This document shows, piece by piece, positions 1 to 58,038 of a DNA stretch of 58,038 nt. Positions within the stretch are counted from its first letter, which is position 1; each line of letters starts with the position of its first letter. This stretch comes from Nitrospinaceae bacterium. GTDB taxonomy: Bacteria > Nitrospinota > Nitrospinia > Nitrospinales > VA-1. The translations under genes and the position numbers were made by a program. The notes beneath the pieces were generated by a model that was not told the DNA's origin, did not search any database, and saw only the letters and a list, made by a program, of their open reading frames with translations. The stretch spans positions 1-58,038 of the forward strand of contig JAJDAV010000066.1 of assembly GCA_029261695.1 (NCBI GenBank). Direction: 5' to 3'.

Positions 1-2283
1 CAAGAAAAAGAAGAAACTCAAAACCAAATTCAGAACAATCTATCCTTGCTGCAAGAACGGGATAGAGAACATCAAGTTCGCTTGGGTGAATTGCAACAAC
101 TCAAAGAGCAACAAGAAAATCTGGCACAAAGAGTACTCGAAAGCTCAAACATAGCCCACGCTCAAGTTGATGCTCACAGCGAAAGAAAAGAAGCTTATTT
201 TAATAAATCCTCATTGCTGGGTTCATTGGAAAAACTACGAACACAATTTGAAGGTTTTCATGAAGGCATCAAATCTCTCATGAGCCAACAAAACGGTGAA
301 AGAATTCCTGGACTTCGCGAAGTACTCGTTGACGTTTTGCAAACCCCGGCCGAATATGAAACCGCAATAGAAACGGCATTGGGTGACAAGCTGCAAAGTG
401 TCATAGTCAATACCTACTCTGATTCAATGGAAGCCATTGGTTATCTAAAAAATAATGAATCAGGAAGGGGCCTATTTGTTCCTTTGAATCCAAAATCCAC
501 GCCCAGTGTTCCCCTAAATTTAAATGGGACGCAAGGCATTATTGGTAAAGCCCTCAATTTCATCAACTGCGGTGAAGATTATCGACCTGTAATTGAATTA
601 TTACTAAGAAACGTTGTCATTGTAGAGGATATGGATGTGGCCCTGCACCTGCATCAAAGTCCTGAGTTTCAGGGAACGGTTGTCACCCTGAACGGCGAAA
701 TGATCGAGGCAAACGGATTTATCACAGGTGGCTCTGCTAAAAGTGAGTCTTCACGTCTATTGGCCAGAAATAGAGAGATAGAAAACCTCTCCACAAACGT
801 GACGCAGCTAAAAGAAGAACTGGAAGAGTCGCAAACAAAGATTGAATCTGGGAAAAGGGCGTTGGTCGAACTAGAGTCTAACCTCAAAGAGAAAAACAAT
901 GAAGTTCATCAAAAAGAACTCGCCAACAACAATAGCCTTCGCGACCTCGATCAATTGCGACAAGATGTGCAAAGGCTGGAGAAACACGCTTCAGCATTGA
1001 ATTCCGAATCAACATCTTTGTCCGAACAACTTCAGCAACTAGAAGAAGAAAAGCATACTCTAAGGGAACAGTTGCAGGAAATGGAACAAAGGAGCCATGC
1101 AGAAGAAGAACTGCTAACTCAAGAACGCACCAAGCTGGAACAAAGTAGAAACGCATTGGAAGAAAAGTCTGTGGAAATAAGCGGATTGAAGGTCTTAATC
1201 ACTTCCTTAATCGGCCGACGCGAAAATACTCTTACAGAAATCAAACGGCTCGAATTACAGCAGCAAAACCTACAGCAACAAATTGAAAAACGGGAATCGG
1301 ACAGAGTTTCTAATCAGAACCGAATTATAGAAATAGACAATGATGTTTCTGTGCTTGAAGAGAACGTATTGAAGCAATCCAGAGAAAAAGATATTCTCAG
1401 CGAAGATGCGGTTCAGGAAGAAGAAAGTCTGAGACAAAACGAAGATGCGCAAAAACAAATGGATCAAGACATCCGCGAGTTGTCGAGAAAACTCCAGGAA
1501 ATTACTGAAACTTTATCTCAGATAGAAATCAAACGGTCTGAAATCAAGTTGCAAAGCGTTCACATTGAAGAACGCGCTTATGAAGATTTTAACGCTACAC
1601 GCGACGAACTATTGGCCGCTCATGACGAAAGTATTATCGAGCAAGAAGTGGAGGAATCTGTAAAAGATCTCAAAGAAAAATTATCGCGACTAGGCGAAGT
1701 CAATTTAGCCGCACTCTCTGAATTCGAAAAAACCAACGAGCGTTACACATTCCTCAAAGAACAGCAGGACGATCTTGCAGAATCTATCGAGTTACTGCAC
1801 TCAACCATTGAAAAAATCAATTGCACCACTCAGCAACGGTTTCTGGATACTTTTGACCAAGTAAAAGAAAACTTCAAAGAGGTATTCTCCCGCCTATTCC
1901 AAGGCGGCAAAGCTGAGTTATCCTTGATGGATGAAGCCAACCCTCTGGAGTCAGGAATAGAGATTACCGCCAACCCCATAGGGAAAAGCCTGCAAACTTT
2001 ATCACTTCTTTCCGGTGGTGAAAAAACTATGACGGCTATCGCTCTGATGTTTGCTGTATTTAAGGTTCGCCCCAGTCCCTTCTGTTTGCTGGATGAGGTC
2101 GATGCCCCTCTCGATGAAGCCAATGTAGTCCGTTTTCAAGAAATGCTGAAAGAGATGGCAGTTAACACTCAATTCATTATCATCACTCACAACCAAAAGA
2201 CCATGACCTTTGCCAACGCCCTCTATGGAATTACCATGGAAGAAAAAGGCGTCTCCAAAGCAGTTTCCGTTAACTTTAATTAA
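1..2283 (+). CDS. smc: Chromosome segregation protein SMC, C-terminal ~760 aa (5' end cut by the window edge)
   Basis: Reading frame is open from nt 1 (the track start at 46 is only an internal TTG). Long E/Q/L/K-rich coiled coil. Hinge-like segment GLREVLVDVLQTPAEYETAIETALGDKLQSVIV. ABC signature LSGGEKTMTAIALMF and Walker B FCLLDEVDAPLD near the C-terminus. Confidence 0.95.
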   Translation, partial: QEKEETQNQIQNNLSLLQERDREHQVRLGELQQLKEQQENLAQRVLESSNIAHAQVDAHSERKEAYFNKSSLLGSLEKLRTQFEGFHEGIKSLMSQQNGERIPGLREVLVDVLQTPAEYETAIETALGDKLQSVIVNTYSDSMEAIGYLKNNESGRGLFVPLNPKSTPSVPLNLNGTQGIIGKALNFINCGEDYRPVIELLLRNVVIVEDMDVALHLHQSPEFQGTVVTLNGEMIEANGFITGGSAKSESSRLLARNREIENLSTNVTQLKEELEESQTKIESGKRALVELESNLKEKNNEVHQKELANNNSLRDLDQLRQDVQRLEKHASALNSESTSLSEQLQQLEEEKHTLREQLQEMEQRSHAEEELLTQERTKLEQSRNALEEKSVEISGLKVLITSLIGRRENTLTEIKRLELQQQNLQQQIEKRESDRVSNQNRIIEIDNDVSVLEENVLKQSREKDILSEDAVQEEESLRQNEDAQKQMDQDIRELSRKLQEITETLSQIEIKRSEIKLQSVHIEERAYEDFNATRDELLAAHDESIIEQEVEESVKDLKEKLSRLGEVNLAALSEFEKTNERYTFLKEQQDDLAESIELLHSTIEKINCTTQQRFLDTFDQVKENFKEVFSRLFQGGKAELSLMDEANPLESGIEITANPIGKSLQTLSLLSGGEKTMTAIALMFAVFKVRPSPFCLLDEVDAPLDEANVVRFQEMLKEMAVNTQFIIITHNQKTMTFANALYGITMEEKGVSKAVSVNFN

Positions 2284-2345
2284 ATCCCCTCCAAATAATC
2301 CGCACGAAAGATTGCCTGCCTTTTCCAAGAAGCATTGGTCAATAA

Positions 2346-2354
2346 TGATATAAT
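2346..2354 (+). promoter_or_regulatory. Candidate extended -10 promoter element (TGATATAAT) for the LRR gene
   Basis: Matches TGnTATAAT. It ends 26 nt upstream of ATG 2380. An AAGGA Shine-Dalgarno-like motif sits at 2368-2372. No convincing -35, and AT-rich DNA gives chance hits. Confidence 0.3.
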
Positions 2355-2379
2355 CAGGGCTTCTTAAAAAGGACACCCC

Positions 2380-3732
2380 ATGGCCGAAGCAAAAGACATC
2401 GATGACAGTCTGGATTTTCTACGGTATTTTGAGAAATATACGGAGAACCCAGATTTAGGAACTTTGATTCAAGAAAAGTTAAGCACTGACAAAAAAAGCC
2501 TTGAACTCAATGGCTTCAAACTCAAAGTAGAAGATTTTAAAGCCATCTCTGGTTTTAAACCCATTAAAAACCTGAAACACCTTAGCTTGGATCAGACCGG
2601 GCTCAGCTCGGCGGGCTTACAACCTCTTTCCGCTTCTGACTCATTCACAAATATCGAAACTCTTTCTCTGGCAAATAATAATCTGGATGATGAGGCTATT
2701 TTTTTCCTGTCAAAATGTTCGTCATTGACCCAAATTGAAAGCCTCAACCTTTCAAGCAATGAACTGGGTTCCCTTGGAGCAAAAGTCCTTTCCATGACGG
2801 CAGGCCTGCCAAGTTTAAAGCGACTCGACTTATCCTACAATCGCCTGGAAGGATTAGGCCTGAAATCACTTGTCGACTCTTCTTTATTTCGTCAATGCAC
2901 CGAATTAAATCTTCGGGATACTGGCATCGGCGATGAAGGCTTGAAGTTTATGGCAAAAGCGCCGCCTCTTGAGTCGCTCATCACATTAAATTTATCTGAC
3001 AATGGATTGACTGAAATAGGCATGGAAACACTGTGTCACTCGAACGTGTTCCCTAACCTTCAAACATTAATATTAAATAATAACCATGTTGGAGATGAAG
3101 GCATTTACGCTATGTCCGAATCGCCTTTATTTTCTAATCTTATCAAGCTAGTGATGCACAATAATGGTTTAACAACAGACAGTGCGATTTCTCTTTCAAA
3201 ATCAAAAACTATTACCAAGCTTCATACTCTTGACCTAAACAACAATGACCTACGCGCAGAAGGTGCACAGGCTCTGGCCGACTCCACAAATATGAGTGCT
3301 TTAGAGAACCTGGATTTGGGGGAAAACAAGTTAGGTCATGGAGGGGCTGCAGCACTGGCAAATTCAAAAAACTGTTCCTCACTAAAATTCTTACGGTTAA
3401 GCAATAATAATATTTCTGACAAAGGCGCACAAGCACTGGCAAGTTCTTCCACTTTACTGAAGTTAGAAACTCTTTCCATCGAAAATGAAAACTGGATCCA
3501 TGCAGCCGGTGCCAAAGCAATTTCTGAATCGAAAAATCTCAGCAGTCTAAAAAATCTGGTCTTGGCCCTGAACGCAATTGGTGATGAAGGTGCAATGTAC
3601 CTTGCTAATTCGCAAAGCCTTTCCGGCCTGGAGCTCTTGAACGTAGCAGGAAATAAGCTCACACCTCGGGGGGAAGATGCATTACAAAAATCCACTGCGC
3701 TGACTGGAATGAAAGTTCTTGAAATTGTTTAA
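2380..3732 (+). CDS. Leucine-rich-repeat protein of the ribonuclease-inhibitor (RI/NLR-like) subtype, about 14 repeats of ~28 aa, no signal peptide
   Basis: Repeating LxxLxLxxNxIGDEGAxxLAxS units, e.g. LETLSLANNNLDDEAIFFLSK, LQTLILNNNHVGDEGIYAMSE, LENLDLGENKLGHGGAAALAN, LKFLRLSNNNISDKGAQALAS, LKNLVLALNAIGDEGAMYLAN. The N-terminus is hydrophilic. Confidence 0.85.
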   Translation: MAEAKDIDDSLDFLRYFEKYTENPDLGTLIQEKLSTDKKSLELNGFKLKVEDFKAISGFKPIKNLKHLSLDQTGLSSAGLQPLSASDSFTNIETLSLANNNLDDEAIFFLSKCSSLTQIESLNLSSNELGSLGAKVLSMTAGLPSLKRLDLSYNRLEGLGLKSLVDSSLFRQCTELNLRDTGIGDEGLKFMAKAPPLESLITLNLSDNGLTEIGMETLCHSNVFPNLQTLILNNNHVGDEGIYAMSESPLFSNLIKLVMHNNGLTTDSAISLSKSKTITKLHTLDLNNNDLRAEGAQALADSTNMSALENLDLGENKLGHGGAAALANSKNCSSLKFLRLSNNNISDKGAQALASSSTLLKLETLSIENENWIHAAGAKAISESKNLSSLKNLVLALNAIGDEGAMYLANSQSLSGLELLNVAGNKLTPRGEDALQKSTALTGMKVLEIV

Positions 3733-3889
3733 AAAAGAAATTCTCTGAAATCCCACCATTAAAGATCAACATCGACAGTAAATATCAATAGGCAAAAAAA
3801 ACAACATCTTCCCTCTATTGATTTTCTGTTGATGAGTGATATGATCAGCCACCCTTCTGGTTCATGGGCCCTCTTTACTGGATTTAGGC

Positions 3890-5080
3890 ATGAGTGATAT
3901 AAGGCAAAAGGTAATAGATTCTTTAAGTTCCAACGTAGATGGAAATTCTGATTTTTTGAGTTCAATCACTTCGCTGGCAAAAGAAGAAGGGGAACATGTT
4001 TACGATACCCTCCTCAACCTTTTAACCCAGCTGGACTTCAGCCCTGAAGACGCAAAGAAAAATTGGCAACGCATCGTTGAACACAAAAATGAATTGGAAG
4101 GCAAGCTGGGTCATTCGATAAGTTTGATGACCGCTGTTTGTTATTATTTTAGTGATGTGGAAAAAAATATCAGCACTCCCGCCATCATTGAATTAAAAAT
4201 TCTAGAAGAAACTAAAAAGCAATCACATTCAGATGGATTAACCGGGCTTTTCAATCGGCGCTATTTTGATGAGGCAATGCAGGGAGAAATGAACCGAGCA
4301 CAAAGATACAACAGCTCTTTTTCCGTATTCTTTATTGATCTCGACCATTTCAAAAAACTAAACGATACATACGGCCATCAAGCAGGCGATCTAACCTTGA
4401 AAGTTGTCGCTGACATTCTTCAGAGCATGAAACGAACAGAAGACACCGCTTGTCGATATGGCGGGGAAGAACTGGTCGTTATCCTTCCCGAAACTGAGAA
4501 AATAAATGCCTTGGTAATTGCCGAAAGAATTAGAAAAAAAGTTGAAGAACAGGTACTTGAATTTGAAGGAACCACTTTCGGCGTTACATTAAGTGGCGGA
4601 ATTGCTTCTTATCCAGCAGATGGGAAAGAAGTCCAAGAACTTATTCATGCGGCAGATGTAGCTCTTTATCAGGCAAAAGAAAGTGGCCGAAATAAAATCT
4701 TCATACACGATTTTGAAAAACGCCATTATCTCCGAATCGACTTTGCCGGCGAAGTCCAAGTAAAATCTGTAACTCAGAGTTCAAAGTCCGAAAAGATTGA
4801 TGTCCCCGCTGTTAATATCAGTTCGTCTGGAATCCTATTTGAAAGCCCAATCGCTTTAAAAATTGGAGAGCATGTCCAAATCTTACTTTCGATTAAAGAT
4901 CAAAAGCAACCAGTCACAGTTAAAGCCCAAGTAGCAAGAGTGGAAAAATTCGAATCACATTTCGATATTGGGGTGTCTTTTTTAGAGATAGATGGATCAG
5001 GGGAAAGTGAATTCGCAAAAACTCTGGCGCAAAACCTGGGAATTCCGCTAGATCAGTTTAATCAAAGAAAACCTGATTAG
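3890..5080 (+). CDS. Diguanylate cyclase (GGDEF domain with I-site) fused to a C-terminal PilZ domain; N-terminal ~110 aa of unknown type
   Basis: GGDEF-domain motifs DGLTGLFNRRYF and FFIDLDHFKKLND. Active site RYGGEELVV (nt 4460-4474). RxxD I-site RTED lies exactly five residues upstream. C-terminal PilZ motifs RHYLR (nt 4721-4735) and NISSSG. Confidence 0.9.
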   Translation: MSDIRQKVIDSLSSNVDGNSDFLSSITSLAKEEGEHVYDTLLNLLTQLDFSPEDAKKNWQRIVEHKNELEGKLGHSISLMTAVCYYFSDVEKNISTPAIIELKILEETKKQSHSDGLTGLFNRRYFDEAMQGEMNRAQRYNSSFSVFFIDLDHFKKLNDTYGHQAGDLTLKVVADILQSMKRTEDTACRYGGEELVVILPETEKINALVIAERIRKKVEEQVLEFEGTTFGVTLSGGIASYPADGKEVQELIHAADVALYQAKESGRNKIFIHDFEKRHYLRIDFAGEVQVKSVTQSSKSEKIDVPAVNISSSGILFESPIALKIGEHVQILLSIKDQKQPVTVKAQVARVEKFESHFDIGVSFLEIDGSGESEFAKTLAQNLGIPLDQFNQRKPD

Positions 5081-5871
5081 TTTTTAATTGCTAGAATATT
5101 AAACGTATTCTGAGTAGCTAAAATTCTATTCGCCAACCACGCATTGATTCCATATCTGCGGGCGCAATACTTATCCACTTTTACAATTGAAAAATTCTCA
5201 TCTTTCAGAATTTTCTCAACTTCTGCCGGGGCTATTCCACCAAATTGCCGCTGATAATCTGAATGATGATATTCATCCTCGAGCAATGGAATGTTTCTAA
5301 TCCCCATTTCCAAGTGATACGACTTCTCATCCAACCAAGAAAGGCTACGATGCAAAGCATAGCGCAGTGAAGAGGTGACCTGTTGTTTCAAAGGCTCAAA
5401 AAATATCAGGATTTTTGTTCCCGACTTAAGTTTTTCGCAGGATTTTTTTAATACCGCCTGATAGTCGAAAAGATGATGCAGTACTGCGGAAAATACTACC
5501 AGATCAAATTCCTCCTGGCTTTCCTCAATAAACGCTTCCACATCACCCACTGAGAGATGGGCGCGATTCTTTTCATTTTCAGCTACAGATTTTTTTAAAA
5601 CCTCGACCATCTCAGCAGAAAGGTCCAGACCCGTCACATCAAATCCTCTCCGTAAAAACCTCAAAAACAAATATCCCGTTCCACAACCAAGATCAAGGAT
5701 TTTTGCATCTCGATCCAGATCAAGGCAAATTTGATCTAAAGTTTTCTCAACAATATAGTTTTGAAAAAAATTTGTTTGTTCAGGGTGACGGGAAAGATAC
5801 AACTGATTCTCAAGGGCATGAACGCGCCGGTTCTCTTCTAATACTTTTTCCTTGAGGAGGGTCGATGTCAT
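5077..5871 (-). CDS. Class I SAM-dependent methyltransferase
   Basis: Motif I ILDLGCGTGYLF followed by an acidic DLS loop, with Rossmann-type spacing. Last gene of the minus-strand sugar operon. Its stop overlaps the stop of the convergent GGDEF gene by 4 nt. Confidence 0.85.
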   Translation of the reverse strand: MTSTLLKEKVLEENRRVHALENQLYLSRHPEQTNFFQNYIVEKTLDQICLDLDRDAKILDLGCGTGYLFLRFLRRGFDVTGLDLSAEMVEVLKKSVAENEKNRAHLSVGDVEAFIEESQEEFDLVVFSAVLHHLFDYQAVLKKSCEKLKSGTKILIFFEPLKQQVTSSLRYALHRSLSWLDEKSYHLEMGIRNIPLLEDEYHHSDYQRQFGGIAPAEVEKILKDENFSIVKVDKYCARRYGINAWLANRILATQNTFNILAIKN

Positions 5872-5882
5872 TTTCTATGAAT

Positions 5883-6734
5883 TCAGATGACTTCTTGAAA
5901 TTCGTCAAAAAAGAAACGTTTATCGGTCTTCGAAGTTTCACATTCATTACAATTTGTGCATACCGCCGGAAAACCTCCTTCTTCATGCTGGTCGCGTAAT
6001 GCCTGAATCTCAGAGTTTTTCCACAGATCGCTGACACGATCATTATTCGCATCGCCTAGTTTAAGGGTTGCATTATAGTCGACACAACAAGGAATTACAG
6101 TACCGTCCCAAAGTACAACCAGCTTGCCGTAATCTTTCCCAAAAGGTTCCGGGCAAGGTTCTTTGCGCGGGCTTTGAATAAGCTTGGGTTGCATTCGGAC
6201 ATGATCGACAATGGATTCCCAATGCTCAATATACTCATCGACATCTTGTTGAGTTTCTTCTTCTACGGTAAAAACAACTCCCATACTTAATTCAGGACGT
6301 CTCGTATCTTTGGCTTCTTTCAGCCGAAGTATATTCGCCTTAATCTTATCAAGCTCCACACCTCGAACCTTTTTAAAAGTCTCAGCCGAGCCATCAATAG
6401 AAAACCGAATGATGTTTAAAGGACTTTCAATAATTTTGTTGATTATTTTTTCCGTCAACAAAGTTCCATTGGTATTCATTACGATATATTTGACTCCTGC
6501 CTGATGGGCATAATCAAACATCTCAAAAATTTCTTTGTGCAAGAGAGGTTCCCCCCAATTATGCATACATAGATGCTCAAGCTCGGGGGTGTCATCTATA
6601 ACTTTTTTAAACAAACCTAAATCCATAAATCCTTCATTTCGAGTCATCCCCTCTGTCACAAAACAAAAGGTACAACGCAAATTGCAGGTATTAGTCGGTT
6701 CAATAATTAATGATGTAAGAGGCTTAACACGCAT
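5883..6734 (-). CDS. Radical SAM enzyme with a C-terminal Cys-rich SPASM/twitch-like extension
   Basis: CxxxCxxC cluster CNLRCTFC near the N-terminus. C-terminal Cys cluster CCVDYN...CTNCNEC. Its start overlaps the upstream stop (TAATG). Confidence 0.85.
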   Translation of the reverse strand: MRVKPLTSLIIEPTNTCNLRCTFCFVTEGMTRNEGFMDLGLFKKVIDDTPELEHLCMHNWGEPLLHKEIFEMFDYAHQAGVKYIVMNTNGTLLTEKIINKIIESPLNIIRFSIDGSAETFKKVRGVELDKIKANILRLKEAKDTRRPELSMGVVFTVEEETQQDVDEYIEHWESIVDHVRMQPKLIQSPRKEPCPEPFGKDYGKLVVLWDGTVIPCCVDYNATLKLGDANNDRVSDLWKNSEIQALRDQHEEGGFPAVCTNCNECETSKTDKRFFFDEFQEVI

Positions 6735-7672
6735 TATTCGATTACCTTTTCAACAATGTAATCCGGGCGCGCCTGAATCTGATGATGCACCCTTCCCAGA
6801 TATTCACCCAAAAAACCAATCGACAATAATTGAACACCAACAAAAAATGCAAAAACCGCCGATAAAACCACAAAACCTTCAATCAAAATTCCATTTACTA
6901 TTCTTTGAAAAAGCAAAAAAGCCACCATCAAAAAACCCAACAACGCACCCATTAGCCCCATATACGTCACCATGCGTAACGGGAAACTGGAATAACCTGT
7001 CACTAAGTCCCAGGATAGTTTTAATAAGTTTAAGAGGCTGTACTTGGTGTTTCCTTTTTTTCTCTCATGATGCTCCACTTCAATTTCGACAGTGGGCAAT
7101 CCCATCCAACTCATTAAAACTGCCATATATCGAGATCGATCTTTGCAAGTTTCAATTCTCTCTACCACGCTACGACGAATCGCACGGAAGGAACTTAAAT
7201 TCAATTTCACAGAATTCCCAAAAAGCATTTGCCCAATTTTGAGCAGGGCACGAGAACCAAAAATCCTAAGCGCACCGTCTCTCCTTTTACGATGGACAGT
7301 AGTTACAATATCTATATCATCCGTCATAGCATGAAGGAGCTTTGGAATTTCTTCTGGGGGATTCTGTAAATCAGAATCCAATTGAACAATGATCTTTCCT
7401 CTAGCAATCCTAAATCCAGCAAGCACTGCTGCCTGCTGTCCAAAGTTTCTGGTAAATTTTACAATCCGTAGTGCTGTATCATTTGCTTGGAGTTGTTTTA
7501 ATTTTTCATAGGACCCGTCAGAACTACCATCATCAACGAACACTATTTCATAAGTTTGATTTAACCCATCGCAAACAACCTTAAGTCTGGAATACAATTC
7601 CTCAACAAGAGACACCTCGTTAAAAACTGGGGTGACAATTGAAATTTCTATTTGTTTATCTCTATCGTCCAT
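6734..7672 (-). CDS. GT2 polyprenyl-phosphate glycosyltransferase (ArnC/GtrB/DPM1-like) with two C-terminal TM helices
   Basis: GT-A motifs SIVTPVFNE and VDDGSSDGS, and DxD-like DSDLQ. Hydrophobic helices LMGALLGFLMVAFLLF and VLSAVFAFFVGVQLLSIGFLG, as in lipid-carrier-loading GT2 enzymes. Confidence 0.85.
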   Translation of the reverse strand: MDDRDKQIEISIVTPVFNEVSLVEELYSRLKVVCDGLNQTYEIVFVDDGSSDGSYEKLKQLQANDTALRIVKFTRNFGQQAAVLAGFRIARGKIIVQLDSDLQNPPEEIPKLLHAMTDDIDIVTTVHRKRRDGALRIFGSRALLKIGQMLFGNSVKLNLSSFRAIRRSVVERIETCKDRSRYMAVLMSWMGLPTVEIEVEHHERKKGNTKYSLLNLLKLSWDLVTGYSSFPLRMVTYMGLMGALLGFLMVAFLLFQRIVNGILIEGFVVLSAVFAFFVGVQLLSIGFLGEYLGRVHHQIQARPDYIVEKVIE

Positions 7673-7681
7673 AATTTCCGG

Positions 7682-8800
7682 CTAGTTAGACTCTTTTTGA
7701 GAGTGGCCCACATATTCCGACTGACAACAACCTAAGCAACCGGGAAAAATTCCTTCCGTCTTCAATTTACTGCGGAATTCCTTTATACGATCCGAATGCC
7801 AAGAAATTGGACCACTGCCATTATTTAAATTTCCCACTCTATAGTGAGGGCAACTGAACACATCGCCATATGCAGAAAAAGCCACCTTTGCCCATGGAAT
7901 ATAGCAACGATAATCCTTATAAGAACTCTTATTGGAATAATAACGAACAATTTCCTCAGCCGTAATATAGTTCGGTGAAAATCTCAGCTTCGTCTTAAAA
8001 CCTTCGCTCATTTTTTCTATTCGTGTTAATTGATCGCGCAATATATCTGGTTCAATTTCTTCAACTGGCACCGTTGGCTTGTCTAAATGATGGTCCTGAT
8101 CATAATCCTTCCCATGCCAGTAAGTCGCCGGACTGCTCACCACAAAATTGCAAACATTCACCTCAAGATTATTTGCATATTCGTATAGGGTCGCAAGGTC
8201 CATTACATTTCCCCGATTGATCACACACGTTAAATGTATGAGAGGGAATTCAGATTTTAGCTCCCGTTTTCGAGCAACCAGTCTTTCCAGTCCTTGCGTT
8301 GTTTTTTTGAATGATCCAGGAATCGTAGTAATTGCATCATGAAGATCTTCGTTACCTTCAATAGAAACTCCCATATAAAACAATCCACAGCCCCAAACCG
8401 ATTTGAGTCTCAAACGCATTAAGTCTTCCACCACCTTTTCACTTAACGTTGTTCCATTAGTGATAATATGTACTTTATGGCGTTTAACCGCAAACTCAAG
8501 AATCTCCATGAAATCGCTTTTCATAAACGCTTCGCCACCGGTAAACGTAATCAATGAAAACCGGGGGAGTTTTGAAATAGCCTTTTTTACTTCATCAGCT
8601 GAAAGTTCATTCTTATAAGTCTTATTCGTTTCCGTATCGTCAATAATTTCGAGATAGTGGCACATGTCACAACGAAGGTTGCAACGATAGGTCACCTCAA
8701 AAAATGCCTGCATAGGAGGAAGGGAGTTCTTTGGCATTAGATAAAACGGCAGAAAAGAATATAGACGCGGCAAAATTTTTTGTAAAATTTTAAAATCCAT
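7682..8800 (-). CDS. Radical SAM enzyme (second one in the operon) with a C-terminal Cys-rich extension
   Basis: CNLRCDMC cluster. C-terminal CPHY...CLGCCQSEY cysteines. 9-nt spacer to the downstream GT2 gene. Confidence 0.85.
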   Translation of the reverse strand: MDFKILQKILPRLYSFLPFYLMPKNSLPPMQAFFEVTYRCNLRCDMCHYLEIIDDTETNKTYKNELSADEVKKAISKLPRFSLITFTGGEAFMKSDFMEILEFAVKRHKVHIITNGTTLSEKVVEDLMRLRLKSVWGCGLFYMGVSIEGNEDLHDAITTIPGSFKKTTQGLERLVARKRELKSEFPLIHLTCVINRGNVMDLATLYEYANNLEVNVCNFVVSSPATYWHGKDYDQDHHLDKPTVPVEEIEPDILRDQLTRIEKMSEGFKTKLRFSPNYITAEEIVRYYSNKSSYKDYRCYIPWAKVAFSAYGDVFSCPHYRVGNLNNGSGPISWHSDRIKEFRSKLKTEGIFPGCLGCCQSEYVGHSQKESN

Positions 8801-8813
8801 AATCGCCAGTTTC

Positions 8814-9512
8814 CTAGGTACAGCTGGATTCAGTTTGTTTTAATATGCCCAAACTTTTTTCTCCGCAGTTAAACAACAAATCCAAAGTCGACAAGAATGG
8901 AACAAACCCGGTATAGCGTTGTTGATATTCGGGATGCTGGTATTCCTGATACTCCAGTTTGATGCCTTGATCAGCAAAATCTTTTTCTGAAATATAGTCT
9001 TTAGCAGCTTCTCCGCTTAAATATTGAGTAGCCTCTAGCTGTTTGCAAATTGAAATCAGCCTTTGCGTTTTATTTCCTTCCCCACCTAACTCGGACGAAC
9101 GGAGAAGAGGAGTATCAATTTTTAATTGCTCCCTTAAATATTCTATGGTTTCCATAGAAAGGTCTAATAAATACTCCCATTCGCTATTAAATATTTTCTC
9201 ACACCAGGGAAAATACAACTCAAAAAAAGGTGCTTTAGAGTAATGACATCGAATTGTTTCTAAATGCTTGCGCTTCCATGATGTCGAATTATCGATTTTT
9301 GTTTCAAGGAGGCTTTGTTCGTATTTATTTTTTTGGATCACGGGAACCGTCAACCAAACCGAACCATCACGAATTCGAACTCGATTTCTATTCCTCCAAT
9401 CGCGACGCGTAAACTGCACATCATCATACAAAACAAATTGATCCGAGCGGTGCATCTGGTCGAAAAATCCCAGCCAAGGCAAATAAGAAGGCTGAAGAAT
9501 AGTCACGCGCAT
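8814..9512 (-). CDS. WbqC-family protein (function unknown; the family is found in O-antigen/glycan clusters)
   Basis: I moved the start to the internal ATG giving MRVTILQPSYLPWLGFFDQ. ILQPSYLPWLGFF and DDVQFTRRDWRNRNRV are typical of WbqC-like proteins. The longer track ORF (to 9581) would overlap rfbB by 46 nt. Confidence 0.8.
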   Translation of the reverse strand: MRVTILQPSYLPWLGFFDQMHRSDQFVLYDDVQFTRRDWRNRNRVRIRDGSVWLTVPVIQKNKYEQSLLETKIDNSTSWKRKHLETIRCHYSKAPFFELYFPWCEKIFNSEWEYLLDLSMETIEYLREQLKIDTPLLRSSELGGEGNKTQRLISICKQLEATQYLSGEAAKDYISEKDFADQGIKLEYQEYQHPEYQQRYTGFVPFLSTLDLLFNCGEKSLGILKQTESSCT

Positions 9513-9535
9513 AGGTTCAATCTCTGTTGGTTGAA

Positions 9536-10543
9536 TCACGAGCCCCAAAGCTCTTTCATCCAAATAAACCGTTCCCACCATTGGCGATTGTTTTTATAAA
9601 ACTCCACCGTTTTTTCTAATCCTTCATCCAAGCCTACTTGTGTTTTCCAATCGAGCAACTCATAGGATTTTTGAACTGATGAAATATGTCTCGAAACCTG
9701 GCCTGGACGATCTTCGGTGTAATTGAGTAAGCTATCCGGTTTCCCCAGCTTTTCTAAAACTTTTCGTCCAATATCAATAACTCGTGTATCGCTGCCTGTT
9801 CCAAGGTTTATAACCTGGCCCAATACCTTTTCTCTTTCCACATGCAAAATTTTATCCAGCGCCCTGCAAGTATCCTCGACATACATCCAGTCACGAGAAC
9901 TATCGCCACCGCCATGAATTGTTAGAGGCTTATCCTGTAACGCGCTTACTATAAAATTGGGAATGGCTTTTTCCAGATGCTGACAGGGACCGTAATTATT
10001 AAAAGGGCGAACAATAACCGCTGGCAAATCGTACGTTTTCATATAGGAATAAATCAATCTATCCGCACCCGCCTTTGCCGCAGCGTAAGGGCTCATCGGA
10101 TTCAATGGGTGCTCTTCATCCATTGGATCAGCTAAAGCTGTCCCATAAACTTCAGAGGATGAAATATGGACAAACAATTCTACAGGATTATTTACCGCAG
10201 CATTGGCAACCACCTGTGTGCCAATAACATCTGTTTCAAAAAATATTGCATTGTCATAAATCGAACGAGTGACGTGAGACTCTGCCGCAAAGTGAACAAC
10301 AATATCTGCCTCAGCAACCAGTTTACCGACAATATCGGGGTGGGTGATGTTGCCGTGGAAAAATTCAAAATGGCTGTTGGATTTTAATGCAGAAGAAATA
10401 TTATCCAGATTTCCTGCATACGTTAGCGCATCAAGAAGAAGAATTTTGTAATCGGGGTAACAGCGGTGAATATAATTGATGAAATTACTGCCAATAAATC
10501 CTGCGCCGCCAGTAATCAATAATTTTTTCTTAAACTCGCTCAT
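9536..10543 (-). CDS. rfbB: dTDP-glucose 4,6-dehydratase (extended SDR)
   Basis: Rossmann motif GGAGFIGSNF and catalytic YAAAKAGAD (YxxxK). ATG 10543 is preceded by GGGAAAG. The track start at 10555 is a TTG four codons upstream. Confidence 0.9.
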   Translation of the reverse strand: MSEFKKKLLITGGAGFIGSNFINYIHRCYPDYKILLLDALTYAGNLDNISSALKSNSHFEFFHGNITHPDIVGKLVAEADIVVHFAAESHVTRSIYDNAIFFETDVIGTQVVANAAVNNPVELFVHISSSEVYGTALADPMDEEHPLNPMSPYAAAKAGADRLIYSYMKTYDLPAVIVRPFNNYGPCQHLEKAIPNFIVSALQDKPLTIHGGGDSSRDWMYVEDTCRALDKILHVEREKVLGQVINLGTGSDTRVIDIGRKVLEKLGKPDSLLNYTEDRPGQVSRHISSVQKSYELLDWKTQVGLDEGLEKTVEFYKNNRQWWERFIWMKELWGS

Positions 10544-10780
10544 TTTCTTTCCCAAGTTGGAACTTTCGCCCCTTATCTATGGATAATTTCAGTCCATCTT
10601 TATCTGGGCTCATTGTCTGTGGCGACTCGCCACCATTATATCAAGGGTCCAATCTTTCTTTACGGGAAAATCGGGGAAATCCTTTAATTATAAGAAGAAA
10701 GAGGCTGTGGAAAGTGTAGGAAAAGGGGTAAAAACAGCCCCAATCGCAAAATTTATAGATTCCAGATAGGAAAGGAAATC

Positions 10781-11443
10781 TTAAATCATGCTGACAAGTT
10801 TATTGATGGTTTTTTCGATGCCTTCCGCCACTTCGGAAATACTTTTCCCAACCATATAGGCAGGAGTGGATACAATTTTATTCTTTTCGTCCAAAACAAA
10901 GTCGGATGCCGTGCATTCTTGATGTTGACTGCCCATTGCCTCAATCATACTAATACCCTCCTTATCGTTACCTATAGTCAAAGTGGGTTTGGACTCCTGG
11001 CTTTCATAAATTTTAGCCATCATTGCCGGGGCAATACATAAAACAGCTTGTGGTTTTTGTTTTGCGGCAAACTCTTTGACCAATCGCATAACATCAGGGT
11101 GCACATCGCATTCATCGCCTTTTTCCGCAAAACTTGAAAGATTTTTTGCCGCACCAAATCCACCAGGAAATACCAATGCATCAATGTCATCCGCTTTAAT
11201 CGCATTAATATCCCTTATCTCTCCTCGGGCAATGCGAGCCGATTCCACCAGCACGTTGCGTTTCTCTCCCACCATTTCTTGCCCATTATGATGGTTGATC
11301 ACATCCGTCTGATCGATATCGGGGGCCATGCATACGGCTTTAGCCCCTGCTCGATCAATAGCTAAAAGAGTTAAAACGGATTCATGAATCTCTGCCCCGT
11401 CATAAACGCCACATCCTGAAAGAACAACACCAATTTTTTTCAT
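10781..11443 (-). CDS. elbB: ElbB-type DJ-1/PfpI family protein (isoprenoid biosynthesis glyoxalase ElbB)
   Basis: N-terminus MKKIGVVLSGCGVYDGAEIHESVLTLLAIDRAG and the internal CIAP nucleophile-elbow region are typical of ElbB. Confidence 0.85.
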   Translation of the reverse strand: MKKIGVVLSGCGVYDGAEIHESVLTLLAIDRAGAKAVCMAPDIDQTDVINHHNGQEMVGEKRNVLVESARIARGEIRDINAIKADDIDALVFPGGFGAAKNLSSFAEKGDECDVHPDVMRLVKEFAAKQKPQAVLCIAPAMMAKIYESQESKPTLTIGNDKEGISMIEAMGSQHQECTASDFVLDEKNKIVSTPAYMVGKSISEVAEGIEKTINKLVSMI

Positions 11444-11567
11444 AGCTATTTCCCTTCTGAATCTAAGAACCCAAATTGGGGATTGATTTTAATTTGATTT
11501 TTCCAGCCGATTCTACCACCCCCTGAAAGAGGAGGCAATGCTGATGGGTTTCGGCAAAGGCACCGCT

Positions 11568-13292
11568 TTACTTGCTTTTGCGGCCAGTAGTTATAGGCAA
11601 GCGTCTATCCTTGCCAAAAGCCTTTGGAGTTATTTTCACTCCCGGTGGGCCTTGCCGACGTTTGTATTCGCTGGCATTTACCAATTTGGCCACTCTTTTA
11701 ACATCGGCCACCGACAAACCAGGAACCTTTATTTCTTCTACCGATTTATCTTCTTCAATGTATTGCAACAAAACTGGATCAAGCAAATCATAGGGAGGCA
11801 AAGAGTCCGTATCTTTTTGATCGGGGCGCAATTCCGCAGAAGGCTCTTTTGTAATAATGGATTCAGGAATAATTTCTTCTTTGTCATTGACCCAACGTGA
11901 AATTTTATAAACCCAGATTTTTGGAACATCTTTAATAACAGCAAACCCACCTGCCATATCGCCATAAAGAGTACAATAGCCAACACTGAACTCACTTTTA
12001 TTTCCCGTCGCCAAAACCATCCACCCCAATTTATTAGAAAGCGCCATAAGAAGATTCCCTCTAATTCTAGCTTGCAGATTTTCTTCTGCTAATCCGGAGT
12101 CGGTTCCCTTAAACACGTTGACGAGAGTTTGATCGTAGGCTTTCATGGCTTTTTCGATAGGAAGAGTTAAAGTTTCAATACCGAGATTCTTTGCCAAATT
12201 AAGGGAATCTTGGACGCTACCCTTAGAAGAATATGGCGATGGCATCAAAACTCCCACCACGTTTTGAGGTCCCAAAGCTTTGGCGGCAATGACTGCCGTC
12301 AACGCCGAATCGATGCCACCGCTCAAACCCAGCACCACTTTGGAAAATCCGTTTTTACAAATATAATCGCGAGTGCCCAAAACCAACGCCGAGAAAATTT
12401 CTTCAACCTCAGATTTTTCGGTGTAAACAGGAGTCTTTAATGAAGGATATTTTTTATTTTTAAATATGTCCGCCGGCAAGCGATAAGAACGAATATTAGA
12501 TTTAGAAGATATTTTTTTCTTCGGTTTCGGGGTTAAAACAATGTCAGAAACTATAAGTTCTTCTGCAAAAGAGTTCCCCTGCGCTACGATTTTCCCATCG
12601 GGCTTTACCATTAGGCTTTGCCCATCGAATACCAACTCATCTTGACCACCCACAAGGTTGACATAGGCAATATGCGAACGATAACTACGCGCACGTTGCT
12701 GAATCATCTTTCTTCGAGCGCTCCCCTTGCCTTTATGAAAAGGAGAAGAGGAAATATTTAAAAGCAAATCCACCCCCCCCTGACCACATAGAATTTTACC
12801 CGGCCCTGACTCTTCCCATATATCTTCACAAATTGTAATACCTAGAGTTGCGCCCTTTAATGCGAATCGAACAGGAGAGTCTCCTTCATGGAAATACCTT
12901 TTCTCATCAAACACTCCATAATTAGGAAGAAGCATTTTTCGACAAGTGCCCACATGCTTGCCATTGCAAAGTAAGGCAGCCGAATTATAAATCCCTCGCC
13001 CTTTTTTTTCTGCGTATCCAACAATGGCTGTCAGGCCTTTGGAATACGGTACAATTTTATCCAAAGCCTTTTGGCTTTGATCCAAGAAACTTTCTTTGAG
13101 CAGCAAATCTTCTGGAGGATAACCTGCAACCGCCAATTCAGGAAAAAGAACAACATCGGCACCTATTTTCTTAGCTAGCTTTAATTGTTTTTGTATCTTG
13201 TCGGTATTGTATTTAAAATCGCCCACAATCAAATTCATTTGGGCGAGGGCAATTCGCAAGACCTTCGATGTTTTCTTTTTACTTACAGGCAT
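11568..13292 (-). CDS. nadE: Glutamine-dependent NAD+ synthetase (CN-hydrolase domain plus NAD synthetase domain)
   Basis: N-terminal nitrilase-type motifs FPELAVAGYPPEDL and ICEDIWE. C-terminal PP-loop GLSGGIDSA. 574 aa, typical of the fused form. Confidence 0.93.
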   Translation of the reverse strand: MPVSKKKTSKVLRIALAQMNLIVGDFKYNTDKIQKQLKLAKKIGADVVLFPELAVAGYPPEDLLLKESFLDQSQKALDKIVPYSKGLTAIVGYAEKKGRGIYNSAALLCNGKHVGTCRKMLLPNYGVFDEKRYFHEGDSPVRFALKGATLGITICEDIWEESGPGKILCGQGGVDLLLNISSSPFHKGKGSARRKMIQQRARSYRSHIAYVNLVGGQDELVFDGQSLMVKPDGKIVAQGNSFAEELIVSDIVLTPKPKKKISSKSNIRSYRLPADIFKNKKYPSLKTPVYTEKSEVEEIFSALVLGTRDYICKNGFSKVVLGLSGGIDSALTAVIAAKALGPQNVVGVLMPSPYSSKGSVQDSLNLAKNLGIETLTLPIEKAMKAYDQTLVNVFKGTDSGLAEENLQARIRGNLLMALSNKLGWMVLATGNKSEFSVGYCTLYGDMAGGFAVIKDVPKIWVYKISRWVNDKEEIIPESIITKEPSAELRPDQKDTDSLPPYDLLDPVLLQYIEEDKSVEEIKVPGLSVADVKRVAKLVNASEYKRRQGPPGVKITPKAFGKDRRLPITTGRKSK

Positions 13293-13422
13293 TTTTTATT
13301 TTATTCTTGGAATAATTAAATGTGCATTTTGCTTTCAGGATTATACTACAATAGATATAATTCCCGATTACCTGAGACAGATAATAATATTATTAAAAAT
13401 TACTTTCCCGATTTACTGAAAA

Positions 13423-13863
13423 ATGACTGAACCAAATCAAGCAGAAGAGAGCATCAAACATTCGATCCGAAAAAATGGATTCCCTGAGAAAATCGTCAGG
13501 CTCCCCTTCAAACCTGTTTATGACGCCTGCAAAAATCATGAGACGAATTTGTCAGATGTATTGGACAATTTACAGGAGCAACAAATTTTCGGGAAAATTA
13601 TTGGCAACCACGTTGAGTTTCGATCTCGAGAAAAAATTGATTTCAAGCCACCCAGCGCTGACCCTTCCTCCAAAGATGATTTCTCCTGGGTAAAAGGAGC
13701 TGCTGGCAATATAAAAGGATTTCAGGAAGCCGCCCAAGAAGCTATGGGAAAAATGACCCCAGAGCAAATGCAGGAAATCCGCAAGTCCATTGAATCCATG
13801 AACGATGAGGAAAAACAAAATATTTTGAAAATGTTTTCCCAGCGTTTTGATCCCACAAAATAA
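13423..13863 (+). CDS. Hypothetical protein (146 aa), no recognisable motifs
   Basis: ATG-initiated ORF filling the gap. Diverges from nadE across a 130-nt AT-rich spacer. Hydrophilic with a helical, acidic C-terminal half. Confidence 0.55.
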   Translation: MTEPNQAEESIKHSIRKNGFPEKIVRLPFKPVYDACKNHETNLSDVLDNLQEQQIFGKIIGNHVEFRSREKIDFKPPSADPSSKDDFSWVKGAAGNIKGFQEAAQEAMGKMTPEQMQEIRKSIESMNDEEKQNILKMFSQRFDPTK

Positions 13864-13895
13864 AAAAGTCACACCATTAATCAACGAGGCAATAA

Positions 13896-14747
13896 GTGTT
13901 AATCTTCTCTAAAGACATTGGTCAAAGAGACCACATTCATGAACTGGAAGACAAACTTCCAGATTTAAAGCTTTATATGGAATATCAAAGAAAACTGTTT
14001 CCATACACAGTAATAAGAGCAGGGTTGGACTTAGCTTACAAAGAGATTGACGACATGCTTAACTATGTCGACAACGATTATCGCCCGCCAGCAGATAGCA
14101 ATCGCCAGGAATATCCATCCGATGTAGACCAATGGTATCGACAGAGGTTTCCATGGTCATCCGCATTTTTAAAAATGGAGGACTTGCATTACACATTGGT
14201 AACTCTGGTTAAAGCAATGGATTCGTTTCGAACTCATGAAACGGCTAACAGCTATCATTGGACGGTTTTATACGATTCAGCACACAACATTATTCAAGTT
14301 TACAACAGCCTTATTCGTGAAAAACCCGACCAGTCGCGAGACATTCATCTTAGCAATGCGGTGGAGGTTGATTTTGACGACTTCATTAATAACTATTGGT
14401 TGAATCTCGATTTCATGATTTTTTCACAAGCCGATTTCCCACACAAACGGCATATGGAAAGAAAAGAAGCCATTGAAGAAGCTATCAAACAACGAATGAC
14501 AGAAGGAGAAGAACCAATGGCAGCACTTGAAGCCCTGACCCCAGAATTAAAACTCGAAGAAGCTACCTTGAAACTTTTAAGACGTGACCCGGTGGAAACC
14601 CGATTCTTGGAATTAACCAGCTCTCCTGAAACGGGGCAGCAATATGAAAGCCTCTATCAAAACAAACTAGAAACTCCAGAACACGGAAAAATCTCAGTCA
14701 TTGATGCAGATTATCTAAACAATCACGAAGCCTTCTCAAAAAAATGA
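13896..14747 (+). CDS. Hypothetical protein (up to 283 aa; start uncertain, GTG 13896 or ATG 13977)
   Basis: Long ORF with an ordinary, non-repetitive composition rich in W/Y/F/D. Its stop directly abuts the convergent tpsA stop (TGATCA). Confidence 0.55.
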   Translation: MLIFSKDIGQRDHIHELEDKLPDLKLYMEYQRKLFPYTVIRAGLDLAYKEIDDMLNYVDNDYRPPADSNRQEYPSDVDQWYRQRFPWSSAFLKMEDLHYTLVTLVKAMDSFRTHETANSYHWTVLYDSAHNIIQVYNSLIREKPDQSRDIHLSNAVEVDFDDFINNYWLNLDFMIFSQADFPHKRHMERKEAIEEAIKQRMTEGEEPMAALEALTPELKLEEATLKLLRRDPVETRFLELTSSPETGQQYESLYQNKLETPEHGKISVIDADYLNNHEAFSKK

Positions 14748-17700
14748 TCAAGGAAAGAAATTGAAGAAGTCCGCTTTACTCAGGCTAAATAAAGGTTTCG
14801 GCGGCTTGGAGTTTTTGGGTGTAGATTGATAAGAAGCCTTCTTCCTTCCAGAAATATCCTCAAAATAGTTAGATGAATTCTGCGGTGCTTTTCTAAAAGA
14901 AATATCAGCAACCTGTTCTTTTTCAAAAGTTGTTTTAGGTCGTCTGGAAAGGACTCTTCTTGATGATTTTTTTCTTTTCGCAATTTGTACATTCTCAACC
15001 CCTGTTCCCTCCCAAACATTTTCATAATTTTCCAATCCATCAAAATACACTGCGGTTTCTTCATCAATCTCCAGCAGTACTTTGGCCTCACTGAACATAT
15101 CTAAAGGAGGTAGCTCCGGGTTATTATCACGTGCACGGTCAATAGGTAAAAATGCAGGTTCAATATTCTCAAAAATGGTAAAGAACTGTATCGTCCTTTC
15201 ATCTGCCAGCGTCTTTAATGTTTTACCTGTATCCCCTACGGGTAAGTTTCCCGTATCGCGTCGAATGAATTTTACCGATCCTAAAAGAGCAACTGCGTTT
15301 TGTCGATTAGTGGCCGACCCAATAAAAGAGACCTGAATATCACCGGTCCCAGCATGGTTGATTTTGAATATGTCGATTGCATTCAATTCAAAAATATTTA
15401 CATCCCCTGATGTGGTGTTATCAATGTCAACAGATGCAAGGTTCGTTTCAATCGCATTCTCCAAGGTTCCAAATCCTGTCTCAACGTCTGCCACTAGTCG
15501 CCCGCCGATGCTGATATCCAAGGAGCTAGTGTCTCCATCACGAACACCACCACTTGTGGAAGTCAAAGTAACATCTGCATTTGTAGAGCTTGATGTTGTG
15601 AGTAAACCGAGAGTTATATCTTCATCTGCCGATAAAGCCAGAGTCCCAGTTCCCGCATCAAATGTTGTTCCTTCATTCATTGTTATAGCGCCACCCGTGC
15701 CGTTGTTATCCGAGTCGTTATCCGCCGCCACAATTATATTTCCAGAAGTGGTTGTGATATCTCCCGCTGCTGTAAAAATAATATCATCATCAGCCCGAAG
15801 GGTAGTGTTTCCTCCCGCTTCAATGGCTCCATTAACATTTAATGAATTATCCCCTCCTACCGTCACATTGAGATCACCTCCTACTGTCGAAGTTCCCAGT
15901 GTAAATGCGTTGTTACTGACAACTGTTGCGTTGCTGGTCCCCGTTGTGTTGAAGCTCGCCGTACCTGTTACCGTTAATATACCTGCCCCTGCGATTACTG
16001 CATCCGAGTTTACGGTCAAGGATCCTGTTGTTGCTACATCCACCCCAAAATCACCCCCCCCTGTTCCAGCGTTTATTGTTAGATCTCCCAATCCTGTTGA
16101 AGCCGCAGTCGCAAAATTGACTGCGCTTCCTGTGCTGGTTGCATTTAAAGTTAATGGAGTAGTAAAAGAGGTCACACCCCCTATCGTAATAGTTCCATTA
16201 GAACTATTACCTACCGTCAAGCTGGCAGCAGTTATTAAACCAAGTTCGGTATTTGAAATTGAAAAATCGCCCGCGCCCGAACCCAACCCAATAGTTCTAC
16301 CCGATTTGGCAGCTAGAAGGGTTGTGCCCGCAGTACCGGATGAGATCGAACTACCAGCACCCAAAGCCAAATCATTTGTGGTTATAGATAAAGTGTTATT
16401 TGTAGTACTCAACGTCTGGCTTGCAGCAAGCGTGAAATCACCACCTATATTAGTTTCCGCATCCGAATCTGAATTAAAACTGGTAGCACCTTGAGTGGTC
16501 ACCCCTGAAGACAAAATAATTCCGTTACTGGCATTCACTGCCAAGCCTTGGAAGTTGGAAGTCCCCGTATTAAAAGTAACGGAGCGGCCTGCCGAATTGG
16601 TAGCGTTTAAAGTTACATTGGAGATGGTAGTGGTCACCCCTTCGACCGTAATATTGCCATTTGTACTATCACCAATAATGAGGCTACCTGCGGTAATTTT
16701 TGCGAATTCTGTAGAAGTCAGACTGAAGCCAAAACTTCCCGCGCACACGGCACCACATAAACCAATAGTCGTTCCTGCTACAGATGTTTGAATCGTTGTA
16801 GATGCAGTGCCGCTACTTAATGTAGTTCCGCCAATCGTCAGGCCATTCGATTTTATTACAATAGCTCCTGCCGCTGTAAAATTGTCATTAAGGTTTATTA
16901 CTCCAGCAGCCTCTAGATTTATTGCACCGGGGGCCGTAATACCGCCATTTGTCGCGTCCAATGTAATGGTCCCGCCCGAAGAGGTGAGCGATACGCCTGA
17001 AGCCAGAGCTAATCCATCACCTGTTTCGTTGGAGTTATTTGAATCCCCATCCAGAGCCAGATTGCCTACTGCGGTGATGCTGCTGTCAATATTCAGACCA
17101 TTGGACGCAGCCAGAGTCATAGCACCCAGCCCGGTAATACTTCCACCGCTTTGCCCGACAACCAGCTTACCAGTAAGGTTCACCGATGCCCCAGATTGAA
17201 CGGTAATGCTACTATTCACCAAATTAAGATCACCGGTAATCAAGGCTAGCTCAGCATTGCTAAGATTCATCCCTGAAAAACCAGAAGTAAATCCCAACCC
17301 AAGAGCTCCACTGTTTGAAACGCTGATGGTTGTTGCGCTGGTACCCACATTGATCGATCCCGTCAAACTCAAATCACTTGCGGTGAGAGAGAGAGCATTA
17401 TTAGTTGTAGATAATGCACCCGTAATTGTGGTGGAACCCGTACCGGAATTGAGACTCACCGTTCCATTTGCTGAAAGCCCCGCCATAGAAATGCCAGAGC
17501 TTGCCGTAAAACTAGCAGTGGTCACAGAAGACAACGAGTTTCCTACAGAAATACTTCCGGTAGAACTAAGGGTCAAAGCACCATTGTTAGCGGTAATTGT
17601 TGATCCCCCTAAAGTAATACTTGCCCCAGAAATATTCATCCCGCTCGCTAAAGAGAGGGATGTACCACCCTGCAAGTTGATGTTTCCAGATGCCGTCAGC

Positions 17701-20360
17701 GTACTGTTACCGAGGGTTAAACCGCTGTTCGCCGTCATAGTCACAGCTCCAGCAGAAACTAAGGCGTTATCAACATTTATCGTTGAGCCGGTCGAAGTGA
17801 GAACCAGGGTTCCTGCGGAAGACGTATTACTTGCACTAAGAGTTAAGGCACCTGCTGAACTTAAAGTGGTTCCACTTCCCAAGGTTAGCACTGAGGAGTT
17901 AGCGTTTACGCTTAAGCTACCTGATGATGTGGTAATACCTCCATTCAAAGTAATTCCAGAATTTGCAGTCAAAGCAACCGCCCCCGTCGCTGTTAAACTA
18001 CCAGTCATTTCTATACTAGTAGGCGCTGTCAGGGTCAGTCCCGCTGCAGCTGTCATGCCTCCAGTTAACGCACTCAATTTTATGGATGAAGCGCTGTTTA
18101 GTGAAACACCACTGGCGAAAGAAATATTATCTTTGGGATCAAGAGAATCTGCACCACTATCGGAATCCCCATCTAAACTAAGAGCTCCAGTGGTCGTGGT
18201 GATATTTGAGTTTACGGTGATCCCGTTTATCGCTTTTGCTTCCAACGAAGAAAACGAAGAGTCCGCAGAAAACACAATCGCTCCATCGGAACCTGAGACA
18301 TGAGTGTCGACATCTAAAACAACGCCATCAGTGAAAGAGGTGAGAGTAACCCCTCTAACAAAGATATCACCATTTAAGGATCCACCAAAGGTGAGCTTGT
18401 TACCGCTGATTAAATTTAACTCCGTTTGACTTAAAAACATGTCACAAAGGTCTGCAGTACCATCGCCACAACCCGTCAATGCTGTTCCACCTAAATACAT
18501 ATCCCCAACAGATCCAATAGTCACATCACCCGCGCCGCTATTGATGTTTCCAGCAATATTCAGCGTTCTTCCCTTCAAGGAAATATTACCTCCATTCGAG
18601 GTTAAACCGCCGACCACCAATTCCCCACGTGCCTCGAATATGATGTCTCCTCCCTGAGTAATAATGGTGTCACTTCCATTCAAAAACAGGATGTCGCCAA
18701 CAGCCTCTGTTATATTTCCGTTACTGTCTCGGGTGATCGTATTTTTTGTCGTCCTGAACGTAACCGAATTGCCACTGCCTTGCTGCAAATTGAGAGAATC
18801 CCCTCCTAAATTAATGGTGATTGTTTCATCTGCTTGAAGAATTATATTTGTTGACCCTGAAATTCCTTCCAGCGTGGCTTTAGAAATAGTGGCAAAGGTG
18901 GCTGCGCCACTAGTGGTAGCAGCGCTACCAGCTTCAACTCTGATTCCTGTTGGGTCAAGCAATAGAGTTCCGGTTTTTCCGTTTACCGCTGTAGTATCTA
19001 CCGACCCGTCAAAAAATAATTCTTCCTTTCCAGAAACTTCTACGAAACTACCATCGCCAAAATATTTTCCGCCGCGGCCTTTCACGATACCCTGAAAGTG
19101 CATCCTTCGGTCTGCCCAGAAGATCACTCTTCCACCATCTCCATAATTTACCGCATCAGCAAAAATCTGTGTGTCGGATCCAATATAGGTGTCGAATGCA
19201 TTGGGAACAGCGCCATTACCCTGATAGTCCCCACCAAACAGAAGCGTCCCTCCTCCCGAGTCACCCGATACATCAATGAAACCCGTTCCGTATAATCCCA
19301 CGAGATAACCTAGAACGTTGACCTCGCCACCCGTTTCGCCTGCCTTATAGCCTGAGGCATCCAATCTGCCTGAAACACGTACATCACCTTCATCGCCTCC
19401 CATCAAAATAATTTTTCCATTTTTCTCCATCACCGATCTCGCTTGAATCACACCATCCATATTGATCACGTGATCTACGATATCCTGTGCGGCGTTGACA
19501 TCAAGCCGAACCACCCCACCATCGGCAAAAATGCTCCCACTATTGGTAACAAGAGAAGACAATGTCTCACCATTCATCCCTGTTACCTGGTCTACCACTT
19601 TGCTGTCGATTCCCAGATTGATCAACTGGTCGCCATATAGATCCAAAGTAAAAGTTTTTCCAGAAGCCAAACTTACTTTTCCAAGACGGGCATTGATAAC
19701 ACCCATGTTCTGCACACCCGGAGCCACTAGCGCCACCAAACCACCTTCAGCTGCAGTTATCGTTCCCTGATTAACAATGGAATTTGAAAAGCTGGAAGGA
19801 ATATCAAAATTATAATTGCCATTCAAAAAATTTGAATTGGTAATATTGCTGGTAGTTGCAACTAGACCACGCACATCGACTTGCGCATTATTTCCAAAGA
19901 AAATTCCATTAGGATTGACCACCCACAAATCTCCATTGGAGGTCATCTTTCCTAAAATTTGAGAAGGATCATTTCCCGTTATTCGATTCAGTGTTACCCC
20001 ACCCTGCGACAACTGAAAATCAACATGCTCCGAAGTACCAATGTTAAAGCTATTCCAGTCGATAATTGCCTTGTTAGTACTTTGATGAATATTCATCTTC
20101 TCGGGCGAGACCGTGTCAATAGTCACCGAGCCAGACTGAACAGTCGGGTCTGTGGGAAGTGCAAAGACCAATGTAGGAAAAATACCCACCAGATAGGTTA
20201 AGAACGAAACCAGAAAAATCGCAGCATTGCCCGGCTTCCGCAAGGTCGAAAACACTCTTCCCCGGCGAACGGCAGGTTGCTCATGAGAGGAGGGCATTGC
20301 AGCTTTCCTCTCAGGCGTTGCCTGGCCAAATGCAATCTGGTTCATTTTAAAAACGTTCAT
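14748..20360 (-). CDS. Two-partner-secretion exoprotein (TpsA; filamentous-haemagglutinin-like beta-helix protein, 1870 aa)
   Basis: N-terminal TPS (haemagglutination activity) domain: IDWNSFNIGTSEHVDF, LNRITGNDPSQILG, VVNPNGIFFG. About 1300 aa of S/T/G/A/N-rich beta-helix-type repeats. AGGAAG Shine-Dalgarno 4 nt before ATG 20360. Lies 8 nt downstream of tpsB. Confidence 0.9.
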   Translation of the reverse strand: MNVFKMNQIAFGQATPERKAAMPSSHEQPAVRRGRVFSTLRKPGNAAIFLVSFLTYLVGIFPTLVFALPTDPTVQSGSVTIDTVSPEKMNIHQSTNKAIIDWNSFNIGTSEHVDFQLSQGGVTLNRITGNDPSQILGKMTSNGDLWVVNPNGIFFGNNAQVDVRGLVATTSNITNSNFLNGNYNFDIPSSFSNSIVNQGTITAAEGGLVALVAPGVQNMGVINARLGKVSLASGKTFTLDLYGDQLINLGIDSKVVDQVTGMNGETLSSLVTNSGSIFADGGVVRLDVNAAQDIVDHVINMDGVIQARSVMEKNGKIILMGGDEGDVRVSGRLDASGYKAGETGGEVNVLGYLVGLYGTGFIDVSGDSGGGTLLFGGDYQGNGAVPNAFDTYIGSDTQIFADAVNYGDGGRVIFWADRRMHFQGIVKGRGGKYFGDGSFVEVSGKEELFFDGSVDTTAVNGKTGTLLLDPTGIRVEAGSAATTSGAATFATISKATLEGISGSTNIILQADETITINLGGDSLNLQQGSGNSVTFRTTKNTITRDSNGNITEAVGDILFLNGSDTIITQGGDIIFEARGELVVGGLTSNGGNISLKGRTLNIAGNINSGAGDVTIGSVGDMYLGGTALTGCGDGTADLCDMFLSQTELNLISGNKLTFGGSLNGDIFVRGVTLTSFTDGVVLDVDTHVSGSDGAIVFSADSSFSSLEAKAINGITVNSNITTTTGALSLDGDSDSGADSLDPKDNISFASGVSLNSASSIKLSALTGGMTAAAGLTLTAPTSIEMTGSLTATGAVALTANSGITLNGGITTSSGSLSVNANSSVLTLGSGTTLSSAGALTLSASNTSSAGTLVLTSTGSTINVDNALVSAGAVTMTANSGLTLGNSTLTASGNINLQGGTSLSLASGMNISGASITLGGSTITANNGALTLSSTGSISVGNSLSSVTTASFTASSGISMAGLSANGTVSLNSGTGSTTITGALSTTNNALSLTASDLSLTGSINVGTSATTISVSNSGALGLGFTSGFSGMNLSNAELALITGDLNLVNSSITVQSGASVNLTGKLVVGQSGGSITGLGAMTLAASNGLNIDSSITAVGNLALDGDSNNSNETGDGLALASGVSLTSSGGTITLDATNGGITAPGAINLEAAGVINLNDNFTAAGAIVIKSNGLTIGGTTLSSGTASTTIQTSVAGTTIGLCGAVCAGSFGFSLTSTEFAKITAGSLIIGDSTNGNITVEGVTTTISNVTLNATNSAGRSVTFNTGTSNFQGLAVNASNGIILSSGVTTQGATSFNSDSDAETNIGGDFTLAASQTLSTTNNTLSITTNDLALGAGSSISSGTAGTTLLAAKSGRTIGLGSGAGDFSISNTELGLITAASLTVGNSSNGTITIGGVTSFTTPLTLNATSTGSAVNFATAASTGLGDLTINAGTGGGDFGVDVATTGSLTVNSDAVIAGAGILTVTGTASFNTTGTSNATVVSNNAFTLGTSTVGGDLNVTVGGDNSLNVNGAIEAGGNTTLRADDDIIFTAAGDITTTSGNIIVAADNDSDNNGTGGAITMNEGTTFDAGTGTLALSADEDITLGLLTTSSSTNADVTLTSTSGGVRDGDTSSLDISIGGRLVADVETGFGTLENAIETNLASVDIDNTTSGDVNIFELNAIDIFKINHAGTGDIQVSFIGSATNRQNAVALLGSVKFIRRDTGNLPVGDTGKTLKTLADERTIQFFTIFENIEPAFLPIDRARDNNPELPPLDMFSEAKVLLEIDEETAVYFDGLENYENVWEGTGVENVQIAKRKKSSRRVLSRRPKTTFEKEQVADISFRKAPQNSSNYFEDISGRKKASYQSTPKNSKPPKPLFSLSKADFFNFFP

Positions 20361-20368
20361 TTGCTTCC

Positions 20369-22108
20369 TTAAAATTGTGCTGACAAGCTAAAAAATGTTC
20401 GTAGATCTTTATTTCCCTCTGCGGCAACATCACGGTTGAGAGGTTTGTCAAATTCCACATATCCCGAAAGATAATCTGTCACATTGAATCTAAAGCCCAA
20501 GCCAATAGAGCTTAGGTCTTGCTTGCTTGAGCCGGTGGAAGTTTCTTGGCGGTTCCACACCGTTCCATAATCAAAAAAAGTGTAGGCTTGGATATCTTTC
20601 ATGAAAGGCTTTTTGATTTGGAAAGCTTTCTGCAATTCAAATTTAAAAGCAACACCATGGTCCCCAGTAATTTCTGATGAATCAAAACCTCTCCCGAACT
20701 GGGCTCCACCCATCCCAAACTCCTCAGAGGCTAATAACTTTTCCAACGAGTATTGCCAGGAAATCGCGCCCAGCAACATCCAAGAAGGAGCCAATTGTTG
20801 TAACCGAAGCGCTTCGCCAGAAAACTTTGTAAAAGCACTTGTGCCTCCTGGCCGAGAAAGCTTAGGCGAGCTCTGTTTACTAGCATCCAAAAAGTCGAAC
20901 CCCTGACTCCAGTTAATGCTTAACAGGTTTACGCCGCGATAATTGTCGACAAAATCGTAGGACAACCCCAAATTAGCGATGCGCAATTTATCTTTTGAAT
21001 CTGTATCGCCTAAAAATTCCGTGGTGGAGTCCCTGGTTGTGAATCCAAAAAATGCATTTAAATTTTCAGCTCTGGAACGGATGAAGGGGTGCGTTGCTCT
21101 AAAGGTGAAAGTCGTGCTATCCCCCTTCACCTCAAAAATCTCAAGATCATCGCCAGGTTCAGATTTACTAACCGCACCAGAAAAGTAAATCTTGGTTCCT
21201 TCAGAAGAAACCGGCATTTCATAAAATCCGCTTAAGAACATTAGCTGATCGGGGTTTTTCGTAACCGCCCCTTGAAAACCTATACGCTCATAAAGACCCA
21301 AAAGAGAATTCGTGCTGGCGTTGCCAGAAAATTGGATGGGACCATTGAATTTCGAGCCTCGATTGTCGAAACCCACCCCTGCATTAATTTTTTTGTTTTC
21401 AAGAATCAAGGTCAGATCAGTGGCTCCCGGCCGAACTTCTGATGGCGTTAAAACCGACTTTACCGATAGCCCCGGCAAATCATCTACAAGAAGTAAATAG
21501 CGTTCGAGGTCTTTAGCGAGCAACGGCTTAGACTTTAAAAGTTTTTTGCGATACCAATTCAGTAGTTTTCTAGGGCCGGTAACCTCACCCTGAACATTGA
21601 CTTTATCCACGAAACCTTCAATGACATCGATGCGAATAACTCCTCTGTCAATCTGTTGAGGAGGGACAACAGCCTTACTCAAAATATAACCGTCGTTCCT
21701 GTACATATTCGTAATGGTCTGAGCAATGTCATATACATGTCCCAAAGAAATTTTCTTACGCATATATTTTCTGAATAACTTAGAAAACCTGCGCTTGCTA
21801 TAAAGAGTCGAGCCTTTGATAACCATTTTCTGCAAAACAAATTTGACCTTACGCAGCTCTTCCGGAAACATGGGCTTGAGATTGTCCTCTCGAACAGGTA
21901 TTTTTTGCGCTTTCGGTTTCGGTTGTTTCTTGAAACGTTCTTCGAATCGGAGGGGGGAGGCCTGCTTATAAGTTTGATCTCGTCCCTGCGGAGAAATTTG
22001 AGCAAAACAGGGCAAAACAAAACAATTCCAGAAAATGAGACTAATAGTCCCTGCTAAACAAATTTTCTTTTTTAAATTAGCTGTAACCAAATCCACCACC
22101 TTATTCAA
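20369..22108 (-). CDS. TpsB outer-membrane transporter (ShlB/FhaC/HecB, Omp85 superfamily)
   Basis: Signal-like N-terminus KKKICLAGTISLIFWNCFVLPCFAQ. POTRA-sized N-terminal region. Loop-6-like FGRGF motif. Beta-barrel C-terminus ending FFSLSAQF. The start is TTG and there is no ATG near the N-terminus, so the exact start is uncertain. Confidence 0.88.
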   Translation of the reverse strand: MNKVVDLVTANLKKKICLAGTISLIFWNCFVLPCFAQISPQGRDQTYKQASPLRFEERFKKQPKPKAQKIPVREDNLKPMFPEELRKVKFVLQKMVIKGSTLYSKRRFSKLFRKYMRKKISLGHVYDIAQTITNMYRNDGYILSKAVVPPQQIDRGVIRIDVIEGFVDKVNVQGEVTGPRKLLNWYRKKLLKSKPLLAKDLERYLLLVDDLPGLSVKSVLTPSEVRPGATDLTLILENKKINAGVGFDNRGSKFNGPIQFSGNASTNSLLGLYERIGFQGAVTKNPDQLMFLSGFYEMPVSSEGTKIYFSGAVSKSEPGDDLEIFEVKGDSTTFTFRATHPFIRSRAENLNAFFGFTTRDSTTEFLGDTDSKDKLRIANLGLSYDFVDNYRGVNLLSINWSQGFDFLDASKQSSPKLSRPGGTSAFTKFSGEALRLQQLAPSWMLLGAISWQYSLEKLLASEEFGMGGAQFGRGFDSSEITGDHGVAFKFELQKAFQIKKPFMKDIQAYTFFDYGTVWNRQETSTGSSKQDLSSIGLGFRFNVTDYLSGYVEFDKPLNRDVAAEGNKDLRTFFSLSAQF

Positions 22109-23019
22109 CTTAACGGAAAAAAAAGAGTCAAAGTTGAGGCTAAATACATCTTCTTGAAAACCCCGGAATTACCGTAAATAAAGGGCTTGAGCGTTAAAAT
22201 TTTCGGTCGCACACTTGTGACACACATCGAAATTACTCGCCCAATTTCATAGGTTTTCAAAACAAAACCTGCCGGACCATACCTCTCGAAAAAATTTGCC
22301 CGAGGATGAATATTTCTTAAAAAAAACTGCATTTAAGATTAACCCTTTAGTTACAAGTATTTCAGACACACGAACTCGTTATTATTAAGAGCAAGGACTA
22401 TGCCAAACATCCCTCATCCGCAATAACCAGCTAACACCTTCTAAATAAATGATTTAATCGACATGGGAGGTAGGCGGATTCCGCCAGTTTGGAGCAAAAT
22501 TGGAAATATTTTCCACCAGCCGTCAATTTTTTGATAAAGGGAGTGAAACCAAGGCTTTAAATAGGAAAAACTGGCAAACCACGGAAGAGGTAAAAACATT
22601 TACAAAAGGTAGGAGACCCTCTAAGATTGAAAATAGCTTGCAAACAATTTCGCAATCTCAGAGCGTCGATAAACGATCAATCAAAGGGGAAAATTTGGAA
22701 AACGCTAATTCTATGATTTTTTTGAACATGTGCGATTTTTGTTCTCACGAAAAATCTGATTGCGGGGCCAACCCTGTACTGGCAAAAACGTTAGAAATTG
22801 AAATTCACGATTCAAATCAATTAAATGCAGTGATTGCCTGCGATAAATATAAAAGTCCCATTGATATCCTAAAAGAGAGGTTTCACGATCCGGACCTTTA
22901 AAACCGGACAACTCGCCATCCTCCCCAGCCCTACCACCTATTCAACGTTTAACCTATTCGTTACATTCGCTTAACAATTATGTAATGCGTGAGGACTATA
23001 CTTTTCTTGTCATTCAAAA

Positions 23020-23481
23020 ATGAAAGGAACAGTCATGCCCTTTGAAAAAGACAAGAAAAAGAAATTCGTGGAGTATTTGTGGACAGAAATCAATAAAGCC
23101 ATTCTGACTTCACCTGAAGTGAAACTCTCTATAAAACAATTGCAAGCCTTGGGGCTTTTAGATTATGTCAGTGAATACAATTTAGTTCTGGAAGTCGATC
23201 GGTTAATCGAAAAAATTGTAAATGAGACTGAAGATATAACATTGGAAGAACTGTCAAAACTAAAAAGAGACCTTACGGAAGTGGAAGAATTGGGAGATAT
23301 GAGCTTTACCTCTGACAAAGAAATTAAAGAGAACCCCAATCAAGATGATTCAGCCGCTTTAAAGATCATCCCACAGGTGGATGGGAAACTCTTGTCAGAA
23401 AACGAAATGCTCTTTGAAGAATATCTTTGCAAGGAATTTGATGAGGAGCAGTGGCTTAAACAATCCAAAATCAGGTTTTAA
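23020..23481 (+). CDS. Hypothetical acidic protein (153 aa; alternative start ATG 23035 has the better AAAGGAA Shine-Dalgarno)
   Basis: ATG ORF with a helical E/K/L-rich sequence and no recognised motifs. Confidence 0.55.
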   Translation: MKGTVMPFEKDKKKKFVEYLWTEINKAILTSPEVKLSIKQLQALGLLDYVSEYNLVLEVDRLIEKIVNETEDITLEELSKLKRDLTEVEELGDMSFTSDKEIKENPNQDDSAALKIIPQVDGKLLSENEMLFEEYLCKEFDEEQWLKQSKIRF

Positions 23482-23527
23482 ACTTTTTTCATTTGCCTCC
23501 CCGGATTCTAGCCCATAAACGAGGATT

Positions 23528-23788
23528 TTATTTGGGAACCAGATGATCAGCAATCAGAATAATATGTTGTTTATTAACGGCAAGAAATTCTGACTGAAAC
23601 AATACATTTCCAGTGACCAGACAATAAACTTTGGCGTCGATCACGGGAATAAAACTCTCACTCCCCTCATTCAACATATCCAACAATCGATTACTAGGAA
23701 GCTTGAAAATCTTCCCTTCTATCTTTTCCCCTGATGTCCGAATGATGGCATCGACAGTATCTTTTTTAACAAAAGCGTTATAGGCCAT
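23528..23788 (-). CDS. Small hypothetical protein (86 aa)
   Basis: ATG preceded by GGAG (ggagctATG). Balanced composition that looks beta-rich. No recognised catalytic motifs. Confidence 0.5.
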   Translation of the reverse strand: MAYNAFVKKDTVDAIIRTSGEKIEGKIFKLPSNRLLDMLNEGSESFIPVIDAKVYCLVTGNVLFQSEFLAVNKQHIILIADHLVPK

Positions 23789-23960
23789 AGCTCCATCCCT
23801 TTTTTAACTCAGAAAAAGTTTCTGCCCGTTCTAGAATATTTTTGTGAACAAACAGCTTACCCCTTTTCCCTCTACCTGACAAGGGAGGCTTTCCAAAAAT
23901 AATAGGCTCGGTATGTGGTATTCTTTCTTTGTTTTTTTCAATTTCTAAATTTAGAGCGCT

Positions 23961-25994
23961 ATGAATTCTGGAAAACAAAGACTCCAAGGCACTGATGGCA
24001 TACGCCGGGAAACAAAGCTATCAAATATCCCCGAATGCAAAGGCCTCACCCCCCAACAAGTTTTCCAGGAAAAGAGCTGGATCACCGAGCAGTTCATGGA
24101 ACTGTATGCCTATTCACATATTAAAAATTTATCAAAATCCAAATCGGCCAAAAAGGTTGTCGTAGGGTGGGACCCTAGAGATCCTTCAGGAGTTTTTATC
24201 GATGCGGTCATAAAAGGAATTCGAAAAACAGGAGCCGATGCCTTGACTCTGGGGGTAGTGCCCACTCCACTAGTCCCCCTATTCATGCTGCATCAAAAGG
24301 CCGATTGCGGCATCATGGTTACCGCATCACACAACCCAAACGACCAAAATGGGATAAAATTATTTTCTCCTTTTCACGGCATGAAACCTCTGCCATCAGA
24401 TGATTCGCAATTAACACAATATGTTTTACGGCAAAATTATTCATCGATAAAAAAAGCATCACTAAGAGGCAAGCGAAAAGATTTTAGAAAAAAAGCTCTG
24501 GAGCTTTTCAGTCATTTTTCTCTGACGCCGGAAAATTCCTGGATAGACGAACCTCTAAATTTAAAAAATATTACTCTGGTTGTTGACCCTGCAAACGGAT
24601 CGCTCACAGGCATCGCCAAGAAGGTTTTTGTTCAAGCTGGATTTAAAAAAGTAATCGAGGTGAACAACAAATTAAACGGCGACGTAAATGTATTTTCAGG
24701 TGTCGCTGATCTCGAAGGTCGAGATAGGATCACCCCTGACGAATTAAAAACTCCTGCTGGTTTTTTTCGCCGCCACAAAGCAATTAAAAAACTATTTGAA
24801 CTCGGTCGAAAAAACAAACCCTCTCTGGCCAAAGGTAAAATGCGTGTAGTCGGAACCATCTTTGATGCCGATGCAGATCGTTTTTTCATGCTCGAATACG
24901 ACCCCTTTCAGGATGTGCTTTGGATATTGAGTGGCGATGAAACCGCTATATTACAGGCTCAACACCTCACTACCCACTTTCCCAAAAAGTATAAAAACTC
25001 TTTATATATTAATACCGTTGAAAGCGATCTCAACGCTGCAATGGCAGCCGAAAAAATGGGATTAAAACCAGAATTGACCGCAGTGGGTGACAAATGGATT
25101 CTTCTAAAAATCCGATTAAGAGAACTGGAACAAAAAGCAAAAGGCCCTAATTGTTCGACAAAAAAACGTAGTGCCTTTATTCGCGAAACACAAAAACTTA
25201 AAAAGACAGGTATCACCAGCATTGAATCTCTTAAACGGTTGGAAGAAATTCTAGGCGAAAACAAAAGTGGAAAAAACTTAAAACCTGTTTTAGCCGTAGG
25301 CAGTGAAGAAACCGGGCATAACATTACAGAATCAAAATTCACTGGGCAAGACGGAGAAGCCGTAGCGATTTATTCTGGCAATGGCCTCAAAAGTGCGCTG
25401 AACACCCTTGCTGCAACCAGCCACCTATCCCTTTCGCCAAAAAAATATTACACTAAAGTGAATCGTCCCTTTAATCCAGGTTTTAAAGGGACACTATACG
25501 TTTACTACATTCATCAGGAATTATTTTTTAAAGATTCATGGGTCTGGAAAAAGGTCAAGCAGACTATTTTACGTGCGGCAAAAAAGAGAAACTATGACGT
25601 TTCCACTCGTAATTTTCCAGAAGACCCCGATATGTTATATATCTCACTTGAAAAAGGGAAAGCCGGAATCTTTGTGAGAAACTCTGGCACTGAAAATAAA
25701 ATAAGCATCAACCTTCGAGGGAGCAAATCAGACGCATCTAAACTGACTCAAATGGGCAACGAAGCCATAAAAATACTATTCACCCATTTGAAAAACTGCG
25801 ATCATCATTTTTATAAGTTAGAATTAAATGCTCTGAGTCAAATCGCCTCAAAAACTTTAAACGAAAAAGATTTAAAAATCGAAAAGCATTCCAAAATCAG
25901 GCTGATCGCTGAAATGCAGAAACAAGGAATCGTTGAAATGAGCCTAAAAGGCTTTCAATTGACCTCGCTTGGAAAATGGTACATGGAAAACTGA
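23961..25994 (+). CDS. Phosphohexomutase-superfamily enzyme (GlmM/PGM-like), unusually long at 677 aa
   Basis: N-terminal GTDGIRR. Phosphoserine loop TASHNPNDQNGIK. Metal loop FDADADRFF. Sugar loop GSEETGH. Phosphate loop RNSGTENK. Extra about 60-aa basic insertion and about 100-aa C-terminal extension. Confidence 0.85.
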   Translation: MNSGKQRLQGTDGIRRETKLSNIPECKGLTPQQVFQEKSWITEQFMELYAYSHIKNLSKSKSAKKVVVGWDPRDPSGVFIDAVIKGIRKTGADALTLGVVPTPLVPLFMLHQKADCGIMVTASHNPNDQNGIKLFSPFHGMKPLPSDDSQLTQYVLRQNYSSIKKASLRGKRKDFRKKALELFSHFSLTPENSWIDEPLNLKNITLVVDPANGSLTGIAKKVFVQAGFKKVIEVNNKLNGDVNVFSGVADLEGRDRITPDELKTPAGFFRRHKAIKKLFELGRKNKPSLAKGKMRVVGTIFDADADRFFMLEYDPFQDVLWILSGDETAILQAQHLTTHFPKKYKNSLYINTVESDLNAAMAAEKMGLKPELTAVGDKWILLKIRLRELEQKAKGPNCSTKKRSAFIRETQKLKKTGITSIESLKRLEEILGENKSGKNLKPVLAVGSEETGHNITESKFTGQDGEAVAIYSGNGLKSALNTLAATSHLSLSPKKYYTKVNRPFNPGFKGTLYVYYIHQELFFKDSWVWKKVKQTILRAAKKRNYDVSTRNFPEDPDMLYISLEKGKAGIFVRNSGTENKISINLRGSKSDASKLTQMGNEAIKILFTHLKNCDHHFYKLELNALSQIASKTLNEKDLKIEKHSKIRLIAEMQKQGIVEMSLKGFQLTSLGKWYMEN

Positions 25995-25996
25995 TT

Positions 25997-26770
25997 ATGA
26001 AAGACTTCTCTCTATTTTTTTCAGACTTGAATACCGAGCCGTATAAGACCCTTTTTTCAGGCGCCGATCGTGTTTGGGACCCTTTAAAAAATCTCAACGC
26101 CCTATTGCATTCATTACTTCAAAATAAAACCGGCACTCACTTTTCCGAGGGAGTATGCGTAGACAGGAATGAAAAGGGATTGTTCATACAAAAATGGATG
26201 AAGCTTGATCAAGCGGTTCACCTGAAAGAATTAGATATTTTTATCGATGTGGGAACCCGGCTAGAACCCTCTGCAATCATTAAGGGGCCGGCAGTGATCG
26301 GGAAGAATTGTGACATCCGCCAGGGCGCATACGTTCGCGGAAATGTCTTTGCGGGGGAAGGCTGCGTCATTGGTCATGCAACAGAAATTAAAAACAGCAT
26401 TATGATGGATCACAGTGAAGCAGGGCATTTTAATTACATTGGGGACAGCATTGTGGGCAGCCATGTCAATATGGGCGCCGGATCCAAACTTGCTAATTTA
26501 CAATTTCGAAGCAAAGAAGAAAAAGAAAAAGGTTTTATTCATCCCATTCAAATTCCACTCGAATCTGAAGATTTTAAAACGGACATGGAAAAACTGGGGG
26601 CCATTGTCGGAGATCATGCTGAATTGGGATGTAACGCAGTTTTATGCCCAGGAACATTGATAGGTAAAAGCACCTGGGTTTATCCCAACTTGATGGTTCC
26701 AAAGGGGTATTACCCCCCCAACACGGTTATAACCCCAAAAGATCGTAAACCTCGTATAATTGAAAAATGA
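25997..26770 (+). CDS. Left-handed beta-helix (hexapeptide-repeat) acyltransferase-like protein, GlmU C-terminal-domain-like, without a nucleotidyltransferase domain
   Basis: Hexapeptide periodicity in IIKGPAVIGKNCDIRQGAYVRGNVFAGEGCVIGHATEIKNSIM...IGDSIVGSHVNMGAGS. ATG 25997 lies 2 nt after the upstream stop. The track start at 25976 would overlap. Confidence 0.75.
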   Translation: MKDFSLFFSDLNTEPYKTLFSGADRVWDPLKNLNALLHSLLQNKTGTHFSEGVCVDRNEKGLFIQKWMKLDQAVHLKELDIFIDVGTRLEPSAIIKGPAVIGKNCDIRQGAYVRGNVFAGEGCVIGHATEIKNSIMMDHSEAGHFNYIGDSIVGSHVNMGAGSKLANLQFRSKEEKEKGFIHPIQIPLESEDFKTDMEKLGAIVGDHAELGCNAVLCPGTLIGKSTWVYPNLMVPKGYYPPNTVITPKDRKPRIIEK

Positions 26771-26774
26771 TTCT

Positions 26775-27278
26775 ATGAATTCCAACGACTCCTCCCCAGA
26801 AGAAAAGTCCAACCTGGATGCATTTTTTGAAATGTTTGACTGGGTCGATGAAGATATCTCCGAACTAAATACTGAGGAGGAAAGCGAAGTCGGCGGCTAC
26901 GAATGTCTTTTCATCGCCTTCAATAATTTACGCAGTTATTGCAAGCAGATTGATTTAGACTTTAACGAAATCAATGACCAGTACCTAGCGTCTATCAACC
27001 CAGAGCAATCGGATGAAAAATTCTGGGACCACGACCTAGACGCGACCTATTCAGAACTCGATGAACTGGCTGGGTTTGGAAAACTACTGGAAACCATCGA
27101 AAAAGGTTTTTCGGAGTACGAAAAGTTTTGTGAAAAAAGCGATGAAGTTTTTGATGAATGGCATTGCGTCCTCATAATGCACTCATTCCTGCGGAAATAT
27201 TGCGACAAACTGGAAATAGATTACATTCTCCTTCAGGAAGAAATTTCTGCCCTCCAGTCTGAAATGGGAGAAGAATAG
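26775..27278 (+). CDS. Hypothetical highly acidic protein with an internal duplication (167 aa from the first ATG)
   Basis: Two similar segments: ECLFIAFNNLRSYCKQIDLDFNEI and HCVLIMHSFLRKYCDKLEIDYILL. D/E-rich. The track start at 26760 is a TTG overlapping the upstream gene. Confidence 0.55.
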   Translation: MNSNDSSPEEKSNLDAFFEMFDWVDEDISELNTEEESEVGGYECLFIAFNNLRSYCKQIDLDFNEINDQYLASINPEQSDEKFWDHDLDATYSELDELAGFGKLLETIEKGFSEYEKFCEKSDEVFDEWHCVLIMHSFLRKYCDKLEIDYILLQEEISALQSEMGEE

Positions 27279-27409
27279 CCCTCTCCAACAAAATTTAAGC
27301 TGAAAAACGGCAAATCCTCTCCTTATTCAATCTATATCCATTGATGGGCTTTTCTTTCTAGTTAATTCCATATAAAGTGGTATATTTCTGCGAGCAATTT
27401 TGAAAATAA

Positions 27410-27494
27410 GCCGGTGTGGTGAAATTGGTATACACGCTAGTTTTAGGAACTAGTGCTTCACGGCGTGGGGGTTCGAGTCCCTCCACCGGCACCA
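27410..27494 (+). tRNA. tRNA-Leu (anticodon UAG), class II with a long variable arm, CCA encoded
   Basis: Acceptor GCCGGTG/CACCGGC. Anticodon stem CTAGT/ACTAG with loop TTTAGGA (anticodon TAG). Variable arm of about 13 nt. T-arm GGGGG-TTCGAGT-CCCTC. 3' ACCA. Confidence 0.93.
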
Positions 27495-27551
27495 CCCTTC
27501 CAGTTGGAGGGGGGTTGCATCATGGTTAATCATTAAATTTTTGGAAAGATT

Positions 27552-28910
27552 ATGGATATAGAAATTGAAGATGTAGATTCTTGTAATAAAAAAATTAAAT
27601 TTGTAATTCCTCATGCGAACTACAAAAAGGAAGTAGATAAATATTACCAGAAGCTGGGAAGAGAAGTTAAAGTCCCAGGTTTCCGTAAAGGAAAGGTTCC
27701 TGCCTCAATTCTGGAAAAGCAATTCGGACAGGATGTAAAAAAAGAGGTATTGAGCAATCTCATCAGCAATGAGCTTAACAATGCCATCGCTGAAAAAGAG
27801 CTACGTGCCATCGGGCAACCCCATCTTTTGGAAGTCAACGCTGAAGAAGGTACCGATATATCCGTATCTGCCTCCGTAGAAGTACTTCCAACTGTGGATA
27901 TCCAGGAATATTCTGGCATCGAGATGGAAATGAAGATCCCTCGAATTACAGATGAAGAAATAGATCAAACAATTGAAGCTTTCCGCCAAAGAAAAGCAAA
28001 AACCGTTGAGGTCACTGATCGCCCGGTACAAGAAAAAGACCTGATAAAAATCGATTTCACAAGCATGTTGGGCGACAAACCCTTTGAAGGCGGCGCGGCT
28101 CAGGATCAGGTCATTCAGGTTGGAGGAGGACAGTTGATTGAAGGGCTTGATAAGGGCATGATCGGCATGGAAATTGGGGATAATCGAGACATAAAAGTCC
28201 AAGTACCAGAAGATTATCAGAATAAAGAAATCGCCGGAAAAGATGTTGATTTCAATATTATTTTGAAAGGCATACAAGTACAGGAATTGCCTGAACTTAA
28301 TGACGAGTTTGCCAAGGATTTGGACCCAGAAAAAAAATATGAAAACCTCGAAGACATGAAAACTAAAGTCCGCGTTGAACTGGAAGACTACGAACGGAAT
28401 GAAGCTCTCAAGTCTATCAAAAAGAAGTTTGCCGAAAAACTCACAGAGCAAAACCCAGTTGAGTTACCTGAGGGGCTTATCAAAGAACAAGTCAAGTTCA
28501 TGTCAGATCAGGCCAATAAGAAACAGGGGAAAGAAGCCCAGCATGACCACGGTCACGATCATGATCATGATCACGCGCATGAGGATACCGTCACCCCCGA
28601 ACTTATCGCTCAATATAAGGAACCCGCAGTGAAAGCCTTGAGCGAAGAGTTGATTCTAGATCAATTATCTCGTGACCTCGATTTAGAAGTCACCCCAGAG
28701 GAGTTGGATCTGGAGCTCCAAAATATGGCCAAGCTGTTAGGGGGAGGGAGTAGCCTGACCCAGATGAAAAGAGAATGGGAAAAAAACGGTGTGCTGGCAC
28801 GTTTGCATAGTCGCATGAAGCGAGACAAAACCTTAAACTCCGCCCTTGAAAAGGTGACCTTAAAAGAAGTAATGGTTGACAGAAAAGATTTAATTGAAGA
28901 TAATAAATAG
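27552..28910 (+). CDS. tig: Trigger factor
   Basis: Ribosome-binding signature GFRKGKVP near the N-terminus. Central FKBP-type segment and C-terminal helical arms. Conserved position upstream of clpP-clpX-lon. Confidence 0.93.
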   Translation: MDIEIEDVDSCNKKIKFVIPHANYKKEVDKYYQKLGREVKVPGFRKGKVPASILEKQFGQDVKKEVLSNLISNELNNAIAEKELRAIGQPHLLEVNAEEGTDISVSASVEVLPTVDIQEYSGIEMEMKIPRITDEEIDQTIEAFRQRKAKTVEVTDRPVQEKDLIKIDFTSMLGDKPFEGGAAQDQVIQVGGGQLIEGLDKGMIGMEIGDNRDIKVQVPEDYQNKEIAGKDVDFNIILKGIQVQELPELNDEFAKDLDPEKKYENLEDMKTKVRVELEDYERNEALKSIKKKFAEKLTEQNPVELPEGLIKEQVKFMSDQANKKQGKEAQHDHGHDHDHDHAHEDTVTPELIAQYKEPAVKALSEELILDQLSRDLDLEVTPEELDLELQNMAKLLGGGSSLTQMKREWEKNGVLARLHSRMKRDKTLNSALEKVTLKEVMVDRKDLIEDNK

Positions 28911-29029
28911 TCAATCTGTCTTTAGTTATCTAACTATTTCTAAATGACTTACAAGCCGACAATCCTTTCCGGTCCAAATTCGAGCCAGAAGGCGGTTCAT
29001 CTCACCTTAGTCCTAATCAAGAGAGAAAA

Positions 29030-29659
29030 ATGAATTCCATTCACAACCAATTAGTACCCATTGTTGTAGAACAAACCAGTCGCGGAGAGCGATCTTATGA
29101 TATTTATTCGCGGCTGTTAAAAGACCGTATTATTTTTATCGGTTCTGCCATTGAAGACCATATGGCGAATCTTATTATTGCTCAATTGCTTTTTCTTGAG
29201 TCAGACGAGCCAGATCAAGATATTTATCTTTATATAAATAGCCCAGGAGGACAAGTCAGCTCGGGGATGGCAATTTATGACACCATGCAATACATCAAAC
29301 CCGATGTTCAAACCATTTGCATTGGTCAGGCTGCCAGCATGGGAGCATTGCTTTTAACCGCTGGAGCTCCAAAAAAACGGTTTGCACTTCCACATGCACG
29401 AATTATGATCCACCAACCCAGTGGCGGGTTTCAGGGGCAGCATACCGACATAGAAATTCAAGCAAAAGAGATTTCTCGTATCCGCTCAATTCTAGATGGC
29501 ATCATGGCAAAGCATTCTGGAAAAGATGTAGCGCAGGTTAATAAAGATACGGAACGCGATCACTATATGACAGGCGAAGAAGCAAAAACATATGGTCTGA
29601 TTGATAGCGTTATCAGTAATCGCGAAGAAGTTAAAAAAGACGATAAAGGCAAAAAATAA
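29030..29659 (+). CDS. clpP: ATP-dependent Clp protease proteolytic subunit
   Basis: [25 protein letters not shown]. Catalytic Ser in GQAASMGA and His in MIHQPSGG. Confidence 0.96.
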
Positions 29660-29709
29660 AACGGATCTGCATCTAGTTGAAATCAGAGCCAACTTAATAT
29701 GAGGGCTTC

Positions 29710-30957
29710 ATGGCCAAAAAAAGCACCACCACCGGAAACTACCGCTGTTCTTTTTGCGGAAAGAGTCAGGAAGAAGTCAAAAAACTAATTGCTGGACCCA
29801 GCGTCTACATCTGTGACGAATGCATAGAGTTATGCAACGAAATCATGGTGGAAGAATGGGCTCAGGAAAAGGGAGAAGACTTCCAGCATTTACTCAAGCC
29901 GAAAGAAATTTACAATCATCTTGATCAATACATTATTAATCAGGAGCGCTGTAAAAAAATTCTTTCCGTGGCAGTTCACAACCATTTCAAACGGATCGAC
30001 TCCAACCAAGAAATGGATGATGTAGAGTTGCAAAAAAGTAATGTGCTCTTGATCGGCCCAACGGGTTCCGGGAAAACTCTCATGGCGCAAACACTGGCGC
30101 GGATACTCGATGTTCCATTCACCATTGTAGATGCTACTACACTGACGGAAGCAGGTTATGTCGGGGAAGACGTAGAAAATATCATCCTCAAGCTTTTACA
30201 GAGCGCCGATTACGATGTCGAAAAAGCAGAGCGAGGAATTATTTATATCGATGAAGTCGACAAGATATCACGGAAATCAGAGAACCCTTCTATTACTCGC
30301 GATGTTTCTGGGGAAGGTGTCCAGCAAGCCCTGTTAAAAATAATTGAAGGAACTACGGCGAGTGTTCCTCCGCAAGGTGGACGCAAACATCCGCATCAGG
30401 AATTTCTGCAAGTAGATACCACCAATATATTATTTATATGTGGTGGCGCATTTGTGGGGCTGAGCGAAGTTGTTCGCAATCGAGTCGGCAAAAAAACTCT
30501 TGGGTTTGGACAAAAAATCATTTCCAAAGTTGAGTTGGAAGAAGAAGACTTTCTTGAAAAAATTCAACCCGAAGACTTGCTTAAGTATGGATTGATCCCT
30601 GAATTTGTGGGACGGTTCTCAGCTGTGGCAACTCTTAAAGAGCTAAACATTGAAGCACTGATAAAAGTTATGACCGAGCCGAAAAATGCTCTGGTCAAGC
30701 AATACAAAAAACTGTTTGAGTTTGAAGATATCAAACTTAAGTTTACAGACGGTGCTATTAAAGCTATCGCTGAAAAAGCAGTTGAGCGCAAAACTGGCGC
30801 ACGAGGTTTGCGAGCGGTGATGGAAGAAACCATGCTCGACATTATGTTCGACCTCCCATCACAAAAAGAAGTTGAAGAAGTTGTCATTAACGATGAAGTC
30901 GTTGCCAAAGGTGAAAAACCCATGATGGTTTACGCGAAAAAGAAACAGGCCAGTTAA
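29710..30957 (+). CDS. clpX: ATP-dependent Clp protease ATP-binding subunit ClpX
   Basis: N-terminal zinc finger CSFCGK...CDECIELC. Walker A GPTGSGKT. Walker [14 protein letters not shown] pore loop. Confidence 0.97.
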
Positions 30958-30961
30958 ACTT

Positions 30962-33367
30962 ATGGGTTCAGATAAAATCGTTCTACCGCTTCTCCCCTTG
31001 CGGGATATCATTGTATTCCCCTTTATGGTTTTGCCCCTGTTCGTGGGCAGAGACAAGTCCGTCCTTGCCTTGGAAAAATCCATGGCAGAACAGAAAAGTA
31101 TTTTCCTCTCAGCTCAGCGCAACCCCAACAACAACGACCCGCAGTCCGCAGATATTTTTGAAATAGGAACTATCGCCAATATTCTGCAAATTTTAAAACT
31201 GACTGATGGCACCATGAAAGTGTTGGTAGAGGGGCTTCAAAGAGGTCGCATCGAAAGCTTCAAAAACAATCCCGACTACTTTGAGGTGGAAATCAATCGA
31301 ATCCACGAAAACGATCAGCTCACTCCCGATGTTAAAGCTATGATGCGAAGTGTCGGCAATGTTTTTGAGCAGTACGTCAAACTCAATCAAAAAATTCCTC
31401 TGGAAGCAGTTGCCGCAAGCGCTAACATTCTTGAACCGCATCGCTACGCAGATACCATCGCCTCATATATGGTTTTTCAAACTCAGGAAAAGCAAGAACT
31501 CCTGGAGACATTGAACCCGGCAGACCGGCTAAATAAGCTATTGGGAATCCTGAAGTCAGAGATGGAAGTTCTTAAAATCGAAAAACGGGTTCATGGGCGC
31601 GTACGCAAACAAATGGAGCGTAGCCAGAAAGAGTTCTACCTGAATGAGCAAATGAAAGCGATTCAGAAAGAACTTGGCAAGCGTGATGAATTTAAAAGTG
31701 ACTTCGATGAGTTAAAGCAAAAAATTAAAAAAGCTAAAATGCCGAAAGAAGTTAATGAGAAAGCCAAAAAAGAATTGAAACGGCTAGAGCTCATGCAACC
31801 CATGTCGGCAGAAGCAACAGTAGCCCGAACCTATATAGAATGGCTTGCAGATCTACCGTGGGAAAAAGCTGCCGGCACCGAAAAAATAAAAATTCCTGAA
31901 GCCCAGAAAGTTCTCGACACCGATCATTATGGGTTGGAAAAAGTCAAAGAACGCATTACCGAACATCTTGCAGTTCTAAAACTGGTAAAAAAAATCAAAG
32001 GCCCCATCCTTTGCCTTGTAGGACCACCCGGTGTGGGAAAAACTTCACTCGGGAAATCCATTGGAAAAGCCATGGGCAGAAAGTTTGTCCGCATTTCCCT
32101 GGGCGGTGTTCGGGATGAGGCTGAAATACGCGGTCATCGGCGAACTTATATAGGCGCCTTGCCCGGAAAAATTATTCAGGGAATGAAAAAGGCAGAGGTG
32201 CACAATCCCGTCTTTATGCTCGATGAAATCGACAAAATAAATGCAGACTTCCGAGGAGACCCCGCTTCAGCATTACTTGAAGTGCTCGACCCGGAACAAA
32301 ATGCAAGTTTCAACGATCATTATTTGGAAATAGATTACGACCTTTCAAATGTCCTCTTTATTTGTACTGCAAATGTCCTGCATTCGATTCCGCGTCCCTT
32401 ATTAGACAGGATGGAAGTGCTGCATTTACCCGGCTACACTGATCAGGAAAAACTCGGTATCGCTCAAAGATTTCTAGTGCCCAAAAAAGTGGCTGAGCAT
32501 GGTTTGACTAAAAAAAATATTGAGATTTCAGATAAAGCACTCATTCGAGTTATTCAAGACTTCACCCGCGAAGCCGGGGTAAGAAATCTGGAACGTGAAA
32601 TTGCTACACTCTGCCGAAAGGTTGTAAAAGTTGTCGTAGAAAAAGGCAAAAAAACAAGTGTGAAAATTACTCCAGCCAGTCTGGAAAAATATCTTGGCAT
32701 TCCAAAATTTAAACGATCAGATCAAGAAGGCCCCCTTGATATTGGCTCTGCAATTGGCCTGGCGTGGACTGAATTGGGTGGAGAAATTTTATCGATTGAA
32801 GTTACCGTACTTCCAGGAACGGGAAAACTTGTGCCCACCGGGCAATTGGGCGATGTCATGAAAGAATCCGCGCAGGCCGCAATGACTTACGTTCGCTCCA
32901 GGGCTAATGAGCTTGGATTACCAAAAAGTTTTTATCAGAAAAATGATTTCCATATCCATCTTCCAGAAGGAGCAGTCCCAAAAGATGGTCCTTCGGCTGG
33001 CATCACAATGGCAGTGGCACTTGTTTCGGCCCTCACAAAAAATGCGTTACGACACGACCTTGCCATGACAGGAGAATTGACTTTAACAGGAAGAGTTTTA
33101 CCCATTGGTGGATTAAAAGAAAAAGTCCTCGCCGCACATCGGCATGGCATTCACAACCTGATCATACCCATCGAAAATGAAAAAGATATCCCAGATATCC
33201 CGGAGAATATTAGGAAGAATATTCAGTTTTTCCCTGTCACCACGATGGATGAGGTGATCCAGCACTCCTTCAATAAAAAAATCAAACTCAAAAAGAAATC
33301 TACCCCTAAAAAAACAAAAAGAACGTCCAAAACCTCATCAAAACAACCCGGCCTCCGTCTCAATTAA
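30962..33367 (+). CDS. lon: Lon protease (LonA)
   Basis: LON N-domain [23 protein letters not shown]. Walker [10 protein letters not shown]. Proteolytic PKDGPSAG Ser site. Lys-rich tail of about 32 aa. Confidence 0.97.
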
Positions 33368-33546
33368 CCCTGTAGCCAAAAAGGCTATTTACCTGAAAAG
33401 CAAACTAACTGCGGCTTCCGCTCCTCCCAAAAACTTGGCAGGATGGCCCATTTTTTTCCTTACTTTAGAAAAATTACCCGTTCAATCCCCAGCAAATATT
33501 CAAAAAAAGTGCACCAAGATTGAGTAAAACCAACACGACCCAAAAA

Positions 33547-33570
33547 CCTGAAATTCCCTAGAATTTCAGG
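33547..33570. promoter_or_regulatory. Perfect 10-bp inverted repeat with a 4-nt spacer (CCTGAAATTC-CCTA-GAATTTCAGG); candidate operator upstream of the secretin operon
   Basis: Read directly from the sequence. It lies 119 nt upstream of the preferred secretin start (33689). A third partial half-site ATTCAGG is at 33576-33582. Confidence 0.35.
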
Positions 33571-33688
33571 TAAAGATTCAGGGTAAAATCGCCACTCCGA
33601 AACCGCAAAAACACTCAGATTTTATTAGACTTATACGATTTCTCGTTGTATTATGATTCGATGTAATTTGTTTAAATTTATAATAATT

Positions 33689-35527
33689 ATGCCATTTCAA
33701 AAAACATTGATTTTTCGAGTCCTAGGAATTCTGGTTTCTGGCTTTATTTTGGTTTCTTGCACTGCGCTCGGGAACTCTAAAAAAGAACCGCCGACAGAGC
33801 TTACAGCCAAAATACCGGAGCGGAGGGAAATCAACATCCCTCTTTCAAAACCTAAACCCGAAAAGAATAGTCTTCCTGATTCGATCACCCAAATTCAACC
33901 CGCTCTCGATTTGAAAGAGCAGGAACAAAAAGGCTTTCGCTTTACCATGTCAGCACGAGGGGTAGACATACGAAATGTCCTGTTCGCACTCTCTCAGGAA
34001 ATTGAACAAAATATTATCATCGCCCCCAATGTAAATGCCGTTGCAACGGTCGATTTGAAAGGTGTTACCTTGGAGCAAGCTTTAGAAAATTTACTTACTC
34101 CTCTTCATCTCGAATACCAATTTGATGACGCCTTCATTCGAGTTCGCAAAGAAAAAATGCAGACGCGAACGTTTACCCTTAATTATGTAATCTCAAGAAG
34201 AGTAGGAAGTAGCAATCTGTCTTCCAGCAGTGGGGGCACAGGGTCTTCTAGTAGCAGTTCCAGTTCGTCAACAACAACAGCCTCAACGAGTGCCAGCCTG
34301 GGTTCCTCCGAAGGTGGATCAACCAGTTCCATTCAGTCCTCTGAAGAAACAGATATCTGGACAGAAATAGTATCCGGGTTAAATAATATTGTCACACCTT
34401 CTGCGTCAACAAACAGTACAGATACTTCCGAAGAATCAGATTCTACCAGCGCAGACTCAGCAGTATCATCCACAGAAGGCGACTCGTCTGACTTGGTTTC
34501 AAGTTTATTGGGTGGGGGTGGCGACACATCTGGGGCAAGCGATACTTCTTCCAGTAGCTCAACAAGTTCTGGGACCTCCGTCACATTGCAAGAAGATGAA
34601 GAAAGAGCTTATCTAAGTGTCAATCGACAAGCGGGACTCATCGTTGTAAAAGATTTTCCTGATGTATTATTGCAAGTTGCCGAATTCATTGAAGCGGTTG
34701 AAGGCTCTGTTCAGCGACAGGTTTTTATTCAGGCTAAAATTGTTGAGGTTACTCTTAACGATGATTACAAACTGGGAATTGATTGGTCGCAAGTAAGCCC
34801 TTTTACAATTGCTAAAACAGCCGGTTCTTTGCTTGATAGAACCACACTTACTGGCGCCGCAAATTTTGTTTATGGCCCTTCATCGACGGCTTTTAGCGTT
34901 GTGGTGGATGCACTATCACAACAGGGGCAGGTGAGCGTTCTTTCCAGCCCCAAAATTGCCACCCTGAATAATCAAAGGGCGGTCATCAAAGTGGGCACCG
35001 AAGATATCTTTTTTATTCCAGAAATCACCGCAGCCACCACGACATCGGCGGCTACTACAGAGTATATTCCTTCAACCATAACAATTGGTATCGTTCTCGA
35101 CGTGGTTCCTCAGATCAACCCAAATGGCGAGATCATGATGAGTATCAACACCAGCATCACTGAAAAGTCTGGAGAAAGAACCTCCCCCGATGGTATTAAC
35201 ATTGTCCCCATTCTTGATGTTCGCGAAGCCAACAATGTCGTTATTGCGCAGCACGGCCAAACAATTATCATCGGCGGATTGATGAAATCCAGAAAAGAAG
35301 TGGATGATAATTCCGTTCCACTTTTTGGTTCACTTCCACTCGTTGGTCGGCTATTCCATTGGGATCAAGAAAATACTTTAAAATCCGAGCTGGTTATAAT
35401 GCTTACTCCGGAAATCATGGCTGGCAGAGCTGTAGACGATCGATTTAAGAAGGAAAGAGATACATTGAGAAATACCGGTTATGATGTATATTCGGATAGT
35501 ATTGCCAACCCATCCTTTAGAAGGTAG
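33689..35527 (+). CDS. Secretin-family outer-membrane lipoprotein (MshL/PilQ/GspD-like)
   Basis: Lipoprotein signal MPFQKTLIFRVLGILVSGFILVSC (lipobox LVSC), so I prefer the start at 33689 over the track start at 33653. C-terminal secretin domain: LSSPKIATLNNQRAVIKVG, VLDVVPQINPNGEI, VPLFGSLPLVGRLF, SELVIMLTPEI. Confidence 0.88.
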   Translation: MPFQKTLIFRVLGILVSGFILVSCTALGNSKKEPPTELTAKIPERREINIPLSKPKPEKNSLPDSITQIQPALDLKEQEQKGFRFTMSARGVDIRNVLFALSQEIEQNIIIAPNVNAVATVDLKGVTLEQALENLLTPLHLEYQFDDAFIRVRKEKMQTRTFTLNYVISRRVGSSNLSSSSGGTGSSSSSSSSSTTTASTSASLGSSEGGSTSSIQSSEETDIWTEIVSGLNNIVTPSASTNSTDTSEESDSTSADSAVSSTEGDSSDLVSSLLGGGGDTSGASDTSSSSSTSSGTSVTLQEDEERAYLSVNRQAGLIVVKDFPDVLLQVAEFIEAVEGSVQRQVFIQAKIVEVTLNDDYKLGIDWSQVSPFTIAKTAGSLLDRTTLTGAANFVYGPSSTAFSVVVDALSQQGQVSVLSSPKIATLNNQRAVIKVGTEDIFFIPEITAATTTSAATTEYIPSTITIGIVLDVVPQINPNGEIMMSINTSITEKSGERTSPDGINIVPILDVREANNVVIAQHGQTIIIGGLMKSRKEVDDNSVPLFGSLPLVGRLFHWDQENTLKSELVIMLTPEIMAGRAVDDRFKKERDTLRNTGYDVYSDSIANPSFRR

Positions 35528-35536
35528 GCGTATTAC

Positions 35537-37120
35537 ATGTACGAGAATTATTACCAGTTCAAAGAAAAACCTTTCAGTCTGACACCTGATCCAAAGTTTC
35601 TTTACCTGAGCAAACAATATCAGGGGGCTTTAGACCATATGCTGTATGGAATAAAGCAAAGAGAAGGATTCATGGTTATCGCTGGAGATGTTGGAACAGG
35701 AAAGACAACCCTTTGTCGATGCCTGCTCGACCGACTTGACGATGATGTGGAAGTTGCACTGATCCTCAACCCCATGCTATCCGACATGGACCTACTGAGA
35801 AACGTTGTACATGATTTGCAAATCGATCCCGTTCAAGCGCAACAACCTGCAGGAGTAATACAAGACGGGTCTACCGGGGACAGTATTGAAATTGAATTAA
35901 CCCCTGAAATTATTCCCTCTGAAGATTTTCGTCGTCAAGATCATACATGGATCAATAATGCGTCTAAGAAAGAACTCATTGATGCTTTGAATGTTTTCCT
36001 TCTCAACCGACATGAGCAAGGCCGCACAACAGTTCTCATCGTCGATGAAGCACAGAACCTTTCTCTCGATGTAATGGAGCAAGTACGTATTCTCTCTAAT
36101 ATTGAAACTGAAAAAGACAAGCTACTGCAAATAATTTTTGTTGGGCAATTAGAATTAAACGAAAAACTTAAACTGCCCACTCTAAAACAATTGAATCAAC
36201 GAATATCTATTCGTTATGAAATTTCTCCTCTGGACTTGGATGGAACGAAAAATTATATCGACCATCGAATCCTTGTTGCAGGCGCATCTTCTCACGTCAA
36301 TTTTACACGCGCAGCATTGAAAGAAGTTTATAGCTACTCCAATGGCTACCCTCGATTAATCAATTTGGCTTGTGATCGGGCATTGCTTGCCGGATACAAT
36401 CAGCAAGTGGAAACCATTGATCGTCATCATGTCCGCGAAGCTATCCGCAGCCTTTTAGGAGAAGAAAACAAAGACTATTTTTTAAGCCGATTTATAAAAA
36501 CACGATTGCCTTTAGTTGCATCAATCTTATTTTTCGTTGCGGGGTTGTCATTTTTTATTCTTTCTAAAATGGAACCCGAAAAAATAAATATTGCCTCTAT
36601 CCCTGCAAATAATATAGTCACAGAAAAACCGCAACCCGCAATGGCTCCGCCCATAGCGCAAAAAGAACCCGTTTCTTTGCCTCCGGTCCCAGAACCAACT
36701 GCGACACCTGTTCAAAAATTTATTGAAGATCTGGATCAAACATCTGCCGCCTTGGAAGAAACACCAGTTCCTACGGTGGAAGCTTCTACTATTGAAACAC
36801 CTGAAGAAGCTCCCGCCATTCTTGAAGAAAGCACCCCAGAACCAGTCGAGCAACCCGCTGTTGTAAGTGCGGCTAATTCGGGCAATTATCGAATTCAGGT
36901 ATATTCTTTAAGGAATAGAGCAGAAGCCGAGCGCCATAAAGAAGAATTAATTCAGGGTGGGTTTGATGCCTTCCTGAAAAAAGCAGTCTCTTCCGGGCAA
37001 GATTGGTACATTGTCTATGTAGGTCCATTCAAGAATATCAATTCTGCCAAAGTTAACTTGAAGGCTTTAAAGTTTTCCGGCCGGGAGCCCATTCTGCTTT
37101 CCGTTACTACGACCAGTTGA
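35537..37120 (+). CDS. ExeA/MshM-like AAA+ ATPase with a TM segment, Pro/Glu-rich linker and C-terminal SPOR (peptidoglycan-binding) domain
   Basis: N-terminus YQFKEKPFSLTPDPKFLY. Walker A GDVGTGKTT. Walker B VLIVDEAQNL. TM helix LPLVASILFFVAGLSFFIL. C-terminal SPOR-like YRIQVYSLRNRAEAERHKEELIQGGFDAFL...WYIVYVGPF. Confidence 0.85.
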   Translation: MYENYYQFKEKPFSLTPDPKFLYLSKQYQGALDHMLYGIKQREGFMVIAGDVGTGKTTLCRCLLDRLDDDVEVALILNPMLSDMDLLRNVVHDLQIDPVQAQQPAGVIQDGSTGDSIEIELTPEIIPSEDFRRQDHTWINNASKKELIDALNVFLLNRHEQGRTTVLIVDEAQNLSLDVMEQVRILSNIETEKDKLLQIIFVGQLELNEKLKLPTLKQLNQRISIRYEISPLDLDGTKNYIDHRILVAGASSHVNFTRAALKEVYSYSNGYPRLINLACDRALLAGYNQQVETIDRHHVREAIRSLLGEENKDYFLSRFIKTRLPLVASILFFVAGLSFFILSKMEPEKINIASIPANNIVTEKPQPAMAPPIAQKEPVSLPPVPEPTATPVQKFIEDLDQTSAALEETPVPTVEASTIETPEEAPAILEESTPEPVEQPAVVSAANSGNYRIQVYSLRNRAEAERHKEELIQGGFDAFLKKAVSSGQDWYIVYVGPFKNINSAKVNLKALKFSGREPILLSVTTTS

Positions 37121-37133
37121 GAGAGGGCGGCAA

Positions 37134-38432
37134 GTGAGCCTGATCGCAGATAGCCTGAAAAAGGCACTCAAAGAAAATACCTTTAAAGTAAGCCCGGGAA
37201 TCAATCTCCTTAAAAACCTGGGGCAGAAATCGAAGCCTCAAGGTTTCGATTCCAAAGAAGTTAAACGATTCCTGTTGTTGATCGTTGTCCCTGCATTGAT
37301 TCTGATTTTCTTACTTGTCGCTAATCCTTTTGCTCCAAAAAATAAGGTCTTAATAAAATCACCGGTAGTAGCACAAACGCCACCCCCTGCCCCACCAGCA
37401 CCACCAGCACCCGTTAAACAAAAGGCCATAAAGCCAACTCCACCGCCCCCTGTCGCAGCAAAGCCAGTTCGCCCTGTTGCCACAAAGCCTGTTCCGAGGA
37501 AAATCCCAGATAATTTACCTATGATTGAGCCCGGGATGAAAGAAGTAACAATGGAAGAGCTTAATGCACCGGCAAGAAAACCTGCGGCAAAAATGGAACA
37601 ACCCATGGCTCGGGTAGAATTAAAGGAGCCACCGGATAACCCACCTGCTCCAATAAGAATTAAGCCCAAACCACCCGTTAAGAAAAAAGTACTGGCAGCT
37701 CCAAAACCAAAACCGGTATCTCCACCACCTGTTGAGGAAGAAGTGGCCATCGAAACTAGACCTGCAGAACCAAAAATGCCAGAAAGAAATAGAAATCAGG
37801 TTGCAGCTCGGGTTCCCAAACAAAGGGAAGTTACTTTTCCAAATTTGCCAGAGCCAGATATATTCAAAAATGGCGACTACTATTTTAATCGTGCAATTTT
37901 CTTCCAGCAGTCGAGAGATTGGGAAAATGCCCTGTCAAACTATGCAGAAGCCGCAAAACATAGCCCAGGTAACCCTGACATTTACAATAATATGGGGGTC
38001 ATCCATAAGGAATTACGCCAATACAACCGTGCCATTGAGGAATTTTTAAGGGCAGTATATTTGAAACCCGATTACGCCAAGCCCTACAATAATATTGGTG
38101 TGGTATACTTTGCTAAAGAAGACTATTTAACGGCGATTCAGAATTACAAGAAAGCCATCTCGATTGATCCTAAAAATCTTGAAGCTTTGAATAATTTATC
38201 TGTCGCGTATAAAAAAATGGGGCAACTGGAAAAAGCCAAATCCGTTTTAAATCAGGCATTGAAGTTGGGGGCAAACCATGCAGGAACCCATTATAATTTA
38301 GCGGTACTTCATGAAGAGACGGGGAACATGGAATCGGCTATACATTTTTACCAGAAATTTTCCAAACTGGGTATAACCAGCCATCCGGCTCTAGTCAGAA
38401 AAGTTGAAAAGCATATCAAAACTTTGAGATAA
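37134..38432 (+). CDS. Membrane-anchored Pro-rich / TPR-repeat protein (MshN-like position)
   Basis: GTG start after GAGAGGG. TM helix FLLLIVVPALILIFLLVA. About 130-aa P/A/K/V-rich region. At least five TPR units (e.g. AIEEFLRAVYLKPDYAKPYNNIGVVY, AIQNYKKAISIDPKNLEALNNLSVAY). Confidence 0.8.
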   Translation: MSLIADSLKKALKENTFKVSPGINLLKNLGQKSKPQGFDSKEVKRFLLLIVVPALILIFLLVANPFAPKNKVLIKSPVVAQTPPPAPPAPPAPVKQKAIKPTPPPPVAAKPVRPVATKPVPRKIPDNLPMIEPGMKEVTMEELNAPARKPAAKMEQPMARVELKEPPDNPPAPIRIKPKPPVKKKVLAAPKPKPVSPPPVEEEVAIETRPAEPKMPERNRNQVAARVPKQREVTFPNLPEPDIFKNGDYYFNRAIFFQQSRDWENALSNYAEAAKHSPGNPDIYNNMGVIHKELRQYNRAIEEFLRAVYLKPDYAKPYNNIGVVYFAKEDYLTAIQNYKKAISIDPKNLEALNNLSVAYKKMGQLEKAKSVLNQALKLGANHAGTHYNLAVLHEETGNMESAIHFYQKFSKLGITSHPALVRKVEKHIKTLR

Positions 38433-38471
38433 AACAGAAAACCCCCCTCACTAACTTTCCATTAGGCATTC

Positions 38472-39110
38472 ATGTTTAAAAAAGCTCTAAAGAAAAATTT
38501 GATCGCCGGACTGCTCGTTACCATACCCGCGGCTTTAACTTACATGATTTTATCCTTTGTCATCACGCGTGTTGACAAGGCAATGAAACCAGTGATCACA
38601 GGAATTTTAGGGCCTCAAAATATTGAGCTAATGGAAAAATGGCATGTTCCAGGAATGGGGTTTTTATTTCTAGCCATTTTTATTGTTGCGGTAGGTTTGG
38701 TTGGAACCAATTTTATCGGGAAAAAAGTTGTCGCAATGGGAGAGAAAATTCTCCACAATATCCCCGTCGTACGCGTCATTTATACTAGTATTAAAAAGGT
38801 GGTAGATACGGTTTCTTTGACCGAAACGCCAACTTTCCAGAAGATGGTTCTCGTTACATATCCAAGAGAACCCTTGAAAACTTTAGGTATTGTTTGTTGC
38901 GATACTCCAGAAGGCATCACAGATGGCGAAAAAATGCTGAATATCTTTGTCCCCACTTCTCCCAACCCGACAACAGGGTTTCTTTTTATGCTACCCGAAA
39001 AAGACACACAACCTCTTAAAATGTCTGTTGAGGAAGGCTTGAAGATGATTATTTCTTTTGGAATGACACATCCAAATGCTGGCGAGGAAACAGAAGCAAC
39101 TAAAGACTAA
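38472..39110 (+). CDS. DUF502-family membrane protein
   Basis: Two N-terminal TM helices and the conserved VPTSPNPTTGFLFMLP motif. Confidence 0.8.
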   Translation: MFKKALKKNLIAGLLVTIPAALTYMILSFVITRVDKAMKPVITGILGPQNIELMEKWHVPGMGFLFLAIFIVAVGLVGTNFIGKKVVAMGEKILHNIPVVRVIYTSIKKVVDTVSLTETPTFQKMVLVTYPREPLKTLGIVCCDTPEGITDGEKMLNIFVPTSPNPTTGFLFMLPEKDTQPLKMSVEEGLKMIISFGMTHPNAGEETEATKD

Positions 39111-39116
39111 TTGTTT

Positions 39117-39800
39117 TTACTTTCCCCCTTCACTTTCCATTTTATCGCCCATCATTTTTTTATCTTTCGTATTTTTCCCTGCAAGAGTCTCACTAATCCG
39201 CTTGGCAACTTTCACATCCAACTGACTTAATACCTTACCAGCGATTTTGGCCTTCATCCCTGACACAATTCTCAGAGCCAGGTCATCATCAATTGCCTCA
39301 ATCAGGTTGGCCGCTTCTTCCGGCTTCATACTGGAATAGACTTTTATCAGAGACTCTACATTTTCTTTGGTTTTTTCATCTTGTATTTCAAGTTGTTGTT
39401 TCGAGTCAGAAATTCCTTTTTCAATTTTTTCCAGATCTTTACTTACCTTTGCCTCAATGGCTTTTATTTTTAGCTCTTTAATACGTAATTCTTCTTCCCG
39501 ACGTTTCAATTCGCGGTTTTTCTTTTCGATGGTTTCAATCATTCGAAAAGTTTCTGGATTCACAGCAGGCATCTCGGTGGGTAGCGCCACTTTTTTATCT
39601 TCAAGTCCCTCGCCGCCTTCTACTCCATCTAAAATAGGCTTGTCAGTAGTATCTCGTTTTTTCTCTGTTTCCCCATCAAGCATTTTTACCTGCGCATAGG
39701 CCAAACCAATTTGAGGATCTTGATCTTCATTCCACATATGTTCCCCAAATAGAAAAGAAACCGTTGCCACCATAAGAATAAAGAATATTTTATTTTTCAT
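39117..39800 (-). CDS. MotE/FlbB-like flagellar protein (MgtE-N-like domain)
   Basis: I moved the start to the internal ATG (MKNKIFFILMVATVSFLFG signal/anchor), 11 nt after the fliJ stop. Coiled coil RELKRREEELRIKELKIKAIEAK. C-terminal MKPEEAANLIEAIDDDLALRIVSGMKAKIAGKVLSQL. Confidence 0.7.
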   Translation of the reverse strand: MKNKIFFILMVATVSFLFGEHMWNEDQDPQIGLAYAQVKMLDGETEKKRDTTDKPILDGVEGGEGLEDKKVALPTEMPAVNPETFRMIETIEKKNRELKRREEELRIKELKIKAIEAKVSKDLEKIEKGISDSKQQLEIQDEKTKENVESLIKVYSSMKPEEAANLIEAIDDDLALRIVSGMKAKIAGKVLSQLDVKVAKRISETLAGKNTKDKKMMGDKMESEGGK

Positions 39801-39810
39801 ATCGTTTTCC

Positions 39811-40245
39811 TTAAAATTGCCTTCCCCATAAATTGGCAGCATTTTCATCTTGAATGGCAAGGTCCTTTTTTTCTTTGAGCTTTTTTTCTTTCAACATATC
39901 GCGATCTTTCAAAATCTCCAAGGTTCTTCGTTTGCGCATAGCCTCGACCACTTCCCCACGCTTTTCCTCCAACTTAACGGTGATCTCAGAAATTATAGCC
40001 TCTTGGCGTTGTTTGTGGACTTGCGTTCCGCGAAAAAAGTTATCATAAAGAATCATCGTTTGAACATCAACAGCTTGTCTCTTTTTTTGGTTTAACTCTT
40101 CCTTTTTGCTCTCCATGATATCTTTCATGAAGCTCTGACTGTCCTGCTGCTTTTGGATCAGGGCGTTGATTTGCCCCAAATCTTTTTGTAGCAGATCTTC
40201 CTTATTCTTATTCAGCCGGAGTATAGATTCAAATCGAAAGCTCAA
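39811..40245 (-). CDS. fliJ: Flagellar export chaperone/stalk protein FliJ
   Basis: 144-aa coiled-coil protein directly after fliI (TTG start 3 nt after the fliI stop). C-terminal RRTLEILKDRDMLKEKKLKEKKDLAIQDE is typical of FliJ. Confidence 0.7.
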   Translation of the reverse strand: MSFRFESILRLNKNKEDLLQKDLGQINALIQKQQDSQSFMKDIMESKKEELNQKKRQAVDVQTMILYDNFFRGTQVHKQRQEAIISEITVKLEEKRGEVVEAMRKRRTLEILKDRDMLKEKKLKEKKDLAIQDENAANLWGRQF

Positions 40246-40248
40246 CCG

Positions 40249-41568
40249 TTAAACCTCCATTATTTTTTTCAATTCATCCAGACTGGCTCGCCAGTCATTA
40301 TTCTCAAACATTCCTTGCCGGAGATAGGGAATCATTAAATCATACTTTTGTATAGCCATATCAATTTTGGGATTGCTACCTTTAACGTACGCGCCAATAT
40401 TAATCAAGTCCTCAGCGGATTTATGGGTCGCCAGAATATCTTTAAATTTCATAGAAAATTCTTGGTGTTCTTTAGTCACCACATCAATCATCAAGCGACT
40501 CACGCTATTTAGGATATCGATTGCAGGGTAATGGTTATGCGCAGCCAACTCACGACTCAAAACAATATGACCGTCTAAAATTGCACGGACCGCATCGGAA
40601 ATGGGTTCACTAATATCATCTCCTTCTACAAGAACAGTGTAAAGCCCCGTTATGGACCCTTCGCTAGACGATGTTCCAGCACGTTCCAGTAGTTTTGGCA
40701 ACATGGAAAAGACCGAAGGCGTGAAACCACGTGTGGTGGGAGGCTCGCCTACAGAAAGACCGATTTCTCTTTGCGCTAAAGCAAATCGAGTCACAGAGTC
40801 CATCATCAGCATCACATCCTTGCCTTGGTCCCGGAAATATTCTGCAATAGTAGTAGCGATGTATGCTCCACGTAATCTTACCAGAGGAGGTTCGTCGGAA
40901 GCCGCTGCAATTACTATCGAGCGTTTTAATCCTTCCTCACCCAGGTTTTCATCTATAAACTCCCTTACTTCTCTTCCTCTTTCACCAATCAGTGCAATCA
41001 CATTTATATCGGCATTTGTATTTCTTGCAATCATACCCATTAAAACAGATTTTCCCACGCCGGTGCCTGCCAGAATACCTACCCTTTGCCCTTTCGCAAA
41101 AGAAAGAAGACCGTTGATAGATCGAATTCCAACATCCAAAGGCTCATTCAATCTCCGTCTTTCTAATGGATTGATTGGGCTACCCATTAACGGATACTCT
41201 GTAGTAGTGGGGATTGGGCCTTTGCCGTCAATGGGCAGGCCATTGCCATCAATAATTCTTCCAATAAGAGCATCGCCAACTTTATAGGTAGGGTATTCCT
41301 CCATTGATTCGATTACACTGCCAGGTTCAATACCAATGATATCTCCCAACGGCATTAACAAAGTATTTTTATCACGAAAACCCACAACCTGAGCCTGAAT
41401 AGGAGGTCTGTTATTGGGATAAATAGTGCAGATACTCCCCACAGAAACAGCAGGACCGTCCCCTTCCATCATCAAGCCAATGATGCGATTAACACGTCCG
41501 GTTTTTTTAACAAAATCGGTTTTTTCAATAAAGCTGCTGTACTTTTTTAAATCAATAGTAGCTTCCAT
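40249..41568 (-). CDS. fliI: Flagellum-specific ATPase FliI
   Basis: Walker A GTGVGKS. Walker B VMLMMDSVTRFA. F1/T3SS-ATPase-like architecture, 439 aa. Confidence 0.95.
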   Translation of the reverse strand: MEATIDLKKYSSFIEKTDFVKKTGRVNRIIGLMMEGDGPAVSVGSICTIYPNNRPPIQAQVVGFRDKNTLLMPLGDIIGIEPGSVIESMEEYPTYKVGDALIGRIIDGNGLPIDGKGPIPTTTEYPLMGSPINPLERRRLNEPLDVGIRSINGLLSFAKGQRVGILAGTGVGKSVLMGMIARNTNADINVIALIGERGREVREFIDENLGEEGLKRSIVIAAASDEPPLVRLRGAYIATTIAEYFRDQGKDVMLMMDSVTRFALAQREIGLSVGEPPTTRGFTPSVFSMLPKLLERAGTSSSEGSITGLYTVLVEGDDISEPISDAVRAILDGHIVLSRELAAHNHYPAIDILNSVSRLMIDVVTKEHQEFSMKFKDILATHKSAEDLINIGAYVKGSNPKIDMAIQKYDLMIPYLRQGMFENNDWRASLDELKKIMEV

Positions 41569-41573
41569 TTTTT

Positions 41574-42476
41574 CTAGTCCTTGCTCTCTTCAGAATCTGT
41601 GTCATCGAAGTCTGGTTCGTTTTCATCAATCTCATTTTCAGGAGTTTGTGGCTCATCGAGCGCTTCTTCTATCTCAGGAGATTCAGAAGCTGCCATCAAT
41701 TTTTCAGGAGGCGCAGGAGAAAGGTTAAGAATACGGTCAATTTGTTCTTCCAGCTTTTCTATTCGCGCATCGATCACACCAAAATTAGTTTCAACCACAC
41801 ACCCTCCACGGGCGATACCTGAGTGAGCTTCAAAAGTAATATTTTTTATTTCACTGAACATATGATGCAGTTCAGGGCGGAAACTTTCCGCATATTCTTT
41901 GTCTGTGGGGTGAATTTTAATAACCATGGATTCCCGATCCAAAACAGATTGAACCGCCAGCCGAATCATATCTTGAACAGCATCTTCGCGTGTAGAAAAT
42001 TCAAAGTGAATGACCTTCTTAGCCAGGCTTATGACCATTTCAACCATTTCCCTTTCAACTTTGTCATACATTTCTTTTCGAAATCCCGACAATTCTCCGA
42101 TCAATTGCTGAGTGGTTTCCAGAAAGGGGCTGAACTCTTCTTTTGCCGCTTCTTTTCCCTTTCTGAAGCCTCCTTCGTACCCGGTATCGTAACCCTCTTT
42201 TTTTGCATTAGATTTTAAATCACCTACCTGCCTTTTCGCCTTATCCATGGCATCTTTAAGCAGTTCCATTACTCCTTGTTTTGCTTTGTCGACATTTGAT
42301 TGGTCGAAGTTTCGGGCTTTATCCGAGTCGTATGCAAAACCCCGTCGGATTGATGGATTTTGAATTGTTAATTCATCAAACTGAAAAGACCGTTCTGTGA
42401 CTTCGGCTTCTTCAACACCATTCATTTGCAGATTACTGCTTTCGAAATTTCCTTTTAGATCAGACAAGGGCTTCAC
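41574..42476 (-). CDS. fliH: Flagellar assembly protein FliH (long acidic N- and C-terminal extensions)
   Basis: Sits between fliG and fliI. FliH-type core KEEFSPFLETTQQLIGEL...IHPTDKEYAESF...GGCVVETNFGVIDARIEKLEEQI. Confidence 0.8.
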   Translation of the reverse strand: MKPLSDLKGNFESSNLQMNGVEEAEVTERSFQFDELTIQNPSIRRGFAYDSDKARNFDQSNVDKAKQGVMELLKDAMDKAKRQVGDLKSNAKKEGYDTGYEGGFRKGKEAAKEEFSPFLETTQQLIGELSGFRKEMYDKVEREMVEMVISLAKKVIHFEFSTREDAVQDMIRLAVQSVLDRESMVIKIHPTDKEYAESFRPELHHMFSEIKNITFEAHSGIARGGCVVETNFGVIDARIEKLEEQIDRILNLSPAPPEKLMAASESPEIEEALDEPQTPENEIDENEPDFDDTDSEESKD

Positions 42477-43464
42477 CTCTACCCATCACAATTGCCCCTG
42501 ACTCTTCCAAGTGCTTACAGATCGAAACAATTTTTTGTTGCGCTCTTTCGACCTCACTTATCTTTGTCGGACCAAGCAATTCCAAGTCTTCTGCCAGCAT
42601 ATTTGCAGCACGATCAGACATATTGGTAAATATTTTTAATTTTAATTCATCGGATGCTGTTTTAAGAGCTACCAACAAATCTTCAGTAGTAACATCTCTT
42701 AAAATAAGCCGAATACCTTCATCCTCAATTTTCGAAATATCTTCAAATGTAAACCTCAGTTCCCGAATTTCATTCGCCATATCTGGATCGATCTCTTCCA
42801 TAGAAGTTAGTATCATTGTTTCCGTTTCCCTGTCCATAGAACCCATTAGCCTTGCAGCAACCCTTTTACCACCTAGCTTGTTTCCAGTAACAGCTCCCGA
42901 ATATTGAAATTCCGTTTGCAGCGCATCGTCTAATTCTTTTAATACTTGCGGAGCAACTCTTTCCAGAGTAGCGAGTCTGTGAACTATTTCCATGCGTTTA
43001 CTTTCAGGAATCTCTTTTACTGTTTGGCTTGCCACATCCGGTTCAAGGTGAGCCAAAATAATAGCAGCAGTTTGTGGATGTTCATTTTCAATAAAACCGG
43101 CAATCACTCCTGGCTCTAAAAGTCGAATTGTTTCCAAACCGCTTCCAATTTCATCGCCTGGTGAAGTAATATTGTTTAATATCTCCGTTGCCTTATCAGG
43201 TTCCATAGCCTGATGCAGAGCCGATTTAAGAAAGTCCGTCCCGGCTCTTCCTAACCCTGATGCACCTGATTCCAGGAGACTGTAAAAATCTTTATTAACT
43301 GAGTCCATAACCTGCATGTCCAAATTTCCCAGTGAGGACATGTAGTTTCCTATAGTTTGAATTTCCCGCTCATCCATATTTGCAAGAACCTGAGCGGCTT
43401 TTTCTTCTCCAAGGTTCATCAATAGTATAGCGGCTTTTTCAGGACCTAAAATTTTTCTACTCAT
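42460..43464 (-). CDS. fliG: Flagellar motor switch protein FliG
   Basis: GPEKAAILLMNLGEEKAAQVL and C-terminal MSDRAANMLAEDLELLGP. 334 aa. Confidence 0.93.
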   Translation of the reverse strand: MSRKILGPEKAAILLMNLGEEKAAQVLANMDEREIQTIGNYMSSLGNLDMQVMDSVNKDFYSLLESGASGLGRAGTDFLKSALHQAMEPDKATEILNNITSPGDEIGSGLETIRLLEPGVIAGFIENEHPQTAAIILAHLEPDVASQTVKEIPESKRMEIVHRLATLERVAPQVLKELDDALQTEFQYSGAVTGNKLGGKRVAARLMGSMDRETETMILTSMEEIDPDMANEIRELRFTFEDISKIEDEGIRLILRDVTTEDLLVALKTASDELKLKIFTNMSDRAANMLAEDLELLGPTKISEVERAQQKIVSICKHLEESGAIVMGRGEALV

Positions 43465-43484
43465 ATTTCTCCAAGCCTTTATTT

Positions 43485-45077
43485 TTATTTAGCCGCAGGA
43501 TCTTTTTCCCGCATCCATTTACGAATTACACCAGCAGTATATTTTGGATCATTACTGACAAACTCAGCTACTGACTCTCTAATATGGGCTGCTTCTGATG
43601 CCATTTCATTGAGCCGTCGTTTTTCTTCATCAACTGCGTCAATGTCTGCCGCTCCCAATTGATCCATTTCAGGAACCACTTCCACCGAAGTTGTCATCCA
43701 GGTAATGATCGGCCGGATGACTCGGGTAAAGAACATGATGAGAAAAATCAAACCCACAACTAGCTTACCAATCTCCATTGCCATATCAATCTGCTCTGCT
43801 TTGGCAATGGCTTCTTTTTCTTTATCCAACTGTGTGCGATCAAATTGGATATTCTCAACTTGTATAACATCGCCCCGTTCTTGATCAAAACCAACAGCCG
43901 ATTGGACGATTTGTAAATACTTCGCCATTTCTTCTTGAGTACGTGGTTTATATTCTGCAGGATCTCCTGTCACCGTTCCATCAATCATAACAGCTACGCT
44001 CAGCTTGGCAATTTCGCCAACCGGCTTGGAAACCCGTCGAACAACTTTATTAATTTCATAATTAAATACCGCGTTGGATTTATTTCTTTGCGCGGCCTGA
44101 CCCACTACACCCGAGGCATCTTCACCCGATGGAACAAGCGCTTGAACGCCCGGAATTCCTCCCGGAGGAATCGCACCAGTAGAGTTCTCTGATATTTGAT
44201 TTTCACTTCGCACCACTTGTGAATCCGGATCAAAAATTTCTTCCGTTCGTTCCACCTGCTCAAAATCCAAGTCTGTAGAAACCTTTGCGATCACGTTACC
44301 CGGTCCCAATGCATCTTCCAGCATTTTAATTATTTTTGCTTGCAGCTCTTTTTCAACTCGTAGTTTATGTTTGAAGTTGGAAGCAGACATCATGGCCTCC
44401 CTGGAAGGTTCCTTGCCACCTGACAAAAGATTTCCCTTCAAGTCAACAACAACAACATCAGAGGCCTGAATACTGCCCACACTAGATGAAACTAAGTGCA
44501 CGATCCCTTGGATTTGTCCTTCGGTAAGAGATTTTCCTGATTTTATTTTCAAAGTTACAGAAGCTTTTCCCTTTGGTTTTTCCTTACGAAAAAGATTGTC
44601 TTTAGGAATCACCAGATGAACTCGCACTTGGTCAACTGCATCTAGCGTTTTAATAGTACGTGTCAATTCCCCTTGCAGGGCACGTTGAAAATTAAGTTTT
44701 TGAATGAAATCTGTCATTCCAAGAGGAGTGTCCTCAAAAATTTCCAGACCCACATCTGAGCCCTCCGGCAATCCTTCCCCAGCAAGCTGCAATCGAATTT
44801 CGTGGATCATATCTGAAGCCACACGGATGGTACGACCTCCATTCGTTACTTCATATGGAACTTTCTGGGTTTTCAATTTTTCTACAATCGCACCCGCATC
44901 CTGCTCTGAAAGATTCGCATACAACAGTTGATAATCTGGAGTTTTCAGCCATAAAGACATGACCAAAAGCGATGCAAGAGCTAATGCAACTAAAGAAAGT
45001 GCAGCGACTTTTTTACCTTGAGACAGTTCATTAAATCGTTCGCCGAGTTGTCCTAGAAATTCCTGAAAGTTATCCAT
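43485..45077 (-). CDS. fliF: Flagellar MS-ring protein FliF
   Basis: N-terminal TM segment. YscJ/FliF motif LNFQRALQGELTRTI. Second TM segment LVVGLIFLIMFF. 530 aa. Confidence 0.93.
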   Translation of the reverse strand: MDNFQEFLGQLGERFNELSQGKKVAALSLVALALASLLVMSLWLKTPDYQLLYANLSEQDAGAIVEKLKTQKVPYEVTNGGRTIRVASDMIHEIRLQLAGEGLPEGSDVGLEIFEDTPLGMTDFIQKLNFQRALQGELTRTIKTLDAVDQVRVHLVIPKDNLFRKEKPKGKASVTLKIKSGKSLTEGQIQGIVHLVSSSVGSIQASDVVVVDLKGNLLSGGKEPSREAMMSASNFKHKLRVEKELQAKIIKMLEDALGPGNVIAKVSTDLDFEQVERTEEIFDPDSQVVRSENQISENSTGAIPPGGIPGVQALVPSGEDASGVVGQAAQRNKSNAVFNYEINKVVRRVSKPVGEIAKLSVAVMIDGTVTGDPAEYKPRTQEEMAKYLQIVQSAVGFDQERGDVIQVENIQFDRTQLDKEKEAIAKAEQIDMAMEIGKLVVGLIFLIMFFTRVIRPIITWMTTSVEVVPEMDQLGAADIDAVDEEKRRLNEMASEAAHIRESVAEFVSNDPKYTAGVIRKWMREKDPAAK

Positions 45078-45119
45078 GAGAGTTTATTTTTTATAGTTAA
45101 TATTTTTTTCGTATATCAA

Positions 45120-45557
45120 TTACCGACCCAGGTCAATGGCTCTAATAGCCATTGCCTTGGACGCATTTAGTGCAGTCACATTTGCTTCAAATGATCTTTG
45201 TGTGGTCACCATATTGACGACCTCTGTCATAGGATCTATATTCGGCATGGCCACATATCCCTCATCATTTGCATCGGGATGTTTGGGGTTGTAAACCAGA
45301 CGAGGCTCCGATTGATCTTCCACAACTTCAGTAATTTGTGGTTTAGTGAGCCTATCTCCCAATTTATTTTTAAAAATACTACCGAATTCACTTTCCATAG
45401 GAACCGCAGTCACCAAAATATCTTTTTTACGATAGGGACCACCTTCTGGGGTCCGGGTGGTTTCGAGATTCGCAAGGTTGCTGGAAATCGCTTCCATGCG
45501 TTTTCTTTGAACATTTAATCCCGATGAACTGATTTTCATATTTGTTAGAAAATCCAT
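45120..45557 (-). CDS. flgC: Flagellar basal-body rod protein FlgC
   Basis: N-terminal SSGLNVQRKRMEAISSNLANLETTRTPEGGPYRKK and C-terminal DPMTEVVNMVTTQRSFEANV rod-protein signatures. Confidence 0.93.
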   Translation of the reverse strand: MDFLTNMKISSSGLNVQRKRMEAISSNLANLETTRTPEGGPYRKKDILVTAVPMESEFGSIFKNKLGDRLTKPQITEVVEDQSEPRLVYNPKHPDANDEGYVAMPNIDPMTEVVNMVTTQRSFEANVTALNASKAMAIRAIDLGR

Positions 45558-45634
45558 AATCCCGCCCTTCCCTTTAGAACTTAACTTCGATTAGTAATAA
45601 AACCCGCAATTTGAGGAGGTTTTGATATTAGATT

Positions 45635-45650
45635 AGCAAGTTCCATACCA
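45635..45650 (-). promoter_or_regulatory. Candidate sigma-54 (-24/-12) promoter for the flgC-fliF operon
   Basis: The minus strand reads TGGTATGGAACTTGCT. This fits TGGCAC-N5-TTGCW with correct GG/GC spacing (two mismatches, at positions 4 and 6). The GC element lies about 80 nt upstream of the flgC ATG. Confidence 0.45.
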
Positions 45651-45923
45651 TTACCAAAATTTCAGACCAGAAGAGAAAGAGCCAACAAAAACCCTTTTAT
45701 TTATATAGACTTAAATGGAGGGAGGGACTTCAACAGTAGGTTTCACAGATACAAAACCGCGTCATATTTTTGGCTTTTGGGAGGACTTTACCCTATCTCA
45801 ACTGTAAATGCTGTGGGTATCCAGCACATCTAAAAAGGAATGGGTTATGGATGACAGCCTTGCAAATGGTTTACAAAGCCTTTACATCCATTTAACAGAG
45901 GAAGGGGGATTTATTAATACTAA

Positions 45924-47801
45924 TCAAACTGTAACTTCTCTTATTTGAACTTCGACCTTGAGTTTCTCGGTTCCGCCACCTTTGAATATGGTTCCACTGA
46001 CAGGGGTTGCGTCCCGATAGTTTCTCCCACAAGCAGTCCGCACATGATCCTGCGTTACCATACAGCCATTGGTAGGGTCAAAACCACGCCAACCTAAATA
46101 CGGGAGGTAAACCTCAGCCCAGGCATGAGAAGCATCGGATTGAATTTTGTTCTCATATTCGCCTCCCGTGTAAATATAGCCTACTCGGTATCGTGCCGGA
46201 ATGTTCAGCAAACGACATAGACAAATGAACAGATTTGCAAAATCTTGACACACTCCTTTGCGTAAAGAGAAAACATCAAACGCCGTGGTTTCCAGAAAGG
46301 TAATTCCTGGAACATAAGAAAAGTCTTCATAGATTTTTTTATTTATATCCACAAGACTGTCGATCAAATGGGAATCGTTACGCTCTACAAAGCTCATAGC
46401 ATAATCTGTCATCTGCCTGAGCTGGGTTTCTGGGAGTTCTGGTGGCAACAAATAAGGAAGCATCATTTGACGCTGCCATGGCATCCACACAAGTGGAATT
46501 TGAGAACGGCGCATGACAGGGCTATGATCGTCCGAGGGAACAGCATAGACTTTGACCCGGCTTTTCATTTTAATCATCAGTTGCGGATACTTTTTGGTGA
46601 TGTCGTAATAGATTGAATGATTCGCAAACACATCTTCAAACGGTAACATTTCACCATCAACAGAAAGTTCCAGTGTGGCCTGCACCACTTCCTGAACCGC
46701 ATCTTCCACGGGTTGCAAACGGAAGGTATGAGAACTATGTTCAACCGGGACGGAATATTTATATTCAGTAAGATGAGAAATATCATAATATCTGTAACTT
46801 AATGGAATCCCCTCCATATCATGGGTCAGAGATTTAATGTTTATGATATTTGAAAAGCTTTCACTAATAATTTCTTCCTCTTCATCAACCGCTTCGACAC
46901 TTGTTTGTGATTGCTCGGCCTGTTGACTGACAAATAATTCCGATTCTTCTACTTCTTTCGAAGATGATTCAGTTTCAATAGGCAGTGACTGGGGTTTTAC
47001 CTTTTTTGGAAGGCTGTCCCAGTATACGGCTCCTCTTCGGACAATAATGAGACGTCCAGGCTCCATCGGTTCAAATGGGGTATCATTGAATTCGAAAGAG
47101 GTGACCATGAAAACTGTGCGTAGAGAATCGCGAGGGTCTTCCAGATCAAGACAAACAAGATCAGACTCGAAAAGGGGTGGCTTTTCGGAAGGCAACACTC
47201 GGTGCGTATAAAGCTGGCTTGTTGAATTTTTTCCATGATAAATGGCCATACTTCTACCATCACTGATAACAAAGTCGGCACTTCCAAGGGTATCCAGTTG
47301 TTCCATCCAAGATAAGAACACGCTGCCCTCAACATCGGTCAAAGCTTTTGCCGAAGATTGCATTAGTTGGAATAATAAAAAGCAAAAAGCCAGTTCGGTG
47401 TCGGTTGTGCCAATAGGTTCAAGTATGCCGGTTGGATCAGGATAGAGGTCTCGCAAAGCCACGGGATCCAACTGCCCATTGTGCATGAAAAGCCAATCAT
47501 AGCCGCCAAAACTTCGTCGAAAGGGCTGGCTATCGTGCTGAGTATATTGTCTTCCGACCCCTTTCACCTTGCACATAAACATGGTCGAACGAAAGCTGGT
47601 TCCATCTTTAAGTGTATCCAGCAAAGTCTGACTATCCTTGGCCATTCCGTCCTTCACTATAGAAGCGCCATAGTCATCATTGGGATGCCATCCAAACCCC
47701 CAACCTGGAGTCTTCAGAGCTTTGGCATCTTCTCCTGTGGGGAAAGAAATAGAAGGGGAGCCCATGCAATCAAAATTAAGTGCTAGAATTTCACCGGACA
47801 T
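45924..47801 (-). CDS. Fusion protein: class-II glutamine-amidotransferase-like domain + Bact_transglu_N + transglutaminase-like cysteine protease core
   Basis: N-terminal GATase-II-like motifs PGWGFGW, SQPF, WLFMHNGQL. Middle YDISHLTEYKYSVPVEHSSHTFRLQP. C-terminal Cys-His-Asp core GVCQDFANLF, SHAWAEVYLP, GFDPTNG. Confidence 0.85.
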   Translation of the reverse strand: MSGEILALNFDCMGSPSISFPTGEDAKALKTPGWGFGWHPNDDYGASIVKDGMAKDSQTLLDTLKDGTSFRSTMFMCKVKGVGRQYTQHDSQPFRRSFGGYDWLFMHNGQLDPVALRDLYPDPTGILEPIGTTDTELAFCFLLFQLMQSSAKALTDVEGSVFLSWMEQLDTLGSADFVISDGRSMAIYHGKNSTSQLYTHRVLPSEKPPLFESDLVCLDLEDPRDSLRTVFMVTSFEFNDTPFEPMEPGRLIIVRRGAVYWDSLPKKVKPQSLPIETESSSKEVEESELFVSQQAEQSQTSVEAVDEEEEIISESFSNIINIKSLTHDMEGIPLSYRYYDISHLTEYKYSVPVEHSSHTFRLQPVEDAVQEVVQATLELSVDGEMLPFEDVFANHSIYYDITKKYPQLMIKMKSRVKVYAVPSDDHSPVMRRSQIPLVWMPWQRQMMLPYLLPPELPETQLRQMTDYAMSFVERNDSHLIDSLVDINKKIYEDFSYVPGITFLETTAFDVFSLRKGVCQDFANLFICLCRLLNIPARYRVGYIYTGGEYENKIQSDASHAWAEVYLPYLGWRGFDPTNGCMVTQDHVRTACGRNYRDATPVSGTIFKGGGTEKLKVEVQIREVTV

Positions 47802-47864
47802 ATTGGTTTACGTTTCTTTCGTTAATTATATTTAAATAATATATTAATCCCATTCTACTACACC

Positions 47865-47873
47865 TGTTATAAT
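47865..47873 (+). promoter_or_regulatory. Candidate extended -10 element (TGTTATAAT) for the DUF2126 transglutaminase gene
   Basis: Matches TGnTATAAT in the 130-nt divergent spacer, 59 nt upstream of ATG 47932. No clear -35. Confidence 0.3.
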
Positions 47874-47931
47874 TCTTGAGCAACAAAAAAAAACACTTCA
47901 ATCAATCAACACAATTTCAACAGGGTGAATA

Positions 47932-50900
47932 ATGACTGTAAGGGTTTCCCTTCATCACTTGACAAGTTACACCTATGAACGAATGATCAATCTTGGGCCA
48001 CAGACCATTCGTCTGCGTCCAGCTCCACATACTCGCGCAACAGTTCCTTCCTACTCTTTAAAAATTTTACCAGATAAATATTTCATAAACTGGCAACAAG
48101 ACCCTTTTGGCAATCATCTTGCGCGCCTGGTCTTTCCAGAAAAAACCAAGACATTTCAGGTCGAAGTGAATTTGATCAGTGAAATAAGTGTTTTCAATCC
48201 ATTTGATTTTTTTCTTGAAGAAAGTGCTACCGAATTTCCCTTCAAATATGAACCTTGGCTTGCCGAGGAACTGGCCCCTTACCTTGAAATAAAAGAAAAG
48301 GGTCCTCTTCTACAGAAATTTTTGCAAGAATTCCCTGACAAGAAACAAGCCACAAATGATTTTCTAGTTTCAATCAATGGCGCCGTCAATCAAGCCCTTA
48401 ATTATATTATTCGTCTTGATCCGGGTGTTCAAACTTGTGAAGAAACTTTAAAGCTGAAACGTGGTTCTTGCCGAGATATGTCCTGGTTGTTATGCCAGAT
48501 ACTCCGCCACATGGGGCTAGCAACCCGATTTGCCTCAGGTTACCTGATTCAACTGAAACTGGATCAAGAATCCCTCGATGGGCCCTCTGGAGTTGCAGAA
48601 GATTGCACCGATCTTCATGCGTGGACCGAAGTTTATCTTCCCGGTGCAGGCTGGATAGGCCTTGACCCGACTTCCGGTTTACTAACCGGAGAGGGACACA
48701 TCCCACTTTGTTGCACACCCAGTCCTTCAAGTGCTGCACCCATATCCGGGGCGTTGGAACCTTGCGAATCAAAATTACATCATGAAATGACAGTTACTCG
48801 CATTTACGAAGACCGACGAGTTTCAAAACCTTTCAGTGAGAACGAATGGGGAGAAATCGATCTTCTTGGAGAAAAGGTGGATGGCGATTTAAATAAAATG
48901 GGGATCAAATTGACCATGGGTGGAGAGCCTACATTTGTTTCCATCGACGATAGAGAAAGTGAAGAGTGGAAAACTGCCGCCTTCGGTCCTAAAAAGAAAG
49001 GCCTCGGTAACGAGCTATTACTCCGGATGAAACGCCGTTTTGCTCCCGGTGCACTCCAGCATTATGCACAGGGTAAATGGTATCCTGGAGAACTTCTTCC
49101 ACGCTGGTCACTGGGTTGTTACTGGAGAAAAGATCGTGAGCCTATCTGGAAGGACGGAACACTTTTGGCCGATATCGAGAAAAGCCAGGGGCACGACATT
49201 GAAACTGCAAAACAGTTCACCCATGAATTCTCCAAAGCATTAGGAATTTCAACTCAGTTTGTCATGCCCGCGCATGAGGACTCTCCTTATTATCTTTGGC
49301 AGGAACAAAAACTACCTGTTGAAGGTGAGATTCTCAAGGCAGACCTTTATGAAAAAACCGAGCGCCAACGGTTACAAAAATTGCTCGAAAAAAACTTGAA
49401 CGACCCCATCGGCTTTGTTCTTCCCATTCATTTCTCTACGGTTGAAAACCGTTGGATCAGCAACCGATGGAAATTTCGCACCGAACATTTAATTCTGATT
49501 CCGGGAGATTCTCCTGTTGGGTTGCGTCTGCCTCTAAACAGCCTTCCTTATAATGCGGAAAAAGTTCGTGAATTACAAAGCGAGCCCAGTCACTTTCAGA
49601 ATAAGGATCAACTCCCCGCATGGAGCGCATTACAAAAAACCATCCAACAGAATATGAAGGCGAAGCCCGATCATTCTGGGCATCCAACCGAAGGTTTGAT
49701 CCGTACATCGATTTGCGTGGAAGTGCGTAACGGGACATTACATATTTTTCTTCCACCTATCAAATATTTGGATCAGTTTCTTGATTTGACGGCAACCATT
49801 GAAGCCGTTGCAAGCAAGCTGAAAACCCCAGTTGTGCTGGAAGGTTATGACCCTCCAAATGATTCCAGGATTCAGCACTTCAAAATAACTCCAGATCCAG
49901 GCGTGCTAGAGGTCAACGTTCATCCAGCAAAAAGCTGGCGGGAGTTGGTTGAGATCACCCAAACGGTTTTCGAAGAAGCTCGTCAAACTCGACTTTCATC
50001 AGATAAATTTCTTTTGGATGGTCGCCGCATCGGCACGGGTGGCGGAAATCATATTGTAATTGGTGGCCCCACTCCTCCTGAAAGTCCATTTTTATTACGC
50101 CCAGACCTTTTACGCAGCATGTTGTCTTTCTGGCAAAATCATCCTTCACTGTCTTATTTGTTTTCTTCGATCTTCATCGGTCCGACAAGCCAATCGCCAA
50201 GAATTGACGAAGCGCGAATGGATTCACTGTATGCACTTGAAATTGCCTTTCAGAAAATTCCAAAAGGGGAAACGACTCCACCGTGGTTGGTAGATCGCCT
50301 GTTGCGAAATGTTCTAGTGGATATGACAGGCAATACCCACCGCACCGAAATTTGTATCGACAAATTGTATAGCCCTGATGGCGAACGCGGACGACTGGGT
50401 CTTGTGGAACTGCGTGGTTTTGAAATGACCCCTCATCCACAAATGAATTTATTGCAGGCACTTTTGATACGAACCTGTGTAGCTCATTTCAGTAAGAATC
50501 CTTATATGGCGAATCTGGTTCGTTGGGGAACACAACTGCATGACCGTTTTATGTTGCCGCATTTTGTCTGGGAAGATTTTAAGAATATCATTCGCGAATT
50601 ACAACTGGGAGGCTACCCTCTTCAACTTGATTGGTTTCGTCCTTCTTTGGAGTTTCGATTTCCAAAATACGGTTCATTGCAAATTGGACAAATCAATATG
50701 GAACTGCGCATGGCCCTTGAACCCTGGACCGTGTTAGGTGAAGAAATGTATATGGGAACAGTGAGCCGTTCTGTAGATGCTTCCATCGAACGTCTGCAGG
50801 TCAAGGTAGAAGGGCTAAAGGAAACTCAACAGATAGTAACTTGTAATGGCAGACGGATTCCGATGAAGCCAACATCAGAAAATGGCGTGTTTGTCGGTGG

Positions 50901-51204
50901 TGTGCGTTTCAAAGCCTGGGCGCCTCCGTCCAGTCTTCTTGCTACAGTGCCCGTGCATGCGCCTCTTATATTTGACATTCTTGACATCCGGCATGAACGT
51001 TCGGTCGGAGGTTGCACCTACCATGTAAGCCATCCTGGCGGCAGAAGTTATGATATTTTTCCAGTAAACGAAAATGAGGCGGAAGGAAGAAGGTTGTCAC
51101 GATTTGAACCAATGGGACACTTCAAGGAAAAAATGAAAATCCCGCCTATCGAAGAGAATCCAGATTTCCCATTTACTCTGGATCTATGTCGAGATAATTT
51201 TTGA
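47932..51204 (+). CDS. Transglutaminase-family protein with a large DUF2126 (putative amidoligase) C-terminal region, 1090 aa
   Basis: Bact_transglu_N start MTVRVSLHHLTSYTYERMINLGPQTIRLRP. Core GSCRDMSWLL, DLHAWTEVYLPGAGW, GLDPTSG. About 800 aa follow, with the typical TMGGEPTF and GTGGGNH segments. Confidence 0.88.
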   Translation: MTVRVSLHHLTSYTYERMINLGPQTIRLRPAPHTRATVPSYSLKILPDKYFINWQQDPFGNHLARLVFPEKTKTFQVEVNLISEISVFNPFDFFLEESATEFPFKYEPWLAEELAPYLEIKEKGPLLQKFLQEFPDKKQATNDFLVSINGAVNQALNYIIRLDPGVQTCEETLKLKRGSCRDMSWLLCQILRHMGLATRFASGYLIQLKLDQESLDGPSGVAEDCTDLHAWTEVYLPGAGWIGLDPTSGLLTGEGHIPLCCTPSPSSAAPISGALEPCESKLHHEMTVTRIYEDRRVSKPFSENEWGEIDLLGEKVDGDLNKMGIKLTMGGEPTFVSIDDRESEEWKTAAFGPKKKGLGNELLLRMKRRFAPGALQHYAQGKWYPGELLPRWSLGCYWRKDREPIWKDGTLLADIEKSQGHDIETAKQFTHEFSKALGISTQFVMPAHEDSPYYLWQEQKLPVEGEILKADLYEKTERQRLQKLLEKNLNDPIGFVLPIHFSTVENRWISNRWKFRTEHLILIPGDSPVGLRLPLNSLPYNAEKVRELQSEPSHFQNKDQLPAWSALQKTIQQNMKAKPDHSGHPTEGLIRTSICVEVRNGTLHIFLPPIKYLDQFLDLTATIEAVASKLKTPVVLEGYDPPNDSRIQHFKITPDPGVLEVNVHPAKSWRELVEITQTVFEEARQTRLSSDKFLLDGRRIGTGGGNHIVIGGPTPPESPFLLRPDLLRSMLSFWQNHPSLSYLFSSIFIGPTSQSPRIDEARMDSLYALEIAFQKIPKGETTPPWLVDRLLRNVLVDMTGNTHRTEICIDKLYSPDGERGRLGLVELRGFEMTPHPQMNLLQALLIRTCVAHFSKNPYMANLVRWGTQLHDRFMLPHFVWEDFKNIIRELQLGGYPLQLDWFRPSLEFRFPKYGSLQIGQINMELRMALEPWTVLGEEMYMGTVSRSVDASIERLQVKVEGLKETQQIVTCNGRRIPMKPTSENGVFVGGVRFKAWAPPSSLLATVPVHAPLIFDILDIRHERSVGGCTYHVSHPGGRSYDIFPVNENEAEGRRLSRFEPMGHFKEKMKIPPIEENPDFPFTLDLCRDNF

Positions 51205-51215
51205 TTGAGCTTTTT

Positions 51216-52217
51216 CTATTGGTATTGACTCTGATATTGAGTTCCGTAGCGATTATTGTCTGTCATCTGTTTGACTGCGAAAAAGTTTTCATGAACCGCT
51301 TCCCCCAAACTGTTCAAGTCAGTTTGAATTCCATCGAGAAATTGGTGTAAGCCGATAGACCTGACTTCATCCACACTGGAGTAATTAAGCTTTCCAGAAA
51401 GTTTTCCAAACTGCCTCTCCATCTCATTGTTGAATGAACCCATTGGCGTTCCCATGATTCTAGATAAGGACTGCTCTGCATGGTTGACGCAATACAGAAT
51501 CGAACGGGGAAATTCACGGTCAAAAACCAGAAACTCAATAATATTTTCAGGGGTAATCAGGTTGAACTTTTTTCTGTACATTTCAAAGGAACTTGTGGAT
51601 TTTAAAAGAGCCGACCACTGAACACTGTCCATCGAAGAACCCACATAATCAATCCTAGGGAGGATGATAAAATATTTTACATCGAGAATGCGGGAGGTTT
51701 TATCAGCTCTTTCCAAAAATCTACCTAACTCAGCAAAATGCCAGCCTTCACCACGAGACATGGTTGTATAAGCAATACCCATCATCAAGTGGCTTGTCAT
51801 TTTTATATTAGAATAAAATTTATGCGGGTCCTTAAAGGCACTTAAACTATTACCCATACCTGCCACTTCGAGATAAAGTTTATTGATCATCTCCCAGAAT
51901 TCTGAGGGGATTACTTCTCTAATCGATCTCGCATTTTCACGCGCCGCAGTAAGGCAGGATTTAATGGAATGGGCATAGGCTCCATCGAAGGTATGAAAAA
52001 ACATTACGTTTTCTCTAGTATGAGAACCCAGTTTTTCATAAAAGTACTCACCATCCCCCGTAATATCTACCAGCGGTTTCCAAGCATCCGGGTCATCTCT
52101 TAATGAAGGCATATCCAGAATCATATGCAACTGGGTTTCAATCAGTCGTGCAATATTCTCCGCCCGTTCCAGGTAACAGTTCATCCAGAAAATTGAGTTT
52201 GCAACTCGGCTTAGCAT
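51216..52217 (-). CDS. Alpha-E domain protein (DUF403)
   Basis: N-terminus MLSRVANSIFWMNCYLERAENIARLIE is typical of alpha-E proteins. Located directly downstream of the circularly permuted ATP-grasp gene. Confidence 0.85.
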   Translation of the reverse strand: MLSRVANSIFWMNCYLERAENIARLIETQLHMILDMPSLRDDPDAWKPLVDITGDGEYFYEKLGSHTRENVMFFHTFDGAYAHSIKSCLTAARENARSIREVIPSEFWEMINKLYLEVAGMGNSLSAFKDPHKFYSNIKMTSHLMMGIAYTTMSRGEGWHFAELGRFLERADKTSRILDVKYFIILPRIDYVGSSMDSVQWSALLKSTSSFEMYRKKFNLITPENIIEFLVFDREFPRSILYCVNHAEQSLSRIMGTPMGSFNNEMERQFGKLSGKLNYSSVDEVRSIGLHQFLDGIQTDLNSLGEAVHENFFAVKQMTDNNRYGTQYQSQYQ

Positions 52218-52238
52218 AGTTTCATACCTGTTCAGATA

Positions 52239-53729
52239 CTAAATTGGATCTTCTTCCAGAACCCAAGTGTCCTTACTTCCACCCCCTTGGGATGAATTAA
52301 CTACCAAAGAGTTTTTTTCCAAGGCCACCCGAGTCAAGCCACCGGGGAGCACTTGAATTTCTTCACCATACAAAACATAAGGGCGAAGGTCGATATGCCG
52401 ACCTTCAAAATGATCTTTTACAACCACGGGAACACGGGAAAGCTGAACCACAGGTTGACCAATATAATTGCGGGGTTCTCTTTTGATATTTTCAATCATC
52501 TCTAGTTGCTGCTTTTTGGTTGAAAAAGGACCGATTAACATTCCATACCCTCCAGAACCATGGGTAGTTTTGACAACAAAGTTTGCAATGTTGTCGATAA
52601 CATGTTGGCGTTCTTTCTCCACCTCACACACAAAGGTCGGGACATTGGGAAGTATCGCATCTTCACCTGTGTAATATTTGACAATTTCCGGCACAAATGA
52701 ATAAATCGCCTTGTCATCTGCAATGCCAGCTCCCGGCGCATTGGCTAATGCCACTTTCCCTGCGCGATAAGAATTCATTATCCCCGGCACTCCAAGCAAT
52801 GAATCCGGATTGAAAACGGTCGGGTCCAGATATTCGTCATCAATTCTTCTATATATGGCATCTACTTTTTCAAAACCCTTTGTCGTTCTCATATAAACAA
52901 AATCATCCATGACAACGAGGTCCTGTCCCTCAACCAACTCCTCGCCCATTTGTTGAGCCAGGAACGAGTGTTCGAAATATGCCGAATTATGAATCCCCGG
53001 AGTGAGGATAACAATGTTGGGATTCATCACAGATTCAGGAATCAGATTGCGAAGTGTGTCAGAAAGGCGGCTGGCGTAATCATCGACCGGTCGAATCGGC
53101 AAAGCCTCAAAAACAACGGGGAGGGTTCGCTTCATAACACTTCGGTTGCCTAGTACATAGGAGACTCCAGAAGGGCAGCGCAAGTTATCCTCTAGTACAA
53201 AGAAATCCCCTTTCTCATCTCTGACCAAATCGATTCCACTAATATGACACCAGACACCTTTCGGTGGTTTTAATCCCTCGCATTCTTTACGGTAGGCCAC
53301 AGAGGAAAGGATGATTTCCTTAGATATCACACCATCCTTAATTATCTTTTGATCATTATAAACATCATCGATAAATTTGTTGAGCGCATAAACTCTTTGC
53401 TTCACACCTCGATCAATAAAGTCCCAATCACTGGCTTTGATAATTCGGGGAATGATATCGAAGGGAAAAACCTTTTCCAACCCTTTTTGATCTCCGTAAA
53501 CCCCGAACGTAATCCCCATCTGCATGAATGCTGCTTCAGCCGCTTTCTGCCGATCAGACAATTCTCGTTTAGAAAATGAGTTAATCCGATCCACCAATTT
53601 TTTGGCTTCAGATCTGGCCTGACCGGATGCTTCAAAAAACTCATCGTAGAAATGCTCTGGATTGTAAGAATCGAAATTCATTAAATTTAAAGTTTGAATA
53701 TTAGAGAGCTTACCTTGATAATCTATCAA
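52239..53729 (-). CDS. Circularly permuted ATP-grasp protein, type 2 (COG2308-like)
   Basis: YDEFFEASGQARSEAKKL, GITFGVYGDQKGLEKVFPFDIIPRII, CPSGVSYVLGNR, VVKTTHGSGGYGMLIGP. The start may be the internal ATG at 53681. Confidence 0.88.
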   Translation of the reverse strand: MIDYQGKLSNIQTLNLMNFDSYNPEHFYDEFFEASGQARSEAKKLVDRINSFSKRELSDRQKAAEAAFMQMGITFGVYGDQKGLEKVFPFDIIPRIIKASDWDFIDRGVKQRVYALNKFIDDVYNDQKIIKDGVISKEIILSSVAYRKECEGLKPPKGVWCHISGIDLVRDEKGDFFVLEDNLRCPSGVSYVLGNRSVMKRTLPVVFEALPIRPVDDYASRLSDTLRNLIPESVMNPNIVILTPGIHNSAYFEHSFLAQQMGEELVEGQDLVVMDDFVYMRTTKGFEKVDAIYRRIDDEYLDPTVFNPDSLLGVPGIMNSYRAGKVALANAPGAGIADDKAIYSFVPEIVKYYTGEDAILPNVPTFVCEVEKERQHVIDNIANFVVKTTHGSGGYGMLIGPFSTKKQQLEMIENIKREPRNYIGQPVVQLSRVPVVVKDHFEGRHIDLRPYVLYGEEIQVLPGGLTRVALEKNSLVVNSSQGGGSKDTWVLEEDPI

Positions 53730-53823
53730 ACACTTCCAAATTTACACGGTTTCCATTCTAGCGGATTATATTCTTTAATCCCATTGGTTTTTTTAAATTT
53801 TCAATCGGATTAAAAATATTTTT

Positions 53824-54738
53824 ATGAACTATAAGAAATTGATTTCGGCAATATCTGATGAACTAAAAGTCCTTGAAGATAAAGGAAAGGTGGCCTCTTA
53901 CATACCAGAGCTAAAAAAAATTGATCCAGGGAAATTTGGACTTCATATTGCCACTGTGGACAATAAAAGCTATGGGCTGGGGGATTACAATGAAAAGTTT
54001 TCGATTCAAAGTATTTCCAAAGTTTTAGCTCTGACATTGGCCTTTAAAATTGATGACAACAAATTATGGGATCGTGTAGACGTGGAGCCTTCTGGCACTC
54101 CTTTCAATTCGATGATTCAATTAGAGTACGAAAAGGGTATCCCTCGCAATCCCCTAATCAATGCAGGCGCTTTGGTTCTTTGCGATGTTTTGGTCAGTCA
54201 TCTAAAAAACCCGAGAGAGGAGTTTATTGAGTTTTTAAGAAATATTTCCGGAGACCCAAACATAGACTACTGCTATAAAATTTTCGAATCAGAAAAACAG
54301 ACAGGCTTTAGAAACGCTGCTCTAATAAATTTAATGAAGTCTTTTGGGAATATAAAAAATAAAATTGAAACGGTATTGGATTTTTATTACCACTTGTGTT
54401 CCATCGAGATGTCTTGCAAAGAATTATCTCAGGTATTTTTATATCTTGCCGCGAAAGGGGTTCATCCTGCCACGAAAATTGAAGTGGTAAGTCCCAGCAA
54501 GTCAAAACGTATCAATGCAATTATGCAACTATGTGGTTTTTATGATGAGGCAGGAGAGTTTGCATTCACAGTCGGATTGCCTGGTAAAAGTGGAGTCGGG
54601 GGAGGGATTGTTGCGATTCACCCAGGAGAATTTAGTATTGCTGTGTGGAGTCCCAGATTAAATAAAAAAGGAAACTCTTATAAAGGGATGAGAATTCTTG
54701 AGTTTTTGACCAGTAAAACAGAATCATCCATTTTTTGA
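53824..54738 (+). CDS. glsA: Glutaminase A
   Basis: Ser-x-x-Lys site FSIQSISKVLALTLA, NPLINAGAL, GLPGKSGVGGGIVAI. 304 aa. Confidence 0.92.
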   Translation: MNYKKLISAISDELKVLEDKGKVASYIPELKKIDPGKFGLHIATVDNKSYGLGDYNEKFSIQSISKVLALTLAFKIDDNKLWDRVDVEPSGTPFNSMIQLEYEKGIPRNPLINAGALVLCDVLVSHLKNPREEFIEFLRNISGDPNIDYCYKIFESEKQTGFRNAALINLMKSFGNIKNKIETVLDFYYHLCSIEMSCKELSQVFLYLAAKGVHPATKIEVVSPSKSKRINAIMQLCGFYDEAGEFAFTVGLPGKSGVGGGIVAIHPGEFSIAVWSPRLNKKGNSYKGMRILEFLTSKTESSIF

Positions 54739-54743
54739 TTATT

Positions 54744-55247
54744 TTAAACAACGTCACTTTTTTTTAAGATACTCACTGTATTTGCAAAAACCAGAGAATT
54801 GGGGATCAAAATTACTTTTTCAGTTCCGTCAAGAGTCGTATACCGTAAATCGATATGACTTACTTTCCCCTCTTGCCCAGAAACTATTATATAGTCTCCA
54901 ATATCAAAAGGGTGATAGACCAAAATCAAGACTCCCACTAGTAAGTTTGAAATAGTATCTTTGAGCGCAAAACCCAGCGCGAACCCCGAAAGCCCCAGGC
55001 CCGCTACAAGAGCTGAGACATTGATCCCCAAAGTTCCTAAAGAGGTCACAACTCCAAAAACCATGATACTGATCTTAGCCACTTCAGAAACCAGTGAACG
55101 AACGGGTTCTTTAAGATTAAATCGGTCTCCTGATTTTTTTAATGCCGCCTGTGCGACTTTAGAAATCACCCAAAAGAAAAACAAGATGACTACTGCCATA
55201 GCAAACTTAGGCAGCCAAAGTAGCAATTGACTTTCAATAGATTGCAT
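54744..55247 (-). CDS. Small MscS-like mechanosensitive channel protein (TM3 plus beta domain only)
   Basis: Pore helix GINVSALVAGLGLSGFALGFALKDTISNLLVGVLIL followed by PFDIGDYIIVSGQEGKVSHIDLRYT. Lacks the C-terminal alpha-beta domain of full-length MscS. Confidence 0.8.
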   Translation of the reverse strand: MQSIESQLLLWLPKFAMAVVILFFFWVISKVAQAALKKSGDRFNLKEPVRSLVSEVAKISIMVFGVVTSLGTLGINVSALVAGLGLSGFALGFALKDTISNLLVGVLILVYHPFDIGDYIIVSGQEGKVSHIDLRYTTLDGTEKVILIPNSLVFANTVSILKKSDVV

Positions 55248-55257
55248 AATGTATGTT

Positions 55258-55458
55258 TTATCTACTCTTCACAGAGGAATATTTTGCTGTAAACCATCCA
55301 ATCAGAATGCCTATGGATAGCACCAAAAAAATCATTAACGCTCGAGATATTGAAAAATCCCAAATTAAAAAATTTACTTGAACCACCTCAACATTCTGAA
55401 GGGTAAAAATTACCACTAGAATCATTAAGGCTAGCCCAGTATATAGTTTTAAGCTCAT
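55258..55458 (-). CDS. LapA-domain (DUF1049) small membrane protein
   Basis: 66 aa with two TM helices and the motif FTLQNVEVVQVNFLIWDFSISRALMIFLV. Confidence 0.65.
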   Translation of the reverse strand: MSLKLYTGLALMILVVIFTLQNVEVVQVNFLIWDFSISRALMIFLVLSIGILIGWFTAKYSSVKSR

Positions 55459-55520
55459 TTCATTCTCCCGGCCACCACTTGGAAAGCCGATTGCACAATT
55501 TACTTTTCAATGCTTTTGGG

Positions 55521-56537
55521 TCAATCATAAAAACACTGAAAAATATCCTGTTCTATCATTTCGATGGTTTTATGAACTTTTTTAGAATTGTGAAAACTAG
55601 CTATGTGATATAAAGCATCACCGGCATTAACAAGAGGAAGTTTTAGCTGTCCTATAATAATTCCTTCAAATGGGGCTATGATTTCACCTCTAGGTTTTCC
55701 AAATTGATCTGTAACAACACCCAACAGTTCACCTTCTTTTATTCGTGTTCCTAGATTTTTTAAGGATCGAACTAGTCCGCTGGTAGGCGAACGCATCCAC
55801 TGGCTCTCCCAAGACACAAAAACTTCTTTCCGTTTGGCACTTTTTTTGCTGCTCAGCATGCCAATCGACCGCATGACCGAGAGACAACCTTGAACGCCAA
55901 TTTCAATCACTGATTCATTAAATCGTAAAGCTTCTCCTCCTTCAAAAAGCAGCATCGGTATTTTCTTTCTTCGCGCAGCCTCTCTTAATGATCCATCGCG
56001 TATATTGGAATTTAAAACCACAGGCACTCCGAATTCAAATGCCAGTTGCTTAGTTTCAGAATTACTAATACAAGCACGAATTTGAGGGAGGTTGGTTCTA
56101 TGGATTGCTCCTGTATGCAAATCAATTCCATGAGTAGAATTTTTTACAATTTCTTTCATAAAAACATTGGCTAACCTTGAAGCCAGAGAACCATTTTTTG
56201 AACCTGGGAAAGAACGGTTTAAATCTCTACGATCAGGCAAGTAGCGAGACAGCATATTAAAACCAAAGACATTAACAACGGGAACGGCGATCAAAGTGCC
56301 TTTAAGTTTTTTGAGTGATCTGTTTTTTAGAATTCGGCTTATTATTTCCGTCCCATTAATTTCATCCCCATGAATAGCGGCTGAAATAAATAAAGTTGGG
56401 CCATCCTCTTTGCCGCAGATGACTTCCACAGGAATAGAGAGATCCGTACCATCATAAAGATGAGATACAGCCAGCTGAATTTTTTTACGCTCGCCTTTTT
56501 TAATGGAAACACCGCCTATTTTCAGATCAGTCGCCAT
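55521..56537 (-). CDS. Succinylglutamate desuccinylase/aspartoacylase (AstE/AspA, M14-like) family protein
   Basis: Zinc motif SAAIHGDEINGTE and second His region GIDLHTG. Its start overlaps the rimK stop (TAATG). Confidence 0.85.
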   Translation of the reverse strand: MATDLKIGGVSIKKGERKKIQLAVSHLYDGTDLSIPVEVICGKEDGPTLFISAAIHGDEINGTEIISRILKNRSLKKLKGTLIAVPVVNVFGFNMLSRYLPDRRDLNRSFPGSKNGSLASRLANVFMKEIVKNSTHGIDLHTGAIHRTNLPQIRACISNSETKQLAFEFGVPVVLNSNIRDGSLREAARRKKIPMLLFEGGEALRFNESVIEIGVQGCLSVMRSIGMLSSKKSAKRKEVFVSWESQWMRSPTSGLVRSLKNLGTRIKEGELLGVVTDQFGKPRGEIIAPFEGIIIGQLKLPLVNAGDALYHIASFHNSKKVHKTIEMIEQDIFQCFYD

Positions 56538-57442
56538 TATCCAATTCCTGCTGTTTTCGTGTTTCCACGTTTTGCATCTTTTTCCATGAATTGAATAATT
56601 TTATCAGCAACATCAATTCCGGTCGCCGTCTCGATACCTTCAAGGCCAGGCGATGAGTTGACTTCCATTACCACAGGACCGTGGTTGGAGCGTAATAAAT
56701 CCACGCCTGCCAGGTTTAACCCCATAGCTTTTGCAGAACGCACAGCCGTACTTCTTTCTTCGGGTGTGATCTTGATTACCTTTGCGCTTCCACCTCTATG
56801 AAGATTAGATCGGAACTCACCTTCCTTACCTTGCCTCATCATTGTTGCAACGACTTTATCATCAATGACAAAACAACGGATGTCTGCACCGCCCGCCTCT
56901 TTGATAAACTCCTGAGCCATGATATGGGCGTCGAGTTCCATGAATGCTCCGATGACACTTTCTGCTGCCTTATCCGTTTCAGCCAACACCACTCCCTTGC
57001 CCTGGGTACCTTCAAGTAACTTTATTACGAGAGGCGCTCCTCCAACCATCTTGATAATATCCTCCGTATCATCTGTCGAATGGGCAAAACCTGTAACCGG
57101 CAATCCCACCCCTTTCTTTGCTAAAATCTGCAATGAACGTAACTTATCTCGCGAGCGCGAAATGGCTACCGATTCATTGAGGGGATAAACGCCCATCATT
57201 TCAAACTGTCTTACAATCGCAGTTCCGTAAAAGGTATTTGACGCACCAATACGTGGAATTATTGCATCAAATTCGTTGAGCGTTCGTTCCTTATAGTGAA
57301 CGGATGGTCTATGCGAGGTAATATTTACATAACATTTTAAATAATTAATCACCTCAGCTTTATGCCCCCTTTTCTCGGCGGCTTCGAGCAACCTTTTCGT
57401 TGAATAAAGTTTTGGTCCTAGTGATAAAATTCCAATATTCAT
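56537..57442 (-). CDS. rimK: RimK-type ATP-grasp alpha-L-glutamate ligase
   Basis: MNIGILS...[64 protein letters not shown]. Its start overlaps the upstream stop (ATGA). Confidence 0.93.
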
Positions 57443-57951
57443 TTTTTGCCTTTCTTTATCTTTACCTTATTTACCTTCTTTACCTTATTTACCTTCTTTA
57501 CCTTTTTTATCTTTGTTTTCTTTTCAAGCAAGAAAGACTGGCCTGAATCAACCAGATAGCGATCTTTCAAGGCACTCCTTCCTAATAAAAGGCGAAAACC
57601 CATTAAGTCTCTATTCATGAGAGTCAATTCTATAGAATAAGAGCGTTTACCGATTTTCAGCTTTGTTTTTATTACTGGACGAATACTTATCTCACCATTT
57701 GAGCTTTTTATAGACCGTTCACCCAGGTAATCAGCTTTTGTGTTTATCACAGGGTTTCGTTGTCTTTGAACCGGATGAATGGTGAAAGTTACCTTATTCG
57801 TTCGCTTGTATATTTTAATATTGGAGACATGTAGCGCAGAAGTTTTCGCGCCGGTGTCAACCTTTGCCTTTATTGTTTTTATTTTTAGTTCGGGAAACGA
57901 GACCCACTCCCTCCAGCCTATGGAGTCGAGTTCCTTTATCTTTTTTTTCAT
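57439..57951 (-). CDS. RimK-associated retropepsin-like protease (annotated family name: ATP-dependent zinc protease, DUF785) with a Lys-rich C-terminal tail
   Basis: [31 protein letters not shown] contains the aspartic-protease-like DTGA. Tail [26 protein letters not shown]. Confidence 0.85.
57461..57505 (-). repeat. In-frame tandem repeat: five copies of the 9-nt unit TTTACCTTN (two perfect 18-nt units plus a partial one), encoding (KKV/NKV)n
   Basis: Read directly: tttacctta tttaccttc tttacctta tttaccttc tttaccttt. It lies inside the 3' end of the protease gene, 19 nt upstream of the rimK start codon. Confidence 0.9.
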
Positions 57952-58038
57952 GATATTTAATTTAAACTTATCTTAATTTCCCGATTGTTTTTTTAAATTT
58001 TCAACATTTGAACTTTTACGATGCCCCAACCAGCTTTG

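What the first reader, a model, noticed from the sequence alone, without database searches (positions are those of the whole stretch)
45924..53729. Uncharacterised ATP-grasp / alpha-E / double-transglutaminase amidoligase module
Four adjacent genes form the module. They are a circularly permuted ATP-grasp (52239-53729, minus), an alpha-E protein (51216-52217, minus), a 1090-aa Bact_transglu_N + Cys-His-Asp transglutaminase core + DUF2126 protein (47932-51204, plus), and a second transglutaminase carrying an extra N-terminal GATase-II-like domain (45924-47801, minus). The ATP-grasp/alpha-E/transglutaminase association is a known conserved gene neighbourhood. Comparative genomics predicts that it builds or remodels a peptide- or amide-linked product. 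To my knowledge no substrate, product or phenotype has been shown. This window holds a complete, compact copy: the convergent gap is 11 nt and the divergent promoter spacer is 130 nt. The added amidotransferase-like domain hints at glutamine or ammonia chemistry.
Basis: partly seen in the sequence, partly recalled or inferred. Interest (0 to 1): 0.7.

Follow-up and report, generated by a model that had tools for sequence, protein, structure and literature searches.

The report
Conserved four-gene amide-ligase/transglutaminase cassette
This is a real, complete copy of a widespread bacterial four-gene cassette, first predicted by comparative genomics in 2008-2009, that probably makes and removes amide bonds; its substrate is still unknown, and the extra 'glutamine amidotransferase' domain in this copy has lost its catalytic residue.

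Summary
All four ORFs and every claimed domain are confirmed at the stated coordinates. The one correction is that the ATP-grasp gene most likely starts at the ATG at 53681, not the TTG at 53729. The window comes from a Nitrospina-like (Nitrospinota) chromosome.

The cassette is an instance of the circularly permuted ATP-grasp / Alpha-E / transglutaminase / transglutaminase-DUF2126 system. Comparative genomics predicted this system in 2008-2009, and it is related to the 'Anbu operon'. I found no paper that defines a substrate, product or phenotype.

The GATase_4-transglutaminase fusion is not rare. It occurs in at least 80 reference species across about ten phyla. In 28 of 42 loci with full flanks it sits next to the same three partner genes.

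The domain has the YafJ/EgtC Ntn fold, but the fusion family has replaced the obligatory N-terminal Cys nucleophile with Ser or Thr. In the window's Nitrospina clade that position is Gly, so there is no nucleophile. The pocket motifs stay invariant and the domain shows no relaxed constraint, so it is probably a non-catalytic binding module.

Both transglutaminase triads, the ATP-grasp and Alpha-E are fully conserved. The neighbouring glutaminase and RimK operon are not conserved partners.

Verdict: a genuine but previously predicted system and a new member of a known kind. Interest is moderate.

The parts
45924..47801 (-). P1, 625 aa: Ntn-like (GATase_4/YafJ-type) domain, disordered linker, Bact_transglu_N domain and transglutaminase core
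   Evidence: Pfam. AF2 model with pLDDT 71. Foldseek matches 3ISR (E 2e-16), 1TE5 (E 4e-14) and EgtC (E 2e-9). At least 120 clusters share the same architecture.
47007..47801 (-). Ntn-like domain of P1 (aa 1-265). Gly3 occupies the position of the Cys nucleophile. The HNG (107-109), TDSE (133-136) and QPF (92-94) motifs are retained.
46797..47000 (-). Low-complexity, predicted-disordered Q/E/S-rich linker of P1 (aa ~268-335)
   Evidence: pLDDT is below 50 over residues 268-318. This is the least conserved segment.
45927..46796 (-). Transglutaminase-like unit of P1 (Bact_transglu_N aa 336-419 and core aa ~455-625) with the invariant triad C518/H559/D575
47802..47931 (.). 130-nt AT-rich divergent spacer between P1 and P2. 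It presumably holds the promoters, but none was demonstrated.
   Evidence: Sequence. The sigma-70 scan is not above chance. There is no sigma-54 site here.
47932..51204 (+). P2, 1090 aa. The N-terminal part is a transglutaminase-like unit with triad C180/H229/D245. The C-terminal part is DUF2126 (aa 276-1085, nt 48757-51186), a predicted carboxylate-amine ligase of the GS/GCS2 type.
   Evidence: Pfam, 1220 bits. About 60% identity across phyla. Invariant triad. AF2 model with pLDDT 73. Foldseek matches 3ISR (E 5e-8), with weak matches to YbdK/GCS2 and glutamine synthetases (E ~0.01-0.1, prob 0.9-0.99). Iyer et al. 2008 described the family using Rv2566 as the example.
51216..52217 (-). P3, Alpha-E protein, 333 aa, with both conserved E-R pairs (E17-R18 and E169-R170)
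   Evidence: Pfam 5.5e-95. All 29 family-conserved columns are kept. No solved homologue by sequence.
52239..53681 (-). P4, circularly permuted ATP-grasp ligase, 480 aa from the revised ATG start. The ORF as listed runs to the TTG at 53729.
   Evidence: Pfam. PDB 3N6X at 3e-155. All 130 family-conserved columns are kept, and the N-terminal extension is unique to the window. Sequence.

Best explanation
The four genes form one functional cassette of the system that comparative genomics predicted in 2008-2009: circularly permuted ATP-grasp, Alpha-E, transglutaminase-like peptidase, Ntn-fold protein, and a transglutaminase fused to a GS/GCS2-like ligase.

Proposed mechanism (inferred, not shown):
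- Two ATP-dependent ligases, the ATP-grasp working with its Alpha-E partner and the DUF2126 carboxylate-amine ligase, activate a carboxylate as an acyl-phosphate. This is most likely a Glu gamma- or alpha-carboxylate.
- They then join it to an amine. The result is a gamma-glutamyl-type amide or short peptide link on a cytoplasmic substrate encoded elsewhere.
- The two Cys-His-Asp transglutaminase-like domains act through a thioester intermediate to hydrolyse or transfer that link. Each ligase activity is therefore paired with a reversing or trimming activity.
- The N-terminal domain of P1 is a YafJ/EgtC-type Ntn fold that cannot be a glutamine amidotransferase. In this clade it has no nucleophile, and it most likely only binds the gamma-glutamyl/Gln-like moiety and presents it to the fused transglutaminase.

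Shown here: gene content, intact catalytic residues, conserved linkage, loss of the nucleophile, and continued constraint on the Ntn-like domain.
Inferred: the chemistry, the direction of the reactions and the nature of the substrate.
For: - Domains and triads are intact.
- The ATP-grasp is 520 bits to PDB 3N6X and keeps 130/130 conserved columns. Alpha-E keeps 29/29.
- P2's DUF2126 part gives repeated but weak Foldseek matches to YbdK/GCS2, glutamine synthetases and gamma-glutamylmethylamide synthetase. Iyer et al. 2008 place this family in the carboxylate-amine ligase superfamily.
- P1's N-terminal half matches 1TE5 and the gamma-glutamyl-amide hydrolase EgtC.
- Linkage is conserved: 28 of 42 fully flanked loci have all four genes and 36 of 42 have at least one partner, across Nitrospinota, Alpha- and Gammaproteobacteria, Myxococcota, Planctomycetota, Melainabacteria and Chlamydiae. 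No fifth gene family recurs.
- Nothing outside the four genes is syntenic with the closest relative, so the cassette behaves as a unit.
- Nucleophile data: 0/120 fusion homologues have Cys, and the window's clade has Gly. Cys2 of standalone relatives aligns to Gly3. By species the counts are Ser 36, Thr 4, Gly 4.
- The Ntn-like domain is still constrained in the Gly clade. The Ntn/TG-core identity ratio is 0.80 there against 0.73 in the Ser/Thr clade, and the HNG, TDSE and QPF motifs are kept.
- Literature: the Anbu-operon ATP-grasp releases phosphate from ATP. Aravind's group predicts that the transglutaminase-like domains reverse peptide tags added by the ATP-grasp.
Against: - No substrate, product or phenotype is known for any member.
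- The DUF2126-to-GS/GCS2 fold match is weak (E ~0.01, TM 0.3-0.36) and rests on a medium-confidence model.
- Both structure models are only moderate (pLDDT 71 and 73).
- Transglutaminase-fold enzymes can hydrolyse, transamidate or merely bind, and sequence cannot tell which.
- Pull-downs in Yersinia found no stable complex among the Anbu-operon proteins.
- A binding role for the Gly-type Ntn domain is inferred only from conservation.
- The Ser/Thr in other lineages may not be a nucleophile either.
Confidence: 0.6

Rival explanations
1. Small-molecule version. The cassette makes and recycles a gamma-glutamyl-amine or short-peptide metabolite, for example a nitrogen or polyamine reserve. It would work like glutathionylspermidine synthetase/amidase, where a papain-like amidase is fused to a ligase in one protein. 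It would not tag proteins.
For: - P2 has the same amidase-plus-ligase logic.
- GS/GCS2-type and EgtC/YafJ-type relatives mostly act on small gamma-glutamyl compounds.
- The ATP-grasp's closest solved homologue was deposited as 'putative glutathionylspermidine synthase'.
- Conservation is very high across phyla, about 60% identity over 1090 aa and 480 aa, which suits a universal substrate.
- There is no co-conserved substrate gene, and the intergenic gaps leave no room for a tag gene.
- The related Anbu operon is reported to be induced under nitrogen limitation in P. putida.
Against: - Transglutaminase-like domains with Bact_transglu_N, and the proteasome-like Anbu of sister operons, suggest polypeptide substrates.
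- The large Alpha-E partner has no precedent in small-molecule ligases.
- No metabolite has been linked to the system.
- The M. tuberculosis proteins Rv2567 and Rv2411c, which from my own knowledge are ATP-grasp/Alpha-E proteins, did not make GABA-trehalose. Only that one product was tested.
Confidence: 0.3
2. The GATase-like domain of P1 hydrolyses glutamine and feeds ammonia, or handles glutamine amide nitrogen, for the ligases or the transglutaminase.
For: - The Pfam GATase_4 hit is 1e-37.
- The fold matches class-II amidotransferase domains of GFAT, PurF and GlmS.
- The Asn-Gly and Asp-containing motifs are conserved.
- A glutaminase gene lies next door.
Against: - The obligatory N-terminal Cys is replaced by Gly. 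The clade's N-termini are M-[F/S/Y/L/P]-G-E, so no conserved N-terminal nucleophile can be exposed.
- The fused partner is a transglutaminase, not an ammonia-accepting synthase domain.
- The glutaminase neighbour is present in only 2 of 80 related loci.
Confidence: 0.04
3. The four genes are unrelated neighbours, and the module is an annotation coincidence.
For: - One gene (P2) is on the opposite strand.
- P2's orientation and divergence differ from the flanking genes in close relatives.
Against: - All four genes co-occur in 28 of 42 fully flanked loci from many phyla.
- The surrounding genes are not conserved.
Confidence: 0.02

Closest known systems
Predicted peptide-synthesis/modification ('peptide-tagging') system with CP ATP-grasp, Alpha-E, transglutaminase, Ntn-hydrolase and a transglutaminase fused to a CP COOH-NH2 ligase (Iyer, Abhiman, Burroughs & Aravind 2009, Mol Biosyst 5:1636). 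The paper is not held in the library. I know it from citing papers and from my memory of its abstract and of the Pfam family descriptions.
   Same: All component families are present, adjacent and intact. The linkage is conserved across phyla.
   Different: The Ntn-fold component is fused to the N-terminus of the small transglutaminase. It is of the YafJ/EgtC (GATase_4) type and has no nucleophile in this clade. I could not check whether the 2009 paper describes this fusion.
Anbu operon: ATP-grasp - Alpha-E - transglutaminase - Anbu (Valas & Bourne 2008; Fuchs et al. 2017; Piasecka et al. 2018)
   Same: The same ATP-grasp, Alpha-E and transglutaminase families are present. The Myxococcota relatives even keep the order ATP-grasp, Alpha-E, transglutaminase. 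The function is equally unknown.
   Different: There is no Anbu (proteasome-beta-like) gene in the window or recurring in the 80 related loci. A DUF2126 gene is present. The only Ntn-fold element is the fused YafJ-like domain.
YafJ/EgtC-type class-II (Ntn) amidotransferases and amidohydrolases (PDB 1TE5, 4ZFJ/K/L)
   Same: The fold matches (TMt 0.78 to 1TE5). The HNG and TDSE motifs are shared.
   Different: The Cys2 nucleophile is replaced by Gly here and by Ser or Thr in most other fusion proteins. The domain is fused to a transglutaminase.
M. tuberculosis Rv2566 (transglutaminase fused to a carboxylate-amine ligase) and its neighbours Rv2567 and Rv2569c
   Same: Rv2566 is the published example of the P2 architecture.
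   Different: Homology of the neighbours to the window's proteins was not tested here. Rv2567 and Rv2411c were negative for GABA-trehalose synthesis. Rv2569c was reported as a secreted 'serine protease' cleaving E-cadherin and was insensitive to Cys-protease inhibitors. That claim cannot be transferred to a cytoplasmic cassette conserved in free-living bacteria.
Glutathionylspermidine synthetase/amidase, and the pupylation enzymes PafA/Dop (functional analogies only)
   Same: Each pairs an ATP-dependent carboxylate-amine ligase with an amidase that reverses the bond. PafA is also GS/GCS2-like.
   Different: The families and folds of the partners differ. No Pup-like tag gene or proteasome is linked here.

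Membership tests
CP ATP-grasp / Alpha-E / transglutaminase system (Iyer 2009 type) | Circularly permuted ATP-grasp gene (PF04174/PF14403) | tested here: met
   Pfam 6e-160 and 3e-140. PDB 3N6X at 3e-155. 130/130 conserved columns kept.
CP ATP-grasp / Alpha-E / transglutaminase system (Iyer 2009 type) | Adjacent Alpha-E gene with the conserved ER motif | tested here: met
   Pfam 5.5e-95. E17-R18 and E169-R170 are conserved. The gene lies 21 nt downstream of the ATP-grasp gene.
CP ATP-grasp / Alpha-E / transglutaminase system (Iyer 2009 type) | Transglutaminase-like protein (Bact_transglu_N plus core) with a Cys-His-Asp triad | tested here: met
   C518/H559/D575 are invariant in 70 sequences. 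Foldseek match to 3ISR, E 2e-16.
CP ATP-grasp / Alpha-E / transglutaminase system (Iyer 2009 type) | Transglutaminase fused N-terminally to a carboxylate-amine (GS/GCS2-like) ligase, i.e. DUF2126 | tested here: met
   Pfam DUF2126, 1220 bits. The GS/GCS2 fold itself is supported only weakly. The circular permutation was not tested.
CP ATP-grasp / Alpha-E / transglutaminase system (Iyer 2009 type) | Catalytically competent Ntn-hydrolase component | tested here: not met
   The Ntn fold is present, but the nucleophile position is Gly in the window and its clade.
CP ATP-grasp / Alpha-E / transglutaminase system (Iyer 2009 type) | Conserved gene linkage across distant genomes | tested here: met
   28 of 42 fully flanked loci have all four genes. 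Partner genes are found in 51-54 of 80 loci overall.
CP ATP-grasp / Alpha-E / transglutaminase system (Iyer 2009 type) | ATP-dependent amide ligation and its reversal | not testable with these tools
   Only ATP hydrolysis by a Yersinia homologue has been reported.
Class-II (Ntn) glutamine amidotransferase, GATase_4/YafJ/EgtC | Ntn alpha-beta-beta-alpha fold | tested here: met
   Foldseek 1TE5 at E 4e-14 and TMt 0.78, and EgtC at E 2e-9. Pfam 1e-37.
Class-II (Ntn) glutamine amidotransferase, GATase_4/YafJ/EgtC | N-terminal Cys nucleophile (Cys2 exposed after Met removal) | tested here: not met
   The window reads M-S-G-E-I-L-A. Standalone relatives read M-C-E-L-L-G with Cys aligned to Gly3. 0 of 120 fusion homologues have Cys.
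Class-II (Ntn) glutamine amidotransferase, GATase_4/YafJ/EgtC | Oxyanion-hole Asn-Gly and the glutamine-binding Asp motif | tested here: inconclusive
   H107-N108-G109 and T133-D134-S135-E136 are conserved and align to HNG and TDSE of 1TE5. Their functional equivalence is inferred from family knowledge, not tested.
Class-II (Ntn) glutamine amidotransferase, GATase_4/YafJ/EgtC | Coupled ammonia-accepting synthase domain or subunit | tested here: not met
   The fused partner is a transglutaminase-like domain. No synthase-type partner recurs in the 80 loci.
Anbu operon | Anbu (proteasome-beta-like) gene in the cluster | tested here: not met
   None of the window's ORFs that were scanned has a proteasome-family hit. 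These are the ORFs of at least 150 aa in 1-42 kb and the nine ORFs flanking the module. No recurrent fifth family appears in the 80 loci.
Pupylation-like tagging (PafA/Dop, Pup, proteasome) | Small tag-protein gene next to the ligase | tested here: not met
   The intergenic gaps inside the cassette are 11, 21 and 130 nt. Iyer 2008 also noted that the Rv2566 family has no Pup-like ORF. Small ORFs in the related loci were not surveyed.
Transglutaminase-like cysteine peptidase superfamily | Papain-like core with Cys-His-Asp | tested here: met
   This holds for both P1 and P2.

The most novel reading that the evidence does not exclude
In the fusion family, a Cys-type YafJ amidotransferase domain switched to a Ser/Thr N-terminal nucleophile. 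Many members carry a short propeptide-like extension (...IT|SD, ...LT|SD, ...QL|TR) that would need autoprocessing, as in proteasome-type Ntn hydrolases. This domain functionally replaces Anbu in the cassette.

In the Nitrospina clade it then became a nucleophile-less 'reader' of the gamma-glutamyl or peptide mark. The cassette would then be a writer (two ligases), reader (pseudo-Ntn) and eraser (transglutaminase) system for a still-undiscovered bacterial protein modification.
Probability: 0.12. Interest if true: 0.75.

Novelty: new member of a known kind. Interest (0 to 1): 0.35.

Why it matters
This cassette and its Anbu-operon relatives are among the more widespread bacterial enzyme systems that still have no known substrate. 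They were flagged in 2008-2009 as a possible peptide-tagging or peptide-synthesis system. Solving the system would define the activity of four large 'unknown function' families: CP ATP-grasp, Alpha-E, DUF2126 and Bact_transglu_N transglutaminases.

This window does not make the question much easier to answer. Nitrospina-like bacteria are hard to grow, and cultured carriers such as Asticcacaulis and Kiloniella are better hosts.

The comparison does yield two concrete, testable points:
- The 'amidotransferase' label on the fusion proteins is misleading, because the domain has no Cys nucleophile.
- Natural Ser/Thr and Gly variants of that domain exist. They could be used to separate catalytic roles from binding roles.

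Tried and rejected
- Glutaminase (53824-54738) and the RimK/RimB-like/AstE-like operon (55521-57951) as part of the module: rejected. Glutaminase occurs in 2 of 80 related loci and the RimK-operon genes in 0 of 80.
- Regulatory signals: the sigma-70 and terminator scans are at chance level. Sigma-54 consensus matches are at chance level and none lies in the cassette's intergenic regions. I make no regulatory claim.
- NCBIfam has no specific model for any of the four proteins. The only hit is a sub-threshold EgtC match.
- Sequence search of PDB finds nothing for Alpha-E or DUF2126.
- The profile alignment to 1TE5 did not reach the N-terminus. The nucleophile alignment was settled instead through standalone homologues.
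- Literature leads that did not define a function: the GABA-trehalose preprint, where Rv2567 and Rv2411c were negative; the membrane-vesicle screen, which concerns a different, membrane-bound inactive transglutaminase; and the Rv2569c 'serine protease' paper.
- Iyer et al. 2009 (PMC3268129) could not be opened, so I could not check whether it already describes the GATase-like fusion.
- A fifth conserved partner, such as Anbu or a tag gene: none was found among ORFs of at least 100 aa.
- Relaxed selection on the nucleophile-less domain: not seen.
- The third homologue search was left unused because it would not have changed the conclusions.

Full report
**1. Observation**

Pfam recovers every claimed domain far above threshold:
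- P1: GATase_4 + Bact_transglu_N + Transglut_core.
- P2: Bact_transglu_N + Transglut_core + DUF2126 (1220 bits).
- P3: Alpha-E (5.5e-95).
- P4: CP_ATPgrasp_2 and CP_ATPgrasp_1 (6e-160 and 3e-140).

The Cys-His-Asp triads are invariant in both transglutaminase domains. In P1 the triad is C518/H559/D575. In P2 it is C180/H229/D245. The 11-nt convergent gap and the 130-nt divergent spacer are correct.

One correction: the TTG at 53729 adds 16 residues that none of 40 homologues has. The ATG at 53681 gives MNFDSYNPEHFYDE... and a 480-aa protein.

**2. Organism and context**

The closest relatives of P1 and P2, at 70-94% identity, come from Nitrospina, Nitrospinaceae and Ca. Nitrohelix metagenome-assembled genomes.

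The rest of the window is ordinary chromosome:
- SMC and NadE.
- A two-partner secretion pair.
- Trigger factor, ClpP, ClpX and Lon.
- A secretin.
- Flagellar genes fliI, fliH, fliG, fliF and flgC.

The exact P1 sequence is on record only on a 7-kb metagenome contig with the same gene order.

**3. The cassette is a conserved unit**

A scan of one genome per species returned 80 loci that encode the full-length fusion. They come from Nitrospinota, Alpha-, Beta- and Gammaproteobacteria (Asticcacaulis, Kiloniella, Algimonas, Legionellales, Coxiellaceae), Myxococcota, Planctomycetota, Melainabacteria, Chlamydiae, Spirochaetes, Actinomycetota and Acidobacteriota.

tblastn with the window's proteins finds Alpha-E in 54 of these loci, the ATP-grasp in 52 and DUF2126 in 51. 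Among the 42 loci with about 10 kb on both sides, 28 have all four genes and 36 have at least one partner.

Clustering all ORFs of at least 100 aa shows no fifth recurrent family. The next cluster occurs in at most 6 loci. The window's glutaminase recurs in 2 of 80 loci, and the RimK, AstE-like and RimB-like genes in none.

Between the window and its closest genomic relative (L001), only the four genes are syntenic. The cassette is therefore self-contained and sits in different genomic contexts.

**4. The 'amidotransferase' domain**

The AF2 model of P1 (pLDDT 71, pTM 0.71) has these parts:
- An N-terminal alpha/beta domain, residues 1-265.
- A disordered Q/E/S-rich linker.
- A beta-sandwich.
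- A transglutaminase core.

Foldseek matches the C-terminal half to the Cytophaga transglutaminase-like cysteine protease 3ISR (E 2e-16). It matches the N-terminal half to the YafJ-type protein 1TE5 (E 4e-14, TMt 0.78), to the gamma-glutamyl-amide hydrolase EgtC (E 2e-9), and to the GATase domains of GFAT, PurF and GlmS. The fold assignment is therefore correct.

Class-II amidotransferases, however, need an N-terminal Cys, and the evidence shows it is missing:
- None of 120 fusion homologues has Cys at that position.
- An exhaustive phmmer search with residues 1-270 found only 537 representatives. The standalone proteins of about 260 aa begin MCELLG..., with Cys2 aligned to the window's Gly3.
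- Among the long fusion proteins that position is Ser, Thr, Pro, Asn, Gly, Ala, Ile or Glu, and Cys in only 1 of 21.
- By species, where the N-terminus could be recovered, the counts are Ser 36, Thr 4 and Gly 4; one further locus gave an apparent Arg that is probably an alignment offset. Gly occurs only in the window's Nitrospina clade. A more distant Nitrospinota genome (L065) has Ser.
- The clade's N-termini read M-[F/S/Y/L/P]-G-E, so no conserved nucleophile can be exposed.

The domain is not decaying. The HNG, TDSE and QPF motifs are conserved in both clades. The ratio of Ntn-domain identity to transglutaminase-core identity is 0.80 in the Gly clade and 0.73 in the Ser/Thr clade.

I conclude that in this window the domain is a constrained, non-catalytic module, probably for ligand binding. 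The hint of glutamine or ammonia chemistry does not hold as catalysis.

**5. The other components**

- P2 is about 60% identical across phyla over 1090 aa. Its model (pLDDT 73) matches 3ISR at the N-terminus.
- In the DUF2126 part the model matches, weakly but repeatedly, YbdK/GCS2 (E 0.012, prob 0.99), glutamine synthetases and gamma-glutamylmethylamide synthetase. This agrees with Iyer et al. 2008, who placed the Rv2566 family in the carboxylate-amine ligase superfamily. A sequential aligner would score a permuted fold poorly, so I treat this as weak support.
- The ATP-grasp is 520 bits to PDB 3N6X and keeps all 130 family-conserved columns. Alpha-E keeps all 29, including both E-R pairs.
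- Neither Alpha-E nor DUF2126 has a solved homologue by sequence.

**6. What is known**

Valas & Bourne 2008 found the COG2308 / COG2307 / COG1305 association with Anbu. Iyer et al. 2009, as quoted by later papers, predicted a peptide-synthesis or peptide-tagging system with the transglutaminase-like domains as reversing peptidases.

Experiments so far show only the following:
- ATP hydrolysis by a Yersinia ATP-grasp.
- No Anbu peptidase activity.
- No stable complexes among the operon proteins.
- Non-essentiality.
- Induction under nitrogen limitation in P. putida.

Later literature added nothing decisive.

**7. Mechanism**

Every catalytic family here centres on carboxylate-amine ligation or on gamma-glutamyl/Gln-type amides. 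These are the ATP-grasp of the glutathione-synthetase/RimK kind, the GS/GCS2-type ligase, the EgtC/YafJ-type fold and the transglutaminase-type thiol enzymes.

My best explanation is an ATP-driven cycle that forms a gamma-glutamyl-type or short-peptide amide on a substrate encoded elsewhere. The two thiol domains then remove or transfer it, and the pseudo-Ntn domain binds the ligand (confidence 0.6 for this general scheme).

Whether the substrate is a protein or a small metabolite is open. I rate the small-metabolite version at about 0.3. A glutamine-amidotransferase role is disfavoured (0.04). Chance adjacency is refuted.

**8. Verdict**

This is a new member of a known but biochemically unsolved kind. 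The fused, nucleophile-less Ntn domain is a detail worth recording, not a new system. Interest 0.35.

Noticed in passing
window 47932-51204 compared with L001 6485-9769 and L003 407-3673: Relative to the three flanking cassette genes, the DUF2126 gene is inverted in the closest Nitrospina relatives (L001, L003), where all four genes are co-directional. It is also far more divergent: about 65-67% nucleotide identity against 80-82% for the flanks, and 62% protein identity against 87-92%. L002 and L065 share the window's orientation. This suggests replacement by a different DUF2126 lineage, not a simple inversion.
   Followed up: partly
window 55521-57951 (-): A second, unrelated glutamate-ligase/peptidase operon with overlapping or abutting genes. 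It comprises a retropepsin-like RimB-type protease (57439-57951), RimK alpha-L-glutamate ligase (56537-57442) and an AstE/AspA-type zinc hydrolase (55521-56537). It is not linked to the cassette in any of the 80 related loci.
   Followed up: partly
window 53824-54738 (+): A glutaminase (GlsA type, NCBIfam 1e-134) is transcribed divergently from the ATP-grasp gene. With RimK nearby this gives a locally glutamate- and glutamine-centred neighbourhood. The adjacency recurs in only 2 of 80 loci (L012, L047).
   Followed up: yes
window 53682-53729 (-): The mechanical ORF start of the ATP-grasp gene (TTG at 53729) is probably wrong. The ATG at 53681 matches the N-terminus of all homologues.
   Followed up: yes
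L006-L080, N-termini of the fusion proteins: Many Ser/Thr-type fusion proteins carry short conserved N-terminal extensions before the putative nucleophile (MSDIT|SD..IPPLT|SD..QQLN|SD..HQL|TR). Others start directly with MSD or MT. This pattern resembles the propeptides of autoprocessing Ntn hydrolases.
   Followed up: partly
window 14748-22108 (-): A two-partner secretion pair: a 1870-aa TPS-domain exoprotein (14748-20360) and its ShlB/FhaC-type transporter (20369-22108).
   Followed up: no
window 2380-5080 (+): A 450-aa protein made almost entirely of LRR_6-type leucine-rich repeats (2380-3732), followed by a GGDEF-PilZ fusion protein (3890-5080).
   Followed up: no
window 5077-10555 (-): A sugar-modification cluster. 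It holds two radical-SAM/SPASM proteins, a family-2 glycosyltransferase, a WbqC-like protein, an NAD-dependent epimerase/dehydratase and a methyltransferase.
   Followed up: no
window 55835-55850 (+): The only perfect match in the window to the sigma-54 consensus TGGCAC-N5-TTGCW lies inside the AstE-like gene on the opposite strand. The overall match count is at chance level.
   Followed up: no
window 54744-55247 (-): A short (167 aa) MscS-type mechanosensitive-channel ORF. It has the TM helices and beta-domain only, and may be a truncated or minimal channel.
   Followed up: no
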